Origin: Chloroflexota bacterium
GTDB lineage: Bacteria > Chloroflexota > Dehalococcoidia > DSTF01 > RBG-16-68-14
Assembly: GCA_029262675.1 (NCBI GenBank)
Contig: JAJCYW010000010.1
Location: 129,166-193,165 of the forward strand
Direction of reading: 5' to 3'
DNA: 64,000 nt
Shown: in pieces, positions 1 through 64,000 of the stretch
How positions within the stretch are numbered: the stretch's first letter is position 1
How the letters are laid out: each line of letters starts with the position of its first letter
Made by a program: the position numbers and the translations under genes
Notes under the pieces: generated by a model
Database searches by the model: none
Seen by the model: the letters and a program-made list of their open reading frames with translations, nothing else
What the model was told of the DNA's origin: nothing

Positions 1-1
1 C

Positions 2-1057
2 TGCGACACCAACGGCGGCACGATTCCGTCCAAGCTCACAGAAGCCCTGCGGGCCGCGCGCGAAGCCGTCTCCTGCACCATCAGCATCCACTGCCACAAC
101 GATGCCGGTCTCGCCGTCGCCAACACGATGACGGCGGTGGAGGAAGGCGTCACGCAGGTCCAGGGCTGTATCAACGGCTACGGAGACAAGTGCGGCAACG
201 CCGACCTGGCCAGCGTGATTGCCAACCTGAAGCTGAAGATGGGCATCGACGTAGTTTCCGACGAACAACTGGCGCGCCTGTCCGAGGTCGCGCATTACGT
301 CAGCGAGATCGTCAACGTCGTGCCGTCGCCGTTCCAGCCGTACGTCGGCGCCAGCGCCTTCGCCCATAAGGCCGGCCTCCATACGGACGGCATGCTCAAG
401 GACGACTCCTCATACCAGCACGTCTCACCGGAGCTGGTCGGCAACAGCTACCGTTTGCTGATCTCGGAGTTGGCCGGCAGCAGGGGACTGCTGGAGAAGA
501 TGCGGGCCGCCGGCATCGATGTCGACCTGAACCGCGACGACGCCCGGCGCGTGTTGGAGCAGGTGAAGGAGCAGGAGAGTCGTGGCTACCAGTACGAAGG
601 CGCCGAAGCCTCGTTCGAGCTGCTCGTCCGCCGTTCGCTGCCGGGCTATACGCAGCCGTTCGAGCTGAAGGACTTCTGGATCGTGCAGCGCCGCGCCACA
701 CGGGCGGAGGATCATGGCCGTGAGATGCAGACCGAAGCGATGGTTAAGGTGCAGGTGGGCGAGGAGATCATCCAGACCGCGGCGGACGGCAACGGCCCGG
801 TCAACGCCCTGGACGCCGCGGTGCGGAAGGCGTTGGTTACGTTCTACCCCGAACTGGAGGCGATCAAGCTCGTCGACTACAAGGTGCGCATCATCGATAC
901 GGCGGCAGGCACCGGCGCGTCTGTGCGCGTGCTCATCGAGTCGACCGACGGCGACGCGCTCTGCAGCACGGTCGGCGCGTCGACCGATATCGTGGAGGCC
1001 TCGTGGCTCGCGCTCAACGACGCGTTAGAGTACTGGCTGCTCGCCGCGAAGGGTTAG
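2..1057 (+). CDS. 2-isopropylmalate synthase / (R)-citramalate synthase family protein (LeuA/CimA), 5'-truncated by window start
   Basis: Frame continuous from nt 2 (CDTNGGTIP...). HMGL-like motif SIHCHNDAGLAVANTM, then the C-terminal LeuA-dimerisation-like region. ATG at 128 is internal. Confidence 0.8.
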   Translation, partial: CDTNGGTIPSKLTEALRAAREAVSCTISIHCHNDAGLAVANTMTAVEEGVTQVQGCINGYGDKCGNADLASVIANLKLKMGIDVVSDEQLARLSEVAHYVSEIVNVVPSPFQPYVGASAFAHKAGLHTDGMLKDDSSYQHVSPELVGNSYRLLISELAGSRGLLEKMRAAGIDVDLNRDDARRVLEQVKEQESRGYQYEGAEASFELLVRRSLPGYTQPFELKDFWIVQRRATRAEDHGREMQTEAMVKVQVGEEIIQTAADGNGPVNALDAAVRKALVTFYPELEAIKLVDYKVRIIDTAAGTGASVRVLIESTDGDALCSTVGASTDIVEASWLALNDALEYWLLAAKG

Positions 1058-1082
1058 TGCAATTCCGCTGGCATCACGCTAG

Positions 1083-1108
1083 CCTCACACTGAAACGTCA
1101 GTGTGAGG
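1083..1108. terminator. Perfect hairpin (CCTCACACTGA-aac-GTCAGTGTGAGG) between convergent genes
   Basis: 11-bp stem, 4-nt loop, directly 3' of the synthase stop. Two further palindromes follow at 1130-1153 (GAGTGCGCGC tcta GCGCGCACTC) and 1158-1173 (CCGGTGC ttg CACCGG). Confidence 0.5.
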
Positions 1109-1175
1109 CCACAGGAGGGTCCGGGCCCTGAGTGCGCGCTCTAGCGCGCACTCAAAGCCGGTGCTTGCACCGGCC

Positions 1176-3488
1176 CTACTCCGCCATCTTGATCTCGGGC
1201 AGCCACTCCAGCCACTTCGGCAGGTACCAGTTCCACTCGCCGAGCAGCTTCATCGTCGTCGGCAGGACGAAGGCGCGGATGACGGTCGCGTCGATGAGGA
1301 CCGCGGCCGCGAGGCCGAAGCCGAACTGCTGGAGGCCGATGTTGCGCGTGAAGGCGAAGATCAGCGCCACTGCCACCATGATCGCCGCGGCGTTCGTAAT
1401 GACGCCCGCGGTACCCTTCAAGCCGCGCGAAATCGCCTCGTCAGTCGTCGCACCTTGCTCGTAGTGTTCCTTGATACGGCTCATGACGAACATCTCATAG
1501 TCGATCGATAGGCCGAAGATGATGCTAAAGAGGAACAGCGGCAACCAGGATTCGATGATGCCGGTCGCCTCGAAGTCCAGCGCCCCCTCCAGCAGGTAGC
1601 CCTCCTGGAATACGAGCACGAGCAGCCCATACGCGAACCCAACCGATAGGAGGTTCAGGATGATAGCGCTTGCCGGGATCACAACCGATCGGAAGACGAG
1701 CAGCAGGATCAAGAAAGCAAGCCCGAGAACCCAGACGAGGACGAACGGCGAGCGGAAGATAATGTTGTCGCGGAAGTCGATGTTGCCGGCGCTCGCGCCC
1801 GTGACCAGCACCCGCGCGTCGCTGTCCTCGAACGCCTGCGGGATGAGATCGTCGCGCAGATGGTTCACGGCGTCGATCGCATGCTGATCGCCGGAGTCGG
1901 CGTTAATCGGGATGAAGCCGACTTCTGTGTTGCCCGAGTCGTTGAACGCCGGTTCCTGCGCGATCTGACCAAAGAACGCATCCGGATTGGTTGTGACGCT
2001 CTCCTGCTCCACTAGCGCCACAAGCTCCTCCACGGCTGCCTGGATCCCCGGTACGAAGACGTTGCCCTTCTCCCCGGCGTCGATCACTACCACGGCGGGC
2101 TGAACGAGTCCAAGCGTGAAGTTCTCCTCCAGCGCGATCATTGCTTTCTTGCCCTCAGCGTCATCGTGGAAGCTCCGCACTCCATTGAAGCCCAGGTTCA
2201 GCGTCAGGATCGGAGCCGTAATAGCCAGCAGGGCCACGATCGTTACGGCTGCGAAGATCACCGGTCGTTGCAGCACGCGGTCGATAATGGTGGCCCAAAT
2301 GCCCGTGCCTTCGTCGTGACTGCGGCTCAAGAAGGGAACGCCGAAGCGATCGATGTTGTCGCCGAGGAAGGCGATCAACGCCGGCAGCAGCGTCATCGCG
2401 CTGACGACAGCGATGAGGACGATAACGATTGCGGCCAAACCCAGGCTGCTGAAGATGCTATCGCGGACGAGGAACATGCCGCCCACGGCGAACACCGTCG
2501 TCGAGCCGGCGAAGACCACGGCCTTGCCCGATGTACCCGTGGCCACCCGCAGCGCGTCGTCCTTGGAGCGTCCGTCGCGGCGTTCGTTGCGGTAGCGTGT
2601 GATGACGAACAGCGCGTAATCGATGCCAGTCGCCAATCCCATCAGCAGCACGATCTGCTCGTAGCTCTGGTCCAGCGGAAAGAACTGGCTGATGACAGTG
2701 AGCACGGCCACCGCGACGAAGACGGCGCTGAACGCAAGGATCAGCGGCACAAGCGCGGCCAGCACCGCGCCGAAGGCGAGCACGAGGATGATGAACGTAA
2801 TTGGCAGGTTGAGCAAGCCGGCCCGGGCGAAATCTTCTTCGACGATGTCTGTAACCTGCTTCGTCAGCGACGCCTCGCCGCCGATCAAGATCGCGTCGTC
2901 GCCGGCCCCTTCCAGAAACGCCCCCGCAGGCTCGTACGCAGCGACCGCGTCCAGGACGACACCGATGTTGTCTACCGCCTCCTCAGAGTCGCCCTCCATC
3001 TCTACCAGGATGAACGAGACGTCGCCAGATGCTTCGCGTGTTGCCACGAACGGGGAGAGTTCGCGCGGCGCGCCAATGTCGTAGTGGGTCGTAATGTCGG
3101 AGATAACCCTGGTGTCGCTGACGACCGTTGTGGAGCCCTTTGCGGCTGTCTTCTCTGCGACGAGGCCCGTAAGCACGTCGCGCAGTCCTTGCACCGCTTC
3201 CTCGTATGCCTGGTCGTCAACCGTGAGCGAAGTGTGGGAGAAGACGATGAACTCGGTCAATCCGCTCTCGCTCTCGCCGAAGCGATCGTCAAACAGATTC
3301 GCCGCTTCGCCAGCTTCGCCGGGCGCCTCACCTTCGACGCTCGTGTCCGCCTCGATGACGGAGCAGGCCGCGAATGCTGCGATAACCAGCACGAGCCACG
3401 CTAGCACGACGACACGTCGATTGCGGGCGCTCCACATAGAGATGCGGGCCGTGAAGGATTGGGCTTCCTTGGACGCAGCGTCGTTCAC
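1176..3488 (-). CDS. MMPL-family (RND superfamily) membrane transporter
   Basis: 770 aa with two blocks of TM helices separated by soluble loops, and the MMPL-type motif ALFVITRYRNERRDGRSKDDAL...GKAVVFAGSTTVFAVGGMFL. Confidence 0.85.
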   Translation of the reverse strand: MNDAASKEAQSFTARISMWSARNRRVVVLAWLVLVIAAFAACSVIEADTSVEGEAPGEAGEAANLFDDRFGESESGLTEFIVFSHTSLTVDDQAYEEAVQGLRDVLTGLVAEKTAAKGSTTVVSDTRVISDITTHYDIGAPRELSPFVATREASGDVSFILVEMEGDSEEAVDNIGVVLDAVAAYEPAGAFLEGAGDDAILIGGEASLTKQVTDIVEEDFARAGLLNLPITFIILVLAFGAVLAALVPLILAFSAVFVAVAVLTVISQFFPLDQSYEQIVLLMGLATGIDYALFVITRYRNERRDGRSKDDALRVATGTSGKAVVFAGSTTVFAVGGMFLVRDSIFSSLGLAAIVIVLIAVVSAMTLLPALIAFLGDNIDRFGVPFLSRSHDEGTGIWATIIDRVLQRPVIFAAVTIVALLAITAPILTLNLGFNGVRSFHDDAEGKKAMIALEENFTLGLVQPAVVVIDAGEKGNVFVPGIQAAVEELVALVEQESVTTNPDAFFGQIAQEPAFNDSGNTEVGFIPINADSGDQHAIDAVNHLRDDLIPQAFEDSDARVLVTGASAGNIDFRDNIIFRSPFVLVWVLGLAFLILLLVFRSVVIPASAIILNLLSVGFAYGLLVLVFQEGYLLEGALDFEATGIIESWLPLFLFSIIFGLSIDYEMFVMSRIKEHYEQGATTDEAISRGLKGTAGVITNAAAIMVAVALIFAFTRNIGLQQFGFGLAAAVLIDATVIRAFVLPTTMKLLGEWNWYLPKWLEWLPEIKMAE

Positions 3489-3592
3489 GTCATCCTCCTA
3501 GACTGAGCTTGAGCCAGAGGCGCGATTGGCCGTATAGTAGGCGCAATCACGCTGCTCAGTCAACCACTGCTGCGAGAAGTGAGGGGACGGAT

Positions 3593-4969
3593 ATGCTGCG
3601 ATCGATGAATTTCCCGAAGGCCATGATCCTCGTGGTTGGGCTTGTTTCCTTACTCTGCATAGCGGCTGCCTGTGGCGACGGTGACGATGATGGCGACTCG
3701 CCTCCGGTGGACGTCGAGCCCATCGAGCGCGGCGTCAACATCCCCATCGTGATCCCCGCTGGTGAGCCGATCATCATCGGCGTCTCGACTGCACTAACCG
3801 GCGGGCCCGCAGGCGACCGCGGGGCAGAGTATCGGGACGCCGCCATCGTCGCCGTCGAGCGCTGGAAGCAGCAGAACGGCGCGCTCATCGGCGGTCACGA
3901 GATCGTCGTGCATGCCGAGGACGATGGCTGCTCCAACACCGCGATCACTACCCGCGCCGCAGGCCACCTCCTGCGCGGCGAGGACGGACACCGGCAACTT
4001 CCGGGTCTCGTCGGCGTGATCGGGCCGCAGTGCAGCGGCGGCGTGCGCGCCGTGATCGACGACTACGCCAACGCAGGCATCGTCATGATCTCCGGCTCTG
4101 CCACGACGACAACGCTTACCGACGACCAGGGGGATGACGGCTTCTTCTTCCGCACGGCCTATCGCAACGACCTGGAGGGTACGCTGATCGGGCTGTTCGC
4201 AGCTACTAGAGAAGATCTCGGGATCGACAGTGCCGTGATCGTGGATAACAGCGAGACGTATGGCGAGGACCTGGCAAGCAACGCGGCGCGCATCTCTGAG
4301 GAAGTTGGCCTGACCATCGATCGCCTGAGCATTACCGAAGGGACCGTCGACTTCGGCCCGACGGTTCAGGAGATCACAGCTCTGGACCCGGCCTTCGTCG
4401 CCTTCACAGGCTTCAACCCGGAAGCGGCATTGCTCTACCGGCAACTCCGCGATGCCGGATACGATGGCATCTTCGGGGCAGGGGACGGGGCGGCTTCCGT
4501 CACAGGCTTTGTAGAGCCGGTCGGTGTCGCTGAGGCCGAGGGCGTCCTATTCTCAGGCTGCACGCTGCTGCTTCCCTCGGTGTTCCTGGACGACTTCGTA
4601 GACTTGCACGGCTACACACCCAGAGCTTCCTTCCCGACCCAGTACGCTGACGCCGCTACGGTCCTGCTTAGCGCGGTAGTCGCAGTGGCCGAGGCCCAAG
4701 ACGACGGCTCCCTCATCATCGAACCGACAGCGCTGCGTGACCGCGTGCGCGATACCGTCATCAGTGGCCTCTCAGGGGGCATTGCGTTCGATGAGAACGG
4801 CGATCGCCTGCCACCGGGCGTCAACAGCCTTGAGGACTTCGTTGCCACAGCGTTGGCAGAGGAGGATGCGACCGCGTTCGTGGACCTAGGCCTCGTGCCT
4901 TGCCAGGTCCAGGATGGCGTGCTAGTCAACTTGATGGGGCCGGGTGCCGGCGACATCATCTTTCCGTAA
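3593..4969 (+). CDS. ABC-type substrate-binding lipoprotein, Leu/Ile/Val-binding-like (periplasmic binding protein type 1); no ABC partners adjacent
   Basis: ATG 3593 preceded by GAGGGGACGG. Signal peptide with lipobox LLCIAAAC. IIGVSTALTGGPAGDRG...VGVIGPQCSGG...ISGSATT matches LivJ-like SBPs. ORF track start 3509 is an upstream over-extension. Confidence 0.75.
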   Translation: MLRSMNFPKAMILVVGLVSLLCIAAACGDGDDDGDSPPVDVEPIERGVNIPIVIPAGEPIIIGVSTALTGGPAGDRGAEYRDAAIVAVERWKQQNGALIGGHEIVVHAEDDGCSNTAITTRAAGHLLRGEDGHRQLPGLVGVIGPQCSGGVRAVIDDYANAGIVMISGSATTTTLTDDQGDDGFFFRTAYRNDLEGTLIGLFAATREDLGIDSAVIVDNSETYGEDLASNAARISEEVGLTIDRLSITEGTVDFGPTVQEITALDPAFVAFTGFNPEAALLYRQLRDAGYDGIFGAGDGAASVTGFVEPVGVAEAEGVLFSGCTLLLPSVFLDDFVDLHGYTPRASFPTQYADAATVLLSAVVAVAEAQDDGSLIIEPTALRDRVRDTVISGLSGGIAFDENGDRLPPGVNSLEDFVATALAEEDATAFVDLGLVPCQVQDGVLVNLMGPGAGDIIFP

Positions 4970-5006
4970 TAGTGGCGACGTACCGCCGATACCGGGATCG
5001 TCGGCA

Positions 5007-5519
5007 TTGAGCCAGCTCGCCCAGGTCACGTCGCTCTACGCCTACAACGAATGGGCGAACGGCCACGTTATCGATGCCGCCTCTGCGCTGACCGAGGACG
5101 ACTACGGCCGCGACCTCGGCGCCAGCTTCGGGAGCGTACGCGGCAACCTGGCCCACATCGTCGGAGCGCAGACGCTCTGGCTGGGCCGCTTTAACTCCGC
5201 CGGTGGTGGCAAGCTGCCGGAAGCGGACGGAAGCCTGGGCGGCGTGCGCCGCCTCAACGCCACGTTCCATACCCGCCTGCGCGACTTCTTAGCGTTCCTG
5301 GGCGAGAGCGATCTGGCGTCCGCCGTTTCCTACGTGGACACGCGCGGGAGCGCGCACGAACATCCGCTGGGGCCGCTGCTGGTTCACGTAGTCAACCATG
5401 GCACGCACCACCGGGCGGAAGCGGCCATGCTGCTGACGTCGCTTGGGCACGGGCCCAGGCAGTTGGATTACGTGTTCTTCGAGCTAGAACGAACGGGCGT
5501 GGAGCCGCGGCTGACGTAG
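5007..5519 (+). CDS. DinB-family (DinB_2 / damage-inducible, metal-dependent hydrolase-like) protein
   Basis: LYAYNEWANGHVIDAA...NLAHIVGAQTLWLGRF...VNHGTHHRAEAAMLLTSLG. In-frame TTG at 5007 gives ~170 aa; upstream ATG 4944 overlaps the SBP gene. Start uncertain. Confidence 0.65.
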   Translation: MSQLAQVTSLYAYNEWANGHVIDAASALTEDDYGRDLGASFGSVRGNLAHIVGAQTLWLGRFNSAGGGKLPEADGSLGGVRRLNATFHTRLRDFLAFLGESDLASAVSYVDTRGSAHEHPLGPLLVHVVNHGTHHRAEAAMLLTSLGHGPRQLDYVFFELERTGVEPRLT

Positions 5520-5627
5520 CTGATGGGGCCAGCGGTCGCCTGCATAGCAGGCGACCGCTGGCTGCCCGACCAAAGACGGGCAGCCGCGGACAGGCGGCGA
5601 ACCGCGGCTTACGTAACCCGCCTGACG

Positions 5628-7187
5628 CTAGACGGGCGGCCGCGCGCCGCCATTCGGCGTTGCGGCCAACGCAAGCGTGACCACGAACTCGGTGCCGTCT
5701 TCGCGGCTGCTGTTGGCGTGCGCGCTGCCGCCGTGGGCCTGCACGACCTCGCGGACGATGGCGAGGCCGAGGCCGGCGCCGTCGGTGCTGCGGTTGCGGT
5801 CCATCTGGAAGAAGCGCTCGAAGACGCGTGGCAGCTCGGCTGGCGGAATGTAGGAGCCGGTGTTGTGGACTGCGACGCGCACGTGGCCGTCTTCCCGCCG
5901 TGCGCTGACCGTGATCCTTCCGCCTGCCGGCGCGTGCCGCACGGCGTTGTCGATGAGGTTCGTGAACGCCTGCTCCAGACGCCGCTCGTCACCCGTAATG
6001 GCCGGCACGTCGTCGAGCTCCAGCCGCAGCTCCGCGCCGGACTCCTGTAGCTGCCAGTCGAAGCGGCCCGCGGAGGCTTCGAGGAGGTGGGCGACGTCGA
6101 TGAGCTCCCGCTGGACGACGGCCTGGCCGGATTCCAGACGCGACAGCTCGATCAGGTCATCCACCAAGCTGCGCATTCGCTGCGCTTCCTGGTTGATGAT
6201 CTTACCCGCCTGCTCCTGCTCTTCCGGCGTGGATATCGCACGCTCCTCCATCGCCTGGGAGAAGCCCTGGATGGAGGTGAGCGGCGTCTTCAACTCGTGA
6301 GAGACGTTGGCCAGCAGGTCGCGCATCATCTGCTGGGAGCGGCTGACCTGCAAGGCCATCTCGTTGAACGCGCGCGCCAGCCTGCCCACCTCGTCTTCGC
6401 CCCGCGGATCGAGCTGCTGGTCGTAGTCGCCCTGGGCCATGTTCTGGGCCGCCTGCGTTACCAGGCCCAGCCGTCTCGACACTGAGCGTGAGATCAGCAG
6501 CGCCGCGATGGCCGACGCGACGAGCGCGATGCCGCCGGCGATCGCGAGCTGCGGGATCAGGTCGGGCCAGGCGGAAGCGACTCGCTCCTCCGGCACGGCG
6601 ACTAAGGGCCGCAGGCTGGGCAGCGGAATGGTGCGGGATCCTTCAGCGCGGTTAACGAGGTCTTCCAACAGCCTATCGACCGCGTCCGGCGCTAGTCCCG
6701 CAGCGCTGAGTTCGTAGAACGCGGTCTGAAGCTGGAGCAGCCCGCTGCTGGAGACGCGCAGCGTTTCGTTGGCCGGCGCGAAGAGTAGCAGGGTTTCGCC
6801 GTCCACGTCGTAGCGCGCGCTGCGGAAGCGCGCGCCGTCGCGCACCGTGACTTTCGGCCCTAGCGCGAGGAAGACGTCAACCGTTTGCCCTGACATACTC
6901 GACTCCGTGTCAGTCGCGACAAGGCCGCGTTCGTCGACAAGGAGAACGCGCACGTCGAAGGCGCTGGCGTAGCCGTTGATCGTGTTCTGGATCTCCGCCT
7001 GGCTGACGCCGGCCTCTTCCAGGAGCGCCACCGCCAGCGTCATCGGTTCTGCCAGCCGGCCCACGCGCGCCTCCTCGGCCTCGCGCTCCTGGTCTCGCAG
7101 CAGGACAAGGGTGCCCGCCGCGGAGACCGCCAGCGTCAGGACGATGACGAACGCGAATGCCAGGAGGAGGCGCGACCTAAGACTCAT
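5628..7187 (-). CDS. Sensor histidine kinase (TM + HAMP + HisKA + HATPase_c)
   Basis: HisKA box LANVSHELKTPLTSIQGFSQAM; HATPase motifs NLIDNAVRHA, GAGLGLAIVRE. ATG at 7187 (MSLRSRLLLAFAF...) overlaps the response-regulator stop by 11 nt. Confidence 0.85.
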   Translation of the reverse strand: MSLRSRLLLAFAFVIVLTLAVSAAGTLVLLRDQEREAEEARVGRLAEPMTLAVALLEEAGVSQAEIQNTINGYASAFDVRVLLVDERGLVATDTESSMSGQTVDVFLALGPKVTVRDGARFRSARYDVDGETLLLFAPANETLRVSSSGLLQLQTAFYELSAAGLAPDAVDRLLEDLVNRAEGSRTIPLPSLRPLVAVPEERVASAWPDLIPQLAIAGGIALVASAIAALLISRSVSRRLGLVTQAAQNMAQGDYDQQLDPRGEDEVGRLARAFNEMALQVSRSQQMMRDLLANVSHELKTPLTSIQGFSQAMEERAISTPEEQEQAGKIINQEAQRMRSLVDDLIELSRLESGQAVVQRELIDVAHLLEASAGRFDWQLQESGAELRLELDDVPAITGDERRLEQAFTNLIDNAVRHAPAGGRITVSARREDGHVRVAVHNTGSYIPPAELPRVFERFFQMDRNRSTDGAGLGLAIVREVVQAHGGSAHANSSREDGTEFVVTLALAATPNGGARPPV

Positions 7188-7866
7188 CGGTGCTGACCAC
7201 CAACTTGTAGCCAACGCCCCACACCGTCTGGATCTTGGCGTGCTTGGCCCCCGCCAGCTTTTCGCGCAGCCAGGCGACGTGGACGTCGATTGTCCGCGTA
7301 TCGCCGTAGTAATCGCTGCCCCAGACCAATTGGAGTAGCCGCTCTCGGTCGAGGACCGTGCCGGTGTGGTTCATGAACGCGGCCAGTAGGTCGAACTCCT
7401 TTGCCCGCAGCGTCACCTGCTTCCCTTCGACCGTTACCTCGCGGCTGGCGGAGTCCAGCCGAAGTCCGTCGGCCTCCAGCACCGCCTGCGGGGGTGCCGC
7501 GCTGGACGTTCGCCGCAGCACGGCCTTCACGCGCGCGACGAGCTCCCTGGGGTTGAAGGGCTTGGTGACGTAATCGTCCGCGCCGAGCTCGAGGCCGACG
7601 ACGCGGTCGATGTCGTCGTCGCGCGCCGTGAGCAAGATGATGGGCACGTTGCTCGTCTTGCGCAGCTCCTGGCAGACGGCCAGACCGTCCATCTCCGGCA
7701 TCATGATGTCCAGGATGATCAGATCGGGCCGCAGGGACTTGGCCTTCTCCAAGGCTTCAGCCCCGTTGTAGGCGGCCTCCACCTGGTAGCCGTCCTTGTT
7801 CAGGTAGAGCCGCGCTAGCTTGACGATGTTCTGCTCGTCGTCGACGACGAGGATCGTGCTGGCCAT
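7177..7866 (-). CDS. OmpR-family response regulator (REC + winged-helix)
   Basis: ILVVDDEQNIVKLARLYL...DLIILDIMMPEMDG...GADDYVTKPF; C-terminal trans_reg_C-like (TIDVHVAWLREKL). Confidence 0.9.
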   Translation of the reverse strand: MASTILVVDDEQNIVKLARLYLNKDGYQVEAAYNGAEALEKAKSLRPDLIILDIMMPEMDGLAVCQELRKTSNVPIILLTARDDDIDRVVGLELGADDYVTKPFNPRELVARVKAVLRRTSSAAPPQAVLEADGLRLDSASREVTVEGKQVTLRAKEFDLLAAFMNHTGTVLDRERLLQLVWGSDYYGDTRTIDVHVAWLREKLAGAKHAKIQTVWGVGYKLVVSTDES

Positions 7867-8125
7867 TGTTTCCCGTTCCTGGCTTTGGCGTTCGATCGCG
7901 TCTACTAACTATAACGCGGGACGGGGAGGATCGTACGCAGCCAGAGGGGCGGACCGCTCATCTGCCCTGCCTCCAAGCATTGCAGAACGCACGCCTTGCG
8001 ATGCACGCGGGCGGTTCGCCCCTGCCCATGCTGAGGCATCGACGATAAGGCGGTGCTAAGCGACTGTAAACACTGCGTTAACTCTTTTTGGGCGGGCCGT
8101 GCCGACCTTTTATGCGGCCGTACCA

Positions 8126-8134
8126 TGGTATAAT
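8126..8134 (+). promoter_or_regulatory. Candidate extended -10 element TGGTATAAT
   Basis: Perfect TATAAT with upstream TGn, ~75 nt upstream of the Zn-ribbon gene. No convincing -35. Confidence 0.3.
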
Positions 8135-8210
8135 CCGCCCGTGTCCTGCAGCGAACGGGGCTGTTTGCGGGCCTCGGCGCAGGAGAGTTGGACTGAGGAG
8201 GTGGCTTGTG

Positions 8211-8420
8211 ATGGCCAACGGATTGCCGGTTTGTCAGAAATGCAAGGCGGGGGACCTGGTTCCGCTTTCGGACTTTGGAAGCCAGGGGGCGGCGATTCAC
8301 TACAAGGCCTGGGCCTGTACCAACCCGGACTGCGGGTTCAACCTCAAGATCCGCAACGGCGACCTCTACGTTGACGAACCGATCAGCAGCGGGACTTCCC
8401 ACGTTCCGCGCAGCCGCTGA
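8211..8420 (+). CDS. Small zinc-ribbon protein (CxxC...CxxxxC), hypothetical
   Basis: ATG 8211 (or GTG 8208) with GAGGAGG 9 nt upstream. MANGLPVCQKCKAGDL...WACTNPDCGFNL. ORF-track start 8088 is an over-extension. Confidence 0.5.
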   Translation: MANGLPVCQKCKAGDLVPLSDFGSQGAAIHYKAWACTNPDCGFNLKIRNGDLYVDEPISSGTSHVPRSR

Positions 8421-8449
8421 TCCGCGCCGCTAGAGGTCTCTTAGTGCCC

Positions 8450-8514
8450 GCTAGCACCAGCTAGCGCCTAGCGCCTAGCGCCAAGCGCCAAGCGCCAAGC
8501 GATCGCTAGCGCCC
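8450..8514. repeat. Heptanucleotide microsatellite (CTAGCGC)x3-(CAAGCGC)x3 between convergent gene ends
   Basis: gctagcaccag ctagcgc ctagcgc ctagcgc caagcgc caagcgc caagcg atcgctagcgcc, read directly. Confidence 0.7.
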
Positions 8515-9759
8515 GATGCCCACGTATTGCATGCCTGCCGCCTCGACGGCGGAGCGGTTCAGCACGTTCCGTCCGTCGAGCAGCGCACGGCATCCGGCGA
8601 ACGACGTGAAGTCGAGGTCTCGGTACTCGCTGTGCCAGGCCTGCACGATGATGGCGTCGACGCCAGGCTGCGGCAAGCTCGCCACCGGCTGCAGCCCCAG
8701 GCCGCGCAGCTCGTCGCCTGAGAAGAGCGGGTCGTGGACGAGCGCCTTCGCGCCGCGTGCCCGCAGCGCTTCCACTAGCAGCAGCGCGCTGGAGTGGGCC
8801 GCCTCCTTCACGTTGGAGCGGTAGGACACCCCCAGGACGAGCACCGTCGCGTCGCGGAGAGAACCGAGCGCCCGCTCTAGTCGCGCGACGCCGTAGGCCG
8901 CCATCGCGTCGTTTGCGGCGCGGGCGGCGGCCGGCAACACCAAGCCCGCCTCGCGTGGCAGAAAGTGTGGGTAGACGGGGAGGCAGTGGCCGCCGACGCC
9001 GACGCCCGGCTGGTGCAGGTGCGCGTAGGGTTGGCTGTTTGCGGCACGGATCACCTCCGCCACGTCGACGCCGACAGTATCGGCGTAGCGCGCCAGCTCG
9101 CCGGCCAGCGCGATGTTGACGTCGCGGTAGATGCCCTCCGCCAGCTTCGCGAACTCTGCCGTCTCCGGATCCGGGACGCGCATGATGGCCGGCGCTTCGA
9201 GCGCCGCCTTGTAGAATGCCTCAGCCTGCGCCCAGCTCGGTTCGTCCAGCGCGCCGACGATCTTCGGGTACGACGTTAAGTCCTGGAAGATGCGGCCCGT
9301 CGTCAGCCGCTCCGGGCTCGCCGCGAGCCGTACGTCATCGACGCCGGCCAGCGCCGCGCCGACGCGGCCCCGCGTGGTCCCGACGGGGACTGTCGTTTCG
9401 ACGATAATGAGAGTGCCCGGCCGCAACCCCTGCCGAATCGACTCGACCGCCGCGTCCAGATTCGTGAAGTCGGGTGCGCGGTCGTCCGTGAGGCCGACCG
9501 GCACGATGATGACGGCCACGTCGCTGGCCGCCACGGCGGCGGCTGTGTCGGTCGTCGCGCGCAGCGTCCCGGCCGCGATGGCGGAAGCCAACCCCTCCTC
9601 CAGGCCGGCCTCGCCCGCTATCGGGCAGACGCCGGCGTTGATCTGCGCGACGCGGTCCGCGTTCGCGTCGCAGCCGGCGACCGTCAGGCCGCGTGATGCA
9701 TACTGCACCGCGAGCGGCAGGCCAACTTTGCCCAGGCCGACGACGCAGACGTTCATCAT
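8506..9759 (-). CDS. UDP-N-acetyl-D-glucosamine/mannosamine 6-dehydrogenase (WbpA/WecC-like nucleotide-sugar dehydrogenase)
   Basis: N-terminal Rossmann VCVVGLGKVGLPLA; catalytic region GVGVGGHCLPVYP; C-terminal UDP-binding domain. ATGA overlap with the upstream gene. Confidence 0.8.
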   Translation of the reverse strand: MMNVCVVGLGKVGLPLAVQYASRGLTVAGCDANADRVAQINAGVCPIAGEAGLEEGLASAIAAGTLRATTDTAAAVAASDVAVIIVPVGLTDDRAPDFTNLDAAVESIRQGLRPGTLIIVETTVPVGTTRGRVGAALAGVDDVRLAASPERLTTGRIFQDLTSYPKIVGALDEPSWAQAEAFYKAALEAPAIMRVPDPETAEFAKLAEGIYRDVNIALAGELARYADTVGVDVAEVIRAANSQPYAHLHQPGVGVGGHCLPVYPHFLPREAGLVLPAAARAANDAMAAYGVARLERALGSLRDATVLVLGVSYRSNVKEAAHSSALLLVEALRARGAKALVHDPLFSGDELRGLGLQPVASLPQPGVDAIIVQAWHSEYRDLDFTSFAGCRALLDGRNVLNRSAVEAAGMQYVGIGR

Positions 9760-10748
9760 GCCAGCCGCCCGCCGGCCACCGCGACGGGCTCGCCGCGCGC
9801 GGCCGACTCCACCAGCGCGTCCGCAACCCTCATCGCGGCGATTGCGTCGTCCGCGCCGACGAGAGGCGGCATATTGCGATGTGCCGCCTGGAGAAACGCG
9901 CTCAGCTCGACGCGCAGCGGTTCGTCTCGCTCGATTTCGATGACAACCGCGGCGGACGGTTCGGCGGCATCTGCCGTTTCGAAGAAACGCAACTCCTGCC
10001 TGATGTAGTCGGCCACGAACATCCCGTGCTCGCCGACGACCGTCAGCTCTCGCCGCTTCTCGGGCGTCAGCCAGTTTACGTCCAGCGCGCCGGTCACGCC
10101 GCCTTCAAAGCGCAGCACGCCCAGTACCGCGTCGTCCTGTTCGGTGCGGACGCCGCGCTGCGTCTCCGCGCGCGCCCGCGTGACCTCCTGGCCGGAGAGG
10201 TGGCGCATGACGTCGATATCGTGCGTCGCCAGGTCGTGGACGACGCCGACGTCGCGCTGCCGGTCGTGGAACGGCCCGACGCGCGTCGCCCGCATCTGCA
10301 GCAGCCGTCCCAACTCGCCGGCGTCGAGCCGCCGCTTTAGCTCCACGATCGCCGGGTTACAGCGTTCGATATGCCCAACAGCGAGCGGCGTCCCGCGGGC
10401 GTCCGCGGCGTCGCGCAGACGTGTCCCCTCGTCTACTGTCGCGGCCAGTGGTTTCTCCACGAGCACGGGTACCCGCCGCTCGATGCAGGCCAGCGCCGCG
10501 TCGTAGTGACTGAGCGTCGGGACTGCGATCGATACGGCGTCCGGGTGCGCCTCGTCCAGCATCTGCTCGTAGTCGGTGTAACCGGCCACCCTGGAGCCGT
10601 CGAGACGGTCTGCATCGTTATCGGCGACGGCGACGAGTTCGGCCTGAGGCAATTCACCGTAGACGCGCGCGTGGTTGCTGCCCATCGCGCCCAGCCCGAT
10701 CACGGCCACGCGGAGCCGCTCCGCCTCGGTGGAGCGGCCGTCAGGCAC
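9756..10748 (-). CDS. Gfo/Idh/MocA-family oxidoreductase (WbpB-like UDP-GlcNAcA 3-dehydrogenase)
   Basis: VAVIGLGAMGSNHARVY Rossmann; Gfo/Idh/MocA C-terminal. Position between the dehydrogenase and the aminotransferase. Confidence 0.75.
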   Translation of the reverse strand: MPDGRSTEAERLRVAVIGLGAMGSNHARVYGELPQAELVAVADNDADRLDGSRVAGYTDYEQMLDEAHPDAVSIAVPTLSHYDAALACIERRVPVLVEKPLAATVDEGTRLRDAADARGTPLAVGHIERCNPAIVELKRRLDAGELGRLLQMRATRVGPFHDRQRDVGVVHDLATHDIDVMRHLSGQEVTRARAETQRGVRTEQDDAVLGVLRFEGGVTGALDVNWLTPEKRRELTVVGEHGMFVADYIRQELRFFETADAAEPSAAVVIEIERDEPLRVELSAFLQAAHRNMPPLVGADDAIAAMRVADALVESAARGEPVAVAGGRLA

Positions 10749-11835
10749 GTCGCGCTCCAGAGGTCGATAGCGCAGCGTTCAACTGTGCCGCGACTGCCTC
10801 CAACTCCTCGTCCGTCAGGGCTGGGTGCACGGGCAGCGACAGCACCTCTTCGGCCGCGCGCTCCGCTTCCGGGAAGGAGCCGCCGATGCCGAGTTCTTGG
10901 TACAGCGGTTGCTGGTGCAGGCAGCGTTCGTAGTACGCGACCGACTCGATGTCATGGTCGCGCAGGTGCTGTTGGACCGCGTCGCGGCGACCGTCCGCCA
11001 CGCGCACCGTGTACTGCTGGTACACGTGCACGGCGTCCGCGTGCTCCTGCGGCGTCCGTACGCCCTCCAACAGTTCGTTTAGCCGGGCTGCGTTCTCGCG
11101 GCGGTTGGCGTTCCAGCCGTCCAGCTTCGCAAGCTGAACCTTGCCCAGCGCGGCCGCGATCTCCGTCATCCGGTAGTTGCCGCTCAGGATCTCCGTCACG
11201 TAACGCTCGTGCTCGCCTTGATTTCGCAGCACGCGGGCGCGCGCCGCGACATTTTCGTCGTCCGTGACGACCATGCCGCCCTCGCCCGTCGTAATACTCT
11301 TCGTGGCGTAGAAAGAAAAGCAGGCCGTGCCCGACGACCCGACCGTATTCCCGAGCCAGCTCGCGCCGATCGCCTGGCAGGCGTCTTCGATCACGAGTAG
11401 CCCGCATGTCTCGGCGAGGCGGTGTATCGCCGTCAGGTCGCATGGATGGCCGTAGAGGTGGACGGGCAGCAGCGCCCGCGTCTGCGGAGTCACAGCGGCC
11501 TCGGCCCGCTCGGCGTCCAGCGTGAAGTAGTCAGGCTCGATGTCGGCGAGGACGGGCCGCGCGCCCGCGAGCAGCACCGCGTTGGCGCTGGCCGCGAATG
11601 TGAACGCTGGCACGATCACCTCGTCGCCGGGGCCGATGCTGTGCGCGTGCAGTGCGACGACGAGCGCGGCGGTGCCGGACGACACCGCGACGGCGTGTCG
11701 CGCGCCCAGATGGTTCGCGAACGCGGCTTCGAACTCGGCCACGCGCGGGCCCTGCGCCAGGCGGCCGGAGCGGAGCGCCGCCAGCACGGCGCGCTCCTCC
11801 TCTTCGCCGATCTGCGGCTGGGCGATACGGATCAC
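10741..11835 (-). CDS. DegT/DnrJ/EryC1-family PLP aminotransferase (WbpE-like)
   Basis: GTG at 11835 ([13 protein letters not shown]...) forms a GTGA overlap with the upstream acetyltransferase stop. ...[18 protein letters not shown]...[14 protein letters not shown] (PLP-Lys region). ORF-track 428-aa version is over-extended. Confidence 0.8.
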
Positions 11836-12410
11836 GGCTGCGTCACGGCTGCCGGATCGAACGTGTAGCGACGGTCGCAGGCCGCGCAACGCCAATCGCC
11901 GTTGGTCCCGGCCAGCGGCCGGCCGCAGGAACAGACGTAGCCAGCCTGGCGGGCGGGCGTGCCAAGGACGAGCGCTTGGTCCGCCACGTTCCGCGTGACG
12001 ACTGCGCCCGCGCCGACCATCGCCCAACGCCCAATCACTACGCCGGGCAGAATCACGGCGCCCGCACCTATCGATGCGCCATAGGCGACCAGCGTCGGCT
12101 CAACCTGCCAGTCATCGTCGCCCAGCGGCTCGCCGTCCGGGTCGACGGCGCGGGGGTAGTGGTCGTTGCTGAAGCTGACGTGGGGGCCGATGAAGACGCC
12201 GTCCTCTATCGTGACGCCGCGGTAGAGCGAGGCGCGGTTCTGGATCTTGACGCGATTGCCGACAACGACGCCGCGGTCGACGTAGACGCCTTTGCCGATC
12301 ACGCATTCCGCGCCGATGACGGCGTCTTCGCGCACCTGCGCCTCGTGCCAGACTCGCGTGTCTGCACCGATCTGTGCGCTATCCGCGACGTTCGCCGTGG
12401 GATGGATCAT
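11832..12410 (-). CDS. Hexapeptide-repeat N-acetyltransferase (WbpD-like) with C-terminal Cys4 ribbon
   Basis: LbH repeats ([13 protein letters not shown]..., [25 protein letters not shown]); C-terminus CSCGRPL...CAACDRRY. Confidence 0.8.
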
Positions 12411-13458
12411 CGCGCAGAAACTCTACCATGCACTCGGCCGCGCGGCCATCGCCGAACACGGATGGTGGCTCGCCCGCCGGGGCTGTGCGCTTCGCCGCTT
12501 CGACGATGCGGTCGCTGTCGCTGCCGGCCAGCACGTTCCAGCCGCCGGCCGCCGTCTCCGGCCATTCAGTCTCCTCGCGCAGCGTCACGCAGGGCACGCC
12601 CAGCAGGAAGGCCTCTTTTTGGACGCCGCCGGAGTCCGTGAGGACGACGCGCGCGCTGCGTTCCAGCGCTAGCATCTCCACGTAGCCGACAGGATCGATT
12701 ACCCGCACGTTCTCGGCGACCGTCAGCCCCGCCGACTGCATGGCGGCGCGAACACGGGGGTGCGCCGGAAAGACTACTGTTTCGTCTAGCCGGCTAAATG
12801 CAGCCAGGATACGGCCCAACGCATCGGCGTCGTCGGTGTTCGCGGCGCGATGAACGGTGGCCAGCGCGTATTGGCCGGCTGTCAACTCCAGTCGCGAGAC
12901 GATGTCCGACTGCTCGGCCTGCGGCAGCTGTTCGCGGAGGGCGTCATACATGATGTCGCCGGTGAGGCGCGCCCTGTCGCCCAGGCCTTCCTTTGCGAGC
13001 TGGTCGACGGCCGTCTGCGTCGGGCAGAAGAGCAGGTCGGCGGCGTGGTCCGTCAGCACGCGGTTCAGCTCTTCGGGCATCGACCTGTCGAAGCTGCGCA
13101 GCCCGGCCTCCACGTGCGCCAGCGGCATACCGAGCTTCGCGGCGGCCAACGCGCCGGCCAGCGTCGAGTTCGTGTCGCCGAAGACGACGACCCAGTCGGG
13201 CGCTTCCTCTTGCAGCGCAGGCTCCAGCAGTTCCAGCATGCGGCCGGTCTGCTGTCCGTGCGGAGCGGAGCCGACGCCGAGTTGGTGGGCCGGGCGAGGC
13301 AGCGTCAGCGACTCGAAGAACACGTCTGACAGCTCGCGGTCGTAGTGCTGGCCGGTGTGGATCAGGACTTCGCTGATCTGCTGTGCCGCTAGCGCGCGGC
13401 TGAACACGGCGGCCTTGATGAACTGCGGCCGGGCCCCGACGACGGTGACGACCTTCAC
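12379..13458 (-). CDS. UDP-N-acetylglucosamine 2-epimerase (WecB/WbpI-like, non-hydrolysing)
   Basis: [19 protein letters not shown]...HTGQHYD...HVEAGLRS...DSGGVQKEA, the classic epimerase_2 family. Confidence 0.85.
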
Positions 13459-13467
13459 GAGATGGGG

Positions 13468-15372
13468 CTAGTTGTCGGAGAACGTGGGCGCCGCGTGGAC
13501 GTCACGCTGGTCGATGCGGGCGAGCGCGTGGATGCGCGCGGCCAGCTCGTCCCGGTCCTCGGGCAGGTCACGCTGCAGCTCCTCGATCTTGCCCATGATC
13601 TCATCAGAGGCGGTGGCCGGCGTGTCGGGGGCGAGAAAGATCTTGGGGTGCTCCGTCGCGAGGAACTTACCGCGCCTCTGCAACGGTTCTTCGCCAAGCT
13701 GCTCTCCGGGCCGCAGACCGGTGTAGACGATCTCGATATCTTTGCCGGGCTGGAAACCGCGGAGACGGATCAGCTTCTCCGCCAGGTCGCCGATCTTCAC
13801 TTCTTCGCCGAGGTCCATCACGAACACGGCGCTATCGCTCTGGAACGCCGCGGCCTGGACCAGCAGGCGGACGGCCTGCGGCGGAGACATGAAGTAGCGC
13901 ATAGCGCGGGCATCGGTGAGCATCACGGGCCCGCCGCGCTCGATCTGGCGGAGGAAGAGCGGGACGACGCTGCCTCGGCTGCCCATGACGTTGTGCAGGC
14001 GGACGGCGTTGAAGTGGGTCTTGCTGCGGCCCGCGAGCGCCGTCGCGACGAGCTCACCGATGCGCTTCGTCGCTCCGTAGACGCTGTCCAGGTCCGCTGC
14101 CTTGTTGCTGGAGACGAAGACGAACTGGTCCGCGCCGGCGGCGTCTGCCGCGCGGCAGAGGTTCATGGTGCCGACGACGTTGACGTGGAACGCCGCCTCC
14201 GGGTGCGCCTCGATGACGGGAATGTGCTTGTAAGCCGCGGTGTGGAAGATCACGTCCGGCCGCGCCGAGCGGAACGTGCGCTCAACCTGATCGCGATCGA
14301 CGATGTTGGTGATCCAGATGCGCGCTTCCAGGCCTTCGGCTGCCAGGTCGCGCTGCAGGTCGTAGAGGCCGGTCTCGTTGGTGTCCAGCAGGTGTACGAC
14401 GGCCGGTTCCAGAGCCAGCAACTGGTGTGCCAGCTCCTGGCCCAGATAGCCCGCGGCACCCGTGATCAGCACGCCCCGGTCGTGGACTAGCGCAGCGCAG
14501 GCGGCGAGATCGATCTTCGCCTCCTCCCGTCCGAGAAGGTCGTCGACGGTGATCTCGCGGAGCTGCGCGGCCGCGTCCGCGTGTACCATCTCCGGCACGC
14601 CGGGAACGGTTCTCACGCTGACGTCGGCCTGCTGGCAGAAGCCGACAAATTCCCGGATCGTGGCGCCGCTGGCTGACGACATCGCCAGCGCGACCATGTC
14701 CACTCCGCGTGTCGCGGCCAGCCGTGGGATGTCCTGTCGCGTGCCGAGGACGGGAAGCCCGTGGATCCGCTGCCCGCGCTTCTTCGGGTCGTCGTCCACA
14801 AAGCCGATCGGCTTGTACTGCCACTCTGGGTGCTGGAGGAACTCGCGCGCCAGCATCTGGCCGGTGTGGCCGGCCCCGGCGACGAGCACTTGCTGCGCCG
14901 GACCACCCCAGCCCGTGAAGGGCGTCTGGGAGCGCAGGCGCGGCCAGAGCTTCGCGACGCCCATCGAGAGGAAGATCAGTGCCGGGGCCATGCCCGTGAC
15001 GGTGAGCGGTATGTGTCGCGGCGTCAGGAAGACATTGATGCCGATCAGCAGGATCGACACGAGCCCGACGGCCGACGCCAGGCTCACTGCGTCTGCCAGG
15101 CTGGCGTACTGCCAGGCGGTGCGGTAGATGCCGAAGAAGTAGTTCCCCGCGATGTAGGCTAGGACGATCAGCGCGATCACCTGGCCGAAGAAGACCATCG
15201 AATCCCGCGGCACCGACCCGTCGAACTTCAACCCCAGCGCGGCCGCGTAGCAGGCGATGACGAGCAGCGCATCCAAGACCAGAACAGGCAGCAGACGCAG
15301 CCCGCGCTGCAGAACCGATGTGGAGGCGGCAGGTATCTGGCCTTCGTCGTCGTGTTGGGGTTGATCGGGCAT
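13468..15372 (-). CDS. Membrane-bound polysaccharide biosynthesis protein CapD/PglF/WbpM-like (UDP-GlcNAc 4,6-dehydratase)
   Basis: 634 aa: 4 N-terminal TM helices, then two Rossmann-like halves (VLVAGAGHTGQMLAREF; VLITGAAGYLGQELAHQLL); ...YGATKRIGE (YxxxK). Confidence 0.8.
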   Translation of the reverse strand: MPDQPQHDDEGQIPAASTSVLQRGLRLLPVLVLDALLVIACYAAALGLKFDGSVPRDSMVFFGQVIALIVLAYIAGNYFFGIYRTAWQYASLADAVSLASAVGLVSILLIGINVFLTPRHIPLTVTGMAPALIFLSMGVAKLWPRLRSQTPFTGWGGPAQQVLVAGAGHTGQMLAREFLQHPEWQYKPIGFVDDDPKKRGQRIHGLPVLGTRQDIPRLAATRGVDMVALAMSSASGATIREFVGFCQQADVSVRTVPGVPEMVHADAAAQLREITVDDLLGREEAKIDLAACAALVHDRGVLITGAAGYLGQELAHQLLALEPAVVHLLDTNETGLYDLQRDLAAEGLEARIWITNIVDRDQVERTFRSARPDVIFHTAAYKHIPVIEAHPEAAFHVNVVGTMNLCRAADAAGADQFVFVSSNKAADLDSVYGATKRIGELVATALAGRSKTHFNAVRLHNVMGSRGSVVPLFLRQIERGGPVMLTDARAMRYFMSPPQAVRLLVQAAAFQSDSAVFVMDLGEEVKIGDLAEKLIRLRGFQPGKDIEIVYTGLRPGEQLGEEPLQRRGKFLATEHPKIFLAPDTPATASDEIMGKIEELQRDLPEDRDELAARIHALARIDQRDVHAAPTFSDN

Positions 15373-15398
15373 CTGCGGGGTGGGCGTCCCTTCCGCGT

Positions 15399-15992
15399 TC
15401 AGCGTGCGCCGCGCCGGCTCAGGACGGCCGGCAGCGTCTTCGCCAGGATCACCACGTCACCGAGCAACGAGTGGCGGTCCACATACTCGAGATCGTAGAG
15501 CATGGTCTCTTCGTACGTCAAACTGGCGCGGCCGTTCACCTGCGCCAGTCCCGTGATGCCGGGCCGCACGGTGTGGCGGCGGTGGAACTCCGGCTCGTAT
15601 TGCTCTACTAGCTCTGGCACGTCCGGCCGCGGTCCCACGACGGACATGTCTCCGCGCAGGACGTTGATGAGGTTCGGTAGCTCGTCCAGGCTCGTCGAAC
15701 GGAGCAGGAGGCCGATGCGCGTGTAGGTCTTGCCACCGTAGAGCGGGTCGAAGACGTAACTGCCGAAGTCGGTCACGTCCGGTACCTGCATCGATTGGTC
15801 GCCGTCAGGGCCCACCGTCATCGTGCGGAACTTGAGGACGTCGAAGACCGCGCCGTCCTTGCCGACCCGCGGCTGCTTGAAGATCAGCGGCCCGCGTGAC
15901 TCCAGCCTGACGGCTATCGAGACGGCGATGATGACGGGCGATAGCGCGATAAGGGTCGCGCCTGCCACCAGGATGTCGAACGCGCGCTTCAC
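15399..15992 (-). CDS. Small PglC/WbaP-C-terminal-type undecaprenyl-phosphate sugar phosphotransferase (initiating)
   Basis: 197 aa. MKRAFDILVAGATLIALSPVIIAVSIAV...LIFKQPRVGKDGAVFDVLKFRTM...PGITGLAQV bacterial sugar-transferase signature. Confidence 0.85.
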   Translation of the reverse strand: MKRAFDILVAGATLIALSPVIIAVSIAVRLESRGPLIFKQPRVGKDGAVFDVLKFRTMTVGPDGDQSMQVPDVTDFGSYVFDPLYGGKTYTRIGLLLRSTSLDELPNLINVLRGDMSVVGPRPDVPELVEQYEPEFHRRHTVRPGITGLAQVNGRASLTYEETMLYDLEYVDRHSLLGDVVILAKTLPAVLSRRGAR

Positions 15993-17185
15993 TAGCCGCG
16001 CCCGGCGCGGCCGTGTGCGGTGACGATCTCGCGGACGGCGGTGGCGACACGCTCGACGGCGTCGTCGTCCATGCGCGGGTAGATCGGCAGGGAGATCAGG
16101 TTCTCGTAGACCTTCTCCGCGACCGGGAAGTCGCCAGGGCCAAGCGAGAGCGCGTCTCGATAGTATGGGTGGAGGTGGATCGGGATGAAGTGAACGGAGG
16201 TGCCGATGCCGCGCTCGCGCAGCTCGTCGATGAACTGCGCCCGGCTGATCGTCACGCGGTCGAGGTGGAAGCGGATCGGGTAGAGGTGCCAGGCGTGGAC
16301 GATCTCCTCTCGCACCGGCGGCCGGATCAGCTCTGGCACGTCCGCGAAGAGCGCGTCGTACTGACCGGCGATCTCCGTCCGTCGCGCCTGGAACGCGTCC
16401 AGCTTCCGTAGCTGGTGGATGCCCAGCGCCGCCTGGATGTCCGTCATCGCATAGTTGAATCCCGGCGCCAGCACTTGGTACTCGGCGCTGCCGCCCTTCG
16501 AATAGCGATTCCAGGCGTTCTTGCTCAGACCGTGCAGGCTGAGCAGCCGCACCTGGTCCGCTAGCTCCGCATCGTTGGTCGTGAGCATGCCGCCCTGACC
16601 GGTCGTAATCGGTTTGATCGGGTAGAAGCTGAAGACCGACGCGTCTGACAGCGTGCCGATGGGCCGGCCGCGGTAGCGAGCGCCGATGGCGTGCGCGGCG
16701 TCCTCGACCACGCGCAGGCCGTGCTTGTCGGCGAGCGACTGCAACTCGTCCATGCGACAGGGCTGCCCGCCGTAGTGCATTGGCATCACGGCCTTCGTCC
16801 TGGGCGTGATCAACCGCTCGATCTCGGCGATGTCGATGTTGTAGTCGTCCTCTCGCACGTCGGCCAGCACCGGCGTCGCGCCGGCATGGAGAATGACGTT
16901 GACCGTCGCCGCGAAGGTCAGCGGCGTCGTGATCACCTCGTCTCCGGGGCCGATGCCGGCCGCAAGCAGCGCTAGATGCATGCCTGCGGTGCAGGAAGAC
17001 AGCGCGACAGCGTGCGTCGCGCCGGTGACCTCGCGGAACGCCGCCTCAAACGCTTGGACTTTGGGTCCGCCTGTCAGCCAGCCAGAGCGAAGCGTATCGA
17101 CGACCTCATCGATCTCCTCCTGGCCGATCTCCGGCAGCGCGAACGGCAGGAACGGCTCGACAGCCGCCGGCGTTGGCTTGCTCAT
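15992..17185 (-). CDS. DegT/DnrJ/EryC1-family aminotransferase (PglE-like UDP-4-keto-6-deoxy-HexNAc aminotransferase)
   Basis: ATG 17185 (MSKPTPAAVEPF...) with GAGGAAGG RBS; ATGA overlap with the methyltransferase stop. ORF-track 537-aa version is over-extended. Confidence 0.8.
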   Translation of the reverse strand: MSKPTPAAVEPFLPFALPEIGQEEIDEVVDTLRSGWLTGGPKVQAFEAAFREVTGATHAVALSSCTAGMHLALLAAGIGPGDEVITTPLTFAATVNVILHAGATPVLADVREDDYNIDIAEIERLITPRTKAVMPMHYGGQPCRMDELQSLADKHGLRVVEDAAHAIGARYRGRPIGTLSDASVFSFYPIKPITTGQGGMLTTNDAELADQVRLLSLHGLSKNAWNRYSKGGSAEYQVLAPGFNYAMTDIQAALGIHQLRKLDAFQARRTEIAGQYDALFADVPELIRPPVREEIVHAWHLYPIRFHLDRVTISRAQFIDELRERGIGTSVHFIPIHLHPYYRDALSLGPGDFPVAEKVYENLISLPIYPRMDDDAVERVATAVREIVTAHGRAGRG

Positions 17186-17862
17186 CAGTTTGTCGCCTTC
17201 CTCACGGTTGCTAGCAGATGAGTGCGTAGCGCCGGCAGTCGTTCCAGCACGTGGCACAGACCTGGATTCCCTCCCAGCGCGCGTGTTATCGGCGGCGCCA
17301 GCGTGACGCGTTCGATTTCGACCGTCGTATCTGCGAACAACCGCCGCAACTCGGCGGCGGAGACGGGGCGCGTGCGGCGGTTGAATGGGTTGATCCAGAA
17401 GTCGTAGACGACCAAGAGGCCACCCGGCCGCAGTACGCGCAGCACCTCGGCCGCCGCAGCGCGGCGCACCTCGGCGTCCAGCATCGAACTGAGCGACGTG
17501 AACGCGAACGCCAGGTCGAACGTCTCGTTGCGGTAGGGCAGGGCGGCGGCGTCCGCGACGGCCACGGCCACACCGGCCGCCGACTGGCCTGCCCCGCCCA
17601 CCCACGCGGCGTCGATGTCGATGCCGGTCAGACGCTCGGCGTCCGCGCCGTGGCCGAGCAGCGTCCGGAGCAACGAGCCGCTGCCGCAGCCTACCTCCAC
17701 GACGCGCAGGCCGGAGAGGCCAGTGATACCGTTGTTCCGCAGCAGCGCGAGGAAGGCTGTGTCGCGAGATTCATGGATGTAACGCTCCGCGGCGCTCAGG
17801 TGCGCGTATAGGCCGGGAGATGGCCTGGCTGTTTCTAAATCAAGCGTGGCTGCGAGCGTCAC
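17185..17862 (-). CDS. Class I SAM-dependent methyltransferase
   Basis: VVEVGCGSGSLLRTLL...LPYRNETFDLAFAF...LRPGGLLVV (Methyltransf_11-like motifs I and post-I). GTG 17862 overlaps the GT2 stop (GTGA). Start uncertain. Confidence 0.65.
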   Translation of the reverse strand: MTLAATLDLETARPSPGLYAHLSAAERYIHESRDTAFLALLRNNGITGLSGLRVVEVGCGSGSLLRTLLGHGADAERLTGIDIDAAWVGGAGQSAAGVAVAVADAAALPYRNETFDLAFAFTSLSSMLDAEVRRAAAAEVLRVLRPGGLLVVYDFWINPFNRRTRPVSAAELRRLFADTTVEIERVTLAPPITRALGGNPGLCHVLERLPALRTHLLATVRKATN

Positions 17863-18887
17863 GGCGCCTCCGCCTCTCTTGGTTTTGCCACTGGCTGTCC
17901 GAGTAGGCGTCTCAGTGTCCCGTTGATGAAACCCAGACCGTAGGCGACGTGGATCGTCGCGAAGATGAAGGGAAGTCGAACCATGTGCCGCCAGCCGTGG
18001 CGTCGCGCGAGCAATAGCGAGCCGGCTGCGACGGTTGCCCCGTAGGCAGTCGCAAGCACCGCCAGCGGGAGGGCCAACAGGCCGCCGAATGCGGCCAGTA
18101 TCCCCGTTGCCAGCAGCGCCAGCACGAACGCCGCAGGCACCAGTTGGCGCACGCGCGTCTGGCGCGGATGGCGGCCGAGCACGACGACCTTGGCTTGGCC
18201 GTAGCCGAGGTACTGCCGCGCCAGCTCCCAGATCGACGTCCGGGCGTAGTAGGTGGAATGAATCGCCGGCGTCAGCAGGATGCGGCCGCCGGCGTCGCGG
18301 AGGCGGTAGTGCAGCTCGTCGTCCTCGCCGCCCTCGATCTCCGCGAACGGCCCGATACGGTCGAAAACGTCGCGGCGGTAGGCCGGGAACGCGACCGTGT
18401 CGGTCCACTGCTCGTCGTTGCTGTAGCGGAACACGGCGTTGCCGACGCCGAACGGCGACGAGATCGCTCGCGCGATCGATTCCCCTGTTGCTCCCTCGCC
18501 GACCGTGCTGATGGCACCGCCGACGACGTCGGCGCCCGTTCGTTGGAGGGCGGCGATGCACTGGCTGATGTAGCCCTCCGCAACCGTGGCGTGGGCGTCT
18601 ACGCGCGCGATGACGTCTCCCTGCGCGAACGCCAGGCCGATGTTGAGGCCGCGCGCCGTGTGCCGCCCGCGGTTCGCGACGACCTGCAGCAGAGGCAGCT
18701 TTTCGTGGAATCCGTTCGCGACCTCGCGCGAGCCGTCCTCCGACGCGCCATCCACGACGATCACCTCGAAAAGGTCCCCGGGGTAGTCCTGCGCGGCCAG
18801 GCTCTCCAGGCAGCGCGCGATGTGGCGCTCCTCGTTGCGCATGGGAACGATCACGGAGACGAAAGGAAGGTCGGTCGGATCAGACAT
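17859..18887 (-). CDS. Family 2 glycosyltransferase (GT2) with C-terminal TM helices
   Basis: VSVIVPMRNEERHIARCLESLAAQDYP...EVIVVDGASEDGS...DAH; C-terminal hydrophobic segment. Confidence 0.85.
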   Translation of the reverse strand: MSDPTDLPFVSVIVPMRNEERHIARCLESLAAQDYPGDLFEVIVVDGASEDGSREVANGFHEKLPLLQVVANRGRHTARGLNIGLAFAQGDVIARVDAHATVAEGYISQCIAALQRTGADVVGGAISTVGEGATGESIARAISSPFGVGNAVFRYSNDEQWTDTVAFPAYRRDVFDRIGPFAEIEGGEDDELHYRLRDAGGRILLTPAIHSTYYARTSIWELARQYLGYGQAKVVVLGRHPRQTRVRQLVPAAFVLALLATGILAAFGGLLALPLAVLATAYGATVAAGSLLLARRHGWRHMVRLPFIFATIHVAYGLGFINGTLRRLLGQPVAKPREAEAP

Positions 18888-18912
18888 GGATCACAGGTTG
18901 TAGCGTGTGGCG

Positions 18913-20013
18913 TCAGCCCTTCGTTACGGTAGCACGGGCGGTCTCTTCTGTAAACGACTCCACCAGTTGCGCGTAGATCCGCTCCATCTGTGCGGCGTTC
19001 TCCTCCCAGCGATAGCGCTCCTCCACCAGAGCTCGGCCGGCCGCGCCCAACGTCGCGCGCAGCTCCGCGTTCCCCACCAGCGTGAGGATCGATGCCGCCA
19101 GCGCGCCCGCGTCGCCCGGCGGCGTGAGGATGCCGGTGCGGCCGTCCGTGACGACGTCCGGGATGCCGTGGACGTCTGAGCCCACGACTGGCAGTGTCAT
19201 CGCCGCCGCTTCGATTGCGGCGACTCCGAAGCCTTCTGCCGTGGAGGGGATTGCGAAAATGTCTAACCCGGCCAGCGTCGACGGCACGTCGGCGTGTTCG
19301 ATTTCGCCCAGGAAGCCGACTGCCTCCACTATGCCGAGCTCTCCGGCGAGCCGCGTCAGCTTCTCGCGCTCGGGCCCGTCCCCGGCCAGCACGATGCGAA
19401 TCGGGACGCCGTCGCCGACTAGGCTGGCTGCCGCGCGCAGCAGTACGTCGAAGCCTTTCTCGGGAGATAGCCGACCGACGGAGCCGACGACAATCGGCCC
19501 ACCTGTCGTCTCGCGCGGCTGCGGACGGAACCGGTCGAGGTCGACGCCGTACGGCACGACGGTCACCGGCGTCGCTTCCGGCGCGTAGGGCAGCGTCGCG
19601 TTGGCCAGCCGCAGGCCGGTGGCAGTTATCTGGTCGGCCTTGGCCAGTGCGTGGCGAGTTATGCGGCCGTGGAGGGGTGAAATGCCGGGCGCTTCGAGGA
19701 TATCCGTCCCCCAGACCGACGTCAGCAGTGGCCTGCGGCCACAGAGCGTAGCCAGGAAGCCGTAGCTCGTCAGGTGCATCGCGTGGAGCAGGTCGGGCTG
19801 GAGTTGCCGCACCAGCCGCCGCACCCGCCGGGCGTGCGCCAGATACCGCAGCTTGCCCAGCCGTTCCAGGCCGTGGATGTGGTGGACCTCCGCGCCCTCG
19901 ATCGCCGCCGGCCGGAACGAGACGACGTGCGCCTCCCAGCCCGCGCTGGCGAAGTGCTCTACCCAGCGGCGGGTGTGGATGTAGGGTGCATCAGCCAGGT
20001 AGACGACGCGCAT
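18913..20013 (-). CDS. Family 4 glycosyltransferase (GT4, Glycos_transf_1)
   Basis: MRVVYLADAPYIHTRRWVEHF...; C-terminal EX7E-like region (GRLSPEKG..., EGFGVAAIEAAAMTLPVVGS). Confidence 0.8.
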   Translation of the reverse strand: MRVVYLADAPYIHTRRWVEHFASAGWEAHVVSFRPAAIEGAEVHHIHGLERLGKLRYLAHARRVRRLVRQLQPDLLHAMHLTSYGFLATLCGRRPLLTSVWGTDILEAPGISPLHGRITRHALAKADQITATGLRLANATLPYAPEATPVTVVPYGVDLDRFRPQPRETTGGPIVVGSVGRLSPEKGFDVLLRAAASLVGDGVPIRIVLAGDGPEREKLTRLAGELGIVEAVGFLGEIEHADVPSTLAGLDIFAIPSTAEGFGVAAIEAAAMTLPVVGSDVHGIPDVVTDGRTGILTPPGDAGALAASILTLVGNAELRATLGAAGRALVEERYRWEENAAQMERIYAQLVESFTEETARATVTKG

Positions 20014-20073
20014 CGTAGTTGGAGTGTACGCCGCGGGCGCTGGCCTGCCAACTGGGGCTACGGCGCTACGCCG

Positions 20074-21288
20074 CTATGCCTCGCTTGCCCGTCCCGCCAG
20101 TCTGTAATACCAGGCCTCCATCCGTGCCATGTTCGTCTCGTTGACGCCGTACTCCTCGACGAACGGCCGGTTGGCTTCCGCCGCGCTACGGCGCAGACCG
20201 TCGTCGCCCAGCGCGCGGCTGATCGCGTCTGCCAACGCCCCTTCGTCTCGGGGCGGCACGCGCAGACCGGTCACGCCGTCGTCGACCAGCTCCTGCTGGC
20301 TCGGCAGGTCGCTAACGATGGGGAAGCAGCCGGCCGCCTGCGCCTGCAGCAGCGCGACGGACGTACCATCTGACGACGGCACCGAGACGAAGACGTGGGC
20401 TTCGGCCAGACGGCTGCGGAACTCGTCCTGCCCCAGCGTGCCGGTGAAATCCGCCGCGCCGCCCAGGCCCAGCCGCTCCGCCTCCCGCTCCAGTCCCGCG
20501 CGCAAGCGGCCGTCTCCCGCCACGACGAGGCGCACGCGCGGCATCCGGTCGCGGACGCGTACCATGGCGCGAAGGATCACGTCGATGTTGTAGAGCGGCG
20601 TATCGAGCGAGCGCGTGCTGATCACGGTTGGCGGCCGGGCCGGGTCGGGCGGGTGCGCGTTCACTGACAGTGGGGCGCCTTCAACAAACGCGCGGTCGAC
20701 GCCTAAGACGATCTGCTGCACGCGCGCGCGGTCGATGCCCAGGCGTGTCACCATCTCTCGCGCCATGTGGCGGTTGTTCGCGGTCGCTAGGTCGCAGCGG
20801 CGCAGGACGAATCGCGCCAGCGCGCGGTTGAGCGGCGAGTTCGCCGCCTCGACGAGCACATCCGACCCCCAGGCCGACACGACGTAAGGACGGAAGTTGG
20901 CCGCCGTCGCGTAGAGGCCGTGCTCGACGACGAAGTGCGCGTGCAGCACCTCGGGCGCGATTGACCGGACGGTGGCCTCGATGCCCGCGCGGCGGTAGCG
21001 CACCAGGTTCGCGATGCGCTGTACGCCGGGCGGTAACAGCGCGGCCAGTCGAGACGCGCTGGCGTTTGGGCCACCCGCACGACGATCGCCGCCGCCGGAC
21101 GGTCGCAGTACGTGGACGGTCACGCCTTCCGGTGGCCGCGCCGGCGTGTAGAACGAGACGCCGTGCATCTCGTGGCCGCGCGCGACGAAGTAGCGCATCC
21201 AGCTCTGCGTATGCACGCCGTCCAGGTCGCCAGCGACGCAGATGCGCAGGCGGCGGTCAGGTTCCAGCGGTTCGATGTCCGACTTCAC
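20074..21288 (-). CDS. Family 4 glycosyltransferase (GT4)
   Basis: GTG 21288 (VKSDIEPLEPDRRLRICVAGDLDGVHTQSWMRYFVARGHEMHGVSF...) forms a GTGA overlap with the flippase stop. Upstream part of the 667-aa ORF is a shadow of the flippase gene. Confidence 0.75.
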   Translation of the reverse strand: MKSDIEPLEPDRRLRICVAGDLDGVHTQSWMRYFVARGHEMHGVSFYTPARPPEGVTVHVLRPSGGGDRRAGGPNASASRLAALLPPGVQRIANLVRYRRAGIEATVRSIAPEVLHAHFVVEHGLYATAANFRPYVVSAWGSDVLVEAANSPLNRALARFVLRRCDLATANNRHMAREMVTRLGIDRARVQQIVLGVDRAFVEGAPLSVNAHPPDPARPPTVISTRSLDTPLYNIDVILRAMVRVRDRMPRVRLVVAGDGRLRAGLEREAERLGLGGAADFTGTLGQDEFRSRLAEAHVFVSVPSSDGTSVALLQAQAAGCFPIVSDLPSQQELVDDGVTGLRVPPRDEGALADAISRALGDDGLRRSAAEANRPFVEEYGVNETNMARMEAWYYRLAGRASEA

Positions 21289-22634
21289 GATTGCTTCCCG
21301 GCCAGGCGGCGCTGCGCCGCCTCGACGTAGCGGCGCAGGTCGTCGCCGCGGACGACGAGCGCGCCGGCCATCGGGTTGCCGGAGAGCCGCCCGTATGCCA
21401 CCAGCGACAGCGCGAAGTGGACGCCGTAGGCGATAGTCGACGCGATCGCCGCGCCGGTGACGTCGAACGCCGGGATCAGGAGGAAGTCGGCGATCAGCGT
21501 CACCGCCAGCGCCACCACAGTTATCAGGCTGTTCGTCAGCGGCTTTCCCTGGCTGAAGATGTAGCTGCTGAGGATCTTCGAGCCCGCCAGCGCCACTGTC
21601 CCCGGCAACAGCCACAGCAGCGGGACAACCGACTCCTCGAACTCCGCGCCGAACAGCCTTTCCACCAGCCACGGCGAAACGGCGGCGAGCGCTAGCGCCC
21701 CGAGGGCGCTGATGAAGAGCGTATTCCGGCAGACGATGGGCGTCGTGCGCGCGGCCTCGTCCACTGGGGCGGCCGTGAGGCGCGGCAACAGCACGACCGC
21801 CACGGCGTTGGCGAGGAACCAGACGCTCTGGCTGAGCGTGACGCTGACCGCGTAGACGCCGACGCCCGCCGTGCTCACAAAGAGCAGGACGATGTACTGG
21901 TCGATACGGTAGTTCAGCAACTGCACCAGGTTGCCCACCTGGCCCTGCATCCCGAATCGCACCTGTCGCGCCAGCGACGCCACGTCGACTCGCAGCAGCG
22001 CAGCCGGCTGCATCCCCCGGGCGCCTAGCAGCGCGAACGCAAGCAGCGTCGCCACGAGCGAACCGCCGCTCCAGCACAGCACGGCCGACGTCGTATCGAT
22101 TTCGCCGAACGCGGCGACGACGCCCAGCAGGCCTAGCAGCGTCACGGGCTGCGCCAGCACCACGGCATTCATTGCGCCGAAGCGGTTTTCGCCCTGCAGG
22201 ATGTTGGTGAGGATATAGAAGTTGACGAAGAGCGGCACCGCAAATGCGAACGCCCAGATCGGCGCGTCGTTGTCGAGCAGCTCGTCGCCGAACAGTGGCC
22301 AGGCGATCAGCACCAGCGCGCCGCTCACCAGCGCCGCAAGCAGTGTGACGTGCTGGCCGTTAGCGACGACGCGCGGCAGCGGCATCGTGCCCTTGCCAAG
22401 CTCGTAGATCGCGCTGACGCCGAGGCCGAGGCCGAGCACTGCCTGCGCGATCGACGCAGACAGCAGGAAGAGCGCGTACGTGCCGCGTCCCTCCGCGCCC
22501 AGCGCCCGCGCGATGATGACGCCAATAACGAACGCCAGCGCCGCGTTGGCGACGGTGGCGATGAAGACGAAGTTGACGTTGGTGAGAAAACCGCTGTCGC
22601 CTCGCGGCGTCGCTTGCGGTGCGGCGGCGGTCAC
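21285..22634 (-). CDS. wzx: Oligosaccharide/polysaccharide flippase (Wzx-like, MOP/MATE superfamily)
   Basis: 449 aa, ~12 predicted TM helices, polysaccharide_biosynth-type N-terminus (FLTNVNFVFIATVANAALAFVIGVIIARALG). Confidence 0.75.
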   Translation of the reverse strand: MTAAAPQATPRGDSGFLTNVNFVFIATVANAALAFVIGVIIARALGAEGRGTYALFLLSASIAQAVLGLGLGVSAIYELGKGTMPLPRVVANGQHVTLLAALVSGALVLIAWPLFGDELLDNDAPIWAFAFAVPLFVNFYILTNILQGENRFGAMNAVVLAQPVTLLGLLGVVAAFGEIDTTSAVLCWSGGSLVATLLAFALLGARGMQPAALLRVDVASLARQVRFGMQGQVGNLVQLLNYRIDQYIVLLFVSTAGVGVYAVSVTLSQSVWFLANAVAVVLLPRLTAAPVDEAARTTPIVCRNTLFISALGALALAAVSPWLVERLFGAEFEESVVPLLWLLPGTVALAGSKILSSYIFSQGKPLTNSLITVVALAVTLIADFLLIPAFDVTGAAIASTIAYGVHFALSLVAYGRLSGNPMAGALVVRGDDLRRYVEAAQRRLAGKQS

Positions 22635-22635
22635 G

Positions 22636-23904
22636 CTACCGGCTCCCCGCGGCGGCCGACGCCGCCGGCGCGGCGAGCGCTTCGATGGCGTCCAGTTCCG
22701 CCGCCATGCGTTCGTCCCAGGTCCAGAACTCGCGCTCCGCGTAGGCCCGTGCCGCCGCGCCGAGGCGCTGCCGCGAATCGCTGTCGCCCGCCAGAGCGAC
22801 CACGGCCTGCGCGATTGCCGGCGGATCGCCGGAGGGCAGCAGCCGTCCCGTTTCGCCGTCGCGGATCAGCTCGCCAGTCGCGCCGGCATCGACTGTCACG
22901 ATAGCCATGCCGCAGGTCATTGCCTCCAACAGCGGGTTGCCGACGTTGGAGAGGTCGGCGGGCGCGAGGAAGACGTCGCTGGCGTGCGTGTAGTCGAGGA
23001 CGGCCTCCTGCGGCACGGCTCCGGCGAATCGCACGCGCTCCGCGACGCCTAGGTCACGCCCCTGGCGTTCCAGGCGTTCACGCTCTTCCCCGTCGCCGAC
23101 GATCAGCAGAAGCGCGTGCGGGATTTCGCGAAGGATCGCGGGCATCGCGGCGATCGCGCGGTCGACGCGCTTCCAGGCGGCCAGGCGCGAGGCGGTCAGC
23201 AGTACAAACGCCTCGTCTGGCAGTCCAAGTTGCGCGCGCCGCTCCGCGCGTTCGGCCGGCGTCGCGGGTCGCAACCTGCCGAGGTCGAGACCGTTGCGCC
23301 AGAAGCGCAGCTTGTCGCCGAGGCCACCGTTCACGCGGCGCAGCACGTCGTCGCCGCGGGTGCCGTCGTTCGTCATTACGTAGAGGTCGGCCGGTAGCCG
23401 CAGGGCGCGAAACTCTTCGCACTTCCGTATCCGGCCGATAAGGCTATCGAGCACGGGATGCAGCACTGTGCCCTGGAATCGGGCAATTCTTGGCAACGCC
23501 GCGTTCAGCTTCCCGACAGCCAGCGCGCCGTGCACCTCGTACGCGTAGAGCAGGTCGACGTGCTCCCGTTCTAGCACTTGCCTCGCGCGTCGGGCGGCTA
23601 ACAGGGGAAACAGCAACGCGAAGCGCAGCTTCTGGTCGACTGTGACGAGGGGGCCAGGCAGCGGCAGGCCGGCGTTGCGGAGGCTGGGGAGGTGGAACCG
23701 CTCGAACGTGACGCCGGGTATCTGCGGCGCCTCCGAGGCCGGGTCTGGATGAGGAGTGAACGCGTTCGCGCCGACGGTTGTAGTGATATACGTCACGCGA
23801 TGACCGCGTTCACCGTATGCGCGGAGCGTGCGATACAGTGTAGGAGCGCCGCCGCGGCCCGGAAGGGTCCACACCTCCAGGGCGCTCACCATCAGTACGT
23901 GCAT
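22636..23904 (-). CDS. Family 4 glycosyltransferase (GT4)
   Basis: ATG 23904 (MHVLMVSALEVW...) with GGAGGCG RBS. Glyco_trans_4-like N-terminus and Glycos_transf_1 C-terminus (GDGEERERLE..., EAMTCGMAIVTVDAGATGELI). Confidence 0.75.
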   Translation of the reverse strand: MHVLMVSALEVWTLPGRGGAPTLYRTLRAYGERGHRVTYITTTVGANAFTPHPDPASEAPQIPGVTFERFHLPSLRNAGLPLPGPLVTVDQKLRFALLFPLLAARRARQVLEREHVDLLYAYEVHGALAVGKLNAALPRIARFQGTVLHPVLDSLIGRIRKCEEFRALRLPADLYVMTNDGTRGDDVLRRVNGGLGDKLRFWRNGLDLGRLRPATPAERAERRAQLGLPDEAFVLLTASRLAAWKRVDRAIAAMPAILREIPHALLLIVGDGEERERLERQGRDLGVAERVRFAGAVPQEAVLDYTHASDVFLAPADLSNVGNPLLEAMTCGMAIVTVDAGATGELIRDGETGRLLPSGDPPAIAQAVVALAGDSDSRQRLGAAARAYAEREFWTWDERMAAELDAIEALAAPAASAAAGSR

Positions 23905-24001
23905 CGTTCGCCTCCAGCGCAGTGTAGCCGCAGGATGGTAGGGGGGCAACGGTCTCGACACTGTGCGGAGCGGTCTGTTACCATTCGGCGTACTCCTAGG
24001 T

Positions 24002-24079
24002 CGGGGTGTAGCTCAGCCAGGCTAGAGTGCACGCTTCGGGAGCGTGAGGCCGGCAGTTCGAATCTGCCCACCCCGACCA
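24002..24079 (+). tRNA. tRNA-Pro (anticodon CGG)
   Basis: Cloverleaf read by hand: acceptor CGGGGTG/CACCCCG, D-arm GCTC..GAGT, anticodon stem CACGC/GCGTG with loop TTCGGGA, T-arm GGCAG-TTCGAAT-CTGCC, discriminator A, encoded CCA. Confidence 0.85.
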
Positions 24080-24207
24080 CTCTTTTCCTCCTGCCAAGAT
24101 CCCGCATCCGCGCCCTCCGGCGTTGGGGTTTCCCCCACTGTTTGCGACTCCAGACTCGCCCGAGACAGACTGTGGAAAACTTTTCACACTTTATGTGCGC
24201 TCACGTC

Positions 24208-24236
24208 TTGCACGGCCACAATAGCGGAGTTACAAT
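24208..24236 (+). promoter_or_regulatory. Sigma70-like promoter: TTGCAC, 17-nt spacer, TACAAT
   Basis: Read directly, ~40 nt upstream of the TPR gene start. Confidence 0.45.
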
Positions 24237-24273
24237 CCGTCGGAAATTCGGCTCCACTAAGGCACGATAGCGG

Positions 24274-25140
24274 GTGATCAGCATGTTTCAGGAAGAAGAC
24301 CACGACCAGGTACGCCGGCGTCAGGCGGAGCACGCCATCCAGCTCGCGATGGCGACTCGCTGGGAAGACGCGGTCACGGCCAACCGCTCGATCATCAAGC
24401 TGTTCCCGAACGACGCCGATTCCTACAACCGACTGGGCAAGGCGCTGATGGAATTGAACCGGTTCCCTGCGGCCAAGAGGGCCTATAAGCGCGCGCTGGA
24501 GTTAGACGGTGGCAACCAGATCGCCAAGAAGAACCTGGAGCGCATGAACTTGAAGGCCAAGGTCGGCGGCCCGGCTGAAGCGATGAAATTGGACCCCAGT
24601 CTCTTCATCGAGGAGATGGGCAAGACGGCCACGACCGTGGTGGAGAAGACCACACCGGAAGGCATCGCGAAGCTTGACGCCGGGGACCTCGTGGAGCTGC
24701 GACAGGACGGCAATGCGCTCCTCGTCGAGCTACCTGGGGGCGAGGTCATCGGTGAGGTCGAGCCTCGGCTGCGGCAGCGAGTGATCAAGCTGCTTGAGAG
24801 CGGCAACCGTTACACGGCCGCCGTGACAAAGGTCACTGACAACGAATGCCACGTCTTAATCAAGGAGACGTATAAGGACCCGAGTCAGGTCGGCCGGCCA
24901 TCGTTCCCGACTGCGGTCGTCAAGGACACGACGCGGCCGTATACGAAGAGCAAGGTACTCGACTACGGCACCGGCGACGACGAAGAGAGCACGGTCGGAG
25001 ATGCGGACGACTCAGAAGGCGCTGACGACGATTCGGACTCACCGGAGCAGGGAGGAGAGGTCGTCGCGCAGGGACGCAACGTCAGTCTGCACGCGGTCGT
25101 CGCTGCGGAGGAAGCCGCGCAGGAGGAGTTGGAAGAGTAG
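24274..25140 (+). CDS. TPR-repeat protein with acidic C-terminal tail, hypothetical
   Basis: TPR-like helices (AIQLAMATRWEDAVTANRSIIKLFPNDADSYNRLGKALMELNRFPAAKRAYKRALELD); D/E-rich C-terminus. Confidence 0.6.
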   Translation: MISMFQEEDHDQVRRRQAEHAIQLAMATRWEDAVTANRSIIKLFPNDADSYNRLGKALMELNRFPAAKRAYKRALELDGGNQIAKKNLERMNLKAKVGGPAEAMKLDPSLFIEEMGKTATTVVEKTTPEGIAKLDAGDLVELRQDGNALLVELPGGEVIGEVEPRLRQRVIKLLESGNRYTAAVTKVTDNECHVLIKETYKDPSQVGRPSFPTAVVKDTTRPYTKSKVLDYGTGDDEESTVGDADDSEGADDDSDSPEQGGEVVAQGRNVSLHAVVAAEEAAQEELEE

Positions 25141-25274
25141 CGACCACGTTCGCGCCTCGCTCGGAGTCACTCCTGACGCGTCGCTGTCAGGAGTGCTTTG
25201 TATATTAGATCAGCCGCGGCTTCAGAACGGGGCGAAGCGGACTGCCTGTCACAGCCGGGAGAACCCATATCACC

Positions 25275-26201
25275 ATGACTGAGATTGTTCGCGCGCGCGG
25301 ACTGGTCAAACGCTTCGACGGCTTGCTGGCCGTCGATGGGATCGACTTCTCGATCCGGGAAGGTGAGTGTTTCGGCCTGTTGGGGCCGAACGGCGCCGGC
25401 AAGACGAGCACGATCCGCATGATCACGTGCGTCTCTCCGGTTACGGCCGGTCAACTGCGGGTCAACGGCATGGACGTCACAACGGACCGCCGCCGCATCA
25501 AGGCGACGCTCGGCGTCGTGCCGCAGGACGAGAACCTGGACCCGGATCTGAGCGTCGCGCAGAACCTGGCAGTCTACGCCCGCTACTTCGACATACCGGC
25601 CGCCGTCGCGCGCGCCCGCAGCGACGAGATCTTGGAGCTATTCCAGCTCACGGAGAAGCGCGACGAGACCGTCGACAACCTTTCCGGTGGCATGAAGCGT
25701 CGGCTGATCGTCGCCCGCGCGCTGATCAACGAGCCAAAGATCCTCGTGCTCGACGAGCCGACGACGGGGCTCGACCCGCAGGCCCGGCACCTGGTCTGGC
25801 GCAAGCTGCGAAAGCTGCGTGAGCAAGGCATCACGACGCTGTTGACCACGCACTACATGGAAGAGGCCGCCCACCTCTGCGACCGCTTGGTGGTGATGCA
25901 CCTGGGCCACATCCTCGCCGAAGGCAGCCCCCAAGACCTGATAGAAAGGCACGTGGGCGGCCAGGTGCTGGAGCTCCGCATAGAGAGCGATGGCGACCAC
26001 GCGGATGCGCTGGCCGCGCTCCGCGATCGCGCCGATCTGCGGCTGGAGGACGTGGACGAGGCTGTCTACGCCTACAGCACTGACCAGAACTGGGATCCCG
26101 TGATGCGGGACGTCGCCTCGTTCGGCAAGGCAGCGCGGCTGCGGGAATCGACGTTGGAGGATGTCTTCCTGCAGTTGACGGGCCGGGGGCTTGACGAGTG
26201 A
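25275..26201 (+). CDS. ABC transporter ATP-binding protein (ABC-2/DrrA-like exporter)
   Basis: Walker A GPNGAGKTST, signature LSGGMKRR, Walker B ILVLDEPTTGLD. Confidence 0.9.
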   Translation: MTEIVRARGLVKRFDGLLAVDGIDFSIREGECFGLLGPNGAGKTSTIRMITCVSPVTAGQLRVNGMDVTTDRRRIKATLGVVPQDENLDPDLSVAQNLAVYARYFDIPAAVARARSDEILELFQLTEKRDETVDNLSGGMKRRLIVARALINEPKILVLDEPTTGLDPQARHLVWRKLRKLREQGITTLLTTHYMEEAAHLCDRLVVMHLGHILAEGSPQDLIERHVGGQVLELRIESDGDHADALAALRDRADLRLEDVDEAVYAYSTDQNWDPVMRDVASFGKAARLRESTLEDVFLQLTGRGLDE

Positions 26202-26980
26202 GCGTGATGGGCGTCTCCTACCGCAGCCTGCGCGTCTGGCAGCGCAACAGGGACGTAGTCCTCAAGCTTTGGTTCGCCGAGCTGGCGCCGCCCGTACTGG
26301 GCCCGATCATGGTCATCACGGCGCTCGGACTCGGCCTCGGCGTCTTTGTCGAGCTCGACGGCGAACAGGACTACATTGAGTTCCTCACGCCCGGCCTCCT
26401 CGCGCTCTTTCCCATGCTCTGGGCGATGTTGGACTGCGGCTGGGGCGCCTATGGCCGGATGAACATGCAGGGCATCTACGACGCCGTTGTGGCGACGCCG
26501 CTCAACGTGGAAGACGTGATCGCGGGGGAGATCTTCTGGGGCGCGACGCGCGGCGCGTTTCAGGCGCTGCATATCCTGATCGCGGCGCTGCTGTTCACGC
26601 CGGCCTACGGGCTGATCGATTCGCCGTTAGTGATCCTCGTCCTGCCGTTCTCGCTGCTCTACGGCATGCTCTTCGGCGCCATGGCGATGTCCTACACGTC
26701 GGTCGCGCCGTCGATGAGCTCGTATAACTTCCTCTGGGCGTTCGTGATCAACCCGATGTTCTGGTTCGGCGGCGCGTTCTACCCCACGGACCGGTTGCCC
26801 CCGTGGGCCGAGACGCTGGCGCAGTTCGTTCCCCTCACGCACGTCGTGGAGATCAACCGCGGTCTCGTGGAGGGCGAGCTGCAGTGGTCGCACCTTGGCA
26901 ACCTCGCCGTTATCGTTGCCCTGACGGCGGCGTTCTTTTCGCTCGCGCTGTGGAGTATGCGTCGGAGGCTGGTGAAGTAG
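26198..26980 (+). CDS. ABC-2 family transporter permease
   Basis: 260 aa, 6 predicted TM helices, ATGA-type coupling with the ATPase gene. Confidence 0.8.
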   Translation: MSVMGVSYRSLRVWQRNRDVVLKLWFAELAPPVLGPIMVITALGLGLGVFVELDGEQDYIEFLTPGLLALFPMLWAMLDCGWGAYGRMNMQGIYDAVVATPLNVEDVIAGEIFWGATRGAFQALHILIAALLFTPAYGLIDSPLVILVLPFSLLYGMLFGAMAMSYTSVAPSMSSYNFLWAFVINPMFWFGGAFYPTDRLPPWAETLAQFVPLTHVVEINRGLVEGELQWSHLGNLAVIVALTAAFFSLALWSMRRRLVK

Positions 26981-27205
26981 CAGGCCACCGGAGGCGGCCC
27001 GCCCGCTGACGGATGCCGCCAACACAGCGCGCCCGCTGCTGGAGTATGCGGCGGAGGCTGGTGAAGTAGCAGGCCACCGGAGGCGGCCCGCCCGCTGACG
27101 GATGCCGCCAACACAGCGCGCCCGCTGTGGAGCATGCGACGTCGGCTGGTGAAGTAGAAGGCGGGCGGAGGCGGCCCGCGCGCTAGCGGATGCCGCTGTC
27201 GTACT
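26940..27205. repeat. ~89-bp direct tandem repeat, ~2.7-3 copies, duplicating the 3' ends of two convergent genes
   Basis: Unit gc(t)gtggag(t/c)atgcg(t/g)cggaggctggtgaagtagcaggccaccggaggcggcccgcccgctgacggatgccgccaacacagcgcgccc begins near 26947, 27037 and 27124. The third copy is diverged and carries the genuine stop of the minus-strand gene (ctagcggatgccg). Confidence 0.8.
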
Positions 27206-28109
27206 GAACCAGCACCTCTGTGAACGCTGCTGGTTCGACCGATACGGTTTGCTCGTCGGCGAACGGCGGCGCGCCCGGATTGGGCGACTGCGGTTGCAGC
27301 ACGTAGCTACCCGGCAGCAGTTCGGTGTGGAATCTGCCCAGCGTGTCCGATGTCACGCTTCGGACGAGACGGCTCGCATCGTCCAGAAATGAGATCTTCG
27401 CCACAAACGGCTGATCAGGGCACGGCATGTCCTCGCGTTCGACCGGACAGATGGGGCCGATAAGCACCAGGCCGGAAATGCCGGACGGCGGCGGCAATCG
27501 CGCGATAAGGCCCGCGACGAACTGCAAGATCAACTGCGCATCGCGCGCGTCGACCGCGCCGTCCGCGTTGGCGTCGCTGCGGTCGCCGCAGGCCAGGCCA
27601 ACCAGCAGACCTGCGCCGTGTTGCAGCACGAGCGCGCTGTCGATGCTTGTGACCGCGCCGTCGCAGTCGGCGTCGCCGATGGGCGGCATTGGCAGGTCGC
27701 TTGCAGTGCCGGAGGCGACGTTGGAGTAGATGCCAGTCGCGGTGGCGAGGACGGCCGCGACGCGATACCAGTACGTTACGCCATCCTCCAGTCCGCTGTC
27801 CTCGTGCCGCGCCGTGTTAGCTGGCAGATTGGTGACCGGCACCCATGCTCCGTCCGGCCCGGACTCCGAACGCTCGACGACCCAGCCGGTCTCGCCGGCC
27901 ACGTTGTCGTCCCAGACCAACGCGATGGTCAGTCTATCGTGGACGACGTTGGCGGTGAGGTTCGTGGGCCCTATGGGCGCAGGATCGGCGAGGCCCGCCG
28001 GTCCGCCCGGGGCGGCGAACGCCAGAGAGGCGAATAGCAGCAGCGATCCGCCGACGAGCGCCGCGGCGAGTCGAATCGAGCGGCTTACTAGAGGTCGTGC
28101 GTGTGTCAT
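27183..28109 (-). CDS. Secreted FN3 + dockerin-like (tandem Ca-binding repeats) + carboxypeptidase-regulatory-like domain protein
   Basis: Signal peptide; FN3 (GVTYWYRV); dockerin-type duplicated loops DADCDGAVTSIDSALVLQ / DANADGAVDARDAQLILQ; C-terminal GSYVLQP beta-sandwich. Confidence 0.65.
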   Translation of the reverse strand: MTHARPLVSRSIRLAAALVGGSLLLFASLAFAAPGGPAGLADPAPIGPTNLTANVVHDRLTIALVWDDNVAGETGWVVERSESGPDGAWVPVTNLPANTARHEDSGLEDGVTYWYRVAAVLATATGIYSNVASGTASDLPMPPIGDADCDGAVTSIDSALVLQHGAGLLVGLACGDRSDANADGAVDARDAQLILQFVAGLIARLPPPSGISGLVLIGPICPVEREDMPCPDQPFVAKISFLDDASRLVRSVTSDTLGRFHTELLPGSYVLQPQSPNPGAPPFADEQTVSVEPAAFTEVLVQYDSGIR

Positions 28110-28256
28110 TGTATCCTCCTCATCATCAATTTGAGCTTACGTTAGTCTAGACGCCCATGGCTGGCGCGGTGTTCCCGTTCCAGCAGGTGGCTTGGCAGTT
28201 TGAGACTGCCCGCCTGTGGTATCCCTCGTGGTATCCTGTGGGCAGGAGTACGATTC

Positions 28257-28973
28257 GTGTCTGTTTCACGACCTCGCATCGGTGTCACACGTTGGGAAGA
28301 CGTGCCGGGCGAACGCATCGAAGATTACTGGGAGCGCATTGAAGAAGCCGGCGGCAAAGCGCTCGACCTGCGCGACGCCAAGGTCACTGTCACAGAGCTC
28401 AACGGCCTCGTGCTGACGGGCGGCCTCGATATCGACCCCGCGCGTTACTTTAACGCTCCCCACGAGCGCACCCGTTGTGCTGAAGCCGCCCGCGACGACT
28501 ACGAGTTCGGACTGCTGCAAGAAGCGCTCGCGGCAGACCTGCCGGTTTTGGCCATCTGCCGCGGCCACCAGGTGCTGAACGTAGCCTTCGGCGGGTCGCT
28601 GCTGCAAAACATCGAAACGTCGAATCACCGCGCGGACTACAAATCGGAGGGCGCGCCGTCCCGCTGGCACGAAGTCACGATCGCGCTTGGCAGCCGATTG
28701 CACGGCGCGATCGGCGCCGGACGGGTCGAAGTCAACTCGCGCCACCACCAGGGTGTGGTCGCGGACGGCGTCGCGCCCGGCCTGAAAGCAGTCGCCACGT
28801 CGCCGGACGGCATCGTCGAGGCGCTGGAGAGCGAATCTCACCGCTGGGTGGTGGGCGTCCAGTGGCACGCGGAGCGGCCGGAGCCGGAGCATCCGCAGTT
28901 CGCGCCACTTTCGCAGCCGCTGTTCCAGGCATTCCTCGCTGCTGCCATGAGGCAGCCGGAAGAGGTGCACTAA
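28257..28973 (+). CDS. Class I glutamine amidotransferase-like / peptidase C26 (gamma-glutamyl hydrolase family)
   Basis: GTG 28257 with GGAG 9 nt upstream. ...LVLTGGLDIDP...PVLAICRGHQVLNVAFGGSLLQ...WHAERPE (Cys-His catalytic region). Confidence 0.75.
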   Translation: MSVSRPRIGVTRWEDVPGERIEDYWERIEEAGGKALDLRDAKVTVTELNGLVLTGGLDIDPARYFNAPHERTRCAEAARDDYEFGLLQEALAADLPVLAICRGHQVLNVAFGGSLLQNIETSNHRADYKSEGAPSRWHEVTIALGSRLHGAIGAGRVEVNSRHHQGVVADGVAPGLKAVATSPDGIVEALESESHRWVVGVQWHAERPEPEHPQFAPLSQPLFQAFLAAAMRQPEEVH

Positions 28974-28974
28974 G

Positions 28975-30360
28975 ATGACCACGGCCCCGAACATCCAGTT
29001 CGTGACGACCGAAGACGGCGTGACTATCGCCTACACCGTTGCGGGAGAAGGGCCGCCGTTGGTCTGCACGCCCGACTGGGTGAGCCATCAGGAGCTGGAG
29101 TGGCAGGGTGACAACGGGGACTTCGTCCGGCGGCTGGCACGCGCCTGCACGCTGGTGAGGTTCGACGGCCGCGGCAGCGGGCTGTCAGATCGTGACGTGG
29201 ACGATCTCTCCGTCGACGCCCGGTTGCACGACCTGGAGGCCGTCGTCGATCACCTGGGGCTGGAGACGTTCGCCCTCTTCGGATTCAGCCAGTGGTCGCC
29301 GGTGGCCATCATGTACGCGGCGAAACACCCGGAAAAGCTCACTCACTTCATACTGTACGCCGGCTTCTGTGAAGGCTTCATCACCGCTGAAGGGCGGGAT
29401 CAACGAGGCGAGCTAGGCCGCGCCCTGCTGGGGCTGATCCGCGCTGAGTGGGGCGTGGGAGCGCGGGCGATAACCGGCTTCATTCACCCGGACGCGGATC
29501 TGAAGGAGCAGCGCGAGATCCTGCAGTTCCTGCGTCAGGCCAGCTCCGGCGACGTTGCGGCGCGCATCCTCGAAGAAGGCATGTTCGATGTCGATGTCGC
29601 GCACCTCGTCCCGCAGATCCAGGCGCCCAGCCTCGTTATCCATCGCCGCGACGACAACGCGGTCGGTCTCGATTGCGGCCGGCGCGTCGCTTCGCTGCTC
29701 CCCAACGCACGCTTCCAGCCCCTGGACGGCGACCACCACATGCCTTCGGGGGGCGACTCGCTCGCGATCGTGCGCGCCGTCGAAGCCCACCTGGGCATCG
29801 ATGCGGCACCTGCGGAGGCCGCGTCGGAGGCGCCGAGAACGCACGCGCAGGCCAACGCTCCCATTGCGTTGCTCTTCACCGACTTGGAGGGTTCGACGAC
29901 GCTGACCGAGCGGCTCGGCGACGAACGGGCGCAGGAGCTGCTCCGCGAGCACAACCTGATCGTACGGGAAGCGCTGGCCGGTCACGGCGGCAGCGAGGTG
30001 AAGCACACGGGCGATGGCATCATGGCGTCCTATCCCTCGGCTTCCAGCGCGTTGGACGGCGCCGTCCAGATCCAGCGGGCGCTGGCGAAGCGCAACGAGG
30101 AGCGTGACGGCGATCCGCTCAATGTGCGCATCGGCATCAACGCCGGAGAGCCGATGCACGAACAGGACGACCTTTTCGGCACGGCGGTGCAACTGGCGCG
30201 CCGCATCTGCGACCTGGCGGCGCCCGGCCAGGTTCTCGTGTCGAACGTCGTACGGGAGCTGGTGGCCGGCAAGGGTTTCCTCTTCGCGGACATGGGCGAA
30301 ACGGCCCTGCGCGGATTCGAGGATCCCATGCGGATCTACGAGGTCCGCTGGGCCGAATAG
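28975..30360 (+). CDS. alpha/beta-hydrolase - class III adenylyl/guanylyl cyclase fusion (LipJ/Rv1900c-like architecture)
   Basis: N-terminal AB-hydrolase fold (FGFSQWSPVAIMYAAKHPEKL). C-terminal cyclase: IALLFTDLEGSTTLTERLGD...KHTGDGIMASYP...VRIGINAGEP. Confidence 0.8.
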   Translation: MTTAPNIQFVTTEDGVTIAYTVAGEGPPLVCTPDWVSHQELEWQGDNGDFVRRLARACTLVRFDGRGSGLSDRDVDDLSVDARLHDLEAVVDHLGLETFALFGFSQWSPVAIMYAAKHPEKLTHFILYAGFCEGFITAEGRDQRGELGRALLGLIRAEWGVGARAITGFIHPDADLKEQREILQFLRQASSGDVAARILEEGMFDVDVAHLVPQIQAPSLVIHRRDDNAVGLDCGRRVASLLPNARFQPLDGDHHMPSGGDSLAIVRAVEAHLGIDAAPAEAASEAPRTHAQANAPIALLFTDLEGSTTLTERLGDERAQELLREHNLIVREALAGHGGSEVKHTGDGIMASYPSASSALDGAVQIQRALAKRNEERDGDPLNVRIGINAGEPMHEQDDLFGTAVQLARRICDLAAPGQVLVSNVVRELVAGKGFLFADMGETALRGFEDPMRIYEVRWAE

Positions 30361-30475
30361 GCCCGAATATCGCCTCTTCTCCACATAACACGGAAGATAA
30401 CGCCCCAGAATCGGCGCAGATACGTGTCCGTAGCTGCGTGGTTGGGTAGAATGAGGCCAGGAGCGTGATACTTCT

Positions 30476-33298
30476 ATGACCACCGACAGCAATATCGGCG
30501 CCGTCCGTCCGATCAAGATCGAGGACGAGATGCGCGCCTCGTACCTCGATTACGCGATGAGCGTGATCGTCCAGCGCGCGCTGCCGGACGTCCGCGACGG
30601 GCTGAAGCCAGTACAGCGCCGCATCCTCTACGCTTGCTACGAGCAGGGCATCCGCTCCGCCTCTCGTTACAAGAAGAGCGCCGGTATCATCGGCGAGGTG
30701 CTGAAGAGCTACCACCCCCACGGCGACTCCCCGGTCTACGAAGCGATGGTGCGCATGGCGCAGGACTTCTCCCTGCGTTACCCGCTGATCGATGGCCAGG
30801 GCAACTACGGCAGCGTCGACAACGACCCGGCCGCCGCTATGCGGTACACGGAGGCCCGCCTGTCGGCGATCGCCGAAGAGCTCCTCCTCGATATCGACAA
30901 GGACACCGTCGACTTCACGCCGAACTATGACGACAGCACGACCGAGCCGCGGGTGCTGCCGGCGCGGCTGCCCAACCTGCTGATCAACGGTGCCAGCGGC
31001 ATCGCCGTCGGCATGGCGACGAACATTCCGCCCCACAACCTGGGCGAGGTCTGCGACGCGATCTCGAAACTGCTCGACGAGCCGGAAACGACCACGGACG
31101 AGCTGGCGGAGATCGTCAAGGGGCCGGATTTCCCCACCGGCGGCATCATCTTCCGCATGCGCCGCGAGACCGAGTACGACGCCGAGGGCAAGCGCATCGA
31201 GGTGATGAGGGACGCGGTCAAACAGACCTACGGCGACGGCCGCGGCCGCATTGTGATGCGGGCCTGCACCGACGTGGAGTACATGGGCCGCGGCGACCGC
31301 ATGCAGATCATCGTAACGGAGCTGCCGTTCCAGGTGAATAAGGCGGCGCTCGTCGAGCGGATCGCCATCCTCGTCCGCAACAAGAAGATCGAAGGCATCA
31401 GCGACCTGCGCGACGAGTCCGACCGCCACGGCATGCGCATCGTCATGGAGTTGAGCCGGAACGCCAACCCGCAGCAGGTGCGCAACGCCCTCTTCAAGCA
31501 CACGGCGATGCAGAGCACGTATCCCGTCAACCTGCTGGCCCTCGTCGATAACCAGCCGCGAGTCATCAACCTCAAGACAGCGCTGGAGCAGCACATCATC
31601 TTCCGGCGAGTTGTCATCCGCCGCCGCACGGAGTTTGACCTCGGCAAGGCGCGCGAGAGGGAGCACATCCTTCAGGGCCTGATCAAGGCGCTGGAGCACC
31701 TGGACGAAGTGATCAAGACCATCCGCGCCGCCGACTCCGCCGACGACGCGAAGACGAAGCTGCAAGCAGCACCGTTCGATCTAACCGAGATCCAGGCCCA
31801 GGCGGTGCTGGACATGCAGCTTCGCCGGCTGGCTGCGCTGGAACGCAAGAAGATTGAGGATGAGTACGCCGAAATCATCAAGCTGATCGCGGAGCTAGAG
31901 GATCTGCTGGCGAATCCGAAGAAGATCGACTTCTTGATCCAAGAGGACGTCGCGGAGCTCAAGGAGACGTACGGAGACGAACGGCGCACGCAGATCGTGG
32001 CCCAGGAGGCGGAGCAGTTCTCCGACGAAGACCTCGTCGCGCATCAGGAAGTCGTCATCACGCTCAGCCAGCGCGGCTATATCAAGCGCCTGCCGTTGGA
32101 CACCTACCGCCCGCAGCAGCGCGGTGGCCGCGGTATCGCCGGCATGGGGACGCGAGAGGAGGACGCCGTCCACCGCCTCGTCGTCGCCGATACGCACGAT
32201 AGCCTGCTCTTCTTCACAGACCGCGGCCGTGTCTTCCAACTGCGCGCGTTCGATGTGCCGGACGCCTCGCGTCAGGCCAAGGGCATCCCCCTAATCAACC
32301 TGATCGAGATCGAACAGCGTGAGCAGGTCACGGCCGTCGTGGCGGCGCGCGATTTCGACAAGGACGCGATGGTCCTGGCGACGCGCATGGGCGAAGTGAA
32401 GAAGACGCCGCTCAAGGAGTTCGCTTCCGTGCGCCGCGCCGGACTGATCGCGATGGACTTCGAGCCAAACGACGTGCTGATCTCCGCCAAGCTGGCTCAC
32501 AACGACGACGACGTCGTCTTCGTCACCTCCGACGGCCAGTCCGTCCGCTTCCCCGTCTCCGAGCTGCGCTCCGCCTCGCGCGCTAGCGGCGGTGTTCGCG
32601 GCGTCAAGCTCGCCAAGGGGGCGACGGCAGTCAGCATGGAGGTCGCGTCGGCCGGCGACGAACTGCTCATCATTAGCGAGAACGGTTTCGGTAAGCGCAC
32701 GCTGATAGACGAGTACCCGCAGCACCACCGCGGTGGCATGGGCGTTCGCACATTCAAGGTGCTCGACAAGACTGGGCCCGTTGTCGCCGCGCGGATGGTG
32801 ACCGGTACACAAGAACTGATAGTCATCTCTCGCGATGGCGTCGTGCTGCGTACGCGCACGGAAACTATCTCGGTCCAGGGCCGCTCGACGCAGGGCGTTG
32901 CCGTCATCGGCGTCGGGCCCGGCGACGCGGTCGGATCGCTCGCCGCTATCGATATGGAGAGTCTGCAGGCCGCGGCAACGGCCGAAGGGCCGGAGCCGGA
33001 CGAGCCCGTCGAGCCCGGCACGAACCCCACGAACGGCACGCCCGTCACGGGCCAGACGCCAGCCGGGCAGACTGCCTCGCGCGGCAAGAAAGCGGCGCCT
33101 AAGTCGGAACCTGCCCCGGAGGCGAAGGCGGCGCGTAAGACGAACCCCGTCCGAGAAAAGAAGGCGCTGAGCAAGGCTGACGAGGCGCTGGAGAAGGCTG
33201 AACGCGCCAATGCCAAGGCGAAGGCTGCCAAGTCGAACGGCAAAGGGCCGGGCGGCAAGAGTCCGGACGAACCTAAGCCGAAGCGCCGCGGCAAGTAG
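30476..33298 (+). CDS. gyrA: DNA gyrase subunit A with ~110-aa Lys/Ala/Pro-rich C-terminal tail
   Basis: [39 protein letters not shown], active-site Tyr region, beta-pinwheel CTD. Tail ...[70 protein letters not shown]. Confidence 0.9.
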
Positions 33299-33307
33299 CG
33301 TCCGGGC

Positions 33308-33793
33308 GTGGCGGGCTCACCTCACCTTCAGCCGAATCCCGAGACGAACATCCGCGACGCCCGCGTGGCCGACCTGCCGCGCATTGTGGAGCTGTTAGCC
33401 CAACTATCGATCAGCGCACCGCGTGAGCAGCCGGACGAACCGCTGCCGGACGCCTACGCCGCCGCGTTCGCCGATATCAGCGCCGACCCACGGCAGCGGC
33501 TGCTCGTCGTCGAGGCGGCAGGAGAGATCGTTGCCAGCGCTGCTCTGATCATCGTCCCCAACCTGTCGCATCAGGGCCGCCCGTACGCGCTGATCGAAAA
33601 CATCGTCGTCGATGAGGCGCGACGCGGCGGGGGTGCCGGCGAGGCGCTCGTGCGCTATGCGATAGCCGAGGCGCGTGCCGCTTCCTGCTACAAGCTCTCG
33701 CTCACCAGCAACAAGCGCCGCCCGGACGCCCACCGCTTCTACGAACATCTCGGGTTCAACGCGACGCATGAGGGGTTCCGCGTCGAGCTCTAG
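33308..33793 (+). CDS. GNAT-family N-acetyltransferase
   Basis: Acetyl-CoA motif A region RRGGGAGEALV...; C-terminal HRFYEHLGF. Confidence 0.7.
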   Translation: MAGSPHLQPNPETNIRDARVADLPRIVELLAQLSISAPREQPDEPLPDAYAAAFADISADPRQRLLVVEAAGEIVASAALIIVPNLSHQGRPYALIENIVVDEARRGGGAGEALVRYAIAEARAASCYKLSLTSNKRRPDAHRFYEHLGFNATHEGFRVEL

Positions 33794-33820
33794 TAAAGGT
33801 CGCTGACTAGCGACCGCGGC

Positions 33821-34237
33821 CTAACGCCCGGCGCGGCCGTTGAACGTGACTGTCCGATCCGGCCGTAGCCGGATCGTGATCGAGTCGCCGCCCGCCGTGC
33901 TCTCCGTGTAGGCCTTGCCCATCTCCTCGCCCAGATAGCGCGTCGCCAGCTCCAACCGGCGGTCGTCCGTCAGCGCTGCTTCGATCTGCGCCTTGCCGCT
34001 AACGGTCGCCGAGAAGTAGGGGAGTTCTCGGCTGTCGATGACGAGTGCGATCTCCGGGTTGCGCTCGATATTGCGGTGCTTCTGCGAGCCTTCGCCGGTG
34101 GACACCAGCAGGTCGCCGCCGTCGTAGAGGTACCAGACCGGCGCGGCGTGCGGCCGCCCTTTTCCGTCGACCGTTGCCAGCACAGCAATGTTCGCTTCCT
34201 TGAGAAACTCCTGCAGGTCCGTCTCGTCGCTCATCAT
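33821..34237 (-). CDS. Pyridoxamine 5'-phosphate oxidase-family (PPOX class, possibly F420/FMN-binding split-barrel) protein
   Basis: ATG 34237 (MMSDETDLQEFLKEANIAVLATVDGKGRPHAAPVWY...) with GAAGGAG RBS; ATGA overlap with the upstream MBL gene stop. The 241-aa ORF is over-extended. Confidence 0.7.
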   Translation of the reverse strand: MMSDETDLQEFLKEANIAVLATVDGKGRPHAAPVWYLYDGGDLLVSTGEGSQKHRNIERNPEIALVIDSRELPYFSATVSGKAQIEAALTDDRRLELATRYLGEEMGKAYTESTAGGDSITIRLRPDRTVTFNGRAGR

Positions 34238-34911
34238 CACTCCTTCGTCCAGATTGTGTCGTCGTGGCTGAAGTATACGCGCTGCGGCGACAGCGCCCGC
34301 AGCAGCGTCAGCGAACGCGCGTATGCCGCGTCGTCCCATTCGCCGCTCATCGGGTGCGCTGCGCCGGTCCACTCGGCGGCATCGTACGCGGCCTGCCCGG
34401 CAAGGACAGTGAGGCCGTTGTCCGTCTCTACCAGCATGCTCTGGTGGCCCGCCGTGTGGCCCGGCGTCGGAAACAGCCGCACGCCGCGAGCGATCTCGGT
34501 TTCGCCGTCGATCTGTACGTACGCAGCGCCGTCGAACTGCGCCCACTCGGCGATCGTATAGAGCGGTGCCCGCGACGTTTCGAGTTCCGCAGTCTGTACG
34601 TAGATTGGAGCGCCGGGGAAGAGGCTGTTTTCGCCGCAGTGGTCGAAGTGGAGGTGGCAGTTGACGACTCCGACCACGTCACCTACCGCTACGCCCGCGT
34701 TCGCCAGCGCATTCGCGAGTTCGATGCGCTCAGGGCTGTACAGCTTTTCGATGCCCGGATGGCCGCCGCCGACGCCGGTGTCGAAGAGAATCGCGCCGTC
34801 CGGGTGTCGTATCAGCGACGCTTGGATTGGGATCGGCGCTGGGCTTCGCGGATGCCAGTCCGGGGGCGTCACATGGCCTAGCGCCAGTGGCATGATGTCG
34901 ATGCCGCCCAC
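34237..34911 (-). CDS. MBL-fold metallo-hydrolase (N-acyl-homoserine-lactonase-like)
   Basis: Metal-binding motif NCHLHFDHCGEN; downstream PTPGHTAGH. Confidence 0.75.
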   Translation of the reverse strand: MGGIDIMPLALGHVTPPDWHPRSPAPIPIQASLIRHPDGAILFDTGVGGGHPGIEKLYSPERIELANALANAGVAVGDVVGVVNCHLHFDHCGENSLFPGAPIYVQTAELETSRAPLYTIAEWAQFDGAAYVQIDGETEIARGVRLFPTPGHTAGHQSMLVETDNGLTVLAGQAAYDAAEWTGAAHPMSGEWDDAAYARSLTLLRALSPQRVYFSHDDTIWTKE

Positions 34912-34914
34912 AGC

Positions 34915-35964
34915 CTAGTATCCCCGTTCGGGATCCGCCAGGTTCATCAGCCGTTCACCGGCCAGGTAGCGGCGCAGGTTGTCGCAGAAGATGCCGACGG
35001 CGCGCTGGTTGTAGATCTCCGTCCCGCCCGAGATGTGCGGGCTCATAATCACGTTCTCCATGCCCCACAGCTCGCTGTCTTCTGCCAACGGCTCCTGGTC
35101 GAAGACGTCCAGGCCGGCGCCGGCGATCTCTCCGTCCTTCAAAGCGCGGATCAGCGCTTCCTGGTCGACGACGGCCCCGCGCGCGATGTTGATCAGCACC
35201 GCGCTGGCCTTCATCTGCCGCAGCTCAGCCTCCCCGATCAGGCCGCGCGTCTCCTCTGTGAGCGGCACGGCGAGCACGACGAAGTCGCTCTCGGCCAGCA
35301 GCGCCGGCAGCTCGCCGGGCGGCAGCAGCGTGCCGATGTCGCTGTCGGCGCGCTCGGTCACGCTGCGGCGCGTCGCGAGCACGCGGCACCCGAACGCCTT
35401 CGACAGCCGCGCCACCTCTTCGCCGATGTGGCCGAGGCCGACGACGCCGACCGTCTTCCCGTAGAGCTCCTGCGGCATGTAGCGGACCCACTCGCCGCGG
35501 TCCTGCGCTCGGACGAAGCGATGCCCGCCCTTGCAGAACATCAGCATCGACAGCAGCACGTACTCGCCGATCGGCGTGGCATGGAGGCCGCTGGCGTTGG
35601 TCACCATCAGGTCGCTCTCGATCAGGCCGCTGCGCGCAGCGCGGTCCAGCCCGGCGCTGGTCAGTTGCAGCCAGCGTAACTGCGGCGCGGCCTCTGCGAG
35701 AGCCTGGGGATTCGGGTATAGCTCGATCAGGCCGGGTCCCCAAAACCCGAAGAGGACCTCCGCCGCCGACATCGCCTCCTCGAATTCCTTGCGGGCGGTC
35801 TGCGCCTCCAGTTCGCTGGGGTACTTCGACTGCCCCCGGAAGAGCCGGCGCGCATCCTGGCCGAGCACGACGATCTCGATGCGCGGGTTGATGTCCGCGA
35901 TCTGCTGCACCAACTCCGGCTCCAGGGCGAAGCTGACAAGCACGCGCACCTTCTTCTCCGTCAT
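34915..35964 (-). CDS. D-isomer-specific 2-hydroxyacid dehydrogenase-family protein (NAD-binding)
   Basis: GKTVGVVGLGHIGEEVARLSKAFGCRVLATRRS...; catalytic His near SPHISGGT. Confidence 0.8.
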   Translation of the reverse strand: MTEKKVRVLVSFALEPELVQQIADINPRIEIVVLGQDARRLFRGQSKYPSELEAQTARKEFEEAMSAAEVLFGFWGPGLIELYPNPQALAEAAPQLRWLQLTSAGLDRAARSGLIESDLMVTNASGLHATPIGEYVLLSMLMFCKGGHRFVRAQDRGEWVRYMPQELYGKTVGVVGLGHIGEEVARLSKAFGCRVLATRRSVTERADSDIGTLLPPGELPALLAESDFVVLAVPLTEETRGLIGEAELRQMKASAVLINIARGAVVDQEALIRALKDGEIAGAGLDVFDQEPLAEDSELWGMENVIMSPHISGGTEIYNQRAVGIFCDNLRRYLAGERLMNLADPERGY

Positions 35965-36003
35965 CGCCTCGCGTCCTCCTCTTCGGTTACAGGCCGTCGG
36001 CGG

Positions 36004-36738
36004 CTAGAGGCCGTCGCTGAGCCGTTCGATCAGCCAGCGCGGCAGTGCGGCCTTCCGCATCGCCAACTGCGTTTCCTCGATATCATACTCAACCCGCGCG
36101 AACGTGACGCTGCGATCCTCGTCGTCGTAGAGCGCGTATCCGGCTCGCGGGTCGCCGTCGCGCGGCTGGCCCGCGCCGCCCGGGTTCAGGATCAGGCGCT
36201 GTTCGTCAAGCTGGACGCAGTCGCCGTCCTGCGCGCGCTCCAGGGTTGGCGGCGCGGCGGCGTCCTCCCGGCAGACGAACGCCAGGTGTGAGTGGCCAAC
36301 GATGCTGTAGCGCGTCTCCTGCAGCGCGAACTGGGCCGCCGCCTGCGTCGTCGAGAGCAGGTACTCCCACTCCGGGTCGCGCAGGCTGCCGTGGACGAGC
36401 GTGAAGTCACCCTCCTGCACGACGAACGGCAGCTCCTCCAGGTAGGTGCGCGACCGTGGTGTGAGCTGTGTTGCTGTCCAGCGCGCGGCGGCTGCTGCGG
36501 CGTTGTTGAACTCCTCGACGCCCATCTTGCCGCAGGCGGCGAGGTCGTGGTTGCCGGCGACGGCGACGTGGTCGAACTCGCGCAGCAGCTCGACGCATTC
36601 GTTTGGCTGCGGCCCGTAGCCGACGGTGTCGCCCAGGCACCAGACCGCGTCGACCGGCCCTTGTTCGACTGCGTGACCGAGCACGGCGCGGAACGCGGAG
36701 AAGTTTGCGTGAACGTCGGCTACGATCGCGATTCGCAT
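36004..36738 (-). CDS. Calcineurin-like metallophosphoesterase
   Basis: ATG 36738 (MRIAIVADVHANFSAF...). Motifs DVHAN, GDTVGYG, GNHD. Confidence 0.75.
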   Translation of the reverse strand: MRIAIVADVHANFSAFRAVLGHAVEQGPVDAVWCLGDTVGYGPQPNECVELLREFDHVAVAGNHDLAACGKMGVEEFNNAAAAAARWTATQLTPRSRTYLEELPFVVQEGDFTLVHGSLRDPEWEYLLSTTQAAAQFALQETRYSIVGHSHLAFVCREDAAAPPTLERAQDGDCVQLDEQRLILNPGGAGQPRDGDPRAGYALYDDEDRSVTFARVEYDIEETQLAMRKAALPRWLIERLSDGL

Positions 36739-36835
36739 GGGGTGGGCAGCCTCCAGTCCGTGGATCTTAGCACGCAAGGCGCAGTCGGTACGCCTGCAAG
36801 ACACCCGTTCGTCATACTCGCGTTATACTCGACGC

Positions 36836-37882
36836 GTGAAAGTTTCCGAACTGGGTGAATTCGGGCTGATCGAGCGCCTGCATCGCGTGCTCGACGTGCG
36901 GCCACGTGCCGCGCAGCCCGGCAGGCTGGCGATTGGCATCGGTGATGACGGCGCGGTGTGGGTGGACGGCGAAGGGCCGGTTCCTGGCACCGGCGCTCGT
37001 TCCGCGACCATTGCCACCACCGACACGCTCGTCGCCGGCGTCCACTTCCTCCCGGATGCCGCACCGTGGGCCGACGTTGGCTGGAAGGCGATCGCCGTCA
37101 ACGTCAGCGATGTCGCCGCCATGGGCGGGACGCCGGAGTTCGCGCTGGTCACGCTCGGCCTGCCGGCGGACGCCGACTGCGAAGACATCGATCGGCTGTA
37201 CACCGGCATCGCGGAGGCCTGCGGGGCCTACGACATGTCCATCGCCGGCGGCGACATCGTCCGCGCGGACCAGTTCTTCATCACGGTCGCGCTCTATGGG
37301 CGGGCAGACGTCGACGCGGACGACAGCCTGTTGGTGCTGCGCAGAGATGCCGCGGCCACGGGCGACATCGTCGCCGTCACCGGCTGCCTCGGCGGCTCCG
37401 CTGGCGGCCTACGCGCGCTTCAAGATACGAGTCCGGACTCGGACGCGAAACGCGCCCTCATCGCCCGCCACCTGCGGCCGCAGCCTCGCGCTGCAGTCGG
37501 CCCGGTCGCGGTTGCTGCCGGCCTGCGCTGCGCTATCGATGTCAGCGACGGCCTTTTGCAGGACATCGGTCACGTCTGCGAAGCTAGTGGACTCGGCGCA
37601 GTGATCCACCAGGCTGCCGTGCCAATCGAACCTGCGCTCATAGAACTCTACGGCCACGAAGAAGCGCTGCGGATGGCCGATTCAGGCGGCGAGGACTACG
37701 AGCTGCTGCTCATCGGCGGGCGCGATGCGCTGGATAGCCTGCGCGAGCAGATCGACGTGTCGCTCACGGAGATCGGCGAGATGGTCGCAGACGATGCCGG
37801 CCGGGTGCGATTGCTGGACGCCGCGGGCCGCGATCTCGTTGTCGGCGCGGCCGGGTTCGACCACCTGCGGGGAGCACGCTAG
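36836..37882 (+). CDS. thiL: Thiamine-monophosphate kinase
   Basis: GTG 36836 (VKVSELGEFGLIERL...); AIR-synthase-related N and C domains (ATTDTLVAGVHF, AVNVSDVAAMGG, DMSIAGGD). Confidence 0.8.
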   Translation: MKVSELGEFGLIERLHRVLDVRPRAAQPGRLAIGIGDDGAVWVDGEGPVPGTGARSATIATTDTLVAGVHFLPDAAPWADVGWKAIAVNVSDVAAMGGTPEFALVTLGLPADADCEDIDRLYTGIAEACGAYDMSIAGGDIVRADQFFITVALYGRADVDADDSLLVLRRDAAATGDIVAVTGCLGGSAGGLRALQDTSPDSDAKRALIARHLRPQPRAAVGPVAVAAGLRCAIDVSDGLLQDIGHVCEASGLGAVIHQAAVPIEPALIELYGHEEALRMADSGGEDYELLLIGGRDALDSLREQIDVSLTEIGEMVADDAGRVRLLDAAGRDLVVGAAGFDHLRGAR

Positions 37883-38359
37883 GTGCAGGTCGAGACCGAG
37901 ACTCACGAAGAGACCCACGCGCTCGGCGTGCGCCTCGGCAATCTGCTGCGCCCCGGCGACGTGCTGCTGCTCCACGGCGAGCTGGGCAGCGGCAAGACGG
38001 TGCTGGCCCAAGGAATCGGACAGGGACTAGAGGTTGCCGAGCCCGTCACCAGCTCGTCCTACGTGCTGATGACGGAGTACGCGGGACGGCTGGACCTTTT
38101 TCACGCCGACTTGTTCCGGCTGGACGACCCCGCACAGGTCGCCGACCTGGCGTTGGAAGAGGTAGCCGCCGCCGGCGTTCTCATCGTCGAGTGGCCGGAG
38201 CGCGCCTGGGAGGAGCTGCCCTCCCGTCACCTGCTCGTGTCGATAGACGAGATCGGCCAGGGCCGCCGTCTCACACTCACGCCCCGCGGCGAGCGCTATG
38301 ACGAGCTGCTGGCGGCGCTCGGGACGCCGCCGGTGGAATCCGGGGCCGGCCGTGACTGA
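37883..38359 (+). CDS. tsaE: tRNA t6A37 biosynthesis ATPase TsaE (YjeE)
   Basis: P-loop LHGELGSGKT; ...SSYVLMTEY...DLFRL. Confidence 0.8.
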   Translation: MQVETETHEETHALGVRLGNLLRPGDVLLLHGELGSGKTVLAQGIGQGLEVAEPVTSSSYVLMTEYAGRLDLFHADLFRLDDPAQVADLALEEVAAAGVLIVEWPERAWEELPSRHLLVSIDEIGQGRRLTLTPRGERYDELLAALGTPPVESGAGRD

Positions 38360-39023
38360 GGGACTAGAACTATCAATTGACACGGCGTCGCAGCTTGCGT
38401 CTATCGCGCTTACGCGGGAGGGCACGCCTCTCGCGGAGCTTACGTGGCGGATCGACCGCGACCACTCCAAGCAGTTGCTGCCCGCCGTCGAGAGTCTCCT
38501 CGAGCGTCAGGGTGTCTCGCGGCACGACCTGACCGCGATCTTCGTATGCACCGGCCCCGGCGGTTACGCGGGCGTCCGGGTGGGCGTCAGCACGGCCAAG
38601 GGACTGGCCTTCGCGCTGGAGCGGCCTCTCGCGGGCGTTGGCCGGCTGGAGATCGAGGCCTACGCCCACGCTGGGGCGGGCGGGCCTGTCGTCGCAGTCC
38701 ACGCCGCCGGCCGCGCCGAACTGGCCTGGGCGGCCTACGCCGCCGGCCCAAACTGGCACGAGATGTCCCCGCCGCAACTCGCCGGAGCCGCCGCGGTCGT
38801 CGCCGCGCTGCCGGAAGGCGCCCTCGTCACCGGCGACGTAAACGCCGAGCTCGCGGCCGTACTCTCCGAACGCGGCCATCGTATCGTGCGCGGCGCGGCG
38901 GCCGTGCGGCGGGCGTCGTTGCTCGGGGAGTTGGGCTGGGCGCGATTGCAGGCTGGGCGGCCGGATGACCCTAAGTCGCTGGTGCCCCTATACTTACGCG
39001 AGCCCGCCATTGGGCCGCAGTAG
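38352..39023 (+). CDS. tsaB: tRNA t6A37 biosynthesis protein TsaB (YeaZ)
   Basis: GTG 38352 overlaps the tsaE stop by 8 nt. LSIDTASQLASIAL...IFVCTGPGGYAGVRVGVSTAKGLAFAL. Confidence 0.75.
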   Translation: MTEGLELSIDTASQLASIALTREGTPLAELTWRIDRDHSKQLLPAVESLLERQGVSRHDLTAIFVCTGPGGYAGVRVGVSTAKGLAFALERPLAGVGRLEIEAYAHAGAGGPVVAVHAAGRAELAWAAYAAGPNWHEMSPPQLAGAAAVVAALPEGALVTGDVNAELAAVLSERGHRIVRGAAAVRRASLLGELGWARLQAGRPDDPKSLVPLYLREPAIGPQ

Positions 39024-39042
39024 TTAATCGAGGTCTCACAGC

Positions 39043-39492
39043 ATGGAACGAACGCTGATTCTGATCAAACCAGACGCGGTTCAGCGCGGGCTGGTTGGGG
39101 AAATCATCTCGCGTCTGGAGCGCCGCGGCCTCAAATTCGTGGCGTTGAAGCTGACGAAGGTAGACGATTCGCTGGCCCGCCGCCACTACGCGGAGCACGA
39201 AGGCAAGCCGTTCTTGGAGTCGCTCGTCGGCTTCATCACGTCCAGCCCGCTGATTGCCGCCGTCCTGACAGGGCCCAACGCGGTTGAAGCCGCCCGCACC
39301 ATGATGGGAGCGACCGACCCGCAAAAGGCCGCGCCGGGGACAATCCGCGGCGACTTCGCAGTCTATGTCCAGCACAACCTGATCCACGGCTCGGACTCGC
39401 TCGAGTCCGCGAAGCGGGAGATCGCGCTCTTCTTCGACGAAGCGGAGATCGTGTCGTGGGAGCGCAGCACGGACGTCTGGCTCCACGAATAG
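39043..39492 (+). CDS. ndk: Nucleoside-diphosphate kinase
   Basis: [24 protein letters not shown]...NLIHGSDS (active-site His). Confidence 0.9.
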
Positions 39493-39512
39493 GCCTGGCC
39501 GCCAGCCATTCC

Positions 39513-40025
39513 GTGATCATTCGCCCCGAGACGCCCGACGACATCGACGAGATCGACGCCGTCGTTGAGGCCGCCTTCGGCCAGCCTGACGAGGCCAAGC
39601 TGGTGCGGCTGCTGCGCGCGTCCGACGTCTTCGTGCCGGAGCTCAGCCTGGTGGCGGAGGAAGAGGGCGCGGTCGTTGGTCACGTCATGATCAGCTACGC
39701 CATGCTGGTGTCGGAAGAAGACGAGCGCCGCGTGCTGTCGCTGGCGCCGCTGGCCGTGCGGCCGGACCGCCAGCGGGACGGCATCGGCGGTGCGCTTACG
39801 CTGGCCGCGCTCTCAATCGCTGACGAACGTGGCGAGCCCCTAGTCATCGTGCTCGGCCACCCGGCGTACTATCCGCGCTTTGGTTTCGAGCGCGCCAGCC
39901 TCCACGGCATCTCGCCGCCGTCGCAAGCCTTGTTGGAGGAGGCCTTCATGGTGAAGCGGCTCTCTGCGTATGACCCATCGTACACCGGCCGCTTCGTCTA
40001 CCCGCCCGCGTTCGACGAGACCTAG
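39513..40025 (+). CDS. GNAT-family N-acetyltransferase (YhbS-like)
   Basis: GTG 39513; ...RPDRQRDGIGGALTLAAL...; ORF-track start 39456 overlaps ndk. Confidence 0.65.
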   Translation: MIIRPETPDDIDEIDAVVEAAFGQPDEAKLVRLLRASDVFVPELSLVAEEEGAVVGHVMISYAMLVSEEDERRVLSLAPLAVRPDRQRDGIGGALTLAALSIADERGEPLVIVLGHPAYYPRFGFERASLHGISPPSQALLEEAFMVKRLSAYDPSYTGRFVYPPAFDET

Positions 40026-40033
40026 CAGCGCGA

Positions 40034-40456
40034 CTACTGCACCCGCACGACTTCTTTCGCGTCGCTCCAGAGCTCTTCCAGGTTGTAGCGCGCTCGCAGC
40101 TCCGGCGAGAAGACGTGGACGATAATCGAGCCGTAATCGAGCAGTACCCATCCCGAGTCGGCCTCACCCTCCTGGTGGCGAGGCTTCACGCCTTCCTCGC
40201 GCAGCTCCTTGGTCAGGGTGGTGACGATCGCCCGCATCTGACGCGGGTTGGACGCGCTGGCGATCACGAAGAAGTCGGCGAAAGAGGCGACCTCGCTGAT
40301 GTCCAGCAAAGCGATCTCCTCCGCCTGCCTGTCGGTGAGTAGGTCGACGATTCGGCGCGCGGTGTCTGGCGTTTCCGTTGCTACTGACTCCCGTCTCGAT
40401 CCACGTCTGTCCGGCGTGCCCGCCAGTATATCATTCCTCGTTCCCCGAGACGGCAA
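40034..40456 (-). CDS. rsfS: Ribosome silencing factor RsfS (Iojap family)
   Basis: ...IALLDISEVASFADFFVIASASNPRQMRAIV...GWVLLDYGSIIVHVF. Only in-frame start found is TTG at 40456; start uncertain. Confidence 0.75.
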   Translation of the reverse strand: MPSRGTRNDILAGTPDRRGSRRESVATETPDTARRIVDLLTDRQAEEIALLDISEVASFADFFVIASASNPRQMRAIVTTLTKELREEGVKPRHQEGEADSGWVLLDYGSIIVHVFSPELRARYNLEELWSDAKEVVRVQ

Positions 40457-40537
40457 AGCCCGTCTCGGGGCGTGTTTGCCGAGGACGGTGCAGAAATGCG
40501 AAGGCCCGCTCTGGCCGTTGCGTTACACTGAGTCGTT

Positions 40538-41611
40538 ATGGCAAAACCACGCGTGGTTGTCGCAATGAGCGGCGGCGTCGAGTCCGCCGTTACTGCGGGT
40601 CTGCTCGTCCAGCAGGGCTATGACGTCGTCGGCCTGACGATGCGACTGTGGGCGCAGGAAGACCCGAACGCTCCGCGACTGCACCGGCGCTGCTGCCCGG
40701 CGGAAGACATGGACGATGCCCGTGCGGCGGCCGATCTGTTGGGCTTTCCGCACTACGTCTTGAACATGGAAGAGGCGTTCAGCACCCACGTCGTCGATTA
40801 CTTCGTGAGCGAGTACGGTCGCGGCCGCACGCCGAACCCCTGTTTGCCCTGCAACGAGCACGTCAAGTTCCGCGCCCTGATGGCGCACGCAGAGGCGCTG
40901 GACGCGGCCTACCTGGCAACTGGCCACTACGCCCGTATCGAAGGCGAAAACGGCGCGTATCGCCTTCTCAGCGCTGCTGATGGCGAAAAGGACCAGTCGT
41001 ACGTTCTGTACATGCTGGGACAGCGCGAGTTAGGCCGGTTGCTGTTCCCTCTGGGCGGCCTGCGCAAGGAGCGGGTACGGGAATTGGCCGTAGACATGGG
41101 CCTGCCGCTGGCCGAAAAGCCGGACAGCGTGGACATCTGCTTCCTGCCCACGGAGGACTACCGCGACTTTATCGCGGAGCGGGTGCCGCAGAGCCCGGGC
41201 CAAGTGATTGACGGCACCGGCAACGTCGTCGGCCGTCACGCGGGCGTCGCCGGCTTCACGATCGGCCAGCGCCGAGGGCTCGGTGTCGCCGTAGGAGAGA
41301 AGCGTTTCGTGACCGCCATCGACCCGCAGCTCAACGTCATTACGATCGGCGACGAGGACGACCTTCTCGCCGACACGCTTGTCGTGGAAGACGTGCGATG
41401 GGTGGCCGGAACGCCGCCTGCGGAGCCCTTCGCGGCGGACGTTCGCATCCGCTACCGCAGCGCGACCGGCCGCGCCCACGTGCAGGTAACTGAAGACGGG
41501 GCGCGCGTGCGATTCGAGCGGCCGCAGCGGGCGATCGCGGCCGGCCAGGCGGCCGTCTTCTATCGCGGCGACGACGTGCTGGGCGGAGGCATCATCGCCG
41601 CGGCTGGGTGA
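40538..41611 (+). CDS. mnmA: tRNA-specific 2-thiouridylase MnmA
   Basis: PP-loop VVVAMSGGVESAV; ...NPCLPCNEHVKF... Confidence 0.9.
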   Translation: MAKPRVVVAMSGGVESAVTAGLLVQQGYDVVGLTMRLWAQEDPNAPRLHRRCCPAEDMDDARAAADLLGFPHYVLNMEEAFSTHVVDYFVSEYGRGRTPNPCLPCNEHVKFRALMAHAEALDAAYLATGHYARIEGENGAYRLLSAADGEKDQSYVLYMLGQRELGRLLFPLGGLRKERVRELAVDMGLPLAEKPDSVDICFLPTEDYRDFIAERVPQSPGQVIDGTGNVVGRHAGVAGFTIGQRRGLGVAVGEKRFVTAIDPQLNVITIGDEDDLLADTLVVEDVRWVAGTPPAEPFAADVRIRYRSATGRAHVQVTEDGARVRFERPQRAIAAGQAAVFYRGDDVLGGGIIAAAG

Positions 41612-41763
41612 CAGTCGCGCTGCGATTATTAGACAGGTGCACCCCGACCGCTTGACAGTTGATTGTCGAAGTGACTATGGTGCGCGGGCCGGCCGCGACA
41701 CGGTCTGTTTACGCACAGCAAGCCGCGCGGAGCCATGTTCATAGCATTACGAATGGAGTCGAG

Positions 41764-42501
41764 ATGGTCGAACAGGCAGTCGTACTAGCAGCAGGGGAGG
41801 GACGCCGCCTGCGTGCGCTGGCCAACGGCAGGCCCAAATGCCTCGTTCCGGTCGCCGGCCGGGCCCTTATCGACCGCGTGCTGCAATCGATCGCGGACGC
41901 GGGCATCCGGCAGGTGCTCGTCGTAGTCGGCTACCGCGGCGGGGAGATCGAACGCCACGTCGGTAGCGGCGTGGCGCATGGCCTGGACGTTCGTTACGCC
42001 GCCAATCCTGACTACGAACGCGGCAACGCCAGCTCGTTCCGCTGCGCCCTCCGCGCTGTCAGCGCCCGTCCGTTTCTGTTGACGATGGCCGACCACATTT
42101 GCGACCCGTCGCTCCTGCGGGCGTTCCTCGCGGGCTGCGACGAGCAGATCGCCGTCGCCGTCGACCGCTCTCGGATGGATGCAACGCGAGAAGAGGAAGC
42201 GACAAAGGTCTCGCTGCGGGACGGCCGCATTTTCGATATCGGCAAGGGGCTGCTGCGCTGGGACGGCGTCGACACCGGGTTCTCGTACTGGCCGTCGCAA
42301 GCGAGTGAACTCGTTGACGATTCGATGTGCGGCGGCGAGCTGGCGGCGCTGATGGCAGAGCTGGCGCAACGAGACCCGGGCGTGGCCGCGCGGGACGTCA
42401 GCGGGCATCTCTGGTTCGACGTCGATACTGTGGCTGACGTGGCGTCCGCGGAGCGGCTGCTGCAGGCCGCGGCAGGCGAATTCGCATTGTCGTTAGATTA
42501 G
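41764..42501 (+). CDS. NTP-transferase-domain protein (sugar/alcohol-phosphate nucleotidyltransferase, LicC/MobA-like fold)
   Basis: ATG 41764 with GGAG RBS. AVVLAAGEGRRLRALANGRPKCLVPVAGRALIDRVL (G-x-G-x-R-L signature). Confidence 0.65.
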   Translation: MVEQAVVLAAGEGRRLRALANGRPKCLVPVAGRALIDRVLQSIADAGIRQVLVVVGYRGGEIERHVGSGVAHGLDVRYAANPDYERGNASSFRCALRAVSARPFLLTMADHICDPSLLRAFLAGCDEQIAVAVDRSRMDATREEEATKVSLRDGRIFDIGKGLLRWDGVDTGFSYWPSQASELVDDSMCGGELAALMAELAQRDPGVAARDVSGHLWFDVDTVADVASAERLLQAAAGEFALSLD

Positions 42502-42628
42502 GGCGCTGGGTTAGGAGTCAGGACGGCCGATTGCCGAAACGTAGGTTGATGAGGTGGCCGCGACTGCGGGATGGGGCGTTCCGTGCGCGCACCTGCCGTG
42601 CGGGCATGTCCCATGATTTGGCGTCTCG

Positions 42629-42637
42629 TGGTATGAT
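42629..42637 (+). promoter_or_regulatory. Candidate extended -10 (TGGTATGAT) upstream of the small membrane protein gene
   Basis: Read directly. Followed by RBS GGAGAGGTGG and ATG 42662. Confidence 0.3.
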
Positions 42638-42661
42638 GCGCGGTACGGAGAGGTGGTGTCT

Positions 42662-42985
42662 ATGAGCCTTGACAATACGCGCGATGTCGTTATTATCGTT
42701 GCCGGTTCGCTGACTGTAGCGGTTCTTCTTGCGGCGCTGATTTTCACGGTGGTGCTGGGGCTAGCCTCCAGGGCTCTGCTGAACACAGTCCGTTCGCTGT
42801 TGAAGGACGACGTTTCGCCGCTGCTGGAATCCGTCCGCCAGACGGTCCACACGGTGCGCGGCACAACCGCGTTCGTCGGCGAGACGGCTATCAGCCCCAT
42901 CGTCCGCGTCTACGGCGCCGTCGCCGGCGCGCGGAGAGCGGTGGGCGTGATCACCGGCATCGTCGGCAGGCGCGACGACGACTAG
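42662..42985 (+). CDS. Small membrane protein (DUF948-like), hypothetical
   Basis: One N-terminal TM helix then a coiled region. Start at ATG 42662 or the GTG at 42653. Confidence 0.5.
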   Translation: MSLDNTRDVVIIVAGSLTVAVLLAALIFTVVLGLASRALLNTVRSLLKDDVSPLLESVRQTVHTVRGTTAFVGETAISPIVRVYGAVAGARRAVGVITGIVGRRDDD

Positions 42986-43098
42986 GTGTAGGTGCAGACC
43001 TTTGGTCTGCACCTACTGTCGAGATCGCGGATCTGCCATCCGCGATCTCGCGGGTTTCCCGACAACACCAAGCACTGATTTGAGGAAAGGAGCCTGAC

Positions 43099-43527
43099 AT
43101 GGCGGATGACGAAGTAGTCGAAGATGAATTCGACGACGTTATTGAGGAGGACGGCGACCCGTTCGCGCCGGAAGAATCGGAGAGCGGTGGCCACGGCCCC
43201 GGCTTTATCCGAGGCGTGATCATCGGCCTGATCGCCGGCGCCGGCATGGGCGCGCTGTTGGGCGGCGACGCCGGGAAGCAGCTCCGCGACCGTATCGGCG
43301 AACAAACGACGCCTGTGCGCGGCTACGGCGAAGGCGGGGCGCCGGACGCTGCCGACACTGTGGCAGACGAAGCGCCAGTCGACGGCCTACGGGCGCTGGT
43401 GGCCAGCCTGCGCGAGCGAATCAGGGAGGCGAGGCGGCAGGCTTCGATTGCTTCGCGAGAGGCGGAAGAGCTGACGCACGCGCGCTACGCGGAGCTGACG
43501 CGCCTGAGCGGCCAGAGCGACCCCTAA
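43099..43527 (+). CDS. Hypothetical acidic/Gly-rich protein (YtxH-like?)
   Basis: Acidic N-terminus, GLIAGAGMGALLGG segment, C-terminal helical region. Confidence 0.45.
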   Translation: MADDEVVEDEFDDVIEEDGDPFAPEESESGGHGPGFIRGVIIGLIAGAGMGALLGGDAGKQLRDRIGEQTTPVRGYGEGGAPDAADTVADEAPVDGLRALVASLRERIREARRQASIASREAEELTHARYAELTRLSGQSDP

Positions 43528-43549
43528 CGTACCTTGTGTCTGACCTGAG

Positions 43550-43639
43550 TGGCGGAGAGGGTGGGATTCGAACCCACGAGGGCTTGCACCCTACACGCTT
43601 TCCAGGCGTGCCTGTTCGGCCGCTCCAGCACCTCTCCGC
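43550..43639 (-). tRNA. tRNA-Ser (anticodon GGA)
   Basis: Minus-strand read GCGGAGAGGTGCTGGAGCGGCCGAACAGGCACGCCTGGAAAGCGTGT-long variable arm-GGGTTCGAATCCCACCCTCTCCGCCA. Anticodon loop CTGGAAA, long variable arm. Confidence 0.85.
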
Positions 43640-43815
43640 GCTAGTGCCGCACTGTGTGCGGCTGGATGATCGCTCCAGTCGTTGTTCTTGCGATGGGAGC
43701 GGCCCCGCTCCAGAACCTCTCGGCAGGGGACGTATGGCCGCTCCGAGCCCGCACTAGAGCGGCTCTGCGTGAAACGCGTCCGGCGCGTTCCGGACGCCGA
43801 ACGCTCTGTAGCTCG

Positions 43816-43903
43816 TGGCGGAGAGGGTGGGATTCGAACCCACGAGGGCTTGCACCCTACTGCTTTTCGAGAGCAGCACCTTCAACCACTCGGACACCTC
43901 TCC
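43816..43903 (-). tRNA. tRNA-Ser (anticodon CGA)
   Basis: Minus-strand read GGAGAGGTGTCCGAGTGGTTGAAGGTGCTGCTCTCGAAAAGCAG-variable arm-GGGTTCGAATCCCACCCTCTCCGCCA. Anticodon loop CTCGAAA. Confidence 0.85.
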
Positions 43904-43989
43904 GAAGGACAATCAGCAGAGCGCCCCACTGGACGCTCCTGAGTATAACAGCGCGCGGATGCTTGGGCTACGTTGCGGTGGTGGCGCCG

Positions 43990-44688
43990 CTACGGCGCGG
44001 CGTGGGCGCCGACGTTGCCGTCCGCGTCGTCGTACAGGCGCTCCGCCCGGACGACGACCCGATCGTCGTACTGGCCGACGCTGGGGTCAAACGACCCGCC
44101 GCAGGTGATTAGCGTGATGATCTCGTTTGGTGTTCTGCCGACGATCTCCTGGATCGGCGCGTCGCTCGCCTTGTACTGGTCTCTGCGGAAAACGCCGTAC
44201 TCGTACACCGTTCCGTCCTGTAGCCGGACCTCTATGACGTCTCCCGGCTCCAGGTCCTTCAGGTTCCAGAATACGGCCGCGCCGTAGTTGTAGTAGTCCA
44301 CGTGGCCTGAAAACACGGCGTTGCTGCCGAACCCGGGCCGGGAGCTGAAGTCGTACCAGGCGACGTTGAGCGGGCCATCCGGCGTCTCCATGACGCCGTT
44401 GTCATCGACGCTCAGCACGACGATCGGCGCGTCGACGCCGAAGCGCGGAATCGCCAGTCCGGCTATCTGCGCCTCGCTCGGCGGCGGGGCCTCCGCCGTC
44501 GGAGTCGGCTGCGGCGTCAGTATGCGGTCAAGGCTCGTGTCAAAAGTGGTTGCCGTTTCCGGGCCAGCGTAGCCTTCATCTCCGGTCAGTTGGAAGACGA
44601 AGAGAACGGCCGCCGCTATCAACGACAGCACGCCCGCACCCATGACGATCAGGGAGAGCCGGTTCCAGTTTGCGCTATCTATCTTCAT
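43990..44688 (-). CDS. Sortase-family transpeptidase (class undetermined)
   Basis: N-terminal TM anchor; catalytic His (FSGHVDYY), TLITCGG Cys motif, downstream conserved Arg (VVVRAERL). Confidence 0.75.
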   Translation of the reverse strand: MKIDSANWNRLSLIVMGAGVLSLIAAAVLFVFQLTGDEGYAGPETATTFDTSLDRILTPQPTPTAEAPPPSEAQIAGLAIPRFGVDAPIVVLSVDDNGVMETPDGPLNVAWYDFSSRPGFGSNAVFSGHVDYYNYGAAVFWNLKDLEPGDVIEVRLQDGTVYEYGVFRRDQYKASDAPIQEIVGRTPNEIITLITCGGSFDPSVGQYDDRVVVRAERLYDDADGNVGAHAAP

Positions 44689-44861
44689 ATTGATCTACTA
44701 TTCTCCTACGTCCAGTATGTACTATATCGGCCATGAACGCACCGTACTCTAGATCACGCAATATTCGCTACGCTGTTCGGTGCTGCCACGCCATTCCACT
44801 TCGAATGTGCATATGCGTCTATACTGAGTTATCTTAGCAGCGGCCAAATGGGCGAGCAAGA

Positions 44862-45989
44862 GTGAAAACTATGCCACGTAACCGTCCCCAATCTGTCTGG
44901 CTGCCCCGGTTGATGGCCGCTGGTGCGCTGTTGGCGACTCTCAGCCTAGTCGCCGCCGTCGCCTGTGGCGATAGCGGTAATGGCGACGACGATAGCTTTA
45001 CTGCGATTCGCGAGCAGGCGCCGCCGGATTCGATCGCGTTCGGCGCGCAGGAGGGCGAGGGCGTCCCGCCGAACGGCGGGACGTACGGCCTCTACCTCGT
45101 GCGGCCGGACGGCACGTTCTTGCGTTCGATCCAGATCGAGACCGCGCCAGTCTCGTCGCCCGTCTGGGCACCCACCGGCGACCGCATCGCCTACAACTTC
45201 GGCGCGGACGCGGCGCGGCTCACCGCCACGCTTCGTATCTACGACTTCGCTTCGCAGGCCGCGACGACGGTCAGCGACAGCGCCCTCACCAGCGACGTCG
45301 GCCCGGCGATGAGCTGGTCCGCGGACGGCGGCCGCCTCGCGTTCGCCGAGGAAGGCGGCCGGATCCGCATCTACGATGCCGACCGCGCAGTGCTGGAAGA
45401 CGCCGGCGGCGCCACCGGTCTGACCCCCGCCTGGCGGCCCGGCGCAGACGAACTGGCGATCGCGCGCGTCAGCGGCAATGACTCCGGCAGCAGCCTGAGC
45501 GTCCTGGCCGCCGATGGCGACGACGAGCGAGAACTGTTGGAGCGCGAGGCCGCCGACGCCGCGCCCGTCTGGTCACCGGACGGCGAGTCGCTAGCGTTCC
45601 AGACGCTTCGTCCGGACGTGCCCGGTAGGTTTGTGCTCTCCGTGCTCCAGATCGATAACGGCTCGCTTACGGAGGTCGGCCCGGGGTCGGGCGCGGCGTG
45701 GTCACCGGACGGTGCATTCCTCACTTACTACACGCTCGTGTCGGACGCCTCACCGGACATCGATATCTTCGTCGCCCCCGCCGGCGGCGGCCCGCCGCGA
45801 GCGTTTGCCGGCCCCGCCACGCTGGACGTCGCGCCGAGCTGGTCGCCGGACGGCGGGCGTATCGTCTACCTGGCGCGGGCCGACCGCACGACGGCCTTCA
45901 TCTGCTTGGTGGCGCTCGAGGGCGAGGACCGCGATTGCTTGGACCTGCCCGGCCTGCTGCCGTCTCAGCCTGCCTGGTCGCCGCACTAG
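44862..45989 (+). CDS. TolB-like beta-propeller lipoprotein (PD40/WD40-like repeats)
   Basis: Lipobox LVAAVACGDSG; repeated (W/Y)SPDG motifs (WAPTGDRIAY, WSADGGRLAF, WSPDGESLAF, WSPDGAFLTY, WSPDGGRIVY). Confidence 0.7.
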   Translation: MKTMPRNRPQSVWLPRLMAAGALLATLSLVAAVACGDSGNGDDDSFTAIREQAPPDSIAFGAQEGEGVPPNGGTYGLYLVRPDGTFLRSIQIETAPVSSPVWAPTGDRIAYNFGADAARLTATLRIYDFASQAATTVSDSALTSDVGPAMSWSADGGRLAFAEEGGRIRIYDADRAVLEDAGGATGLTPAWRPGADELAIARVSGNDSGSSLSVLAADGDDERELLEREAADAAPVWSPDGESLAFQTLRPDVPGRFVLSVLQIDNGSLTEVGPGSGAAWSPDGAFLTYYTLVSDASPDIDIFVAPAGGGPPRAFAGPATLDVAPSWSPDGGRIVYLARADRTTAFICLVALEGEDRDCLDLPGLLPSQPAWSPH

Positions 45990-46023
45990 GGGTTGTTTCT
46001 AGCTGGTCGCCGCGCACGAGAGA

Positions 46024-46050
46024 AGAGGCGCCGGGTTTTCCGGCGCCTCT
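46024..46050. terminator. Hairpin AGAGGCGCCGG-gtttt-CCGGCGCCTCT between convergent genes
   Basis: 11-bp GC-rich stem read directly, between the TolB-like stop (45989) and gene A stop (46080). Confidence 0.5.
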
Positions 46051-46079
46051 TGACGTTGCGTATGCGTGCCTGGCCGCGG

Positions 46080-48941
46080 CTAGTTCAGCCCCAGCCAGCT
46101 CCAGAACACGCCTCCACTGGAGGCGCCTCCTCCGGAGCTCGATCCGGCCGGGAAGCCAGAGATCAGCCCGGAAGCCTTCTGCAGAATCAACAGCGAGTCG
46201 AACGGGTCGATATTGCCGTCGTCGTTGACGTCAGCCGCGGCCGGGAACGGCACGGTTGACAGGCCGATCACCTCGAACAGGACCCAGAGCGAGTCGATCG
46301 GGTTGATGACGCCGTCGCCGTTCACGTCGCCCAGCTCGGGCGTCCCGGGCAGCGGGCTTGTCGAGACGCCGAAGTTCCACGAGCTGGCCGTCGAGGTCAG
46401 CACCGTGATCTGGATGTCGCCCGCGGCGGGGCCGATCAGCAGGTTCCGCTTGGAGATGCAGGGGTCAGGCTGGGCCTTGGTCGCCGGGCCGTTGCAGTTC
46501 GGCACCAGCACGCCGCCCTTGAACACCGGCAGCGTCTGCGCCGTCGTTCCCTGCGGGATGATGGACGAATCGAGCGTGAAGACGATGATGAGCGGCAGTT
46601 GCGACGTGCCGGACGGCGCGCTGATGTTCACCTGCTGTCCGAACAGCGTGAAGCCGCTGGGGGCGGGCTGGATGATGACCTTCTCAAGGATAGTCACCAC
46701 ACCGCCGACGGGCAGCGTAACGCTCGTTTCGAGCGGGTCTTCGGGGATCGCGCCGTCGCCCTCCTTGTCGGTCGTCACCAGGCCGCCGGGCGGCACTTCC
46801 TCCGACTGCGAATCCGGCAGCGCCGGCGTGTTGGTCGGCGTCGACGTTGGCGTTTCGGTCGGCGTTGGCGTGTCCGTCGGCACGGGCGTGTTCGTGGCCG
46901 TCGGCGTGAAGGTGTTGGTCACCGTCGGGCAGACATCGGGGCAGGGCGTGTGCGTCGGCGTCGGCGACTCCAGCGGCGTGGCCGTCGGCGTCGGCGTCAC
47001 CGTCGGCGCCGGCGCGTCGATGCAGTTGATGCGCAGCAAGTCCACGTACGGGAGTGTCGCGGTGTTATCGCCGAGGATGCCGTCACCGTCGCCGTCATAG
47101 ACGTGTTCGCCCAGCGGGTCCATGACAATCAACTCGATTTCGGGCAGGACGTCCCCAGCGTTGACCGTGTCGTAGAACGCGGAACCCGTGAGCCGCTGGG
47201 TGAAGATTGGGGTGCCATCGATGGGGTTCTTCGCGTACCCCGTCAGGAGCACGGGGACTTGCTGCACGGCCGTGCAGTGGACCTGCATCCGGACGAGCGT
47301 GCCGACCCGGTTCGACGCCGGGAACGGCGGTTCGTCGTCGGTCTTGGCCACGTGCCGCCGTTCCAACGGCTGGGCGGGGGATACGGTTGTCATGTTTGTA
47401 AACGCCTCGCAGACGAAGCCCGCCACGGCATCTGGCCGCCAGACGATCTCGTCAAAGCAGGAGCGCTCCTGGTGCTTGAGTCCGTTGAAGAAGACCTCGG
47501 TTTGGAACCCGCCGTAGCCGTCCGGGATCGAGTTCGCCTCGATCAGGATCTCGAACTTGCCGGACTCCGGGTCCTCCTCGGTGAACGGCGCCGTACACTT
47601 CTGAGGCTTTTCCGCCGTATCGCACGTGATGATGCCCGGGCCGTATGCGGTGAGCGAAAGCTCCGGCGGCGGCACCTCGCAGTTGATCGTGAGCACGTCG
47701 GCGTGCGGGCTGTTGACGGCGGCCACCTCGATCGTGCCGTCGTCCTCGTCGAAGAAGGCCGCGCCGTGCAGGTTCGCGATCGATAGCCTCTTCAGCGTTA
47801 CGGTCTGCGCGCCCGCCTGCGTGCAGTGCAGGTCGAGCTCGACGATGGTGCCCCTGTGCGTGCTGTTGGGGAACGTCGGCGCGGCGGCGCTGCGCGCCGT
47901 GTGGCGGATGAACTGGCCGAAGTTTTGGCCTGTGCACTCGTCGACGCTGGAGAGTTGCGGCCAGACGACCTCATCGTCGCAGTCCGGGCGCTGATTCCAG
48001 GCCAGGCCGCTGCTGAGCTGGACCTCTGTCTGGAAGCCGCCGTAGCCGTCCGGCGTCGGGATCGTGTTGACGTTGACCGCGACCGTGAACTCCCCCTGCT
48101 TGGTCTGGCCGGGGTAGTAGTCCGCTGTGCACGTCGCCGGCTTGGGCAGCGGCGTCGGCGTTGGCGTGCCGGCGCCGGTGTCTTCGACGCAGTCGAGTTC
48201 CGGCGCGTCCAGCGACATGATCGGGTTGGGCTGCGGCGTCGGCGTCGGCGTGTCGGTTGGCGTGTTCGTCGCCGTTGCCGTATTGGTAACTGTGGGCGTG
48301 TTCGAGGCCGTTGGCGTGGCGGTGGGGGTGTTGGTCGGTTCTGGCATCGGTGTGTGGGTGGGCAAGGTTCCGCCCGCCCCGCAGTTGACGATTATAAAAC
48401 TGCCAGGAACGGCGATATTGCCCAGGGCTGCGTCCGCGTATGCGGCGCCGCTGGTACCGGCGGGCGGGTCATTGAACGACACCAAAGTGATCTTATGTGA
48501 GCTGTCGCCCGACGTGCAGTTGAATTCGAAGGTGAACAGGTCGCCCTTGTAGAAGCTCGGGGGCGGGCTGATAAGTCCGGATAGGCAGCCACGGCCAGTG
48601 GTCGTGGCCGTGGACTGAGAAACGTCTGCGGCGTTGCATTCAGGCCACACAGTGGTGGACTGCTTGAACGTCAGGCCGGTAGCGCCGAAATCCAGGAACG
48701 CTTGCGTGCCGACGTAACCGTTCGTTGTCGGAACGGCGTCGCCGGTCACGGTGACCGTGAAGGCGCCGTTGAGGGCGACATTGTTAGAGGCGACGCTCAT
48801 GCTCATCGCCGCGCCGTCCACGGTGGACTGCGCAGTGTTGACCTGCTGGGCTACGATGAGAAGGACCGCCGCGACGGCTGCCATCAAGAGGAGTCCCGCA
48901 ACCGCCATCCGTCCGGATTCCTGCTGCATTTGAGTTAGCAT
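46080..48941 (-). CDS. Secreted modular protein A: signal/TM + 3 copies of the recurring N-domain family + PT-rich linkers + C-terminal dockerin
   Basis: ATG 48941 with GAGAAGGAAGG RBS. Copy 1 (GAAMSMSV...GYVGTQAFLDFG...VWPEC...GCLSGLISPP...AGTSGAAYAD) is nearly identical to the N-domain of the gene G protein; two diverged copies (DGYGGFQTEV...VVWPQL / ...VWRPD). Linkers PTNTPTATPTASNTPT, TPTPTATPLESPTPTHTP. Dockerin GDVNGDGVINPIDSLWVLFEV...DVNDDGNIDPFDSLLILQ. Confidence 0.7.
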   Translation of the reverse strand: MLTQMQQESGRMAVAGLLLMAAVAAVLLIVAQQVNTAQSTVDGAAMSMSVASNNVALNGAFTVTVTGDAVPTTNGYVGTQAFLDFGATGLTFKQSTTVWPECNAADVSQSTATTTGRGCLSGLISPPPSFYKGDLFTFEFNCTSGDSSHKITLVSFNDPPAGTSGAAYADAALGNIAVPGSFIIVNCGAGGTLPTHTPMPEPTNTPTATPTASNTPTVTNTATATNTPTDTPTPTPQPNPIMSLDAPELDCVEDTGAGTPTPTPLPKPATCTADYYPGQTKQGEFTVAVNVNTIPTPDGYGGFQTEVQLSSGLAWNQRPDCDDEVVWPQLSSVDECTGQNFGQFIRHTARSAAAPTFPNSTHRGTIVELDLHCTQAGAQTVTLKRLSIANLHGAAFFDEDDGTIEVAAVNSPHADVLTINCEVPPPELSLTAYGPGIITCDTAEKPQKCTAPFTEEDPESGKFEILIEANSIPDGYGGFQTEVFFNGLKHQERSCFDEIVWRPDAVAGFVCEAFTNMTTVSPAQPLERRHVAKTDDEPPFPASNRVGTLVRMQVHCTAVQQVPVLLTGYAKNPIDGTPIFTQRLTGSAFYDTVNAGDVLPEIELIVMDPLGEHVYDGDGDGILGDNTATLPYVDLLRINCIDAPAPTVTPTPTATPLESPTPTHTPCPDVCPTVTNTFTPTATNTPVPTDTPTPTETPTSTPTNTPALPDSQSEEVPPGGLVTTDKEGDGAIPEDPLETSVTLPVGGVVTILEKVIIQPAPSGFTLFGQQVNISAPSGTSQLPLIIVFTLDSSIIPQGTTAQTLPVFKGGVLVPNCNGPATKAQPDPCISKRNLLIGPAAGDIQITVLTSTASSWNFGVSTSPLPGTPELGDVNGDGVINPIDSLWVLFEVIGLSTVPFPAAADVNDDGNIDPFDSLLILQKASGLISGFPAGSSSGGGASSGGVFWSWLGLN

Positions 48942-49361
48942 CTGCGGACCTTCCTTCTCTGCCCCACCCCAACTGTTGCCCGCATCGGCAGGGGAGCCGT
49001 GTCCGGCAGTTCCCTACATACGAGACGGCGGCCGGGCGCGTCAGCCACCCCCACCCGGTCTCTGCGGCGAACGCGTTGGCCCGGCGATTCCCTCGCCGGC
49101 CGGCCCGACAGTCTTACTATAGTCCTACTATCGGCATGCTGCATCGCGGGCCAATTACTCAGCCGATTCGTACCCGCAGCTTCCGGTTAGTTTACCATAC
49201 GGATTATCGTATCCCTAGGGTGTTAAATCCCTTAGGCGTGGTCCTCAAAACCCTTAGAATCTAGAGGAATCCCCCTAGTTCCGTAGCTTGCGGGAACCGC
49301 TAGGCCTGCGCGGCAGCCTCCCCGGCGGGATCCGGGCGCGGGGCGGGCTCCCTACGCCATC

Positions 49362-50366
49362 TCAGCGGCAGATGAAGAGGTTCGCCTCTATTTGAAGGAT
49401 CAGCAGCGCGTCGATCGGCCCGGTGCGGCCATCGCCGTTCAGGTCGTCGCTGAACGGAACGAAGTCGATGACGCCCGTCGTCAGCCAGAGCACCCAGAGG
49501 GCGTCCTGGCTGTTGACCAGGCCGTTGCCGTCGATATCGCCGCAGGGCCGCGGCCGAGGCGTAGCGGTTGCGGGATCGAGCGTCGGCGTCGCGGTCACGG
49601 CCGGCGTCGGCGTTGGCGTCGTAGTCGGGGTCGGCGTTGCCGTGGGCGTAGGGGTGGGCGTCAGCGTGGGGCCGCCGGGCGTAATCGTCGGCAGCGGGGT
49701 GGGCGTCGGCGGCTCGCCGCAGATGATCGTGATGTTCGTCAGCTTGGGGATAGTGTCAACTTGAGAGTCGTTGACAAAGATCGTAATCTGTGATCCGCTG
49801 GTTCCCTGAGACGTGTTCGGAGGAATGACGCCATCATACGGCAACTGCACGACATCGCTGATGGTGTCCGTGCTGGAGCAGGTCATGCTGATGTGCACGA
49901 AGTCCCCGGCGAATGTGCTGATCGGCTGCGGCGGAAGTAATCCTGAGAGGCAGCCGTGGCCCACGTTGTAGATTGGCTGACCTGGCCCCGCCAGGTTGTC
50001 GAACTCCGGCCGCTGGGCGGTTTGCCCTACACAGTCCGGCCACACGATCTCATCGGCAGCTAGGCCGGTTCTGTTGTACGTCAGGTGTTCGCCGTAGCGG
50101 ACGAACGACTGCACGGCTACATACCCGCTGCTCGGGGCAGTGACGATCTTCACGGCCAGCGTGAACGTCTCGTCGAGCTCTAGCTGGCAGGTGCCCTCGC
50201 AGTCGCCGTCGGCCGCGATCACCGTGAGCGCCATCTCCGGGCCGCCGGACGTGGCGGACGTGGACGGCAGTTGGCCGCTGAGGAAGAGCGCGGCGGCGGC
50301 CAGCGCCACCACGGCAACGCCCGCGGCGGCGATGCGTCCGGCCCGTGGCCGCGATCGCGTGCTCAT
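49362..50366 (-). CDS. Secreted protein B: signal + N-domain + PT linker + dockerin
   Basis: SGGPEMALTV...GYVAVQSFVRYG...IVWPDC...HGCLSGLLPPQP...; TPTPTPTATPTPTTTPTPTP; dockerin CGDIDGNGLVNSQDALWVLW...DLNGDGRTGPIDALLILQ. Confidence 0.7.
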   Translation of the reverse strand: MSTRSRPRAGRIAAAGVAVVALAAAALFLSGQLPSTSATSGGPEMALTVIAADGDCEGTCQLELDETFTLAVKIVTAPSSGYVAVQSFVRYGEHLTYNRTGLAADEIVWPDCVGQTAQRPEFDNLAGPGQPIYNVGHGCLSGLLPPQPISTFAGDFVHISMTCSSTDTISDVVQLPYDGVIPPNTSQGTSGSQITIFVNDSQVDTIPKLTNITIICGEPPTPTPLPTITPGGPTLTPTPTPTATPTPTTTPTPTPAVTATPTLDPATATPRPRPCGDIDGNGLVNSQDALWVLWLTTGVIDFVPFSDDLNGDGRTGPIDALLILQIEANLFICR

Positions 50367-50565
50367 CTGGTGGCGGCTCCTGAATCGGCTGCTAGTCGAG
50401 TCATCCGAATTGCAGTATATCGCGTGCGTGCCGGTTGAGTCGTCATCCGCCGCTGACAGGAGAAGGGCTCGCTAGCGGCGGATGCAGTAAGGGCGTCCCG
50501 ACCATGTCGGGACGCCCCCCTGTTTAGTGCTCGTTGTTGCGTCTACGTACCTTCCTGAGCGCCCG

Positions 50566-51534
50566 TTACGCGGGTGGCACGCAGAAATCGCTGCCGTTGC
50601 CGGCCACGATCTGGAGGATCAACGCGGCGTCGATCGAGTTGACGACTCGGTCGCCGTCGATATCTCCGATCAGATCGAGAAGGCTGTCCTGGTTGTTGTC
50701 CTTGAGCGGTAGCAACGCCTCGACGAGCCCGGCGTCGAACCACAGCACCCAGAGCGCGTCCAGCGTGCTGATTTCACCATCGCGGTTGACGTCGCCGCAG
50801 ACAAAGTCCGGAACCGGCGTCGCTGTCGGCGGTACCGGCGTGTCCGTCGCCGGAGCCGGCGTGTCTGTCGGGCCAGGCGTGGCTGTCGGGCCGGATGTCG
50901 TCGGCGTGGCCTCGACAGGCGCCGTCGTTGGCGTTTCTGGCGGCGCGCCCGCACCGCAGGTGATGGAGAGGGTGCTCACCTTGGCGGGTATGACTTCGGC
51001 TCCGGCGGAGAAACCGGTGCCGCTGGTACCGGCGACAGGGTCGCCTGCCGGCAGCAGCGCTACGTCCGTCGTACTGGGGCCCGCGGAGCACGTGATTGAT
51101 ACCTCTGCGAAGCTGCCGGTGGCGGTGCTGAGCGGCAGCGGCGGAATCAGGCCAGTGAGGCAGCCGTGGTTGACGGTGGTCGGCCCGCCCGGCTGGTCGT
51201 GCAAGGCCACCGCGTCGGTGCAGTCCGGCCAGAGGATTTCGTCAGCAGCGGCCACCGCTGCGAGGTCGTAGGACAGGTCGCTGCCGAAGTCGATGAACGA
51301 CTGGGCGCCGACGTAGCCGCCTGCCAGCCCCTCGATGATCTCGACCGTGAGCGTAAACTTCGCGCTGTTATCGAACGTGCAGTCTGCGGCGCAGCCTTCG
51401 GCCGTCAGCCGCATCTCCGGGCCGCTACTGGCGGCCGAGGTGGTCTGAATCTGGTCGGCGAGGAAGAATGCCGTCGCCACGAGGGCGAGCACAGCCGCCA
51501 GCCCGAAGCCCAGATATGTTCTCTTTAGTTGCAT
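50566..51534 (-). CDS. Secreted protein C: signal + N-domain + PT linker + dockerin
   Basis: ATG 51534 (MQLKRTYLGF...) with AAGGAGG 7 nt upstream. SSGPEMRLTA...GYVGAQSFIDFG...ILWPDC...HGCLTGLIPPLP; dockerin CGDVNRDGEISTLDALWVLW...DIDGDRVVNSIDAALILQ. Confidence 0.7.
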   Translation of the reverse strand: MQLKRTYLGFGLAAVLALVATAFFLADQIQTTSAASSGPEMRLTAEGCAADCTFDNSAKFTLTVEIIEGLAGGYVGAQSFIDFGSDLSYDLAAVAAADEILWPDCTDAVALHDQPGGPTTVNHGCLTGLIPPLPLSTATGSFAEVSITCSAGPSTTDVALLPAGDPVAGTSGTGFSAGAEVIPAKVSTLSITCGAGAPPETPTTAPVEATPTTSGPTATPGPTDTPAPATDTPVPPTATPVPDFVCGDVNRDGEISTLDALWVLWFDAGLVEALLPLKDNNQDSLLDLIGDIDGDRVVNSIDAALILQIVAGNGSDFCVPPA

Positions 51535-51570
51535 CGTGTAACCTCCTTGCATATCTCGCTTCGAGACGCG

Positions 51571-52362
51571 CTACTGTACGCGGCGGCCTGCGATTACGCG
51601 CAGGCCGAACGTGGAGAGCCCCGTCGCGCTGATCGCCAGCAGAGCTGCGATTACTGCCCACATGCCTGTTCCGAACCCGCTGTCGCCGGTGGCGCTGAAT
51701 GTACCCGTGTCCGGCAGACCAGTCGGACCAGTCGGCCCGGGCGGTGGCGCCTCGCCACAGTTGACGATTACGGAGTCCGTCTTGGTCGGCACGTCTACTT
51801 GTGTATCGCCCTCATAGAAGGCGAACGCGGCGCCGCTGGTCCGGCCGGCGGATAGCGGCATCAGGCGCACGGCCGTGTGCGAGTAGGTGTCTGAGCACTC
51901 CAGGTCGATTTCAAGCAGCGTGCCCGTGTAGCTGCTCTCAGGGAGCGGCGGGAGCAGGCCCGTGAGGCCGCCATGGGTGATCTCGCCTGCCCCTACATCG
52001 CCTCTGATGATTACATCTTCGGATACTGCGTCGGGCCACAGGAACTCATCCGCCGGTTCCGGCCGCGCGACGTAAGTCAGGTCCAGGCCGTAGTCGATGA
52101 ACGTTTGTACCAGAACGTAGCCCTCGATCGGCGCCGTGACGACGTCGACCGTGACCGTTATCTCGCCGCCCAGATCCACGTCACACTCGCCGCCGCTGCA
52201 ATCGACGCCGGGGCCGGATACGCTGATGGCCATCTCCGGACCGATGCCGGCAGCGCTCGCGGTGGGTGCGGCGGTCTGGCCCCATGCCAGCACCAGCATC
52301 GCCATGAGCGGGATACCCAACAGCGCGGTGCTGCGTAGCCCTAATCGTTTCCGCACTTCCAT
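51571..52362 (-). CDS. Surface protein D: signal + N-domain + C-terminal LPDTG sortase sorting signal, no dockerin
   Basis: ATG 52362 (MEVRKRLGL...) with GGAAGGGAG RBS. GIGPEMAISV...GYVLVQTFIDYG...FLWPDA...HGGLTGLLPPLP. C-terminus GLPDTGTFSATGDSGFGTGMWAVIAALLAISATGLSTFGLRVIAGRRVQ. Confidence 0.7.
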   Translation of the reverse strand: MEVRKRLGLRSTALLGIPLMAMLVLAWGQTAAPTASAAGIGPEMAISVSGPGVDCSGGECDVDLGGEITVTVDVVTAPIEGYVLVQTFIDYGLDLTYVARPEPADEFLWPDAVSEDVIIRGDVGAGEITHGGLTGLLPPLPESSYTGTLLEIDLECSDTYSHTAVRLMPLSAGRTSGAAFAFYEGDTQVDVPTKTDSVIVNCGEAPPPGPTGPTGLPDTGTFSATGDSGFGTGMWAVIAALLAISATGLSTFGLRVIAGRRVQ

Positions 52363-52705
52363 GTTAGCTCCCTTCCTTCTACTCTTCCCTAAGTCTCGCG
52401 GCGTCCCTGGCCGGCGCACCCCTAAGCGGGGCCGCTTCGGCTGCGATCCGAAAGGTCGTGTGGCCCCCGCCACATCTTCCCCATAAGCACTGCCCCATGC
52501 CCAAACGTACCGGCGGAAGGGGCAGTAGCTGCGCCTAGCCTAGCGTATCCGGGGAGTTAATACTAGCCCCTCCGCGCAAGCCGGCCAGACGCTTCCACGT
52601 GGCTTCGGCATTATCATACTCGATTCGCGCAACTGCGCAAGGTGCGATTCTGGCTTACATGTCCGTGCTCTCATCTGTCGCACCAATGCGTCTCATTGAT
52701 GACGG

Positions 52706-52740
52706 CCGGAGAGCCGCCCTCGATTGGCGGCTCTCCCCGG
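52706..52740. terminator. Hairpin CCGGAGAGCCGCC-ctcgatt-GGCGGCTCTCCCCGG 3' of gene E
   Basis: Read directly, 24 nt downstream of the E stop on the minus strand. No clear U-run. Confidence 0.35.
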
Positions 52741-52763
52741 CGTTTCAGATAGATCTCCGGGTG

Positions 52764-53549
52764 TTAATTCACGCACGGCACCTGATACTGCGTGATGGCG
52801 CCCAGGATGTCAAGGAGAAGGTCGATTGCGCCGTCGTCGTTGATGTCGAAGGCCGGATCGTACGGCGGGGCTCCACTAGGAGCGTAGTGCTGAATGATGC
52901 CCAGGATGTCGTTCAGCAGGTCGACGATGCCGTCTCCGTTTGTATCGGCGCAGCCCATGAACAGGAGGGTTGATGACAGGACGCTTACTCCAGGGATCTG
53001 CCCGATGTCATCGGGGTCCGCCGGCGTGTTGATCAGGTACGAACCAGTCAGGTCCAGCGCGGTTCCCGGACCCATGATCGAGCCCGGATCGAGCGTCAGC
53101 TTCGCCAGGAGGCCGGTGCCTTGCACGCCGAAGGGAGGCACGTGGTCGATGGTAACGCAGTCCACGAAGACGTGGTTGGCCTCTATCGTCGGTGAAGGAC
53201 AGGATGGGCTTCGGCCGGATCCGGCAAGCCACGTGGTGTACGGCACCCAGGTTACGGCCGTCGCCAGCGAATCGTCGAATGCGATGTCGACGCGGAAGCC
53301 GGAGGCGCCTCCGGGCTCCTTCACGCTGACGGCCCAGACATAGATGTCTCGGTCAATGCCATCCGGGGAGACGACGATAGAGGACGCGCGGACGGGACTT
53401 ACGTCGGAGTAGCTCAACAAGATCTGCGTGGTCCCCGCACTTTCCGCGGGGTTGCTATCTTGAGCGATCCCCACTGTGGCGAAGACGAGCGCTCCAACCA
53501 GCAATCCGATCTTCGCGAATCCTCGCAATGGCTTTGTCAGTCGGTTCAC
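52764..53549 (-). CDS. Secreted adaptor-like protein E: signal + cohesin-like module + dockerin
   Basis: GTG 53549 (VNRLTKPLRGFAKIGLLVGALVFATV...) with AGGAGG 7 nt upstream. Cohesin-like hallmarks GASGFRVDIAFDDSLATAVTW and GTGLLAKLTLDPG. Dockerin CADTNGDGIVDLLNDILGII...DINDDGAIDLLLDILGAI. Confidence 0.6.
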   Translation of the reverse strand: MNRLTKPLRGFAKIGLLVGALVFATVGIAQDSNPAESAGTTQILLSYSDVSPVRASSIVVSPDGIDRDIYVWAVSVKEPGGASGFRVDIAFDDSLATAVTWVPYTTWLAGSGRSPSCPSPTIEANHVFVDCVTIDHVPPFGVQGTGLLAKLTLDPGSIMGPGTALDLTGSYLINTPADPDDIGQIPGVSVLSSTLLFMGCADTNGDGIVDLLNDILGIIQHYAPSGAPPYDPAFDINDDGAIDLLLDILGAITQYQVPCVN

Positions 53550-53607
53550 GGCTTGTACCTCCTGCTTCCGAATGCGTTGCATACGGGAACTGGCTCCCCC
53601 CGAAGCT

Positions 53608-54549
53608 CTATGATTCTCCCCTGTGCATGATGCGCCGCCGCAAGAAGCCTGCCGCCAGTCCCGCTGCCGTGAGGCCGCCAAGGCCAACGAGGATCCAGAG
53701 TGTGACAGCGCCGTTTGCGTTCCCGTCGTCATCGGGGGCGCTGATGCTCGGTGTAGGTGTGCCGATTTCAGAAACGGCCGTGTCTGTCGCTGTCGGCGTG
53801 CCATCCGCCGCGGGAGTCGTCGGCGCCGGCGAGGCGCCCGCAGTCGGCGACTGCACGGTTGCCGGTTCGATTGTTGTCGTGGCGTTCGTTCCTGGCGTGT
53901 CTGTTGCGACCTGCGGCGAAGACGTAGCCGTGGGCGGTGCGTTTCCGGTCACGCGGACCAGGCCGCCGACGACGTCCAGTGGTACCGGGTCTCCCAGCGG
54001 ACCCGAGAGTTGAGACGTCAGCAACAGCGGGCTGGAGCCCGCGCCCAGCGGCGTGAACGTCACGCTGGCAAGCGTGAGTTCGCCCTGCAGCCCCGGGATC
54101 GAATCGCTGGAAGACAGGCAGCCGAAGCGGACGCTGCCCGGCTCTACGCGCGGTGGCAGGCATTGGAACGGGCGGCTACTGGCTGCCAGCCCCGGGCCGG
54201 GCTCGAGGTGGTCCACAGCGACGACGGTCTCATCGAATTCGATGATGAACTCGAACGCGGCCATGCCGATCGATTCAACTTCGCGGTCCGGAACGGTATC
54301 GCGGTTGTCGTCGTAGAAGATCGCCCCGTGGTGGTCCAGGTCCTCCAGGACGATGAAGACGCCAAACGCACCGCTGTCCGCGTCGACGCTGGAGATGGCC
54401 GGCAGCAGCCGGACCGTTCCGTCTGCGGACTGCGCGCTGGTGGACTTAACTGCGATCGTCATAGCAATCAGCATAAGCGATGCCAGAAGCATCCAGATCA
54501 AGAGCGTGCGAGGCCGCGCGCGAGGCATCAGCGGGGCGGTCCGACCCAA
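53608..54549 (-). CDS. Membrane-anchored cohesin-like protein F: signal + cohesin-like module + PT linker + C-terminal TM anchor
   Basis: TTG 54549 with GGGAGGAAAC RBS. Cohesin hallmarks GMAAFEFIIEFDETVVAV and GLQGELTLASVTFTPLGAGSSPL. C-terminus TLWILVGLGGLTAAGLAAGFLRRRIMHRGES; no LPXTG. Confidence 0.6.
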   Translation of the reverse strand: MGRTAPLMPRARPRTLLIWMLLASLMLIAMTIAVKSTSAQSADGTVRLLPAISSVDADSGAFGVFIVLEDLDHHGAIFYDDNRDTVPDREVESIGMAAFEFIIEFDETVVAVDHLEPGPGLAASSRPFQCLPPRVEPGSVRFGCLSSSDSIPGLQGELTLASVTFTPLGAGSSPLLLTSQLSGPLGDPVPLDVVGGLVRVTGNAPPTATSSPQVATDTPGTNATTTIEPATVQSPTAGASPAPTTPAADGTPTATDTAVSEIGTPTPSISAPDDDGNANGAVTLWILVGLGGLTAAGLAAGFLRRRIMHRGES

Positions 54550-54734
54550 ACGTTTCCTCCCATCTACGAAAACGATGCGGACGTGGCGAATGTAACGCCC
54601 GTGCTCCTCTTTCTAGCATGTTCCGGCCCCTGTGCAATGCCATTTCCCGCAGTCATTGCTGCGGATCTTCAGCCCTACCCCCAATTCGGCGTAGGACTCA
54701 AGGCCCAAAGCATCTGTAATCTGCGAATAGATAA

Positions 54735-54777
54735 GGGCGGGGAAGCCGGAACTATGAGTCCGGTGCTCCCCCGCCCC
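54735..54777. terminator. GC-rich hairpin GGGCGGGGAAGCCGGA...TCCGGTGCTCCCCCGCCCC 3' of gene G
   Basis: Read directly, ~90 nt downstream of the G stop on the minus strand; followed on that strand by TTATCTATT. Confidence 0.4.
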
Positions 54778-54868
54778 ATCTTGGTCACTCCGTGACCTGC
54801 TGTATTCGCTTCTTTCCCCGCAACCGCTCTAGCTGGCTACGGAAAGAACTTGATGATCTAAAACCCCC

Positions 54869-56329
54869 TTAGGCCTTCGGGTTCACCGGCGGCTGCGGCG
54901 GGTGCGGCACTGCGCATGTGCTTCCGAAGCGGCCAAAGACGAACTGCAGGTCGTTGATGTCGATGTCGGCATCTGACTGCGTTCCGGAGGGCTCCAGGTT
55001 CATGAAGTCCTTGTAGATCAGGCTACCCTTCTCAACGCCCCAACGGAACGAGATCGCCTGCGCGTCTAGCGCGTCGACCGAACAGTCGGGCTCCACGTCA
55101 CCTTCGAGGTAGCGGAACGTAATGTCCGCGTCGTCGCAGGCGAAGATCGGGATCGCCTCACCTTGCTCGTCACCCAGGTCACAGTTCACGTTGTTGATCT
55201 GGACGACGTTACCGTTTTCCTGGTTGGGCTTCATCGGAGAGTAGATCTCCGGCTGCGGATAGACATCGACGGTGGCCAGCGAGGCCAGGTTGTCGATGCG
55301 GTCTACTTCAGCCGCCTTACCCACGGTGACACAACCAATGCGGGCAACGCCCTCAAGCTGCGGCTTGCTAGCCGAGTCTTGGATGATGCAGATCGCACCC
55401 GCGGCCTGCCAGTCGGCGCCCGTGGTCAGGTCAACACAGACCTTCTTGTTGTCGTAGAGAACCTCGAACTCAAAGGCCGCGAGTACCTGGAATCCGGTCA
55501 CGCCCTTCGGGTCCGGGGAGACAACCGCCTGGCTCAGCTCTTCGCTGAGGCTACCGATGTTCGTGCCAGAGAGGCAGTCTACCGGCGGAACCTTTGAACC
55601 CTGTCGCGTCAGGAAGACGTTCTGCAGGGCCGGGATCTTGGACATTCGCGGCACCGGCGGCGGCGTGTTCGTCGGCGTCGATGTCGGAGTCGGCGTGAAT
55701 GTCGGAGTCGGCGTTGCTGTGTTCGCGTTCGTGCAGTGTACGGTTACCGAACTGCCAGGAACGGCGATGTTGCCAGTTACAGCGTCAGCAAATGCCGCGC
55801 CGCTGGTACCGGCGTTCGGGCCGCCGAGCGTCTCCAGATCAATCTGGTGGCCCTGGGACTTGCCCGTTGTGCAGGTAAAGTCGAACTGGAACAGCGCACC
55901 CTTGATAACGCTGATTGGCGGACTGATCAGTCCGGTCAGACAACCACGGCCAACGGTTGTGGCCGTCAGTGTTCCAAGGTCTGCCGCGGCGCAGTCTCCC
56001 CATATGGTGGAGGAGCCCGTTGCCGTCAGACCAGTGGCGCCAAAGAACAGGAAGGCCTGCGCACCGACGTAACCGTTCGTAATCGGAACGGCGTCACCGC
56101 TGACGGTGACGCTAAAGGCGCTACCAATTGGGACACAAACGTCGCCCGGGGCCTTTGCGCCGGGGCAGGTCTGGCCGCCGGAGACGGCCATGCTCATGGC
56201 AGCGCCGTCTGTGGCTGCCTCTGCAGTGTCGGTGCTGTGGCCCATGCTGAACACCATGACCGCTAGCGCGATCGCCAGAAGCGGCAGGCTCAGCAAGCCC
56301 AGTACCTTAATTCGTTGTGTTCTATTCAC
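54869..56329 (-). CDS. Secreted protein G: signal + N-domain + PT linker + cohesin-like module + divergent (class-2) dockerin-like module
   Basis: GTG 56329 (MNRTQRIKVLGLL...) with AGGAGG 8 nt upstream. N-domain TDGAAMSMAVSGG...GYVGAQAFLFFG...GCLTGLISPP. Cohesin-like GVTGFQVLAAFEFEVLYDNKKVCV...ARIGCVTVG. C-terminal DVEPDCSVDALDAQAISFRWGV...DADIDINDLQFVFGRFGSTC. Confidence 0.65.
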   Translation of the reverse strand: MNRTQRIKVLGLLSLPLLAIALAVMVFSMGHSTDTAEAATDGAAMSMAVSGGQTCPGAKAPGDVCVPIGSAFSVTVSGDAVPITNGYVGAQAFLFFGATGLTATGSSTIWGDCAAADLGTLTATTVGRGCLTGLISPPISVIKGALFQFDFTCTTGKSQGHQIDLETLGGPNAGTSGAAFADAVTGNIAVPGSSVTVHCTNANTATPTPTFTPTPTSTPTNTPPPVPRMSKIPALQNVFLTRQGSKVPPVDCLSGTNIGSLSEELSQAVVSPDPKGVTGFQVLAAFEFEVLYDNKKVCVDLTTGADWQAAGAICIIQDSASKPQLEGVARIGCVTVGKAAEVDRIDNLASLATVDVYPQPEIYSPMKPNQENGNVVQINNVNCDLGDEQGEAIPIFACDDADITFRYLEGDVEPDCSVDALDAQAISFRWGVEKGSLIYKDFMNLEPSGTQSDADIDINDLQFVFGRFGSTCAVPHPPQPPVNPKA

Positions 56330-56701
56330 GAAGTTGACCTCCTACCGAGAGTAGATAATATCTAGGTTACTCTGTGGTTTGCTTGTTCTGGTGTAGTACA
56401 TCCCCTCCTTTCTCGGCCCTACACGGGGTAGGAGCCAAATACAGCGGTGTAACCAAATTGGCAACCAACCGGGCGGGGGTCGGTGATTGGCATGTAATAC
56501 CGCTTGCGCGGCGGACTATGGCGGGGAACCTGTGGAATCTTCTTCCACCAGCTGATACTTGTATATCACGGTGTCCCAGCTTTGTCAAGCGTTCCGAGCG
56601 TACCTAATTTCGATCCTCTGCAGAACCGGTTGGAGCGACACCTGACGTATGGAGCGGTGCATTCCCGGCATCATGACAACGACAACGCGCGAGACTCGCG
56701 A

Positions 56702-58900
56702 TCATAACAACAGCGAGCAGTCCTGCCCGTGGTGCTGAATGACCGGCAGGACGTCGAAGAGCAGGCTGACCGTGCCGTCACCGTCGATATCGTAGAGCAC
56801 GTCGAATCCGGGATCTCCCGTTACCTCGCCGTGGTGTTGCACGACCGTCAGGATGTCGAAGAGCAGGTCGACCACGAGGTCGCCGGTAACGTCGAAGCAG
56901 GCCTTCAGGTCTGTTGTTTCGGAGGCGTCGTTGCCTACTGGGTTCTCATCCGGGTCCGAGGCAGACGCCGTGACGTTGTTCGTAATCGTTTGGTCCACCA
57001 TCAGTGTTGGCGCGCGCACATCCAGCGTGATGATCACCTGGCTGCTTACGAGGACCTCGTCGATGGTGCACTCGACCGTATCGACCGGTACCGCGACGCA
57101 AACGGCTCCCGTCGCGCCGACAAAGGTGGCCGGACGGTTGAACTTGGCGAAGTTGAAGACGGTAGCCGTCGGCAACGTGTCCGTCACGACCACGTCCAGC
57201 GCGTCGCCGAGCCCGATGTTGTCGACCGTGATCGTGTAGCTGTAGTAGCCGAGTCGCAGCACCGGATCGGCCAAATCCACCTTGGTTACGACGAGGTCCG
57301 GCGGCGGCGCCACAACCGGCGTGTACGCGATAGCCGAGTTGTTGCCGGAGTGGACAAAGAGCTCGTTGTCGGCCGAAACGACCGCAGTGTTCTTCATCAT
57401 CAGGCTCTGCGTCACCACCGGAGAGAGCATCACGATCTCGACGAATGCATCGCTGCCCGCCGGAATGTTCCCCAGGCTGCAGGTGACGACCCCGGCGACT
57501 GGCGCGCCGCAGCCGGGGCTTGCCGACACGAAGGCACCGTCCAACGGAAGCGTGTCCACAATGACGACGTTTTCTGCCTCTTGCGGACCGCTGTTTGCGG
57601 CCGTCAGCGTGTACGTGACGTTCTCGTTGCCGTTCACGAATGACGGATCGCCCACTTTGGTCAGATCCACGTCTGACCGTGGTGCGAGGACTACCGTCTC
57701 TTCGATATCCGTATTATTACCGGTGTTCGCAAAAGGCTCGTTGCTCGCGCTTACAGTGACCGTGTTCGAGACCAGCGTGTCCAATATGGGCGATGGCGCC
57801 GTCACGGTGATATCGATGACTACCTGGTCGGACGGGTTCATCGGGTTGGTGACCGTGCAGATCACGACGCCTAGATTCTCGCCGCAGTTGGCGCCCGCGG
57901 AGACCGCGGACACAAACGACGAACCGGGCGGTAACGCGTCGGACATCGTAACGTCCTCGGCCGTTTGCAGGCCCACGCTATCGATGGTGACGCGGTACGT
58001 GAAAGTGGCCGTCGCGTCGACGGGGTCCGTCAGGTCGACCTTCGTCACCTTGACGTCAGGCCGCTCGCTCGGCGGCGGCAGCGGCGTCGGGGTGTCGGTC
58101 GGCGTCGGCGAGACCGTCGGCGTGTGTGTAGCCGGAATCGGCGTCACCGTCGGTGTCGGCGTCGGGCCCAGGCAGTGGACGACGAGATCTGAAAGCTTCG
58201 GAATGACTGTTGTTGTCCCATCCTGGAACGCGGTGCCGCTGGTGCCCGCCAACGGGTCGTTTTCCGGCAGGAGCTGGACATTGGTGGTGGAAGAAGACGA
58301 GGAGCACGTGAATGATAGCTCCAAGATGGTGCCGATGAAGAAGCTCACCGGCTGCGGGGGGATTAGGCCCGTGAGTCCGCCGTGGGATACGACGTGCGGC
58401 GCGACTTGGGCCTTGAATACCACCGAAGGGTCTAGGTCTGGCCAGACCATCTCGTCGGCCGCGGCCTGGGAGTTGTAGGTGAGGTTGGTCGTGACGCAAT
58501 CGGTGTCGAAGCGGTCGGCGCCATCGCCGCCGCCGTTGTCGATTGTGTCACTGCAGGTATTGAGACCGGCGCCGTCTTCGCTCGCGGCGGGATCGTAGAT
58601 GCCGTAATCGATGAACGTCTGCACCGCAATGTACCCCGGCACTGGCGTATCGATGACATTAGCCGTCAGCGTGAAGGTGTCGCCTGCCGTGACGCAGTCG
58701 TCGTTCGGGTCATAGCCGCCCGGGCATGCTGTGCCGCCCGTAGTAACCGCCATAGAGATCTCCGGTCCGGTGCTGGCGGCCTCTGCGCGCTGCTCGCCGC
58801 CGCTATCCCAGACCAGGAAGACCGCGACGGCGATGAGCGCGATGATTGGCAGCACCAAGAGCCGTGTTGCCATCCTTGGACTAATGTTGCCGATCTTCAT
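56702..58900 (-). CDS. Secreted protein H: signal + N-domain + 3 DUF11-like conserved repeat domains + dockerin
   Basis: ATG 58900 with GGAGGAGG RBS. N-domain STGPEISMAV...GYIAVQTFIDYG...MVWPDL...HGGLTGLIPPQP. Three ~120-aa repeats (DVKVTKVDLTDPVDATATFTYRVTI.., DVDLTKVGDPSF..VTYTLTAANSGPQEAENVVIVDTLP.., DLVVTKVDLADPV..YSYTITVDNIGLGDALDVVVTDTLP). Dockerin CFDVTGDLVVDLLFDILTVV...DIDGDGTVSLLFDVLPVI. Confidence 0.7.
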   Translation of the reverse strand: MKIGNISPRMATRLLVLPIIALIAVAVFLVWDSGGEQRAEAASTGPEISMAVTTGGTACPGGYDPNDDCVTAGDTFTLTANVIDTPVPGYIAVQTFIDYGIYDPAASEDGAGLNTCSDTIDNGGGDGADRFDTDCVTTNLTYNSQAAADEMVWPDLDPSVVFKAQVAPHVVSHGGLTGLIPPQPVSFFIGTILELSFTCSSSSSTTNVQLLPENDPLAGTSGTAFQDGTTTVIPKLSDLVVHCLGPTPTPTVTPIPATHTPTVSPTPTDTPTPLPPPSERPDVKVTKVDLTDPVDATATFTYRVTIDSVGLQTAEDVTMSDALPPGSSFVSAVSAGANCGENLGVVICTVTNPMNPSDQVVIDITVTAPSPILDTLVSNTVTVSASNEPFANTGNNTDIEETVVLAPRSDVDLTKVGDPSFVNGNENVTYTLTAANSGPQEAENVVIVDTLPLDGAFVSASPGCGAPVAGVVTCSLGNIPAGSDAFVEIVMLSPVVTQSLMMKNTAVVSADNELFVHSGNNSAIAYTPVVAPPPDLVVTKVDLADPVLRLGYYSYTITVDNIGLGDALDVVVTDTLPTATVFNFAKFNRPATFVGATGAVCVAVPVDTVECTIDEVLVSSQVIITLDVRAPTLMVDQTITNNVTASASDPDENPVGNDASETTDLKACFDVTGDLVVDLLFDILTVVQHHGEVTGDPGFDVLYDIDGDGTVSLLFDVLPVIQHHGQDCSLLL

Positions 58901-58956
58901 GTTGTAGCCTCCTCCGGAAAACCACTACATCTTCATAAACGTTTGCCGGTTGCGTA

Positions 58957-60720
58957 TCATACCGGTGGCTGATCGAGTACTCCTGCTTCCAACTGCAAGA
59001 TGACGGTCGCGTCGATGCTGTTGACTGTTCCGTTCTCATCCACGTCGGCGTTCTCCGCGCAGGCCACGTTGGCCAGCAGTCCGGCGTGATACTGCAACAC
59101 CAATGTAGCATCGATGCTGTTCGTTTGGCCGTCGCAGTTCACGTCACCGCTAGCCGGACGGCTGGTGAGCGCGTCCGAACATGAGGCGGCCACGACGTCG
59201 TCGCCGGTCATCAACCCGAGTGACGACGCGGCCAGGGCAACGGTCGGGGGCGTACGCGCGACGCCGGCGGGCGTCGCGGGCCACAGCAAGTCGCCGGGGC
59301 CGGCGCCGATCGCAGCCAGCGTCGGCGATCCGGCCGTCAGTGAAAAGACAACGTGGTCTTCTGTGGCGCGATACGTTCCGTCGCCGCTCTCATGCAGGCA
59401 GAGGGCGTCAATGTCGTCTCCGGGCAGTAGGCCCAGCGCTCCGGCCGTAGCGTACGCCGCGGGTGGCGCGCCCGCCGACGTGACCAGCACATCTGCTGCC
59501 AAGACGCCGTACGCCGGGAGCGACGGGGACGCGCCGTCGAGCGAAAAGTACACGCTCCGCTCCGGGACGCCGTCGTGGTTGGCATCGACAACGTCCGCGT
59601 GCGGCTGCGTTAGCGCGTTGAGGTTGGGGCGAGCGCTGATCGACTCGACAAGGCCGAGCGGGAACGCGGCTGCGCAGGCGCCGATCGGTCCGTTGCCGTC
59701 CAGCGTGAGCTGGTTCGTTCCGTCGCCGGTGGACGAGAACACGTCCGATTCGGCCTCGGGCGAGAGCCCCGGCTCGGCCGGGGGGCAGGCGCGCTGCTCG
59801 GCGACCGCCGTGCCCGGCATTCCGTCTGCCGTGGGGCCGACCGAGAAGTAGCTGACGTTGGCGGCCAGGTCGTTACCGAACGACAGGGCGTCGATGTCGT
59901 CCCGCGGGGCGCCTTCTGCTCCGCAGCCGGTGAGCCCCAGGCCGGGGCAGGCGATGCGAACAAACGGGGCTTGGCCTGCGCCCGTCGTGGCTGCGAGCGG
60001 CGTCAGCGCTAGCACACTCGCGGGGGGTAGGCCGTCCGCGTTGCCGCGCTCGACGGAGTACGCGGGTAACAGCGGAGCGACTGCGATAGTGAGGCTATTG
60101 ATGCACAGTTCGAGGTCGGTATGCGTGTTCGCCTCGTTTACCAGCGCGATGCAGTGTTCTGGCGTGCCTGCTGCTGGCGCTGGCCACTGGTACGTGAGAC
60201 CGAGCGGCGGCCACGCCGCAAGGAAGGCCTGTTGGCCGGACGCTGCGGGCGTCAGGTGGATGGGCGTCTCGTTGTGGATCTGAAGCGGGCCGATTACGGT
60301 GCTCGGCAGTTCAAGATCGAGAGATAGCTCGAAGAAGCTGGACGCCGGAAACGGGATGCCGGGCTGCGTGCTGCGGATCTCGCCCGTCGAGTGGTAGGAC
60401 GCGCCCTGGTCGGGCCGCTCCGTGACATCCACCAGACCGAGACGGCTTGCTCCTCGTAGCTCTAGGTTGACGATCGCTAGCTCCTGAACCAGGGTTCCGC
60501 CGTCGTCGCGCGGATCCGACCGCTCTACCTCAATCCATCCAGGGAGGATCGCCGTGTCGCCGCCCAGAAGGCTCGTCACTTCCGCGATCGCGACTACCGG
60601 TAGCGTGTCCGTTCCAGGTGGGTACGTAGGCATCCCGGCCCTCGTTAACTGCGTCGCATTCATCATCACCAAGCCGAAGAAGAGTAACGCGCCTGTCAGC
60701 CCTAATCCGACGAAACGCAT
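58957..60720 (-). CDS. Secreted protein I: signal + unrecognised ~480-aa N-terminal region with internal repeats + canonical dockerin
   Basis: ATG 60720 with GAGGAG RBS. Internal repeats (GAPRDDIDALSFG / LPGDDIDALCLHESGDG / MTGDDVVAASCSD). Dockerin SGDVNCDGQTNSIDATLVLQYHAGLL...DVDENGTVNSIDATVILQ. Confidence 0.65.
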   Translation of the reverse strand: MRFVGLGLTGALLFFGLVMMNATQLTRAGMPTYPPGTDTLPVVAIAEVTSLLGGDTAILPGWIEVERSDPRDDGGTLVQELAIVNLELRGASRLGLVDVTERPDQGASYHSTGEIRSTQPGIPFPASSFFELSLDLELPSTVIGPLQIHNETPIHLTPAASGQQAFLAAWPPLGLTYQWPAPAAGTPEHCIALVNEANTHTDLELCINSLTIAVAPLLPAYSVERGNADGLPPASVLALTPLAATTGAGQAPFVRIACPGLGLTGCGAEGAPRDDIDALSFGNDLAANVSYFSVGPTADGMPGTAVAEQRACPPAEPGLSPEAESDVFSSTGDGTNQLTLDGNGPIGACAAAFPLGLVESISARPNLNALTQPHADVVDANHDGVPERSVYFSLDGASPSLPAYGVLAADVLVTSAGAPPAAYATAGALGLLPGDDIDALCLHESGDGTYRATEDHVVFSLTAGSPTLAAIGAGPGDLLWPATPAGVARTPPTVALAASSLGLMTGDDVVAASCSDALTSRPASGDVNCDGQTNSIDATLVLQYHAGLLANVACAENADVDENGTVNSIDATVILQLEAGVLDQPPV

Positions 60721-60860
60721 CTTCTCCTCATTAACACGCAGCGCTTGCGCACGCAGCGCATATCTCCCGGCATGCGGGGCAAGCGGCTTGGAGGCGGGGA
60801 TGTCCGGCTAGTATACGTCTCTCGCGCCCACGCTGGCAACCGGCAGACGCGGGAGGACGC

Positions 60861-63800
60861 CTATCGCGGGCCATCTGTGTCCTCTTGACGACGCGACGGC
60901 GCAGGCCTGAAGCGCGGCTGGAACGGTGCCGGCGTCACGCCCTGCCGTCTGCGCCACCACAGCAGTTGCGACCAGGCGAGCAGCACCGCGCCGCCCGCTA
61001 ATCCAGCGATCGCGAGCGTGGTTGGCAGTACGTCGCCCGATGACCCGTCAGCCCCTCCCGTATCGGGGAGACCTGCGACCGGAGTCTTTAGGATAGGCCC
61101 ACTGTCGCGGACCAGTGTTGGTGTTGAGGTTGGCACAGGCGCCTGGATGGGCGTGGCCGATCCCGTGGGTGATGCGGGCGTTGCGGTGCTGGGCGGCGCC
61201 CCGGGGGCCGGCGTGTCCGTCGGCGGGATGAATGCGGGCGTTGCGGTGCTGGGCGGCGCACCGGGGGCCGGCGTGTCCGTCGGCGGGATGGCGGGAACTG
61301 GTGTGGCGGTGTTTGCGGGTGCCGGCGTCGATGTGGGCGGCACAGCGGGCGTCCCGAATGTCGGTAGCGGGATCACCGTCGCCGTTGGTGGTGGCGGAGT
61401 CGTCGGTGTGGGCGTTGGAATCGCCGCTATCGCCGGTGTCCACGTCGGCTCGGCGGTCCACGTCGGTACTGGTGTCCAAGTCGGCTCCTGCGTCCACGTT
61501 GGCTGGGGCGTCCAGGTGTGCGTCGCTGTCGGCGAGGCGTCAGACGTTGGCACAGGCGTACCAGAGCCGTCAGGCGTCGCGGAGGGTTCTGGAGTCGTAC
61601 TCGGTGCCGGCGTGTCTGTAGCTGTAAGAGCCGGCGTGGCTGTCGCCGTCGATGTTACCGTTGGGTCCGGCGTCGGCGAGCCGGCCCCGGCGCCTCCCGG
61701 CGTGGCAGTTGCCGTCGCTGTCGCTGCGGCCGTCGCTGTCGCTGGCGCAGTCGTTACCGTCGCGGTTGGTTGCGGCGAAGGTGATGCGGTCGGAGTGCTT
61801 GACGGCGTTTCGCCGGTCGGCCCAGGGGTCGCGGTAGCCTCGGGCGTGACGCTCGGCGTTGGGGTTTCCGTTGACTTGGATGGCGGATCCTGTATGCCCC
61901 ACGGTTGCGCACAGGTGCTGCCCGTGCGGCCGTAGACTGTCTGCAGGTCGCTGATGTCGATGTCGCCGTCCGGCCGGATGGCTGGCTCGAGATCGTACCT
62001 CTCCTGATATAGGGTAGAGCCTTCGGAAACGCCGAAGCGTCCGGCTACCATTTGGTGATCGATGACGTTGACGGCGCAGTCGACGTTGATGTCGGACTCC
62101 AGCGCGCGAACGATGACCTTGGCGTCGCCGACGAACGAAACCGGAATGCCGTCCTCCAGCGCGCCGACGAGTCTGGTGTTCGCCGTGACGTCATCCAGAA
62201 TCACTTCTATCCCGTTATTTGGCGCCGGCCGAATCGGAATCCTCGCCAGCGGTGTTACCGTGATCCTGGCGAAAGCGAACGTGCCGCTCGGGCCGGGGTC
62301 GACGCCGGTCGTCACGCAGCCGAAGCGCACCGCTCCCTCCGTCCTGTTCTCCAGACATGTCGCCGTTCGGTCTGTGCCTTCCAACTCCTGGAGGAACGGC
62401 GAGGCGTCGATATCGAGCGATACGGTGTTGTTGTCGTAGGCCACGTGCAGCTCAAAACCACCGAGGCCGGATCCCTCCGGAACGTTCTGCGCCCGTTCGT
62501 ACAGCACAAGCGAGCCATTGCCCAAGAATAGGTTGGATTCCGCCGGCTCCTTGATCACACTGACGATATCCTGTTCCGATTGAACGCCCGCCGGCCCCGT
62601 GACGCCTGGATACGCGACTGACTTGTGGGCCGTAATCGCCACCGTCCGCAGCGTCGTGGTGAGCGAGCTGCTGTTGAGGCTCGGTATGCCTGGCGTTGCT
62701 GTTGGAGTCACCGTCGGTGTCGGGGTGGGCGTAGCGACAGGTGTCGGAGTCGCCGGCGGGATGACGATGACGACGCCGTCCTGCGTCACGATAGGTAGCT
62801 GGGCCGCGCCTGGGACGTCGACGATAATCGGGCCTGAGAGATGGAGCGGTGACAGTCCTTCGGCGAGGGCGAAGAATGTGGCCGTGGCGATCACGCCTGA
62901 ACCGTTGGCGCCAGGCGGCGTGGTGCCGATGGTGTTGCAGGAGAACTCGACGTCGCTAACGCCTACGATGGGCGGCAAGCAGACGACGTTGCGTCCCGTA
63001 CTGCCGAGAAAGGGGCCGACGACGAGCGACTGGGACAAGATCACAGACGGGCTGTAGCTGAGCATGAACTGGAACGCGCCGAGGTCGGCTACGTTATCGA
63101 CAACAATGTCCGCCGTGACGATGGTACCGACTGGCGCGTTCTGGCTGACCGGATCTATGCGTATGGTGACTGGCCCAGCGGGCGTCGTTGACGTTGGCGT
63201 AGGTGTGAACGTCGCTGTCGGCGGCGGGATCGGCGTGTCGGTGGGGGTTGGGGTGATCGTCGGCGTTGGTGTCACCGTCGGCGTCGGGCAGATGCCGCCC
63301 GGGCACGGGGTTGGTGTCACCGTCGGCGTCGGGCTGAGCGTGGCAGTTGGCGAGAGCGTCGGCGTCGGCGTCGCCCCCTCGACGACCGTGATCTCGCCGA
63401 CTCCGAGTGCCGCCGTCGGGTAGGCGAGTCCAGGGACGTCTGTGAAAATGACGTCCTCAAACGTCAGCAAGCTGATGCCGGCAGCCTCTCCCCGCAGCGT
63501 GATGAATGCTAACACGCCGGTGCCTGTTGGCCCCGCCGGTGTTGGTTCAATCGACACGCAGGTGTACTGGATGAAACCCGGCCCGGCGGTGGGCACTAGG
63601 CACGTGACGATGCGTGATGTGCTGGAGAGGAACGGCCCGGGTGATACGCTGGGCGCGGAAACGACGAGCGGATCATACCGAAGCGTGAACTGGAAGGCGC
63701 CCAGCTCCGGCGCGTTTGCCACAGCGACCTCAAGGATCGTTTCGCTGCTCAGATTCACAGTCTGGCTCTGCGGCTGCGGGCAGAGGATGAAGACGACCGC

Positions 63801-63995
63801 CGCGCCGCACGTGATCGGCGTTGGTGTAGCCGTGGGCGTTGACGTTGGCCCGCCAGGCGTCGGCGTTGAGGTCGGTGTCAATGTCGGGCATGTAGTCGTG
63901 CCCAAGACGGTCGCGGTGCCATTGTGCAGCGAGCGCGGGATCGGCGTGCCGAGCGTATCGGCGATGTCTGCGTTTGCCAGGATCAGCGTGCTCAC
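60861..63995 (-). CDS. Scaffoldin-like surface protein J (N-terminus beyond window end): >=3 cohesin-like modules + class-2 dockerin-like module + long PT-rich region + LPDTG sortase signal
   Basis: Three cohesin hallmarks (LGAFQFTLRYDPLVVSA..GVLAFITLRGEAAGISLLTF; LGAFQFMLSYSPSVILS..GVIATATFFALAEGLSPLHL; LGGFELHVAYDNNTVSL..GTFAFARITVTP) separated by PTPT linkers. DINVDCAVNVIDHQMVAGRFGV...DGDIDISDLQTVYGRTGSTC. C-terminus GLPDTGGADGSSGDVLPTTLAIAGLAGGAVLLAWSQLLWWRRRQG. ORF still open at 63995. Confidence 0.65.
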   Translation of the reverse strand: MSTLILANADIADTLGTPIPRSLHNGTATVLGTTTCPTLTPTSTPTPGGPTSTPTATPTPITCGAAVVFILCPQPQSQTVNLSSETILEVAVANAPELGAFQFTLRYDPLVVSAPSVSPGPFLSSTSRIVTCLVPTAGPGFIQYTCVSIEPTPAGPTGTGVLAFITLRGEAAGISLLTFEDVIFTDVPGLAYPTAALGVGEITVVEGATPTPTLSPTATLSPTPTVTPTPCPGGICPTPTVTPTPTITPTPTDTPIPPPTATFTPTPTSTTPAGPVTIRIDPVSQNAPVGTIVTADIVVDNVADLGAFQFMLSYSPSVILSQSLVVGPFLGSTGRNVVCLPPIVGVSDVEFSCNTIGTTPPGANGSGVIATATFFALAEGLSPLHLSGPIIVDVPGAAQLPIVTQDGVVIVIPPATPTPVATPTPTPTVTPTATPGIPSLNSSSLTTTLRTVAITAHKSVAYPGVTGPAGVQSEQDIVSVIKEPAESNLFLGNGSLVLYERAQNVPEGSGLGGFELHVAYDNNTVSLDIDASPFLQELEGTDRTATCLENRTEGAVRFGCVTTGVDPGPSGTFAFARITVTPLARIPIRPAPNNGIEVILDDVTANTRLVGALEDGIPVSFVGDAKVIVRALESDINVDCAVNVIDHQMVAGRFGVSEGSTLYQERYDLEPAIRPDGDIDISDLQTVYGRTGSTCAQPWGIQDPPSKSTETPTPSVTPEATATPGPTGETPSSTPTASPSPQPTATVTTAPATATAAATATATATPGGAGAGSPTPDPTVTSTATATPALTATDTPAPSTTPEPSATPDGSGTPVPTSDASPTATHTWTPQPTWTQEPTWTPVPTWTAEPTWTPAIAAIPTPTPTTPPPPTATVIPLPTFGTPAVPPTSTPAPANTATPVPAIPPTDTPAPGAPPSTATPAFIPPTDTPAPGAPPSTATPASPTGSATPIQAPVPTSTPTLVRDSGPILKTPVAGLPDTGGADGSSGDVLPTTLAIAGLAGGAVLLAWSQLLWWRRRQGVTPAPFQPRFRPAPSRRQEDTDGPR

Positions 63996-64000
63996 GCCGC

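Follow-up and report, generated by a model that had tools for sequence, protein, structure and literature searches.

A predicted cohesin-fold module family in dockerin-bearing and sortase-anchored proteins of Chloroflexota

Introduction

Cohesin-dockerin pairs are the best-understood system by which bacteria build extracellular complexes, and they are widely used in synthetic biology. A cohesin binds its dockerin with the 8-3-6-5 sheet, and the dockerin's side of the contact requires Ca2+. The cellulosomal cohesins (PF00963) comprise types I, II, and III and include A. cellulolyticus ScaB Coh6 (5nrk), R. flavefaciens ScaC (5lxv) and ScaE (2zf9), and C. thermocellum CipA, OlpA, and OlpC. Non-cellulosomal cohesins are found in the C. 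perfringens enzymes GH33 and GH84C (2vo8, 2w1n) and in Archaeoglobus fulgidus (2xdh). These are recognizable as cohesins from their sequence, and their dockerin partners have been demonstrated. To our knowledge, the roles of cohesins and dockerins outside of cellulolytic Firmicutes are mostly unknown. Little is known of the surface biology of Chloroflexota, a phylum that abounds in the ocean, in the subsurface, and in sponges.

The DNA analyzed here, a stretch of 64,000 nucleotides from a Chloroflexota bacterium (the window), contains a locus whose layout resembles that of cellulosomal systems. Protein A carries a tandem of modules followed by a dockerin, as in scaffoldins; B and C combine one module with a dockerin, similar to ScaC; and D joins a module to an LPXTG signal, similar to ScaE. 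Dockerin proteins and a sortase are also encoded alongside. In contrast to cellulosomal systems, the locus contains no carbohydrate-active enzymes or CBMs, its host belongs to the Chloroflexota and not to the Clostridia, and dockerin binding by the modules is putative. The modules are 7-14% identical to cellulosomal cohesins and, unlike the C. perfringens and A. fulgidus examples, are not recognizable as cohesins by sequence.

Organization of the locus

A preliminary description made from the sequence placed a recurring domain in six minus-strand genes (A, B, C, D, G, and H), all of which were confirmed at the positions given in Table 1. N-terminal signal or anchor segments are visible in the sequences of the module proteins. 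Five of the six proteins end in a dockerin and only D carries a sorting signal; a Pfam scan found no dockerin in D. Three dockerin subtypes occur at the locus: subtype 1 in A, B, C, and I, the 'flexitail'-like subtype 2 in E and H, and subtype 3 in the tails of G and J. The two repeats of the gene C dockerin are separated by an insertion. Six canonical cohesins are also present, three in J and one each in F, E, and the second module of G, and J is a probable anchoring scaffoldin. Individual modules have their own features: the third copy in A has long insertions close to its C-terminal end, and the module of H, a protein which also has DUF11 repeats, carries an Asp-rich insert bracketed by Cys.

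Table 1. Positions of genes and features in the window, with the evidence for each.
Feature	Position	Strand	Evidence
Gene A	46080-48941	-	
Gene A module copy 1 (cohesin-fold, aa 40-190)	48372-48824	-	outside-only HMM iE 1e-25
Gene A module copy 2 (aa 238-424)	47670-48230	-	outside-only HMM iE 2e-20
Gene A module copy 3 (aa 426-644)	47010-47666	-	outside-only HMM iE 1e-9
Gene A dockerin, subtype 1 (aa 870-930)	46152-46334	-	Pfam Dockerin_1 E 1.4e-8; two DxNxDG loops
Gene B	49362-50366	-	
Gene B module (cohesin-fold, aa 39-220)	49707-50252	-	HMM E 4e-51
Gene B dockerin (aa 275-334)	49365-49544	-	Pfam Dockerin_1
Gene C	50566-51552	-	
Gene C module (cohesin-fold, aa 42-202)	50947-51429	-	HMM E 4e-62
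Gene C dockerin (aa 252-319)	50596-50799	-	Pfam Dockerin_1 E 1.9e-7, two stretches
Gene D	51571-52473	-	
Gene D module (cohesin-fold, aa 76-243)	51745-52248	-	HMM iE 4e-50
Gene D LPDTG sorting signal, hydrophobic segment, and RR tail	51574-51717	-	read from sequence
Gene G	54869-56329	-	
Gene G module (cohesin-fold, aa 39-203)	55721-56215	-	HMM iE 5e-23
Gene G second module, locus-type canonical cohesin	55109-55648	-	aligns with J, F, and E cohesins
Gene H	56702-58900	-	
Gene H module (cohesin-fold, aa 43-246)	58163-58774	-	HMM iE 3e-52
Gene H dockerin, subtype 2 ('flexitail'-like)	56705-56899	-	Dockerin_1 E 0.068 (weak); NCBIfam flexitail E 8e-4
Gene J, LPDTG-anchored, three canonical cohesins	60861-63995	-	Pfam Cohesin E 4e-10, two stretches; three modules aligned
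Sortase gene flanking the cluster	43990-44688	-	NCBIfam class F sortase E 2.8e-33, below curated cut-off

A family of homologous modules

The eight copies form one homologous family, as had been proposed, with 11 invariant columns in their alignment. An HMM trained on external relatives alone, from which the protein of the window itself had been removed, was run against the six-frame translation of the window; it found all eight copies and nothing else, with domain E-values from 4e-62 for C to 1e-9 for the third copy in A (Table 1). This recovery is far beyond chance. At 50% identity the family falls into at least 845 clusters, counting representatives that match at E <= 1e-3; at E <= 1e-30 there are 190.

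The module spans about 160 residues and is marked by the motifs GYxxQ, DE(I/V)VWPDC, HGCLTG, PPxPxS, and TSGAAF and by a terminal C. The DE(I/V)VWPDC, HGCLTG, and PPxPxS loops set it apart from the cellulosomal cohesins. Strongly conserved polar or aromatic residues are Y39, Q43, Y54, E64, W67, D69, H88, T92, and S101. Instead of the two to four conserved cysteines initially counted, there are up to six, forming three pairs. Among 219 copies, C114 and C158 are nearly invariant, while C70 and C90 behave as a unit: both are present in 125 copies, both are absent in 87 (the D module also lacks this pair), and only seven copies have a single one. Up to three putative disulfides (C13-C17, C70-C90, and C114-C158) appear to stabilize the module, another difference from the cellulosomal cohesins. 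The domain was described as N-terminal, but this does not always hold for relatives, in which 143 of 216 copies begin before residue 110.

The family has no name in the sequence databases, as was first suspected: neither Pfam nor NCBIfam assigned the module to a family, whether all proteins of the locus or single copies were scanned. Moreover, the available parts of the literature on cohesins and dockerins in Chloroflexi or sponge symbionts, and on non-cellulosomal cohesins, contain no description of it.

The first copy in A (A1) had been called nearly identical to the G module and the pair attributed to recent duplication or recombination. A special link within the locus does exist, as the two are each other's best match; near identity does not, with 58% identity in protein and roughly 70% in DNA (read off the DNA alignment), and at this level of amino-acid identity a recent duplication is rejected. 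Their identity to copy 1 of an A-like relative (P0038) is 40-44%, while the second and third copies in A best match their positional counterparts in that protein (53% each); the second copy is also 49% identical to its equivalent in the A-like relative of another locus (L005). Since A1 and the G module resemble one another more than either resembles its counterparts from other genomes, an old exchange or conversion specific to this lineage is possible.

Predicted cohesin fold and relation to cohesin sequences

The modelled copy from gene C had cohesins as its top Foldseek matches (E 4.8e-7), and in an independent model of gene B the best 19 structural matches were all cohesins while the tail matched solved dockerins. 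Both high-confidence models align with solved cohesins over nearly their whole length, superposing on them with a jelly-roll beta-sandwich of nine strands and some 140-170 residues. The full-length B single-chain model had a pTM of 0.61, a value expected of two independent domains and uninformative on docking. The next-best structural matches were adhesin and pilin domains; the Ig-like domains of sortase pilins and adhesins (BcpA 3kpt, CppA 5xcb, SpaP 3opu) scored below cohesins. Based on these models, the module very probably has the cohesin fold, and the earlier suggestion of an unrecognized fold gives way, at the level of structure, to an already characterized domain family. The position of the module had also been likened to that of catalytic modules in cellulosomal enzymes. 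Such a role is probably not the right one, since with two models matching solved cohesins the proteins look like scaffoldins, adaptors, and anchors instead of enzyme analogues.

At the sequence level the link is weak. Pfam Cohesin (PF00963) gave no match to the modules of the window proteins at E <= 1, and none when copies C, D, G, and A2 were scanned by themselves at E <= 10. Sequence profiles built from 8 and 101 sequences retrieved no cohesin from the PDB, only the dockerin part being matched, and a homologue search seeded with one J cohesin gave no match. In one relative (P0030), three copies summed to 24.2 bits against a Pfam Cohesin gathering score of 24.1; a single copy alone reached 13.4 bits (E 0.09). 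When compared by hhalign with the canonical cohesins of the locus type, P fell from 0.094 to 0.03 to 0.007 as the profiles grew, the first two values coming from small profiles against the six local cohesins and not being significant, and the last being a third attempt. The alignment is co-linear: GYxxQxxIxYG falls on the cohesin motif 'lgaFeFxvxYD', and C70 and C90 land on the two invariant cohesin cysteines. With the canonical cohesins of the locus the new family has in common this aligned cysteine pair and the register of the strand-3 motif. This likeness is seen only between profiles (P = 0.007), and the new family adds two cysteine pairs and different loops.

Architectures and distribution

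Further analysis of relatives showed that the family's layouts and gene clusters constitute a scaffoldin-style architecture. Tandem arrays of two or three copies occur in 32 of 174 fetched members and Pfam Dockerin_1 in 30 of 101. Approximate motif searches identified a C-terminal TM or LPXTG anchor in 44 of 174 members and a lipobox in 16 of 174, several of the latter being domain-only proteins. The modules are found singly or in tandem in secreted or anchored proteins, with dockerin-bearing proteins encoded in the same genome. In some relatives the fusion partner is not a dockerin but peptidase S8, FG-GAP, RCC1, or PD40.

In 11 loci from Chloroflexota MAGs, family genes are co-directional with dockerin and canonical-cohesin genes. 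One of these (L005) keeps the window gene order I-H-G-E-D-C-B-A, and its positional counterpart of the D module is 50% identical. The order of family module then canonical cohesin, as in G, is also found in six relatives and in loci L001, L004, L005, and L009. The canonical cohesins of the locus and their Chloroflexota relatives share genomes, gene clusters, and often a polypeptide with the new family, and the retention of both types side by side across MAGs suggests that they have distinct specificities. All named relatives come from Chloroflexota or Dehalococcoidia MAGs; the search for related loci used a closer subset and reaches only close relatives, so that restriction to Chloroflexota is a lower bound on the distribution.

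Proposed function

With a probability of roughly 0.6, judged from sequence and structure models, the modules are a new subtype of cohesin that acts as a protein-docking module. That they bind dockerins in particular has an even chance or slightly better. They would be passive, high-affinity docking sites on the cell surface which capture dockerin-bearing proteins. Protein A would be a three-site scaffoldin, plugging in itself via its own dockerin; B and C, with one site each, would act as adaptors in the manner of R. flavefaciens ScaC; and D would provide a base with a single site, anchored by sortase as in ScaE. G would mix one new-type and one canonical cohesin, and H would offer a single site plus its DUF11 repeats. 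Together with J, F, E, the three dockerin subtypes, and the sortase, these proteins could build a multi-tier extracellular assembly. We infer the ligand to be a dockerin, as we do its identity and the purpose of the assembly.

A point against this reading is that B and C, as adaptors, would have no obvious cargo of their own. The main alternative, though less likely, is that the module is itself the displayed cargo, a cohesin/Ig-like beta-sandwich whose ligand is not a dockerin but, for example, a polysaccharide, a mineral, the surface of a host or of prey, or a further cell. Display would be direct in D and in the lipoprotein or TM-anchored relatives, or via a dockerin docked to the canonical cohesins that J, F, and E carry, making the whole system an adhesin display platform. 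The module does occupy the cargo position in the dockerin proteins, B and C having nothing else to display, and the six canonical cohesins could serve all of the dockerins. The conserved polar and aromatic residues and the DE(I/V)VWPDC and PPxPxS loops, absent from canonical cohesins, could form another binding site; the rank of adhesin and pilin domains just behind cohesins and the fusions without dockerins would also fit. Against this, the top structural matches are all cohesins with near-complete coverage, and tandems followed by a dockerin, like lone modules tethered by a sortase, TM, or lipid anchor, are the layouts typical of scaffoldins and anchoring proteins. CBM families gave no match at E <= 1 with whole proteins or at E <= 10 with four window copies alone, lectin families gave none in Pfam scans, and the faint sequence link points specifically to cohesins.

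A further alternative is a pilin or stalk domain (CnaB/Ig-like) which the adjoining sortase would polymerize or stabilize covalently into a fibre. Such a domain is improbable and was rejected: the family has no conserved Lys/Asn/(Asp/Glu) isopeptide triad, as Lys or Asn is never the major residue in a strongly conserved column among 219 copies, and disulfides appear to provide stability instead. Moreover, the sortase is class F-like and not of the pilus-specific class C, and, apart from the sorting signal of D, the proteins end in dockerins and not in pilin motifs. That there is no real family (low complexity or chance similarity), or that the fold is genuinely new, draws on the lack of Pfam and NCBIfam matches and is barely credible, being refuted by the recovery of all eight copies, the family size at both thresholds, and the fit of two high-confidence models to the cohesin fold.

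Returning to the docking-module reading, a more specific proposal is put forward tentatively. The family may be a fourth, disulfide-braced type of cohesin with its own dockerin specificity (e.g., for the 'flexitail'-like subtype seen in E and H). In Chloroflexota not yet in culture, which are probably aerobic or marine, it might form with the canonical cohesins a conserved, multi-tier, enzyme-free construction kit used for an envelope, a sheath, or attachment to cells or hosts, and not for polysaccharide degradation.

Implications

As the family is missed by the Pfam and NCBIfam models as tested, cohesin censuses relying on these models would miss it in Chloroflexota. If the modules do not bind dockerins, the cohesin fold would have been recruited to another ligand. 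If they do, an orthogonal, disulfide-stabilized cohesin-dockerin pair would be added to those known, and a conserved surface-assembly locus of Chloroflexota would be open to experiment.

The Module Family

The recurring domain of ~160 aa (hereafter the module) is carried by six co-directional genes, A, B, C, D, G, and H, with three copies in A (A1–A3). D and G are separated by genes E and F; I and J are found past H. The eight copies can be aligned over ~160 core positions, 11 of which are invariant. To guard against circularity, an HMM trained solely on relatives from outside the window was run against the whole window, translated in six frames. The eight copies were its only matches, and their domain E-values range from 1e-9 (A3) to 4e-62 (C). 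Since this HMM finds exactly the eight copies, which also align, the recurrence proposed in the preliminary description is real. Pairwise BLASTP separated the copies into B/C/D/H (30–39% identical), A1/G (58%), and A2/A3 (33%).

Conservation was counted in 219 non-redundant copies, using the columns of the family alignment. C114 and C158 occur in essentially every copy, and C13 and C17 are found together in 189. The C70/C90 pair is complete in 125 copies, missing altogether in 87, and reduced to one cysteine in only 7. Because these cysteines co-occur in pairs or stay invariant, the module would contain three disulfides. The most conserved other residues are M6, L8, F25, L27, V29, P35, G38, Y39, Q43, G49, L52, Y54, E64, W67, P68, T92, P97, S101, G105, L125, G137, F140, P149, L154, and I156. 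The H module also contains an Asp-rich insert of ~40 aa (CSDTIDNGGGDGADRFDTDC) between strands 3 and 4, with two Cys at its edges. This insert is shared by 15 of the 219 copies and presumably resembles MopE-type Cys/Asp metal-binding motifs.

Among the locus proteins, Pfam detected dockerins in A, B, C, E, and I (weakly in H). Its cohesin matches were strong for J and weak for F, and H also showed DUF11 repeats. No Pfam family matched the module in whole proteins (E ≤ 1) or in single copies (C, D, G, and A2, at E ≤ 10), NCBIfam had no model for it, and profiles of 8 and 101 sequences matched no solved structure outside the dockerin part. Within these searches, the module matches no named sequence family, in line with the earlier failure to assign it to one; these proteins may already be caught by superfamily-level models in Gene3D or SUPERFAMILY.

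When 1.84 billion representatives were searched exhaustively with a family profile, 845 clusters matched at E ≤ 1e-3, of which 517 reached E ≤ 1e-10 and 190 reached E ≤ 1e-30. Named relatives were limited to one Dehalococcoidia MAG protein and members from Chloroflexota MAGs (11 loci), the locus search pattern reaching close relatives only. Two or three tandem copies are present in 32 of 174 fetched members, and Pfam Dockerin_1 in 30 of 101. In a crude motif screen, 44/174 had a TM or LPXTG anchor at the C-terminus and 16/174 a lipobox, among them ~200-aa lipoproteins whose sole content is the module. Six members share the order of G (module or modules, then a canonical cohesin), and a few contain peptidase S8, RCC1, FG-GAP, PD40, or HINT domains.

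Predicted Fold and Probable Relationship to Cohesins

An AlphaFold2 model of copy C, built from a 36-sequence alignment, was all-beta and of very high confidence (pLDDT 95.6, pTM 0.90), and its top Foldseek match was ScaC of R. flavefaciens (E 4.8e-7). The predicted fold is thus that of a cohesin, contradicting the suggestion of an unrecognized fold. Module profiles were also compared with an alignment of the locus's own canonical cohesins (three in J, one each in E and F, and the second module of G). As the profiles were enriched, P fell from 0.094 to 0.03 and then 0.007, the last over 95 columns. The alignment is co-linear with structural expectation: the module motif GYxxQxxIxYG falls on the cohesin strand-3 motif lgaFeFxvxYD, and C70 and C90 on both invariant cysteines of the local canonical cohesins. 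In P0030, a three-copy relative, the Pfam Cohesin gathering score is reached only by summing (24.2 vs 24.1 bits), with 13.4 bits (E 0.09) for one copy by itself. The sequence link is weak, if coherent, and homology to cohesins is likely rather than proven on this basis. A chain of alignments to the C. thermocellum Coh2-dockerin complex (1OHZ) would put Q43 where a residue of strand 3 contacts the dockerin, which serves as a lead.

Conserved Locus and Dockerin Types

In related MAG loci, module genes run in the same direction as the dockerin and canonical-cohesin genes with which they are clustered. Among these Chloroflexota loci, L005 (1-13762), L001, L003, and L009 have syntenic arrays of 5–8 family, cohesin, and dockerin genes. 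In a 1763-aa protein of L009, a canonical cohesin comes after the module at aa 1328-1494. L005 repeats the order I-H-G-E-D-C-B-A, including a three-copy A-like gene, and the best matches of D, H, A2, and A3 are their positional counterparts there. The triplication in A is therefore old. A1 had been described as nearly identical to the G copy, possibly from recent duplication or recombination. Near-identity did not stand, as they share 58% of residues and roughly 70% of DNA positions, and their signal peptides are unrelated. Their special closeness did, given 29–44% identity to counterparts in L005 or the A-like relative P0038, and is compatible with lineage-specific exchange between both genes.

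At least three dockerin flavors are present. Subtype 1 is found in A, B, C, and I. Subtype 2 (DxxGDxxVDLLxDILxxxQH, Cys at both ends) is found in E and H and at the C-terminus of P0030; E and H resemble the NCBIfam NF041520 "flexitail" putative surface-protein domain below its cut-off (E 6e-9 and 8e-4). The third is a dockerin-like tail, without a Pfam match, that follows the final cohesin in both G and J. Cohesin and tail look like a conserved unit, also seen as stand-alone proteins of ~255–261 aa in many MAGs (e.g., P0178, P0190-P0202). D and J terminate in LPDTG signals. I, which has a similar gene at the corresponding place in L005, is a candidate for real "cargo."

Features of the locus (window coordinates)
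Feature	Position	Strand	Description
Module genes	46080-58900	−	A, 953 aa; B, 334; C, 328; D, 300; G, 486; H, 732
Sortase and tRNA genes	43550-44688		class F-like sortase, two tRNA-Ser (gga, cga); immediately before cluster
ORF, 375 aa	44862-45989	+	lipobox-like N-terminus (VACGDS); repeated (W/A)(S/A)PDG motifs, typical of PD40/TolB-like beta-propeller repeats
A aa 708-862	46356-46820	−	~155-aa module between PT linker and dockerin; no Pfam or NCBIfam match
E	52764-53804		346 aa, overlapping F by ~200 nt; database version P0175 (261 aa) starts at GTG encoding (V/M)NRLTKPL near 53549, removing overlap
E dockerin	52767-52952		subtype 2
F	53608-54549		cohesin E 0.016 (Pfam); C-terminal TM; tail sub-threshold to NCBIfam GVDTG_CTERM sorting domain (E 0.042)
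G cohesin plus tail	54914-55648	−	EGDVxPDCxVDxxDxQ...DIDINDLQFVFGRFGSTC
H dockerin	56705-56899	−	subtype 2
H insert	58487-58600	−	Asp-rich
I aa 1-523	59152-60720		~520-aa N-terminal region before dockerin; no Pfam or NCBIfam match
J cohesin plus tail	about 61900-62534		as in G
GC content	52-58 kb		0.60-0.63 vs 0.66-0.69 elsewhere

Putative Role of the Modules

The most economical reading is that the modules are putative cohesin-type docking modules. A would then be a dockerin-bearing scaffoldin offering three sites, B and C adaptors with one site each, and D a sortase-anchored base with one site; G and H would be mixed. Two cohesin kinds are kept side by side, as expected for a hierarchy with several specificities. 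A single-chain model of full-length B gave pTM 0.61, the value expected for two independent domains. The main alternative, that canonical cohesins take every dockerin and the modules are displayed domains binding some other ligand, would fit the strongly conserved family-specific loops and is considered the less probable, at roughly one chance in three or somewhat below. A pilin-like identity is poorly supported: the 219 copies have no conserved Lys or Asn column, which is evidence against isopeptide-type pilin domains. Equally, a module of no family or new fold finds poor support. Both fold and logic are familiar; the novelty lies in a large, Chloroflexota-centered, disulfide-braced subfamily of cohesin-like modules, overlooked by current sequence models (Pfam, NCBIfam) and set in a conserved locus without enzymes.

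Follow-up and report, generated by a model that had tools for sequence, protein, structure and literature searches.

Two adjacent genes, here called F and E, raise the question of how two proteins with related cohesin-like modules and different C-termini divide their work: do they serve independently, as membrane anchor and as adaptor, or do they belong together? Both lie on the minus strand of a 64,000-nucleotide stretch of DNA (the window), as do all of their parts and flanking signals given below, and the bounds of the pair are exact, 52764 being the last base of the E stop codon and 54549 the first base of the F TTG codon. We favour, with a probability of about 0.5, the reading that F and E form a conserved anchor-plus-adaptor module, itself part of a cohesin-dockerin gene cluster for non-cellulolytic surface assembly in a bacterium of Chloroflexota type.

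Gene F (53608..54549; TTG start, TGA stop) encodes a predicted type I membrane protein of 313 aa that contains one cohesin. Its signal peptide region (54433..54549, residues 1-39) has a hydrophobic core at residues 16-34 (Kyte-Doolittle 2.59; AF2 helix 13-31), followed by TSA-QS. The cohesin module (53947..54420, residues 44-201) carries a family-specific insertion, YDDNRDTVPDR, and a Cys130/Cys144 pair. It leads into a Pro/Thr-rich linker of ~78 residues (53713..53946, residues 202-279), which is poorly conserved (33% mean pairwise identity) and has an AF2 pLDDT <50. The protein ends in a transmembrane helix, residues 280-303, and the basic tail RRRIMHRGES (together 53611..53712; AF2 helix 280-310). 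An earlier note on this DNA had given F just this layout of a single cohesin, a PT linker, a hydrophobic helix and RRR, and AF2, Foldseek and hydropathy bear it out.

Residues 44-201 adopt the nine-stranded jelly-roll cohesin fold in the AF2 model, where the block has pLDDT values of mostly 80-96. All top 45 Foldseek matches of F in the PDB are cohesin or cohesin-like modules, with 2xdh in first place (E=7.7e-9, TM-score on target 0.73; up to 0.74 across the matches) and with sequence identities of 10-18% to the solved cohesins. Type III cohesin structures also occur among these matches. At the sequence level, F scores below the gathering threshold of Pfam Cohesin PF00963 (15.8 bits vs 24.1), which reaches E<=0.01 in 7 of 20 F-family members (best 6.9e-5). 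When PDB sequences were searched with E or F, as single sequences or as profiles, the matches were weak; five cohesins ranked first for the F profile, at E=0.07-0.4. The three cohesins of the neighbouring scaffoldin A, a protein that passes PF00963 at 40.4 bits, match F in BLASTP with E=5e-12, 2e-10 and 7e-9.

Gene E (52764..53549; GTG start) encodes a secreted protein of 261 aa, in which a cohesin-like module is followed by a dockerin-like one. Its signal-like N-terminus (53463..53549, residues 1-29) could be a cleaved signal or a signal-anchor. The module that follows (52959..53432, residues 40-197) is beta-rich, contains Cys117 and Cys131, and is a much more divergent cohesin than that of F: it lacks the motifs common to F and the A cohesins, and Pfam Cohesin does not match E. 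That it is a cohesin is indicated indirectly, by sequence and profile relationships. E and F share 27% identity over ~200 aa (BLASTP E=8e-6) and hhalign relates the two families with a probability of 96.8% (E=3e-10), in agreement with the earlier claim that the neighbours carry related modules. Further, the E-like protein P0142 passes Pfam Cohesin with 27.6 bits and the profile of the E family retrieves multi-cohesin proteins with strong, above-threshold PF00963 scores. The AF2 model of E is poor (mean pLDDT 55); Foldseek searches with it gave cohesins as the four best matches (E ~6e-4 to 9e-4), with Ig domains mixed in below.

E-like proteins form a large family, with 208 cluster representatives at E<=1e-10; among the 150 best-scoring of these, 76 have lengths of 230-330 aa, and in most the match spans almost the entire profile. 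The ~260-aa proteins of this type bear no family name in the sources searched. The closest loci are labelled Chloroflexota or Dehalococcoidia, and a 148-aa E-like fragment labelled Pirellulales lies on a 1.7-kb MAG contig of doubtful binning.

The second module of E (52773..52952) is flanked by C200 and C259 and consists of two DxNxDGxxDLLxDIL repeats, DTNGDGIVDLLNDILGIIQ and DINDDGAIDLLLDILGAITQ. These are tandem calcium-type loop-plus-helix repeats, as in dockerins, with AF2 helices at 211-221 and 244-253, and the E-family profile matches solved dockerins at E=0.004-0.008. The tail itself falls below the cut-off of Pfam Dockerin_1 PF00404 (19.1 bits vs 22.9), which reaches E<=0.01 in 8 of 13 E-family members and is passed by the E-like relative P0090 (25.3 bits). 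Both calcium-type loops are one residue longer (DLLxDIL), so that the acidic residue stands at loop position 13 in both repeats and not, as in a 12-residue EF-hand-like loop, at position 12; aligning the tail with the dockerins of the neighbours B, H, I and J and of P0142 and P0090 requires a one-residue insertion in E, in the neighbouring protein C and in flexitail. The two-module make-up of E proposed in the earlier note therefore stands, while the epithet 'canonical' for its dockerin does not.

The best curated match of the E tail is the NCBIfam family flexitail (NF041520), at 37.6 bits against a cut-off of 40 and spanning only positions 38-107 of the 107 in the model. Other E-family members score 34-38 bits and true members 125-253 bits. 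The E tail and flexitail share the twice-repeated core DG-[IV]-[IV]-DL-x-NDILG-x-I-Q, the extra residue in the loop and a Cys at the end, but E lacks the first ~37 model positions (the extension DTDGDGC...NPWDFYD) and retains classical DxNxDG loops. On sequence grounds we regard the tail as a non-canonical, flexitail-related variant of dockerin, presumably clasped by a disulfide. Within E it is conserved best, with a mean pairwise identity of 74.5% where the cohesin has 53.6%, as would be expected if it were held by a conserved partner. A homology search with the 66-aa tail alone returned one protein.

Both genes have non-ATG starts with ribosome-binding sites, as the earlier note had proposed: GGGAGG (54556..54561) stands 6 nt upstream of the F TTG, and AGGAGG (53558-53563) 8 nt upstream of the E GTG. 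These starts recur in orthologous loci, TTG in five of six F-like genes and GTG in five of eight E-like genes, most of them preceded by a Shine-Dalgarno-like sequence; for the F-like TTG, GGGAGG/AGGAGG-like sequences are found in L002, L010, L011, L014 and L016. In four orthologous loci, in-frame stops just upstream of the start exclude a longer E. Orthologues support neither a 346-aa ATG open reading frame nor an in-frame ATG at 53582 as alternatives for E.

The spacer between F and E (53550..53607) is 58 nt long and holds the AGGAGG of E; it is similarly short in five orthologous loci (52-65 nt) and measures 4 nt in L015. None of the four spacers scanned (window, L002, L010, L011) contains a hairpin. 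On either side of the pair there are hairpins without U-tracts. A GC-rich one with a perfect 11-bp stem (52708..52736), 28-56 nt downstream of the E stop, has analogues in L002 and L011 and is the probable terminator of the unit; a conserved one in the spacer between D and F (54735..54776), also present in L002 and L010, is the probable terminator of the gene upstream of F. Scans of the locus for sigma-70 promoters, terminators and Rfam families gave nothing useful, and no promoter was detected.

Comparison with other loci shows that the order F then E is conserved as a unit of two genes, which is the new finding here. In eight of the ten other loci examined (L002, L010, L011, L014, L015, L016/L017, L018 and L020), the E-like gene is immediately preceded by an F-like gene with signal, cohesin, linker, transmembrane helix and basic tail; identity to E drops to ~25-35% in the most distant of these. 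In L015 the contig is 3.2 kb long, and none of the other cluster genes adjoins the pair. No F-like gene precedes the E-like gene in L022, where E follows a D-like gene, or in the distant L019, and a distant F-like gene stands alone in L012. We conclude that F and E are probably a dedicated, co-transcribed pair, and because the comparative data point to such a pair, docking of E on F is favoured over two independent fates. The earlier note had seen here the minimal wiring of an anchor that captures dockerin proteins and an adaptor that converts specificity; its list of parts holds, the separate fates that it gave them are not what we favour. Cellulosomal scaffoldin genes, too, can adjoin without any direct binding between their products. 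A correspondence between the DDNRDT insertion of F and the loop type of E (five of six pairs with the insertion, two of two without) is confounded by phylogeny and was set aside.

Within the window, the divergent cohesins are those of F and E, and the tails with the one-residue-longer loops are those of E and of protein C (56702-58900), which carries three DUF11 repeats before it. The canonical dockerins, on B, H, I and J, could be served by the multi-cohesin scaffoldin A, which has a sortase-type (LPXTG) anchor and whose orthologue in L007 has ~10 cohesins. No glycoside hydrolases are among the cargo at the locus, and what there is, DUF11 repeats and an uncharacterised N-terminal module, looks adhesive or structural and not hydrolytic. 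The N-terminal 'GPEM' module of the neighbouring proteins has no PDB match and an hhalign probability <1% against both the E and F families; that it might be a hidden cohesin, with consequences for the wiring, was therefore rejected.

From these observations, the F-E pair is probably the base of a non-cellulolytic surface-display system, for which we infer co-transcription and every binding partner. F would be exported, probably losing its signal peptide, and its C-terminal helix would keep it in the cytoplasmic membrane. The RRR tail would then face the cytoplasm, and the Pro/Thr-rich linker would hold the cohesin clear of the membrane. E would be made from the same transcript and also exported, and its disulfide-clasped, calcium-loop tail would plug into a cohesin, most probably that of F. 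The divergent cohesin of E would thereby remain free as a further docking place for another protein with such a tail, the candidate in the window being protein C.

This reading has to be weighed against one in which F and E act independently, F capturing dockerin-bearing cargo at the membrane and E being a ScaC-like adaptor whose dockerin plugs into scaffoldin A, altering the specificity of that scaffoldin, or into another cohesin. Ruminococcus flavefaciens and Acetivibrio cellulolyticus are known to have adaptor scaffoldins built in this way (PMC12484212), the cluster does contain a multi-cohesin, sortase-anchored scaffoldin, and the two E-like loci without an F-like neighbour would fit. As the partner of E would then be the scaffoldin, however, the tight and deep pairing of F and E, which holds in L015 without the adjoining cluster genes, is unexpected, and the tail of E belongs to a class unlike the canonical dockerins, which would be the natural ligands of the A cohesins; we consider this account possible, though unlikely. 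Improbable in our estimate is that E associates with itself, its dockerin binding its own module either within the molecule, to give a closed and inert form, or head to tail between molecules, to give a non-covalent chain anchored by F and capped by a protein with the same tail, such as C. Direct fusions of cohesin and dockerin are seen again in D, within A and in L008, and since the cohesins of E and F are homologous, a tail that fits F might fit E. Yet the two modules are only 27% identical, the motifs common to F and the A cohesins are missing from E, and an intramolecular fit on the usual face seems sterically doubtful, as 2-3 residues separate module and tail. The same absence of a linker, together with the strong divergence of the module, its lack of a Pfam Cohesin match and its conservation below that of the tail, could mean that the beta-module is no working cohesin and supports the dockerin in the manner of an X-module, making E a ligand or cap for the F cohesin, possibly a regulatory one. 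Relatives of the P0142 type retain a Pfam-recognisable cohesin, however, and the retention of the module across a large family points to selection on more than a scaffold role; we judge this quite improbable.

The anchoring of F also admits of an alternative. F combines a cohesin with an attachment element, which is a transmembrane helix, and its sequence supports retention in the membrane by this C-terminal helix and the basic tail; topology and signal-peptide cleavage are predicted from the same features. Linker, hydrophobic helix and basic cluster are, however, also the layout of sortase-type and exosortase-type signals, so that helix and tail could be a sorting signal cut by an unrecognised enzyme, leaving F on the wall or on lipid rather than permanently in the membrane. 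GVDTG_CTERM gave weak, insignificant matches in 3 of 20 F-family members (14.2 bits vs a cut-off of 29) and Gram_pos_anchor a weak match in one of the 20. Against this stand the absence of any motif conserved ahead of the helix across the 20 members and the lack of LPXTG in F, by which it does not qualify as a sortase-anchored surface protein, although true LPDTG substrates, A and G, sit in the same cluster. A class-F-like sortase is encoded at 43990-44688, and a scan of the genes at 30-46 kb turned up no further sorting enzyme. A cleaved F is therefore very improbable in our view.

Cohesin-dockerin anchor and adaptor proteins as such are already known, almost wholly from cellulose- or starch-degrading Firmicutes, where the anchors are SLH modules or sortase signals. 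A close parallel to the F-E pair is in R. flavefaciens, where ScaE is a lone cell-fixed cohesin, as F would be, and ScaC and ScaH bridge components with one cohesin and one dockerin, as E may do, all encoded within a scaffoldin gene cluster (PMC12484212). ScaE differs in its covalent, sortase-made attachment via LPXTG. F lacks the motif and has a plain transmembrane helix instead, an attachment that is not among the anchoring mechanisms (SLH and sortase) described in that review; the longer loops and Cys clasp of the E dockerin and the lack of glycoside hydrolase cargo are further differences. The non-cellulosomal amylosome of Ruminococcus bromii likewise pairs a single-cohesin anchor, Sca2, which bears a sortase signal, with a protein that has a cohesin and then a C-terminal dockerin, Sca1/Amy4, for which self-association was considered possible (PMC4611034). 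Amy4 is a 1,356-aa amylase, whereas E has 261 aa and no other domain, and both anchoring chemistry and phylum differ. OlpA and OlpC of Clostridium thermocellum, whose structures (3ul4, 4dh2) are among the best fold matches of F, are cell-bound single type I cohesins that capture dockerin proteins directly, but they attach to the wall via SLH modules.

The best structural match of F, 2xdh, is a non-cellulosomal cohesin of Archaeoglobus fulgidus, which does not degrade cellulose; it is archaeal and 16% identical to F. The cohesin genes of A. fulgidus adjoin, one also encoding the dockerin, and no Pro/Thr linker or transmembrane anchor is known in this system. In Cellulosilyticum lentocellum, one gene of the adjacent ClcC/ClcD pair encodes a cohesin and the other a dockerin, and the products heterodimerise (PMC13487519); there, a cellulase-related protein without a second cohesin bears the dockerin, and the cohesin partner has no membrane anchor. 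Our literature search found no paper specific to cohesin-dockerin systems of Chloroflexi. The locus described here departs from the Firmicutes systems in its poorly studied phylum, its adhesive- or structural-looking cargo and its one simple membrane-helix anchor. Being small, conserved and widespread, the pair is an easy experimental entry point, and for the design of synthetic protein scaffolds, new orthogonal pairs of cohesin and dockerin are of use.

The pair also offers a testable function for the unnamed ~260-aa family and for the flexitail domain, for which a literature search returned no relevant paper and no published function. We tentatively raise the possibility that flexitail, which many surface proteins of Chloroflexota carry, is a derived form of dockerin and the conserved F-E operon its receptor system, in which E could extend the anchor or polymerise head to tail. 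If this were true, monoderm Chloroflexota would gain a general, wall-independent and non-covalent means of displaying beta-propeller and adhesin-like proteins. A metagenome scan with tail-based patterns returned mostly proteins that share the tail alone, plus cargo types, and beta-propellers do occur on related tails elsewhere. In L042, another transmembrane-anchored single cohesin adjoins a protein with a flexitail-type tail. A multi-cohesin flexitail protein, P0058, lies on a 3.1-kb contig.

Genes F and E are neighbours on the minus strand, F extending from 54549 (TTG) to 53608 (313 aa) and E from 53549 (GTG) to 52764 (261 aa), so that both lie within 52764-54549 with 58 nt between them. The earlier note had assigned non-ATG starts to both genes, and these have comparative support, since TTG recurs in five of six F-like genes and GTG in five of eight E-like genes of orthologous loci, with a Shine-Dalgarno-like sequence upstream in most. 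The window itself has GGGAGG 6 nt 5' of F's TTG and AGGAGG 8 nt 5' of E's GTG. A 346-aa ATG ORF proposed for E by the ORF finder, which overlaps F, was rejected, as the relatives all begin at the GTG position (MNxLTK...); in four orthologous loci, in-frame stops 1-8 codons upstream of this position leave no room for a longer E. Throughout the cluster, real genes are overlain by antisense ORFs as long as 390 aa (e.g. 53623-54795, plus strand); these are not genes but artefacts, rich in Arg and Gly, of a GC content of 62-69%.

Our main addition to the earlier finding is that the real unit appears to be the F-E gene pair. An F-like gene, defined as encoding a signal, a cohesin, a low-complexity linker, a transmembrane helix and a basic tail, lies directly upstream of an E-like gene in L002, which is from a Chloroflexota MAG, as well as in L010, L011, L014, L015, L016/L017, L018 and L020, where the E-like proteins range from 59% down to ~25-35% identity to E. 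In L015, whose contig measures 3.2 kb, a gap of 4 nt separates the two genes and no other cluster genes adjoin them. E and F have more close homologues on equal-sized contigs, and these probably share contigs as well. Exceptions are L022, where no F-like gene but a D-like gene directly precedes E, and L019, a low-GC, very distant relative; in L012, one distant F-like gene stands alone.

No hairpin was found in the 58-nt F-E spacer of the window. A perfect 11-bp GC hairpin follows 28-56 nt past E's stop (77-nt region, -32.7 kcal/mol, z = -3.5), and the 319-nt spacer upstream of F, which separates it from gene D, contains a GC-rich hairpin of the GGGCGGGGAAGC / GCTCCCCCGCCC type at 54735-54776, conserved in L002 (4316-4361) and L010 (5527-5571). 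The recurrence of this arrangement, a hairpin-free spacer with flanking hairpins, in orthologous loci suggests, without proving it, that F and E form a two-gene transcript.

The N-terminus of protein F is built like a Sec signal peptide, with basic residues, a hydrophobic core of 19 residues (Kyte-Doolittle value 2.59) and TSA|QS. Although its score on Pfam Cohesin is below threshold (15.8 bits, cut-off 24.1), F is a cohesin by fold and homology. In an AlphaFold2 model built from 20 family members, residues 44-201 form a confident block (pLDDT mostly 80-96), and a Foldseek search of the PDB gave only cohesins or cohesin-like modules as its 45 top matches, led by 2xdh, a non-cellulosomal cohesin from Archaeoglobus fulgidus (E=7.7e-9, TM-score on target 0.73). 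Scaffoldin A, a neighbouring protein above the Pfam threshold, has three visible cohesins, and F matches these with E=5e-12 to 7e-9. The cohesin is followed by a linker of ~78 Pro/Thr-rich residues (33% mean pairwise identity, pLDDT <50), a hydrophobic helix at 280-303 and the tail RRRIMHRGES; no conserved motif precedes this helix across the F family. F is therefore best read, as the earlier note had it, as a membrane-anchored cohesin, specifically a type I membrane protein with a single extracellular cohesin, its topology being predicted by the positive-inside rule.

Residues 73-89 of F (54283-54333) form an insertion, H.G...YDDNRDT.PDR, nearly invariant among close relatives and missing in E and in the distant F-like proteins of L015 and L018; its DxNxDxxxD pattern is reminiscent of a calcium-binding loop. 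A cysteine pair 13-14 residues apart is conserved inside the cohesins of F (C130/C144), E (C117/C131) and A, and probably forms a disulfide that staples a hairpin, a trait typical of this clade of Chloroflexota cohesins.

Protein E has a signal-like N-terminus and a β-rich module at residues 40-197, which Pfam does not recognise. Its proposed relationship to the F module was borne out by BLASTP (27% identity over ~200 residues, E=8e-6) and by profile-profile comparison (probability 96.8%, E=3e-10). The E-family profile further retrieved multi-cohesin proteins scoring 87-187 bits on Pfam Cohesin, and small E-like proteins, among which P0142 passes the Pfam threshold. The structure model of E is weak (mean pLDDT 55) and its fold matches favour cohesins only slightly, so the module is assigned to the cohesins by homology rather than by fold. 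Among cluster representatives, the profile found 1,182 at E<=1e-3, 208 at E<=1e-10 and 55 at E<=1e-30; 76 of the best 150 are 230-330 aa long, and a Cys-flanked tail ends 72 of these 76. No functional name occurs among E and F homologues in the sources, except for one partial 'dockerin type I' label. In some E orthologues (P0009, P0012), one to three copies of an acidic ~35-residue repeat (GGTKQVDIIDGQVDVDQSGTVD.ADD...) are inserted into one loop of the cohesin-like module, a loop that therefore tolerates large insertions.

The tail of E (C200-C259) starts two or three residues past the last strand of the module and is the best-conserved part of the protein (mean pairwise identity 74.5%, compared with 53.6% in the module). 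It comprises the repeats DTNGDGIVDLLNDILGIIQ and DINDDGAIDLLLDILGAITQ, enclosed by two invariant cysteines. It is dockerin-like, scoring 19.1 bits on Pfam Dockerin_1, short of the threshold, and the E-family profile matches solved dockerins (E=0.004-0.008). The earlier description of this dockerin as canonical does not hold, however: each loop has one extra residue, so that the Asp at the start of the helix falls at position 13. The same insertion is found in the tail of protein C in the window and in the NCBIfam flexitail domain (NF041520), to whose C-terminal two thirds E aligns with 37.6 bits (cut-off 40). In E-like proteins farther removed from E, the loops have the usual 12 residues and the score is above the Pfam dockerin threshold, which makes the tail of E a derived form of dockerin. 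A cysteine pair flanks, or sits within, most dockerin-like tails of the cluster.

All partner assignments that follow are inferences. With a probability of about 0.5, we favour a docked pair: F would be the membrane anchor, and E, made together with it, would dock onto F's cohesin through its clasped dockerin, presenting its own cohesin farther out, most likely to proteins that share its tail class, for example C. We argue chiefly from the dedicated and deeply conserved pairing; a second argument is a like-with-like count in the window, where two divergent cohesins (F, E) stand beside two tails with the longer loops (E, C), and four canonical dockerins beside a scaffoldin whose many cohesins are canonical. 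Of the earlier wiring, the architecture of anchor plus adaptor stands, but F as an independent anchor and E as a ScaC-like adaptor seem rather unlikely in view of the conserved pairing.

E carries both a cohesin-like module and a dockerin-like tail and might self-associate, which we regard as improbable. Marginally less probable still is that its module is an X-module-like support. Processing of F by a sorting enzyme of an unrecognised kind is very improbable: LPDTG signals do occur in the same cluster, in proteins A and G with a class-F-like sortase adjacent, but sorting-signal models gave only insignificant matches.

Single-cohesin anchors (ScaE, Sca2, OlpA/OlpC) and one-cohesin-one-dockerin proteins (ScaC, ScaH, Amy4) are established (PMC12484212, PMC4611034), as are neighbouring cohesin and dockerin genes with mutually binding products (PMC13487519). 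The F-E system would work like these named proteins, but it belongs to a different lineage, its cargo is not hydrolytic, it is anchored by a membrane helix instead of by SLH or a sortase, and the E dockerin is flexitail-related, with enlarged loops and a clasp of the disulfide type. What gives the system its value is the conserved F-E pair, probably an operon, and a possible flexitail-cohesin link.

The pair lies within a minus-strand cluster extending at least from 64000 down to ~44000. Protein A (60861-63995), a scaffoldin cut by the window edge, has at least three cohesins, LPDTG, a TM helix and RRR, besides an internal cohesin-plus-dockerin-like unit and a Pro/Thr-rich region of ~300 aa. 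Its orthologue in L007 (8240-14308), a Chloroflexota MAG, has 2,022 aa, ~10 cohesins and LPDTG; A-like proteins of 1,469-1,688 aa occur in Dehalococcoidia MAGs, two of them (L005, L006) ending in LPPTG signals. Then come B (canonical dockerin and an uncharacterised domain), C (56702-58900; a 'GPEM' module, three DUF11 repeats and the longer-looped tail), D (54869-56329; GPEM module and a cohesin fused to a third dockerin-like type), F and E, followed by G (GPEM module, LPDTG) and H, I and J (GPEM modules, canonical dockerins). A TolB-like propeller is encoded on the opposite strand, and a minus-strand sortase at 43990-44688 (Pfam Sortase, 83.8 bits) ends the cluster; its closest NCBIfam model is class F, below cut-off (114.8 against 166 bits), and it presumably serves A and G. 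No glycoside hydrolase was detected in any protein of the cluster, and the system resembles an apparatus for surface display or adhesion, not a cellulosome.

The GPEM module (~150-205 aa; GPEM...GY..Q.F..G...W.D...HGCLTGL.PP.P.S...G......C...GTSG......C) opens six secreted proteins on the minus strand (46080-48941, 49362-50366, 50566-51552, 51571-52473, 54869-56329, 56702-58900), of which G is LPDTG-anchored and five have dockerin-like tails. No relation of this module to cohesins, nor to any sequence in the PDB, could be detected; it also lies between two flexitail domains in P0157 and P0177. The third dockerin-like class (LEGDV.xDC.V...D.Q...DIDI.DLQ.V.GR.GSTC), found at the C-terminus of D (54869-55100) and inside A (~61900-62150), always directly follows a cohesin-like module (D, A, L004, L005, L006, L007, L022), with which it may form a fixed cohesin-dockerin didomain. 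Elsewhere among metagenomic loci, flexitail-type tails are found at the C-termini of proteins (300-1,437 aa) with FG-GAP, RCC1, BNR, SdrD-B-like and similar domains. In L042, the gene for a 610-aa protein ending in such a tail (3390-5222, plus) lies divergently beside that for a single-cohesin protein of 230 aa (2423-3115, minus), which also has a TM helix and a basic tail.

Follow-up and report, generated by a model that had tools for sequence, protein, structure and literature searches.

The proteins G and J of a Chloroflexota surface-protein locus share a module that, judged from sequence profiles, is a genuine but divergent dockerin, with statistically marginal homology (E ~1e-3). This module is joined without a linker to a cohesin-fold domain, and the resulting dyad of ~230-255 residues is an evolving, reused unit that falls into two subtypes, G-type and J-type. 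The surrounding locus, located in a window of 64,000 nucleotides (the whole stretch of DNA analysed), codes for a sortase-anchored, non-cellulosomal surface assembly in which at least three dockerin classes occur. The best explanation, held at about even confidence, is a divergent dockerin embedded in a cohesin dyad, with G-type cargo tags docking on a J-type receptor as part of this assembly. Cohesin-dockerin pairs are the classic plug and socket of the cellulosome and a workhorse of synthetic biology. The original prediction had described the G/J module as a second dockerin class (class 2) next to one canonical class. Its sequence observation is confirmed in part: the modules are there, and several details need revision. 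For instance, the interval assigned to the two classes (54869-63995) spans G to J only, and most of the class-1 examples fall outside it. The two dyads are made up as follows:

54872..55114, minus strand: class-2 dockerin-like module of G with a conserved C-terminal tail (G aa 406-486; RYLEGDVEPDC...GRFGSTC...PVNPKA)
55115..55639, minus strand: cohesin-fold domain of G, joined directly to the module to form the G-type dyad (G aa 231-405)
61881..62108, minus strand: class-2 dockerin-like module of J, internal (J aa 630-705)
62109..62558, minus strand: cohesin half of the J-type dyad (J aa 480-629), a homolog of the G dyad and of the cohesins of F, E, and J

The modules of G and J are 51% identical, and both match the consensus proposed for them. 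The first loop shows the canonical Ca-loop spacing that had been claimed, with 12 residues of the form D-x-x-x-D-C-x-V-(D/N)-x-x-D, and the second half is indeed divergent, as an insert of 4-5 residues breaks loop 2. Throughout the module family, this insert follows L-E-P and measures 3 to 11 residues. Position 6 of loop 1 is an invariant Cys; position 3 is E/N/D/H in ~70% of the members and hydrophobic in the others. Because of this Cys, the variable position 3, and the loop-2 insert, the module lacks the 12-residue Ca-loop pattern with Asp/Asn at positions 1, 3, 5, 9, and 12 in both repeats. An alignment of 30 homologs reveals 15 near-invariant positions, and the family comprises 878 protein clusters at 50% identity, almost all from Chloroflexota/Dehalococcoidia (E<=1e-3; 1.84 billion representatives searched). 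Comparison of half 1 with half 2 by hhalign (P=6.9e-5, 21 columns) uncovers a shared D..D.Q....R.G, i.e. duplicated loop-plus-helix segments of ~22 residues as in dockerins. Given the near-invariance at 15 positions, the 878 clusters, and the alignable halves, the module is not a chance pattern. No Pfam or NCBIfam model covers the family, and its members are all annotated as 'hypothetical'.

When the PDB was searched with a profile of the 30 homologs, the four best matches were all dockerins (E 8.4e-4 to 0.039), which upholds the assignment of the module as a dockerin homolog with a sequence class of its own. The best match is the type II dockerin 2y3n_B (E 8.4e-4); the matches to the CipA X-Doc (2b59_B/3kcp_A/5g5d_B) range from E 0.003 to 0.04, and the alignment with 2b59_B (E 0.003) extends over the two repeats and opens a gap of 6 residues at loop 2. 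The type I dockerin of CelS scores E ~1 with the same profile, compared to 8e-4 to 0.04 for type II dockerins. The module is thus nearer to type II than to type I, a trait shared with the dockerins of E and H and hence not unique to class 2. Profile-profile links lead from the module to both local dockerin classes, with P=1.1e-4 over 55 columns for the local canonical ones (hhalign). Dockerin_1 (PF00404) matches neither G nor J even at E<=0.1, and NCBIfam models do not match the module, including the flexitail model NF041520, which hits neither protein. In the AlphaFold2 (AF2) model of the whole dyad unit, the module reaches pLDDT 86-97 and contains two helices (unit residues 190-197 and 228-235). 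The 81-residue module alone, modeled from the alignment of 30 sequences, yields pLDDT 53 and pTM 0.33. Since this latter model is unusable for a fold search, the dockerin fold rests on the sequence profiles and the secondary structure in the whole unit. Binding of Ca by the module is predicted.

A reading of the module as an Asp-rich or EF-hand-like C-terminal subdomain without kinship to dockerins, resembling them by convergence or chance, is very improbable. Such an origin would agree with the missing Pfam and NCBIfam matches, PDB E-values of only ~1e-3, and the broken canonical pattern in loop 2. It is countered by four top PDB matches that are dockerins aligned over both repeats, by the links to both local classes, and by the duplication of D-x-Q-x4-R in the same register in both halves. 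Moreover, the surrounding locus is rich in cohesins and dockerins, and one family member, P0116, carries tandem free dockerins with an equally extended second loop.

The cohesin half of the dyad accompanies the module with great regularity, being located directly upstream in 129 of 141 new family representatives; the remainder are fragments, except for P0116 and the J-like P0231. AF2 modeling of the 256-residue unit resulted in pLDDT 93 and pTM 0.89. Its beta domain forms a nine-stranded jelly-roll superposable on solved cohesins, with structural matches including 2XDH from Archaeoglobus fulgidus as well as 2JH2 and 2VO8, the Clostridium perfringens GH84C/GH33 cohesins. The cohesin model PF00963 does not match this domain above threshold, with no match in G, and the J dyad cohesin is linked to the Pfam-positive J2/J3 only indirectly in phmmer searches, via F1 (2.5e-10) and E1. 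The X module that precedes type II dockerins is absent; the domain ahead of the G/J module has a cohesin fold and may play a role analogous to that in X-Doc, with a different domain. Met-starting homologs of ~255 residues were considered as separate 'stand-alone' proteins. Most of them are probably start-site or fragment artefacts, because a Pro/Thr linker that ends in ..P(K/R)M immediately precedes the corresponding position in longer homologs and in G itself. A pilin-like role, with the Lys of the conserved PVNPK(A/S) tail as sortase acceptor, was likewise dropped, as nothing supports it.

The locus further contains:

43990..44688, minus strand: sortase gene flanking the cluster (PF04203, 1e-23)
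51703..51717, minus strand: LPDTG sorting motif of D (aa 253); D consists of an alpha module and a sortase anchor, without dockerin
53641..54420, minus strand: F, with a single cohesin (53944-54420; weak PF00963 match) and a C-terminal membrane anchor (53641-53709)
55724..56209, minus strand: N-terminal alpha-type beta module of G, with paralogs in A (three), B, C, D, and H
60954..61070, minus strand: sortase sorting signal of J, comprising LPDTG (aa 976-980), a hydrophobic (membrane) helix, and a basic tail
61071..61880, minus strand: Pro/Thr/Ala-rich stalk of J (aa 706-975), ~270 residues
61172-61290: tandem duplication within the J stalk, two copies of 60 bp
62754..63803, minus strand: two cohesins of scaffoldin J recognised by Pfam (PF00963, E 4e-10), one at aa 65-207 (63375-63803) and one at aa 274-414 (62754-63176)

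J and D display the hallmarks of sortase-anchored surface proteins, namely LPDTG, a membrane helix, an Arg-rich tail, and a sortase nearby, whose nearest match is class F, below cutoff. A further, partial cohesin of J lies at the window edge, and the N-terminus is located beyond it; J orthologs reach ~1600 aa and contain more cohesins. The stalk-LPxTG layout recurs in the orthologs of loci L002, L014, L018, and L028. The F cohesin is related to the J cohesins (phmmer, 1e-14), and the cohesin of E spans 52953-53432. The alpha modules A1-3, B1, C1, D1, G1, and H1 are tied together by phmmer; they show no credible PDB match (the best, GAPDH at E 0.09, is spurious) and no profile link to the dyad cohesin. 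The gene order J-I-H-G-F-E-D-C-B-A-propeller-sortase is syntenic in several genomes, with the sortase retained in L002, L006, and L018.

The two dyad subtypes differ in helix 1 and in protein architecture. G-type dyads (helix 1 AFRWG) stand at the very C-terminal end of many secreted proteins that are unrelated to one another; after J-type dyads (A-[G/A/S/V]-R-[F/Y]) come a Pro/Thr stalk and an LPxTG sortase signal. Accordingly, the view of the module as a protein end holds for G and not for J, where the stalk and LPDTG come after it. In the loci, all seven J-type modules precede 145-310 aa containing LPxTG, and in ~38 of 43 G-type cases 11-17 aa separate the module from the stop. Across the protein set, none of the 143 modules of the FRW type has LPxTG after it, compared with 6 among the 29 of the non-F type and one among the 26 with the intermediate form FR[F/Y/H]. 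P0208 and P0213 are minimal proteins with a signal peptide, a J-type dyad, a stalk, LPxTG, and nothing else. Among 244 sampled family members, 204 carry the module at the extreme C-terminus, on very different proteins and with several per genome; tagged proteins include a matrixin protease, RCC1 and PD40 propellers, and SdrD-like repeats.

The bracketing cysteines, initially regarded as a hallmark of class 2, are more widely distributed, since such a bracket also occurs in B, C, E, and H, with one Cys two residues before loop 1 and another after helix 3. In I and the 27183 protein, a Cys occupies loop position 4 and one is found in the linker. Class-2 modules keep both cysteines in 184 of 188 cases, and the sole member without both standard residues has a relocated pair. 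The invariant Cys after helix 3 and the loop-1 Cys, which correspond to C242 and C186 of the modeled unit, probably form a disulfide 'clasp'. Clasps joining the N- and C-terminus are a known feature of dockerins and occur in Ruminococcus flavefaciens (PMC3821032).

The other dockerins of the window are listed below:

27504..27677, minus strand: canonical dockerin of the 27183 protein, I subtype (PF00404, 7e-6)
46152..46331, minus strand: canonical (type-I-like) dockerin of A (PF00404, 1.4e-8; cluster 1)
49368..49544, minus strand: canonical, Cys-bracketed dockerin of B
50581..50799, minus strand: canonical, Cys-bracketed dockerin of C with a long inter-repeat linker
52773..52952, minus strand: third-class ('flexitail' type), Cys-bracketed dockerin of E with 13-residue loops (NF041520, E 6e-9; clusters 2/3)
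56717..56899, minus strand: third-class dockerin of H, same type as E (NF041520, E 8e-4)
58975..59148, minus strand: canonical dockerin of I, D-x-N-C-D-G subtype (PF00404, 2e-9)

Pfam dockerin models pass their threshold in A, C, I, and the 27183 protein; the matches in B, E, and H fall short of it. The canonical 12-residue-loop class, as originally drawn, stands for A, B, C, I, and the 27183 protein; E and H have to be removed, as they possess 13-residue loops, with an invariant Asp at position 13 in both repeats (DLLxD). They cluster apart from the canonical members at 22% identity, and class 2 is equally far from the latter. Instead of the two classes assumed, clustering of the locus dockerins thus gives at least three: type-I-like (A, B, C, I, 27183), 'flexitail' (E, H), and the dyad class (G, J). 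The curated NF041520 cutoff of 40 bits is reached by neither E (36.6 bits) nor H (20.1 bits). Searched against the PDB, the canonical dockerins pick up type I structures at 1e-11 to 1e-7, and X-Doc entries are absent from their matches at E<=0.01. The E/H class is type-II-like as well, its best matches being type II X-Doc structures (4u3s_B, E 7.8e-6). Each ortholog keeps its own dockerin class across syntenic loci (40-65% identity), as distinct specificities predict; distinct cohesin-dockerin specificities across the classes are therefore plausible, judged from these sequence patterns. With at least three classes, several specificities would be expected rather than two.

How the dyads would operate is best discussed against the two-tier arrangement first proposed, in which two classes exist and a type-II-like class 2 ties the scaffoldins J and G to a cell-bound cohesin, building a second tier as in Clostridium thermocellum. 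The separate class survives from this interpretation; the restriction to two classes does not, the scaffold-to-cell tier lacks support in its stated form, and the arrangement as a whole is unlikely. It draws on the type II dockerins as best solved relatives of the module, on the presence of the module on cohesin-bearing proteins in the window, and on the type-I-like nature of the canonical class. Nevertheless, J is covalently wall-anchored through its own LPDTG, with the sortase gene at 43990-44688, so that its internal module is not needed to tie the scaffold to the cell. Of the two proteins, only G has the module at its C-terminus. Nor is the module scaffold-specific: most family members are no scaffoldins, and it serves as C-terminal tag of hundreds of non-scaffold proteins. 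In addition, the type-II-like E/H class constitutes a third one, and the module is inseparable from its own cohesin. It is more likely than such a tier that the dyad acts as a general cargo tag, with the wall-anchored J-type dyad as receptor. On this receptor/tag reading, which is the favoured one, G-type dyads would be the cargo tags of secreted proteins, and both partners would be joined through cohesin-dockerin contacts between dyads. A receptor that carries a dockerin and a tag that carries a cohesin are left unexplained by this scheme unless binding is reciprocal.

Another possibility, rather doubtful and still somewhat ahead of the two-tier arrangement, is that the module stays permanently engaged with its own cohesin and forms a rigid, disulfide-stapled cap or stalk tip that does not dock at all. 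In the AF2 model, the module sits rigidly against the cohesin of its own chain. Burial in cis may affect the dockerin helices or the 8-3-6-5 face of the cohesin, whose strands lie at about unit residues 144-157, 53-61, 98-104, and 83-87, and would then count against docking in trans. The linker-less fusion with a confidently predicted relative orientation (pTM 0.89) and the lack of a confident fold of the module by itself point in the same direction, as do the helix residues Q and R, which are invariant in both repeats and across subtypes as for a fixed intramolecular interface. The shallow alignment of 30 sequences may alone account for the poor module-only model, however, and a locked cap explains neither the strict match of the two subtypes to anchored versus free architecture nor its occurrence as sole domain of minimal anchored proteins or as common C-terminal tag on unrelated cargo. 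Finally, the dyad could be a self-complementary connector, in which J-type and G-type dyads engage in a reciprocal 'handshake', each dockerin inserted in the other's cohesin, or line up in a head-to-tail chain. This variant is considered improbable, to the same degree as the two-tier arrangement. If it applied, the handshake would represent a previously undescribed sortase-rooted, disulfide-stapled surface display in Dehalococcoidia-like Chloroflexota, with proteases, propellers, and adhesin repeats as displayed cargo and two further dockerin codes operating in parallel from the same locus.

In the dyad family, plug and socket are combined in a single unit, with a conserved Cys pair as putative staple, and this unit is used in two ways, as wall-anchored stalk tip and as C-terminal tag, in a poorly known, mostly uncultured phylum. 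Dyad-dyad pairing, if true, would reveal a novel principle of assembly together with a novel orthogonal connector; cis-locking, if true, would provide a natural single-chain cohesin-dockerin complex. The conserved, sortase-linked locus of 18 kb with its three dockerin codes offers a testable model of surface organisation in Dehalococcoidia-like bacteria that has no link to cellulose degradation. A literature search on cohesins or dockerins in Chloroflexi or Dehalococcoidia and on 'flexitail' returned nothing relevant. The third class is already named, in that the E/H dockerins match NF041520 'flexitail' of Chloroflexi surface proteins, a name without attached function.

Among known systems, the type II X-Doc of C. 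thermocellum CipA (2B59/3KCP) and Acetivibrio cellulolyticus ScaA (4U3S) provides the best sequence match to the module, over both repeats. The likeness extends to the non-Asp/Asn residue at loop-1 position 3, the KGS..Y..E.LD linker, the obligate coupling of the dockerin to a preceding beta-sandwich in cis, and the association with the cell-anchoring end of a cohesin-dockerin system. In R. flavefaciens, the type III system includes ScaE, a cohesin on an LPXTG-anchored protein (PMC12484212), and dockerins with Ca repeats that deviate from 12 residues (PMC2930009). A cohesin is thus displayed on a sortase-anchored protein in both systems; however, the Chloroflexota locus is devoid of glycoside hydrolases and CBMs, its anchored cohesin has its own fused dockerin, and the sequences, from a different phylum, are unrelated beyond the fold. 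Non-cellulosomal proteins of A. fulgidus and C. perfringens likewise employ cohesins and dockerins outside cellulose degradation. There, cohesin and dockerin are separate, whereas the Chloroflexota dyad is linker-less, co-inherited, and present in two architecture-linked subtypes.

The last 18 kb of the window (G+C ~66%) are occupied by a minus-strand cluster of secreted proteins, A to J, flanked by genes for a sortase and a PD40 propeller protein; the latter lies, divergently oriented, between the sortase and the cluster.

43990-44688: sortase gene
44862-45989: PD40 propeller
46080-48941, minus: A
49362-50366, minus: B
50566-51552, minus: C
51571-52473, minus: D
52764-53804, minus: E (mechanical ORF)
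52773-52952: dockerin of E, 13-residue loops (…(D/S)-L-L-x-D-(I/V)-L…), Cys-bracketed
53608-54549, minus: F
54869-56329, minus: G
56702-58900, minus: H
56717-56899: dockerin of H, 13-residue loops (…(D/S)-L-L-x-D-(I/V)-L…), Cys-bracketed
58957-60720, minus: I
60861-63995, minus: J

As mechanical ORFs, E and F overlap by ~200 nt; the true start of E is probably Met75 (53582), ahead of a signal-like helix, a start that removes the overlap. J is N-terminally truncated, as no in-frame stop occurs up to the window edge. In D and J, a membrane helix and then a basic tail come after LPDTG, and F has a membrane helix at its C-terminus. Class F is the nearest match of the sortase (114.8 bits, the cutoff being 166), and the sortase gene keeps its synteny with the cluster at three homologous loci in other genomes (L002, L006, L018). 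The C-terminus of A (46080-46150), past the dockerin, is a stretch rich in Ser and Gly that closes with the hydrophobic tail VFWSWLGLN; it may represent a further sorting or anchoring signal. Pfam Dockerin_1 exceeds its threshold in A, C, I, and the 27183 protein (encoded elsewhere in the window) and stays below it in B, E, and H; Pfam Cohesin is found in J and weakly in F, and G matches neither. A six-frame scan of the window revealed no additional dockerin loops. Elsewhere, 28975-30360 encodes a fusion protein that begins with an alpha/beta-hydrolase domain and ends with a class III adenylate/guanylate cyclase domain.

G (aa 406-486) and J (aa 630-705) share a dockerin-like module, denoted class 2, that matches the consensus of the original prediction and is 51% identical between the two. 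Loop 1 has the predicted 12-residue spacing (DVEPDCSVDALD in G; DINVDCAVNVID in J), and loop 2 consists of (N/D)-L-E-P, an insert, and D-x-D-I-D-I-x-D. MAFFT aligns both modules in register with the window's seven other dockerins, placing a single insertion of 4-5 residues. The module halves are mutually homologous (P=6.9e-5; common register D-x-x-D-x-Q-x4-R-x-G), and in profile-profile comparison the module scores P=1.1e-4 against the local canonical dockerins, over 55 columns, and P=3.7e-4 against the class of E and H. Among all PDB sequences, the four best matches of the module profile are dockerins, headed by the Cel48 dockerin of B. cellulosolvens (2y3n_B, E 8.4e-4). The type II X-dockerin of C. 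thermocellum CipA is matched at E-values of 0.003 (2b59_B), 0.007 (3kcp_A), and 0.04 (5g5d_B), in alignments covering both repeats with a 6-residue gap precisely at the loop-2 insert; the E-value of CelS, a type I dockerin, is only ~1. On the sequence level, homology of the class-2 module to dockerins is well supported, and Ca2+ is presumably bound.

Two dockerin classes had been predicted, but clustering of the 46 dockerins collected across the window and nine syntenic loci yields three groups. Mean identity within the canonical group (A, B, C, I, and 27183 types) is 46%. The E and H types show 52-61% identity within each type, 37% to each other, and 22% to the canonical group. The G/J types (62% within the group, 29% to CipA DocII) are only 20-23% identical to the others, in agreement with the expectation of a distinct, type-II-like class in G and J. 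With the canonical profile, E-values for type I dockerins are 1e-11 to 1e-7, and X-dockerins are absent at E<=0.01. Best matches of the E/H profile are type II X-dockerins (4u3s_B, 7.8e-6), and these dockerins also match NCBIfam NF041520 'flexitail' slightly under cutoff. Clustering and PDB matches therefore indicate one type-I-like and two different type-II-like classes. E and H had been assigned 12-residue loops, but their invariant Asp occupies position 13 in both repeats (…DLLxD…); loop lengths other than 12 have a precedent in R. flavefaciens (PMC2930009). Nor is Cys-bracketing a mark of class 2, as B, C, E, and H are likewise bracketed, and a different Cys pair occurs in I and the 27183 protein.

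The whole 256-residue C-terminal unit of G is conserved along its length. All 108 homologs of the last 257 residues (E down to 1e-133) come from Chloroflexi/Dehalococcoidia metagenome bins and are annotated as 'hypothetical'. AF2 models the unit (pLDDT 93, pTM 0.89) as a beta-sandwich (1-176) followed by two 8-residue helices (190-197 and 228-235) and, at the C-terminus, a well-ordered tail. The modeled sandwich is a cohesin, since its best Foldseek matches are cohesins (E 1e-5), and its final strand (ADITFR) leads directly into loop 1 without a linker. Isolated beta-bridges occur at residues 187 and 241, adjoining C186 and C242, and at 203 and 225; their presumed pairing fits the dockerin layout, where loop 1 and the end of helix 3 come together. 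Of 188 modules, 184 have both conserved Cys, and P0185, the sole member lacking both, has a new pair in helices 1 and 3. Non-covalent N/C-terminal 'clasps' are an established stabilizing feature of dockerins (PMC3821032), and the Cys pair is most naturally read as a disulfide clasp, as are the brackets of B, C, E, and H.

Searching 1.84 billion representatives with an 81-residue module profile retrieves 878 clusters at E<=1e-3, 414 of them at E<=1e-10. A cohesin lies directly upstream in 129 of 141 new representatives, and the module by itself gives no confident fold (AF2 pLDDT 53); the cohesin-dockerin dyad is therefore the unit of evolution. The remaining representatives are N-truncated fragments, the J-like P0231, and P0116, which may be an evolutionary intermediate: it harbors five tandem free dockerins with a class-2-like extended second loop and a normal Gly at loop-1 position 6.

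Dyads fall into a J-type (helix 1 A-[G/A/S/V]-R-[F/Y]) and a G-type (AFRWG). J had been described as ending in the class-2 module; in fact a 270-residue Pro/Thr/Ala stalk comes after it, then the sortase signal. J-type modules precede 145-310 residues with LPxTG at 7/7 loci. After G-type modules, a stop codon follows 11-17 residues on in ~38 of 43 cases, and LPxTG never occurs downstream. In the protein set, LPxTG follows 0/143 FRW-type, 6/29 non-F-type, and 1/26 intermediate FR[F/Y/H] modules. Overall, 204 of 244 modules lie <=25 residues from the C-terminus. The G tail (54872-54910), C-x-x-P-(H/W)-P-x-Q-x-P-V-N-P-K-(A/S), is conserved at the extreme C-terminus of most G-type dyads (pLDDT 90-97 in the model); J-type dyads keep only the C..P(H/W)P.Q.P portion. 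G-type cargo comprises a matrixin protease with GEVED, RCC1-like propellers, SdrD-B repeats, Pfam cohesins or alpha modules (see below), and a PD40 propeller (P0048). P0208 and P0213 are minimal anchored proteins, with nothing beyond a signal peptide, a J-type dyad, a stalk, and LPxTG; P0053 and P0109 carry both types in tandem. Within the J stalk, a 60-bp tandem duplication (61172-61290; two copies of IPPTDTPAPGAPPSTATPA, 98% identical) and an upstream (E/Q)PTWTP repeat run suggest, from sequence, that stalk length varied recently.

A scan with one genome per species places the dyad at 76 loci in ~35 Chloroflexota/Dehalococcoidia bins, mostly several per genome. The order J-I-H-G-(F)-E-D-C-B-A-propeller-sortase is largely intact in L002, L006, and L018 and partly kept in L004, L014, L017, L022, L028, and L029, at 40-65% identity across this set. 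Dockerin class is constant per ortholog, with an internal dyad and LPxTG in J-like, a C-terminal dyad in G-like, 13-residue loops in E/H-like, DALWVLW in B/C-like, and D-x-N-C-D-G in I-like proteins. J orthologs reach ~1600 residues, with about six cohesins ahead of the dyad. I is kept at every syntenic locus, yet no domain was detected in the ~490 residues before its dockerin. Two beta-domain families occur in the locus: the cohesins (J2, J3, F, E, and the J and G dyads) and 'alpha' modules (three in A, one each in B, C, D, G, and H), eight copies at 46080-58900 (e.g. 55724-56209). In H, the alpha module precedes three DUF11/CLIPPER repeats and the flexitail dockerin. Alpha modules are beta-rich, match each other in phmmer at 1e-8 to 1e-51, and share the pattern GPEM…GY.x.Q.F.DFG…DE.VWPD…HG.LTGL.PP.P.S…C…GTSG…C; Pfam, NCBIfam, PDB, and the cohesin profile gave no match. 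They may constitute a second receptor family.

Distinct specificities of the dockerin classes are plausible because class is conserved by ortholog. The proposed hierarchical second tier fails as stated: J is sortase-anchored, the module is mainly a tag on non-scaffold cargo, and a third class exists. In the best model, the dyad would be a docking unit, with anchored J-type dyads as receptors and G-type dyads as cargo tags. Reciprocal binding, with the dockerin of each dyad inserting into the partner's cohesin, would explain why both partners retain both halves. The main rival holds that the dyad is a purely structural, cis-locked single-chain cohesin-dockerin complex, as the rigid packing in the AF2 model and the invariance of helix residues would suggest; the strict tie of subtype to architecture speaks against it. 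A literature search found no description of a Chloroflexota system of this kind. As a docking unit, the dyad would be comparable to the X-dockerin of type II systems, but built on a cohesin.
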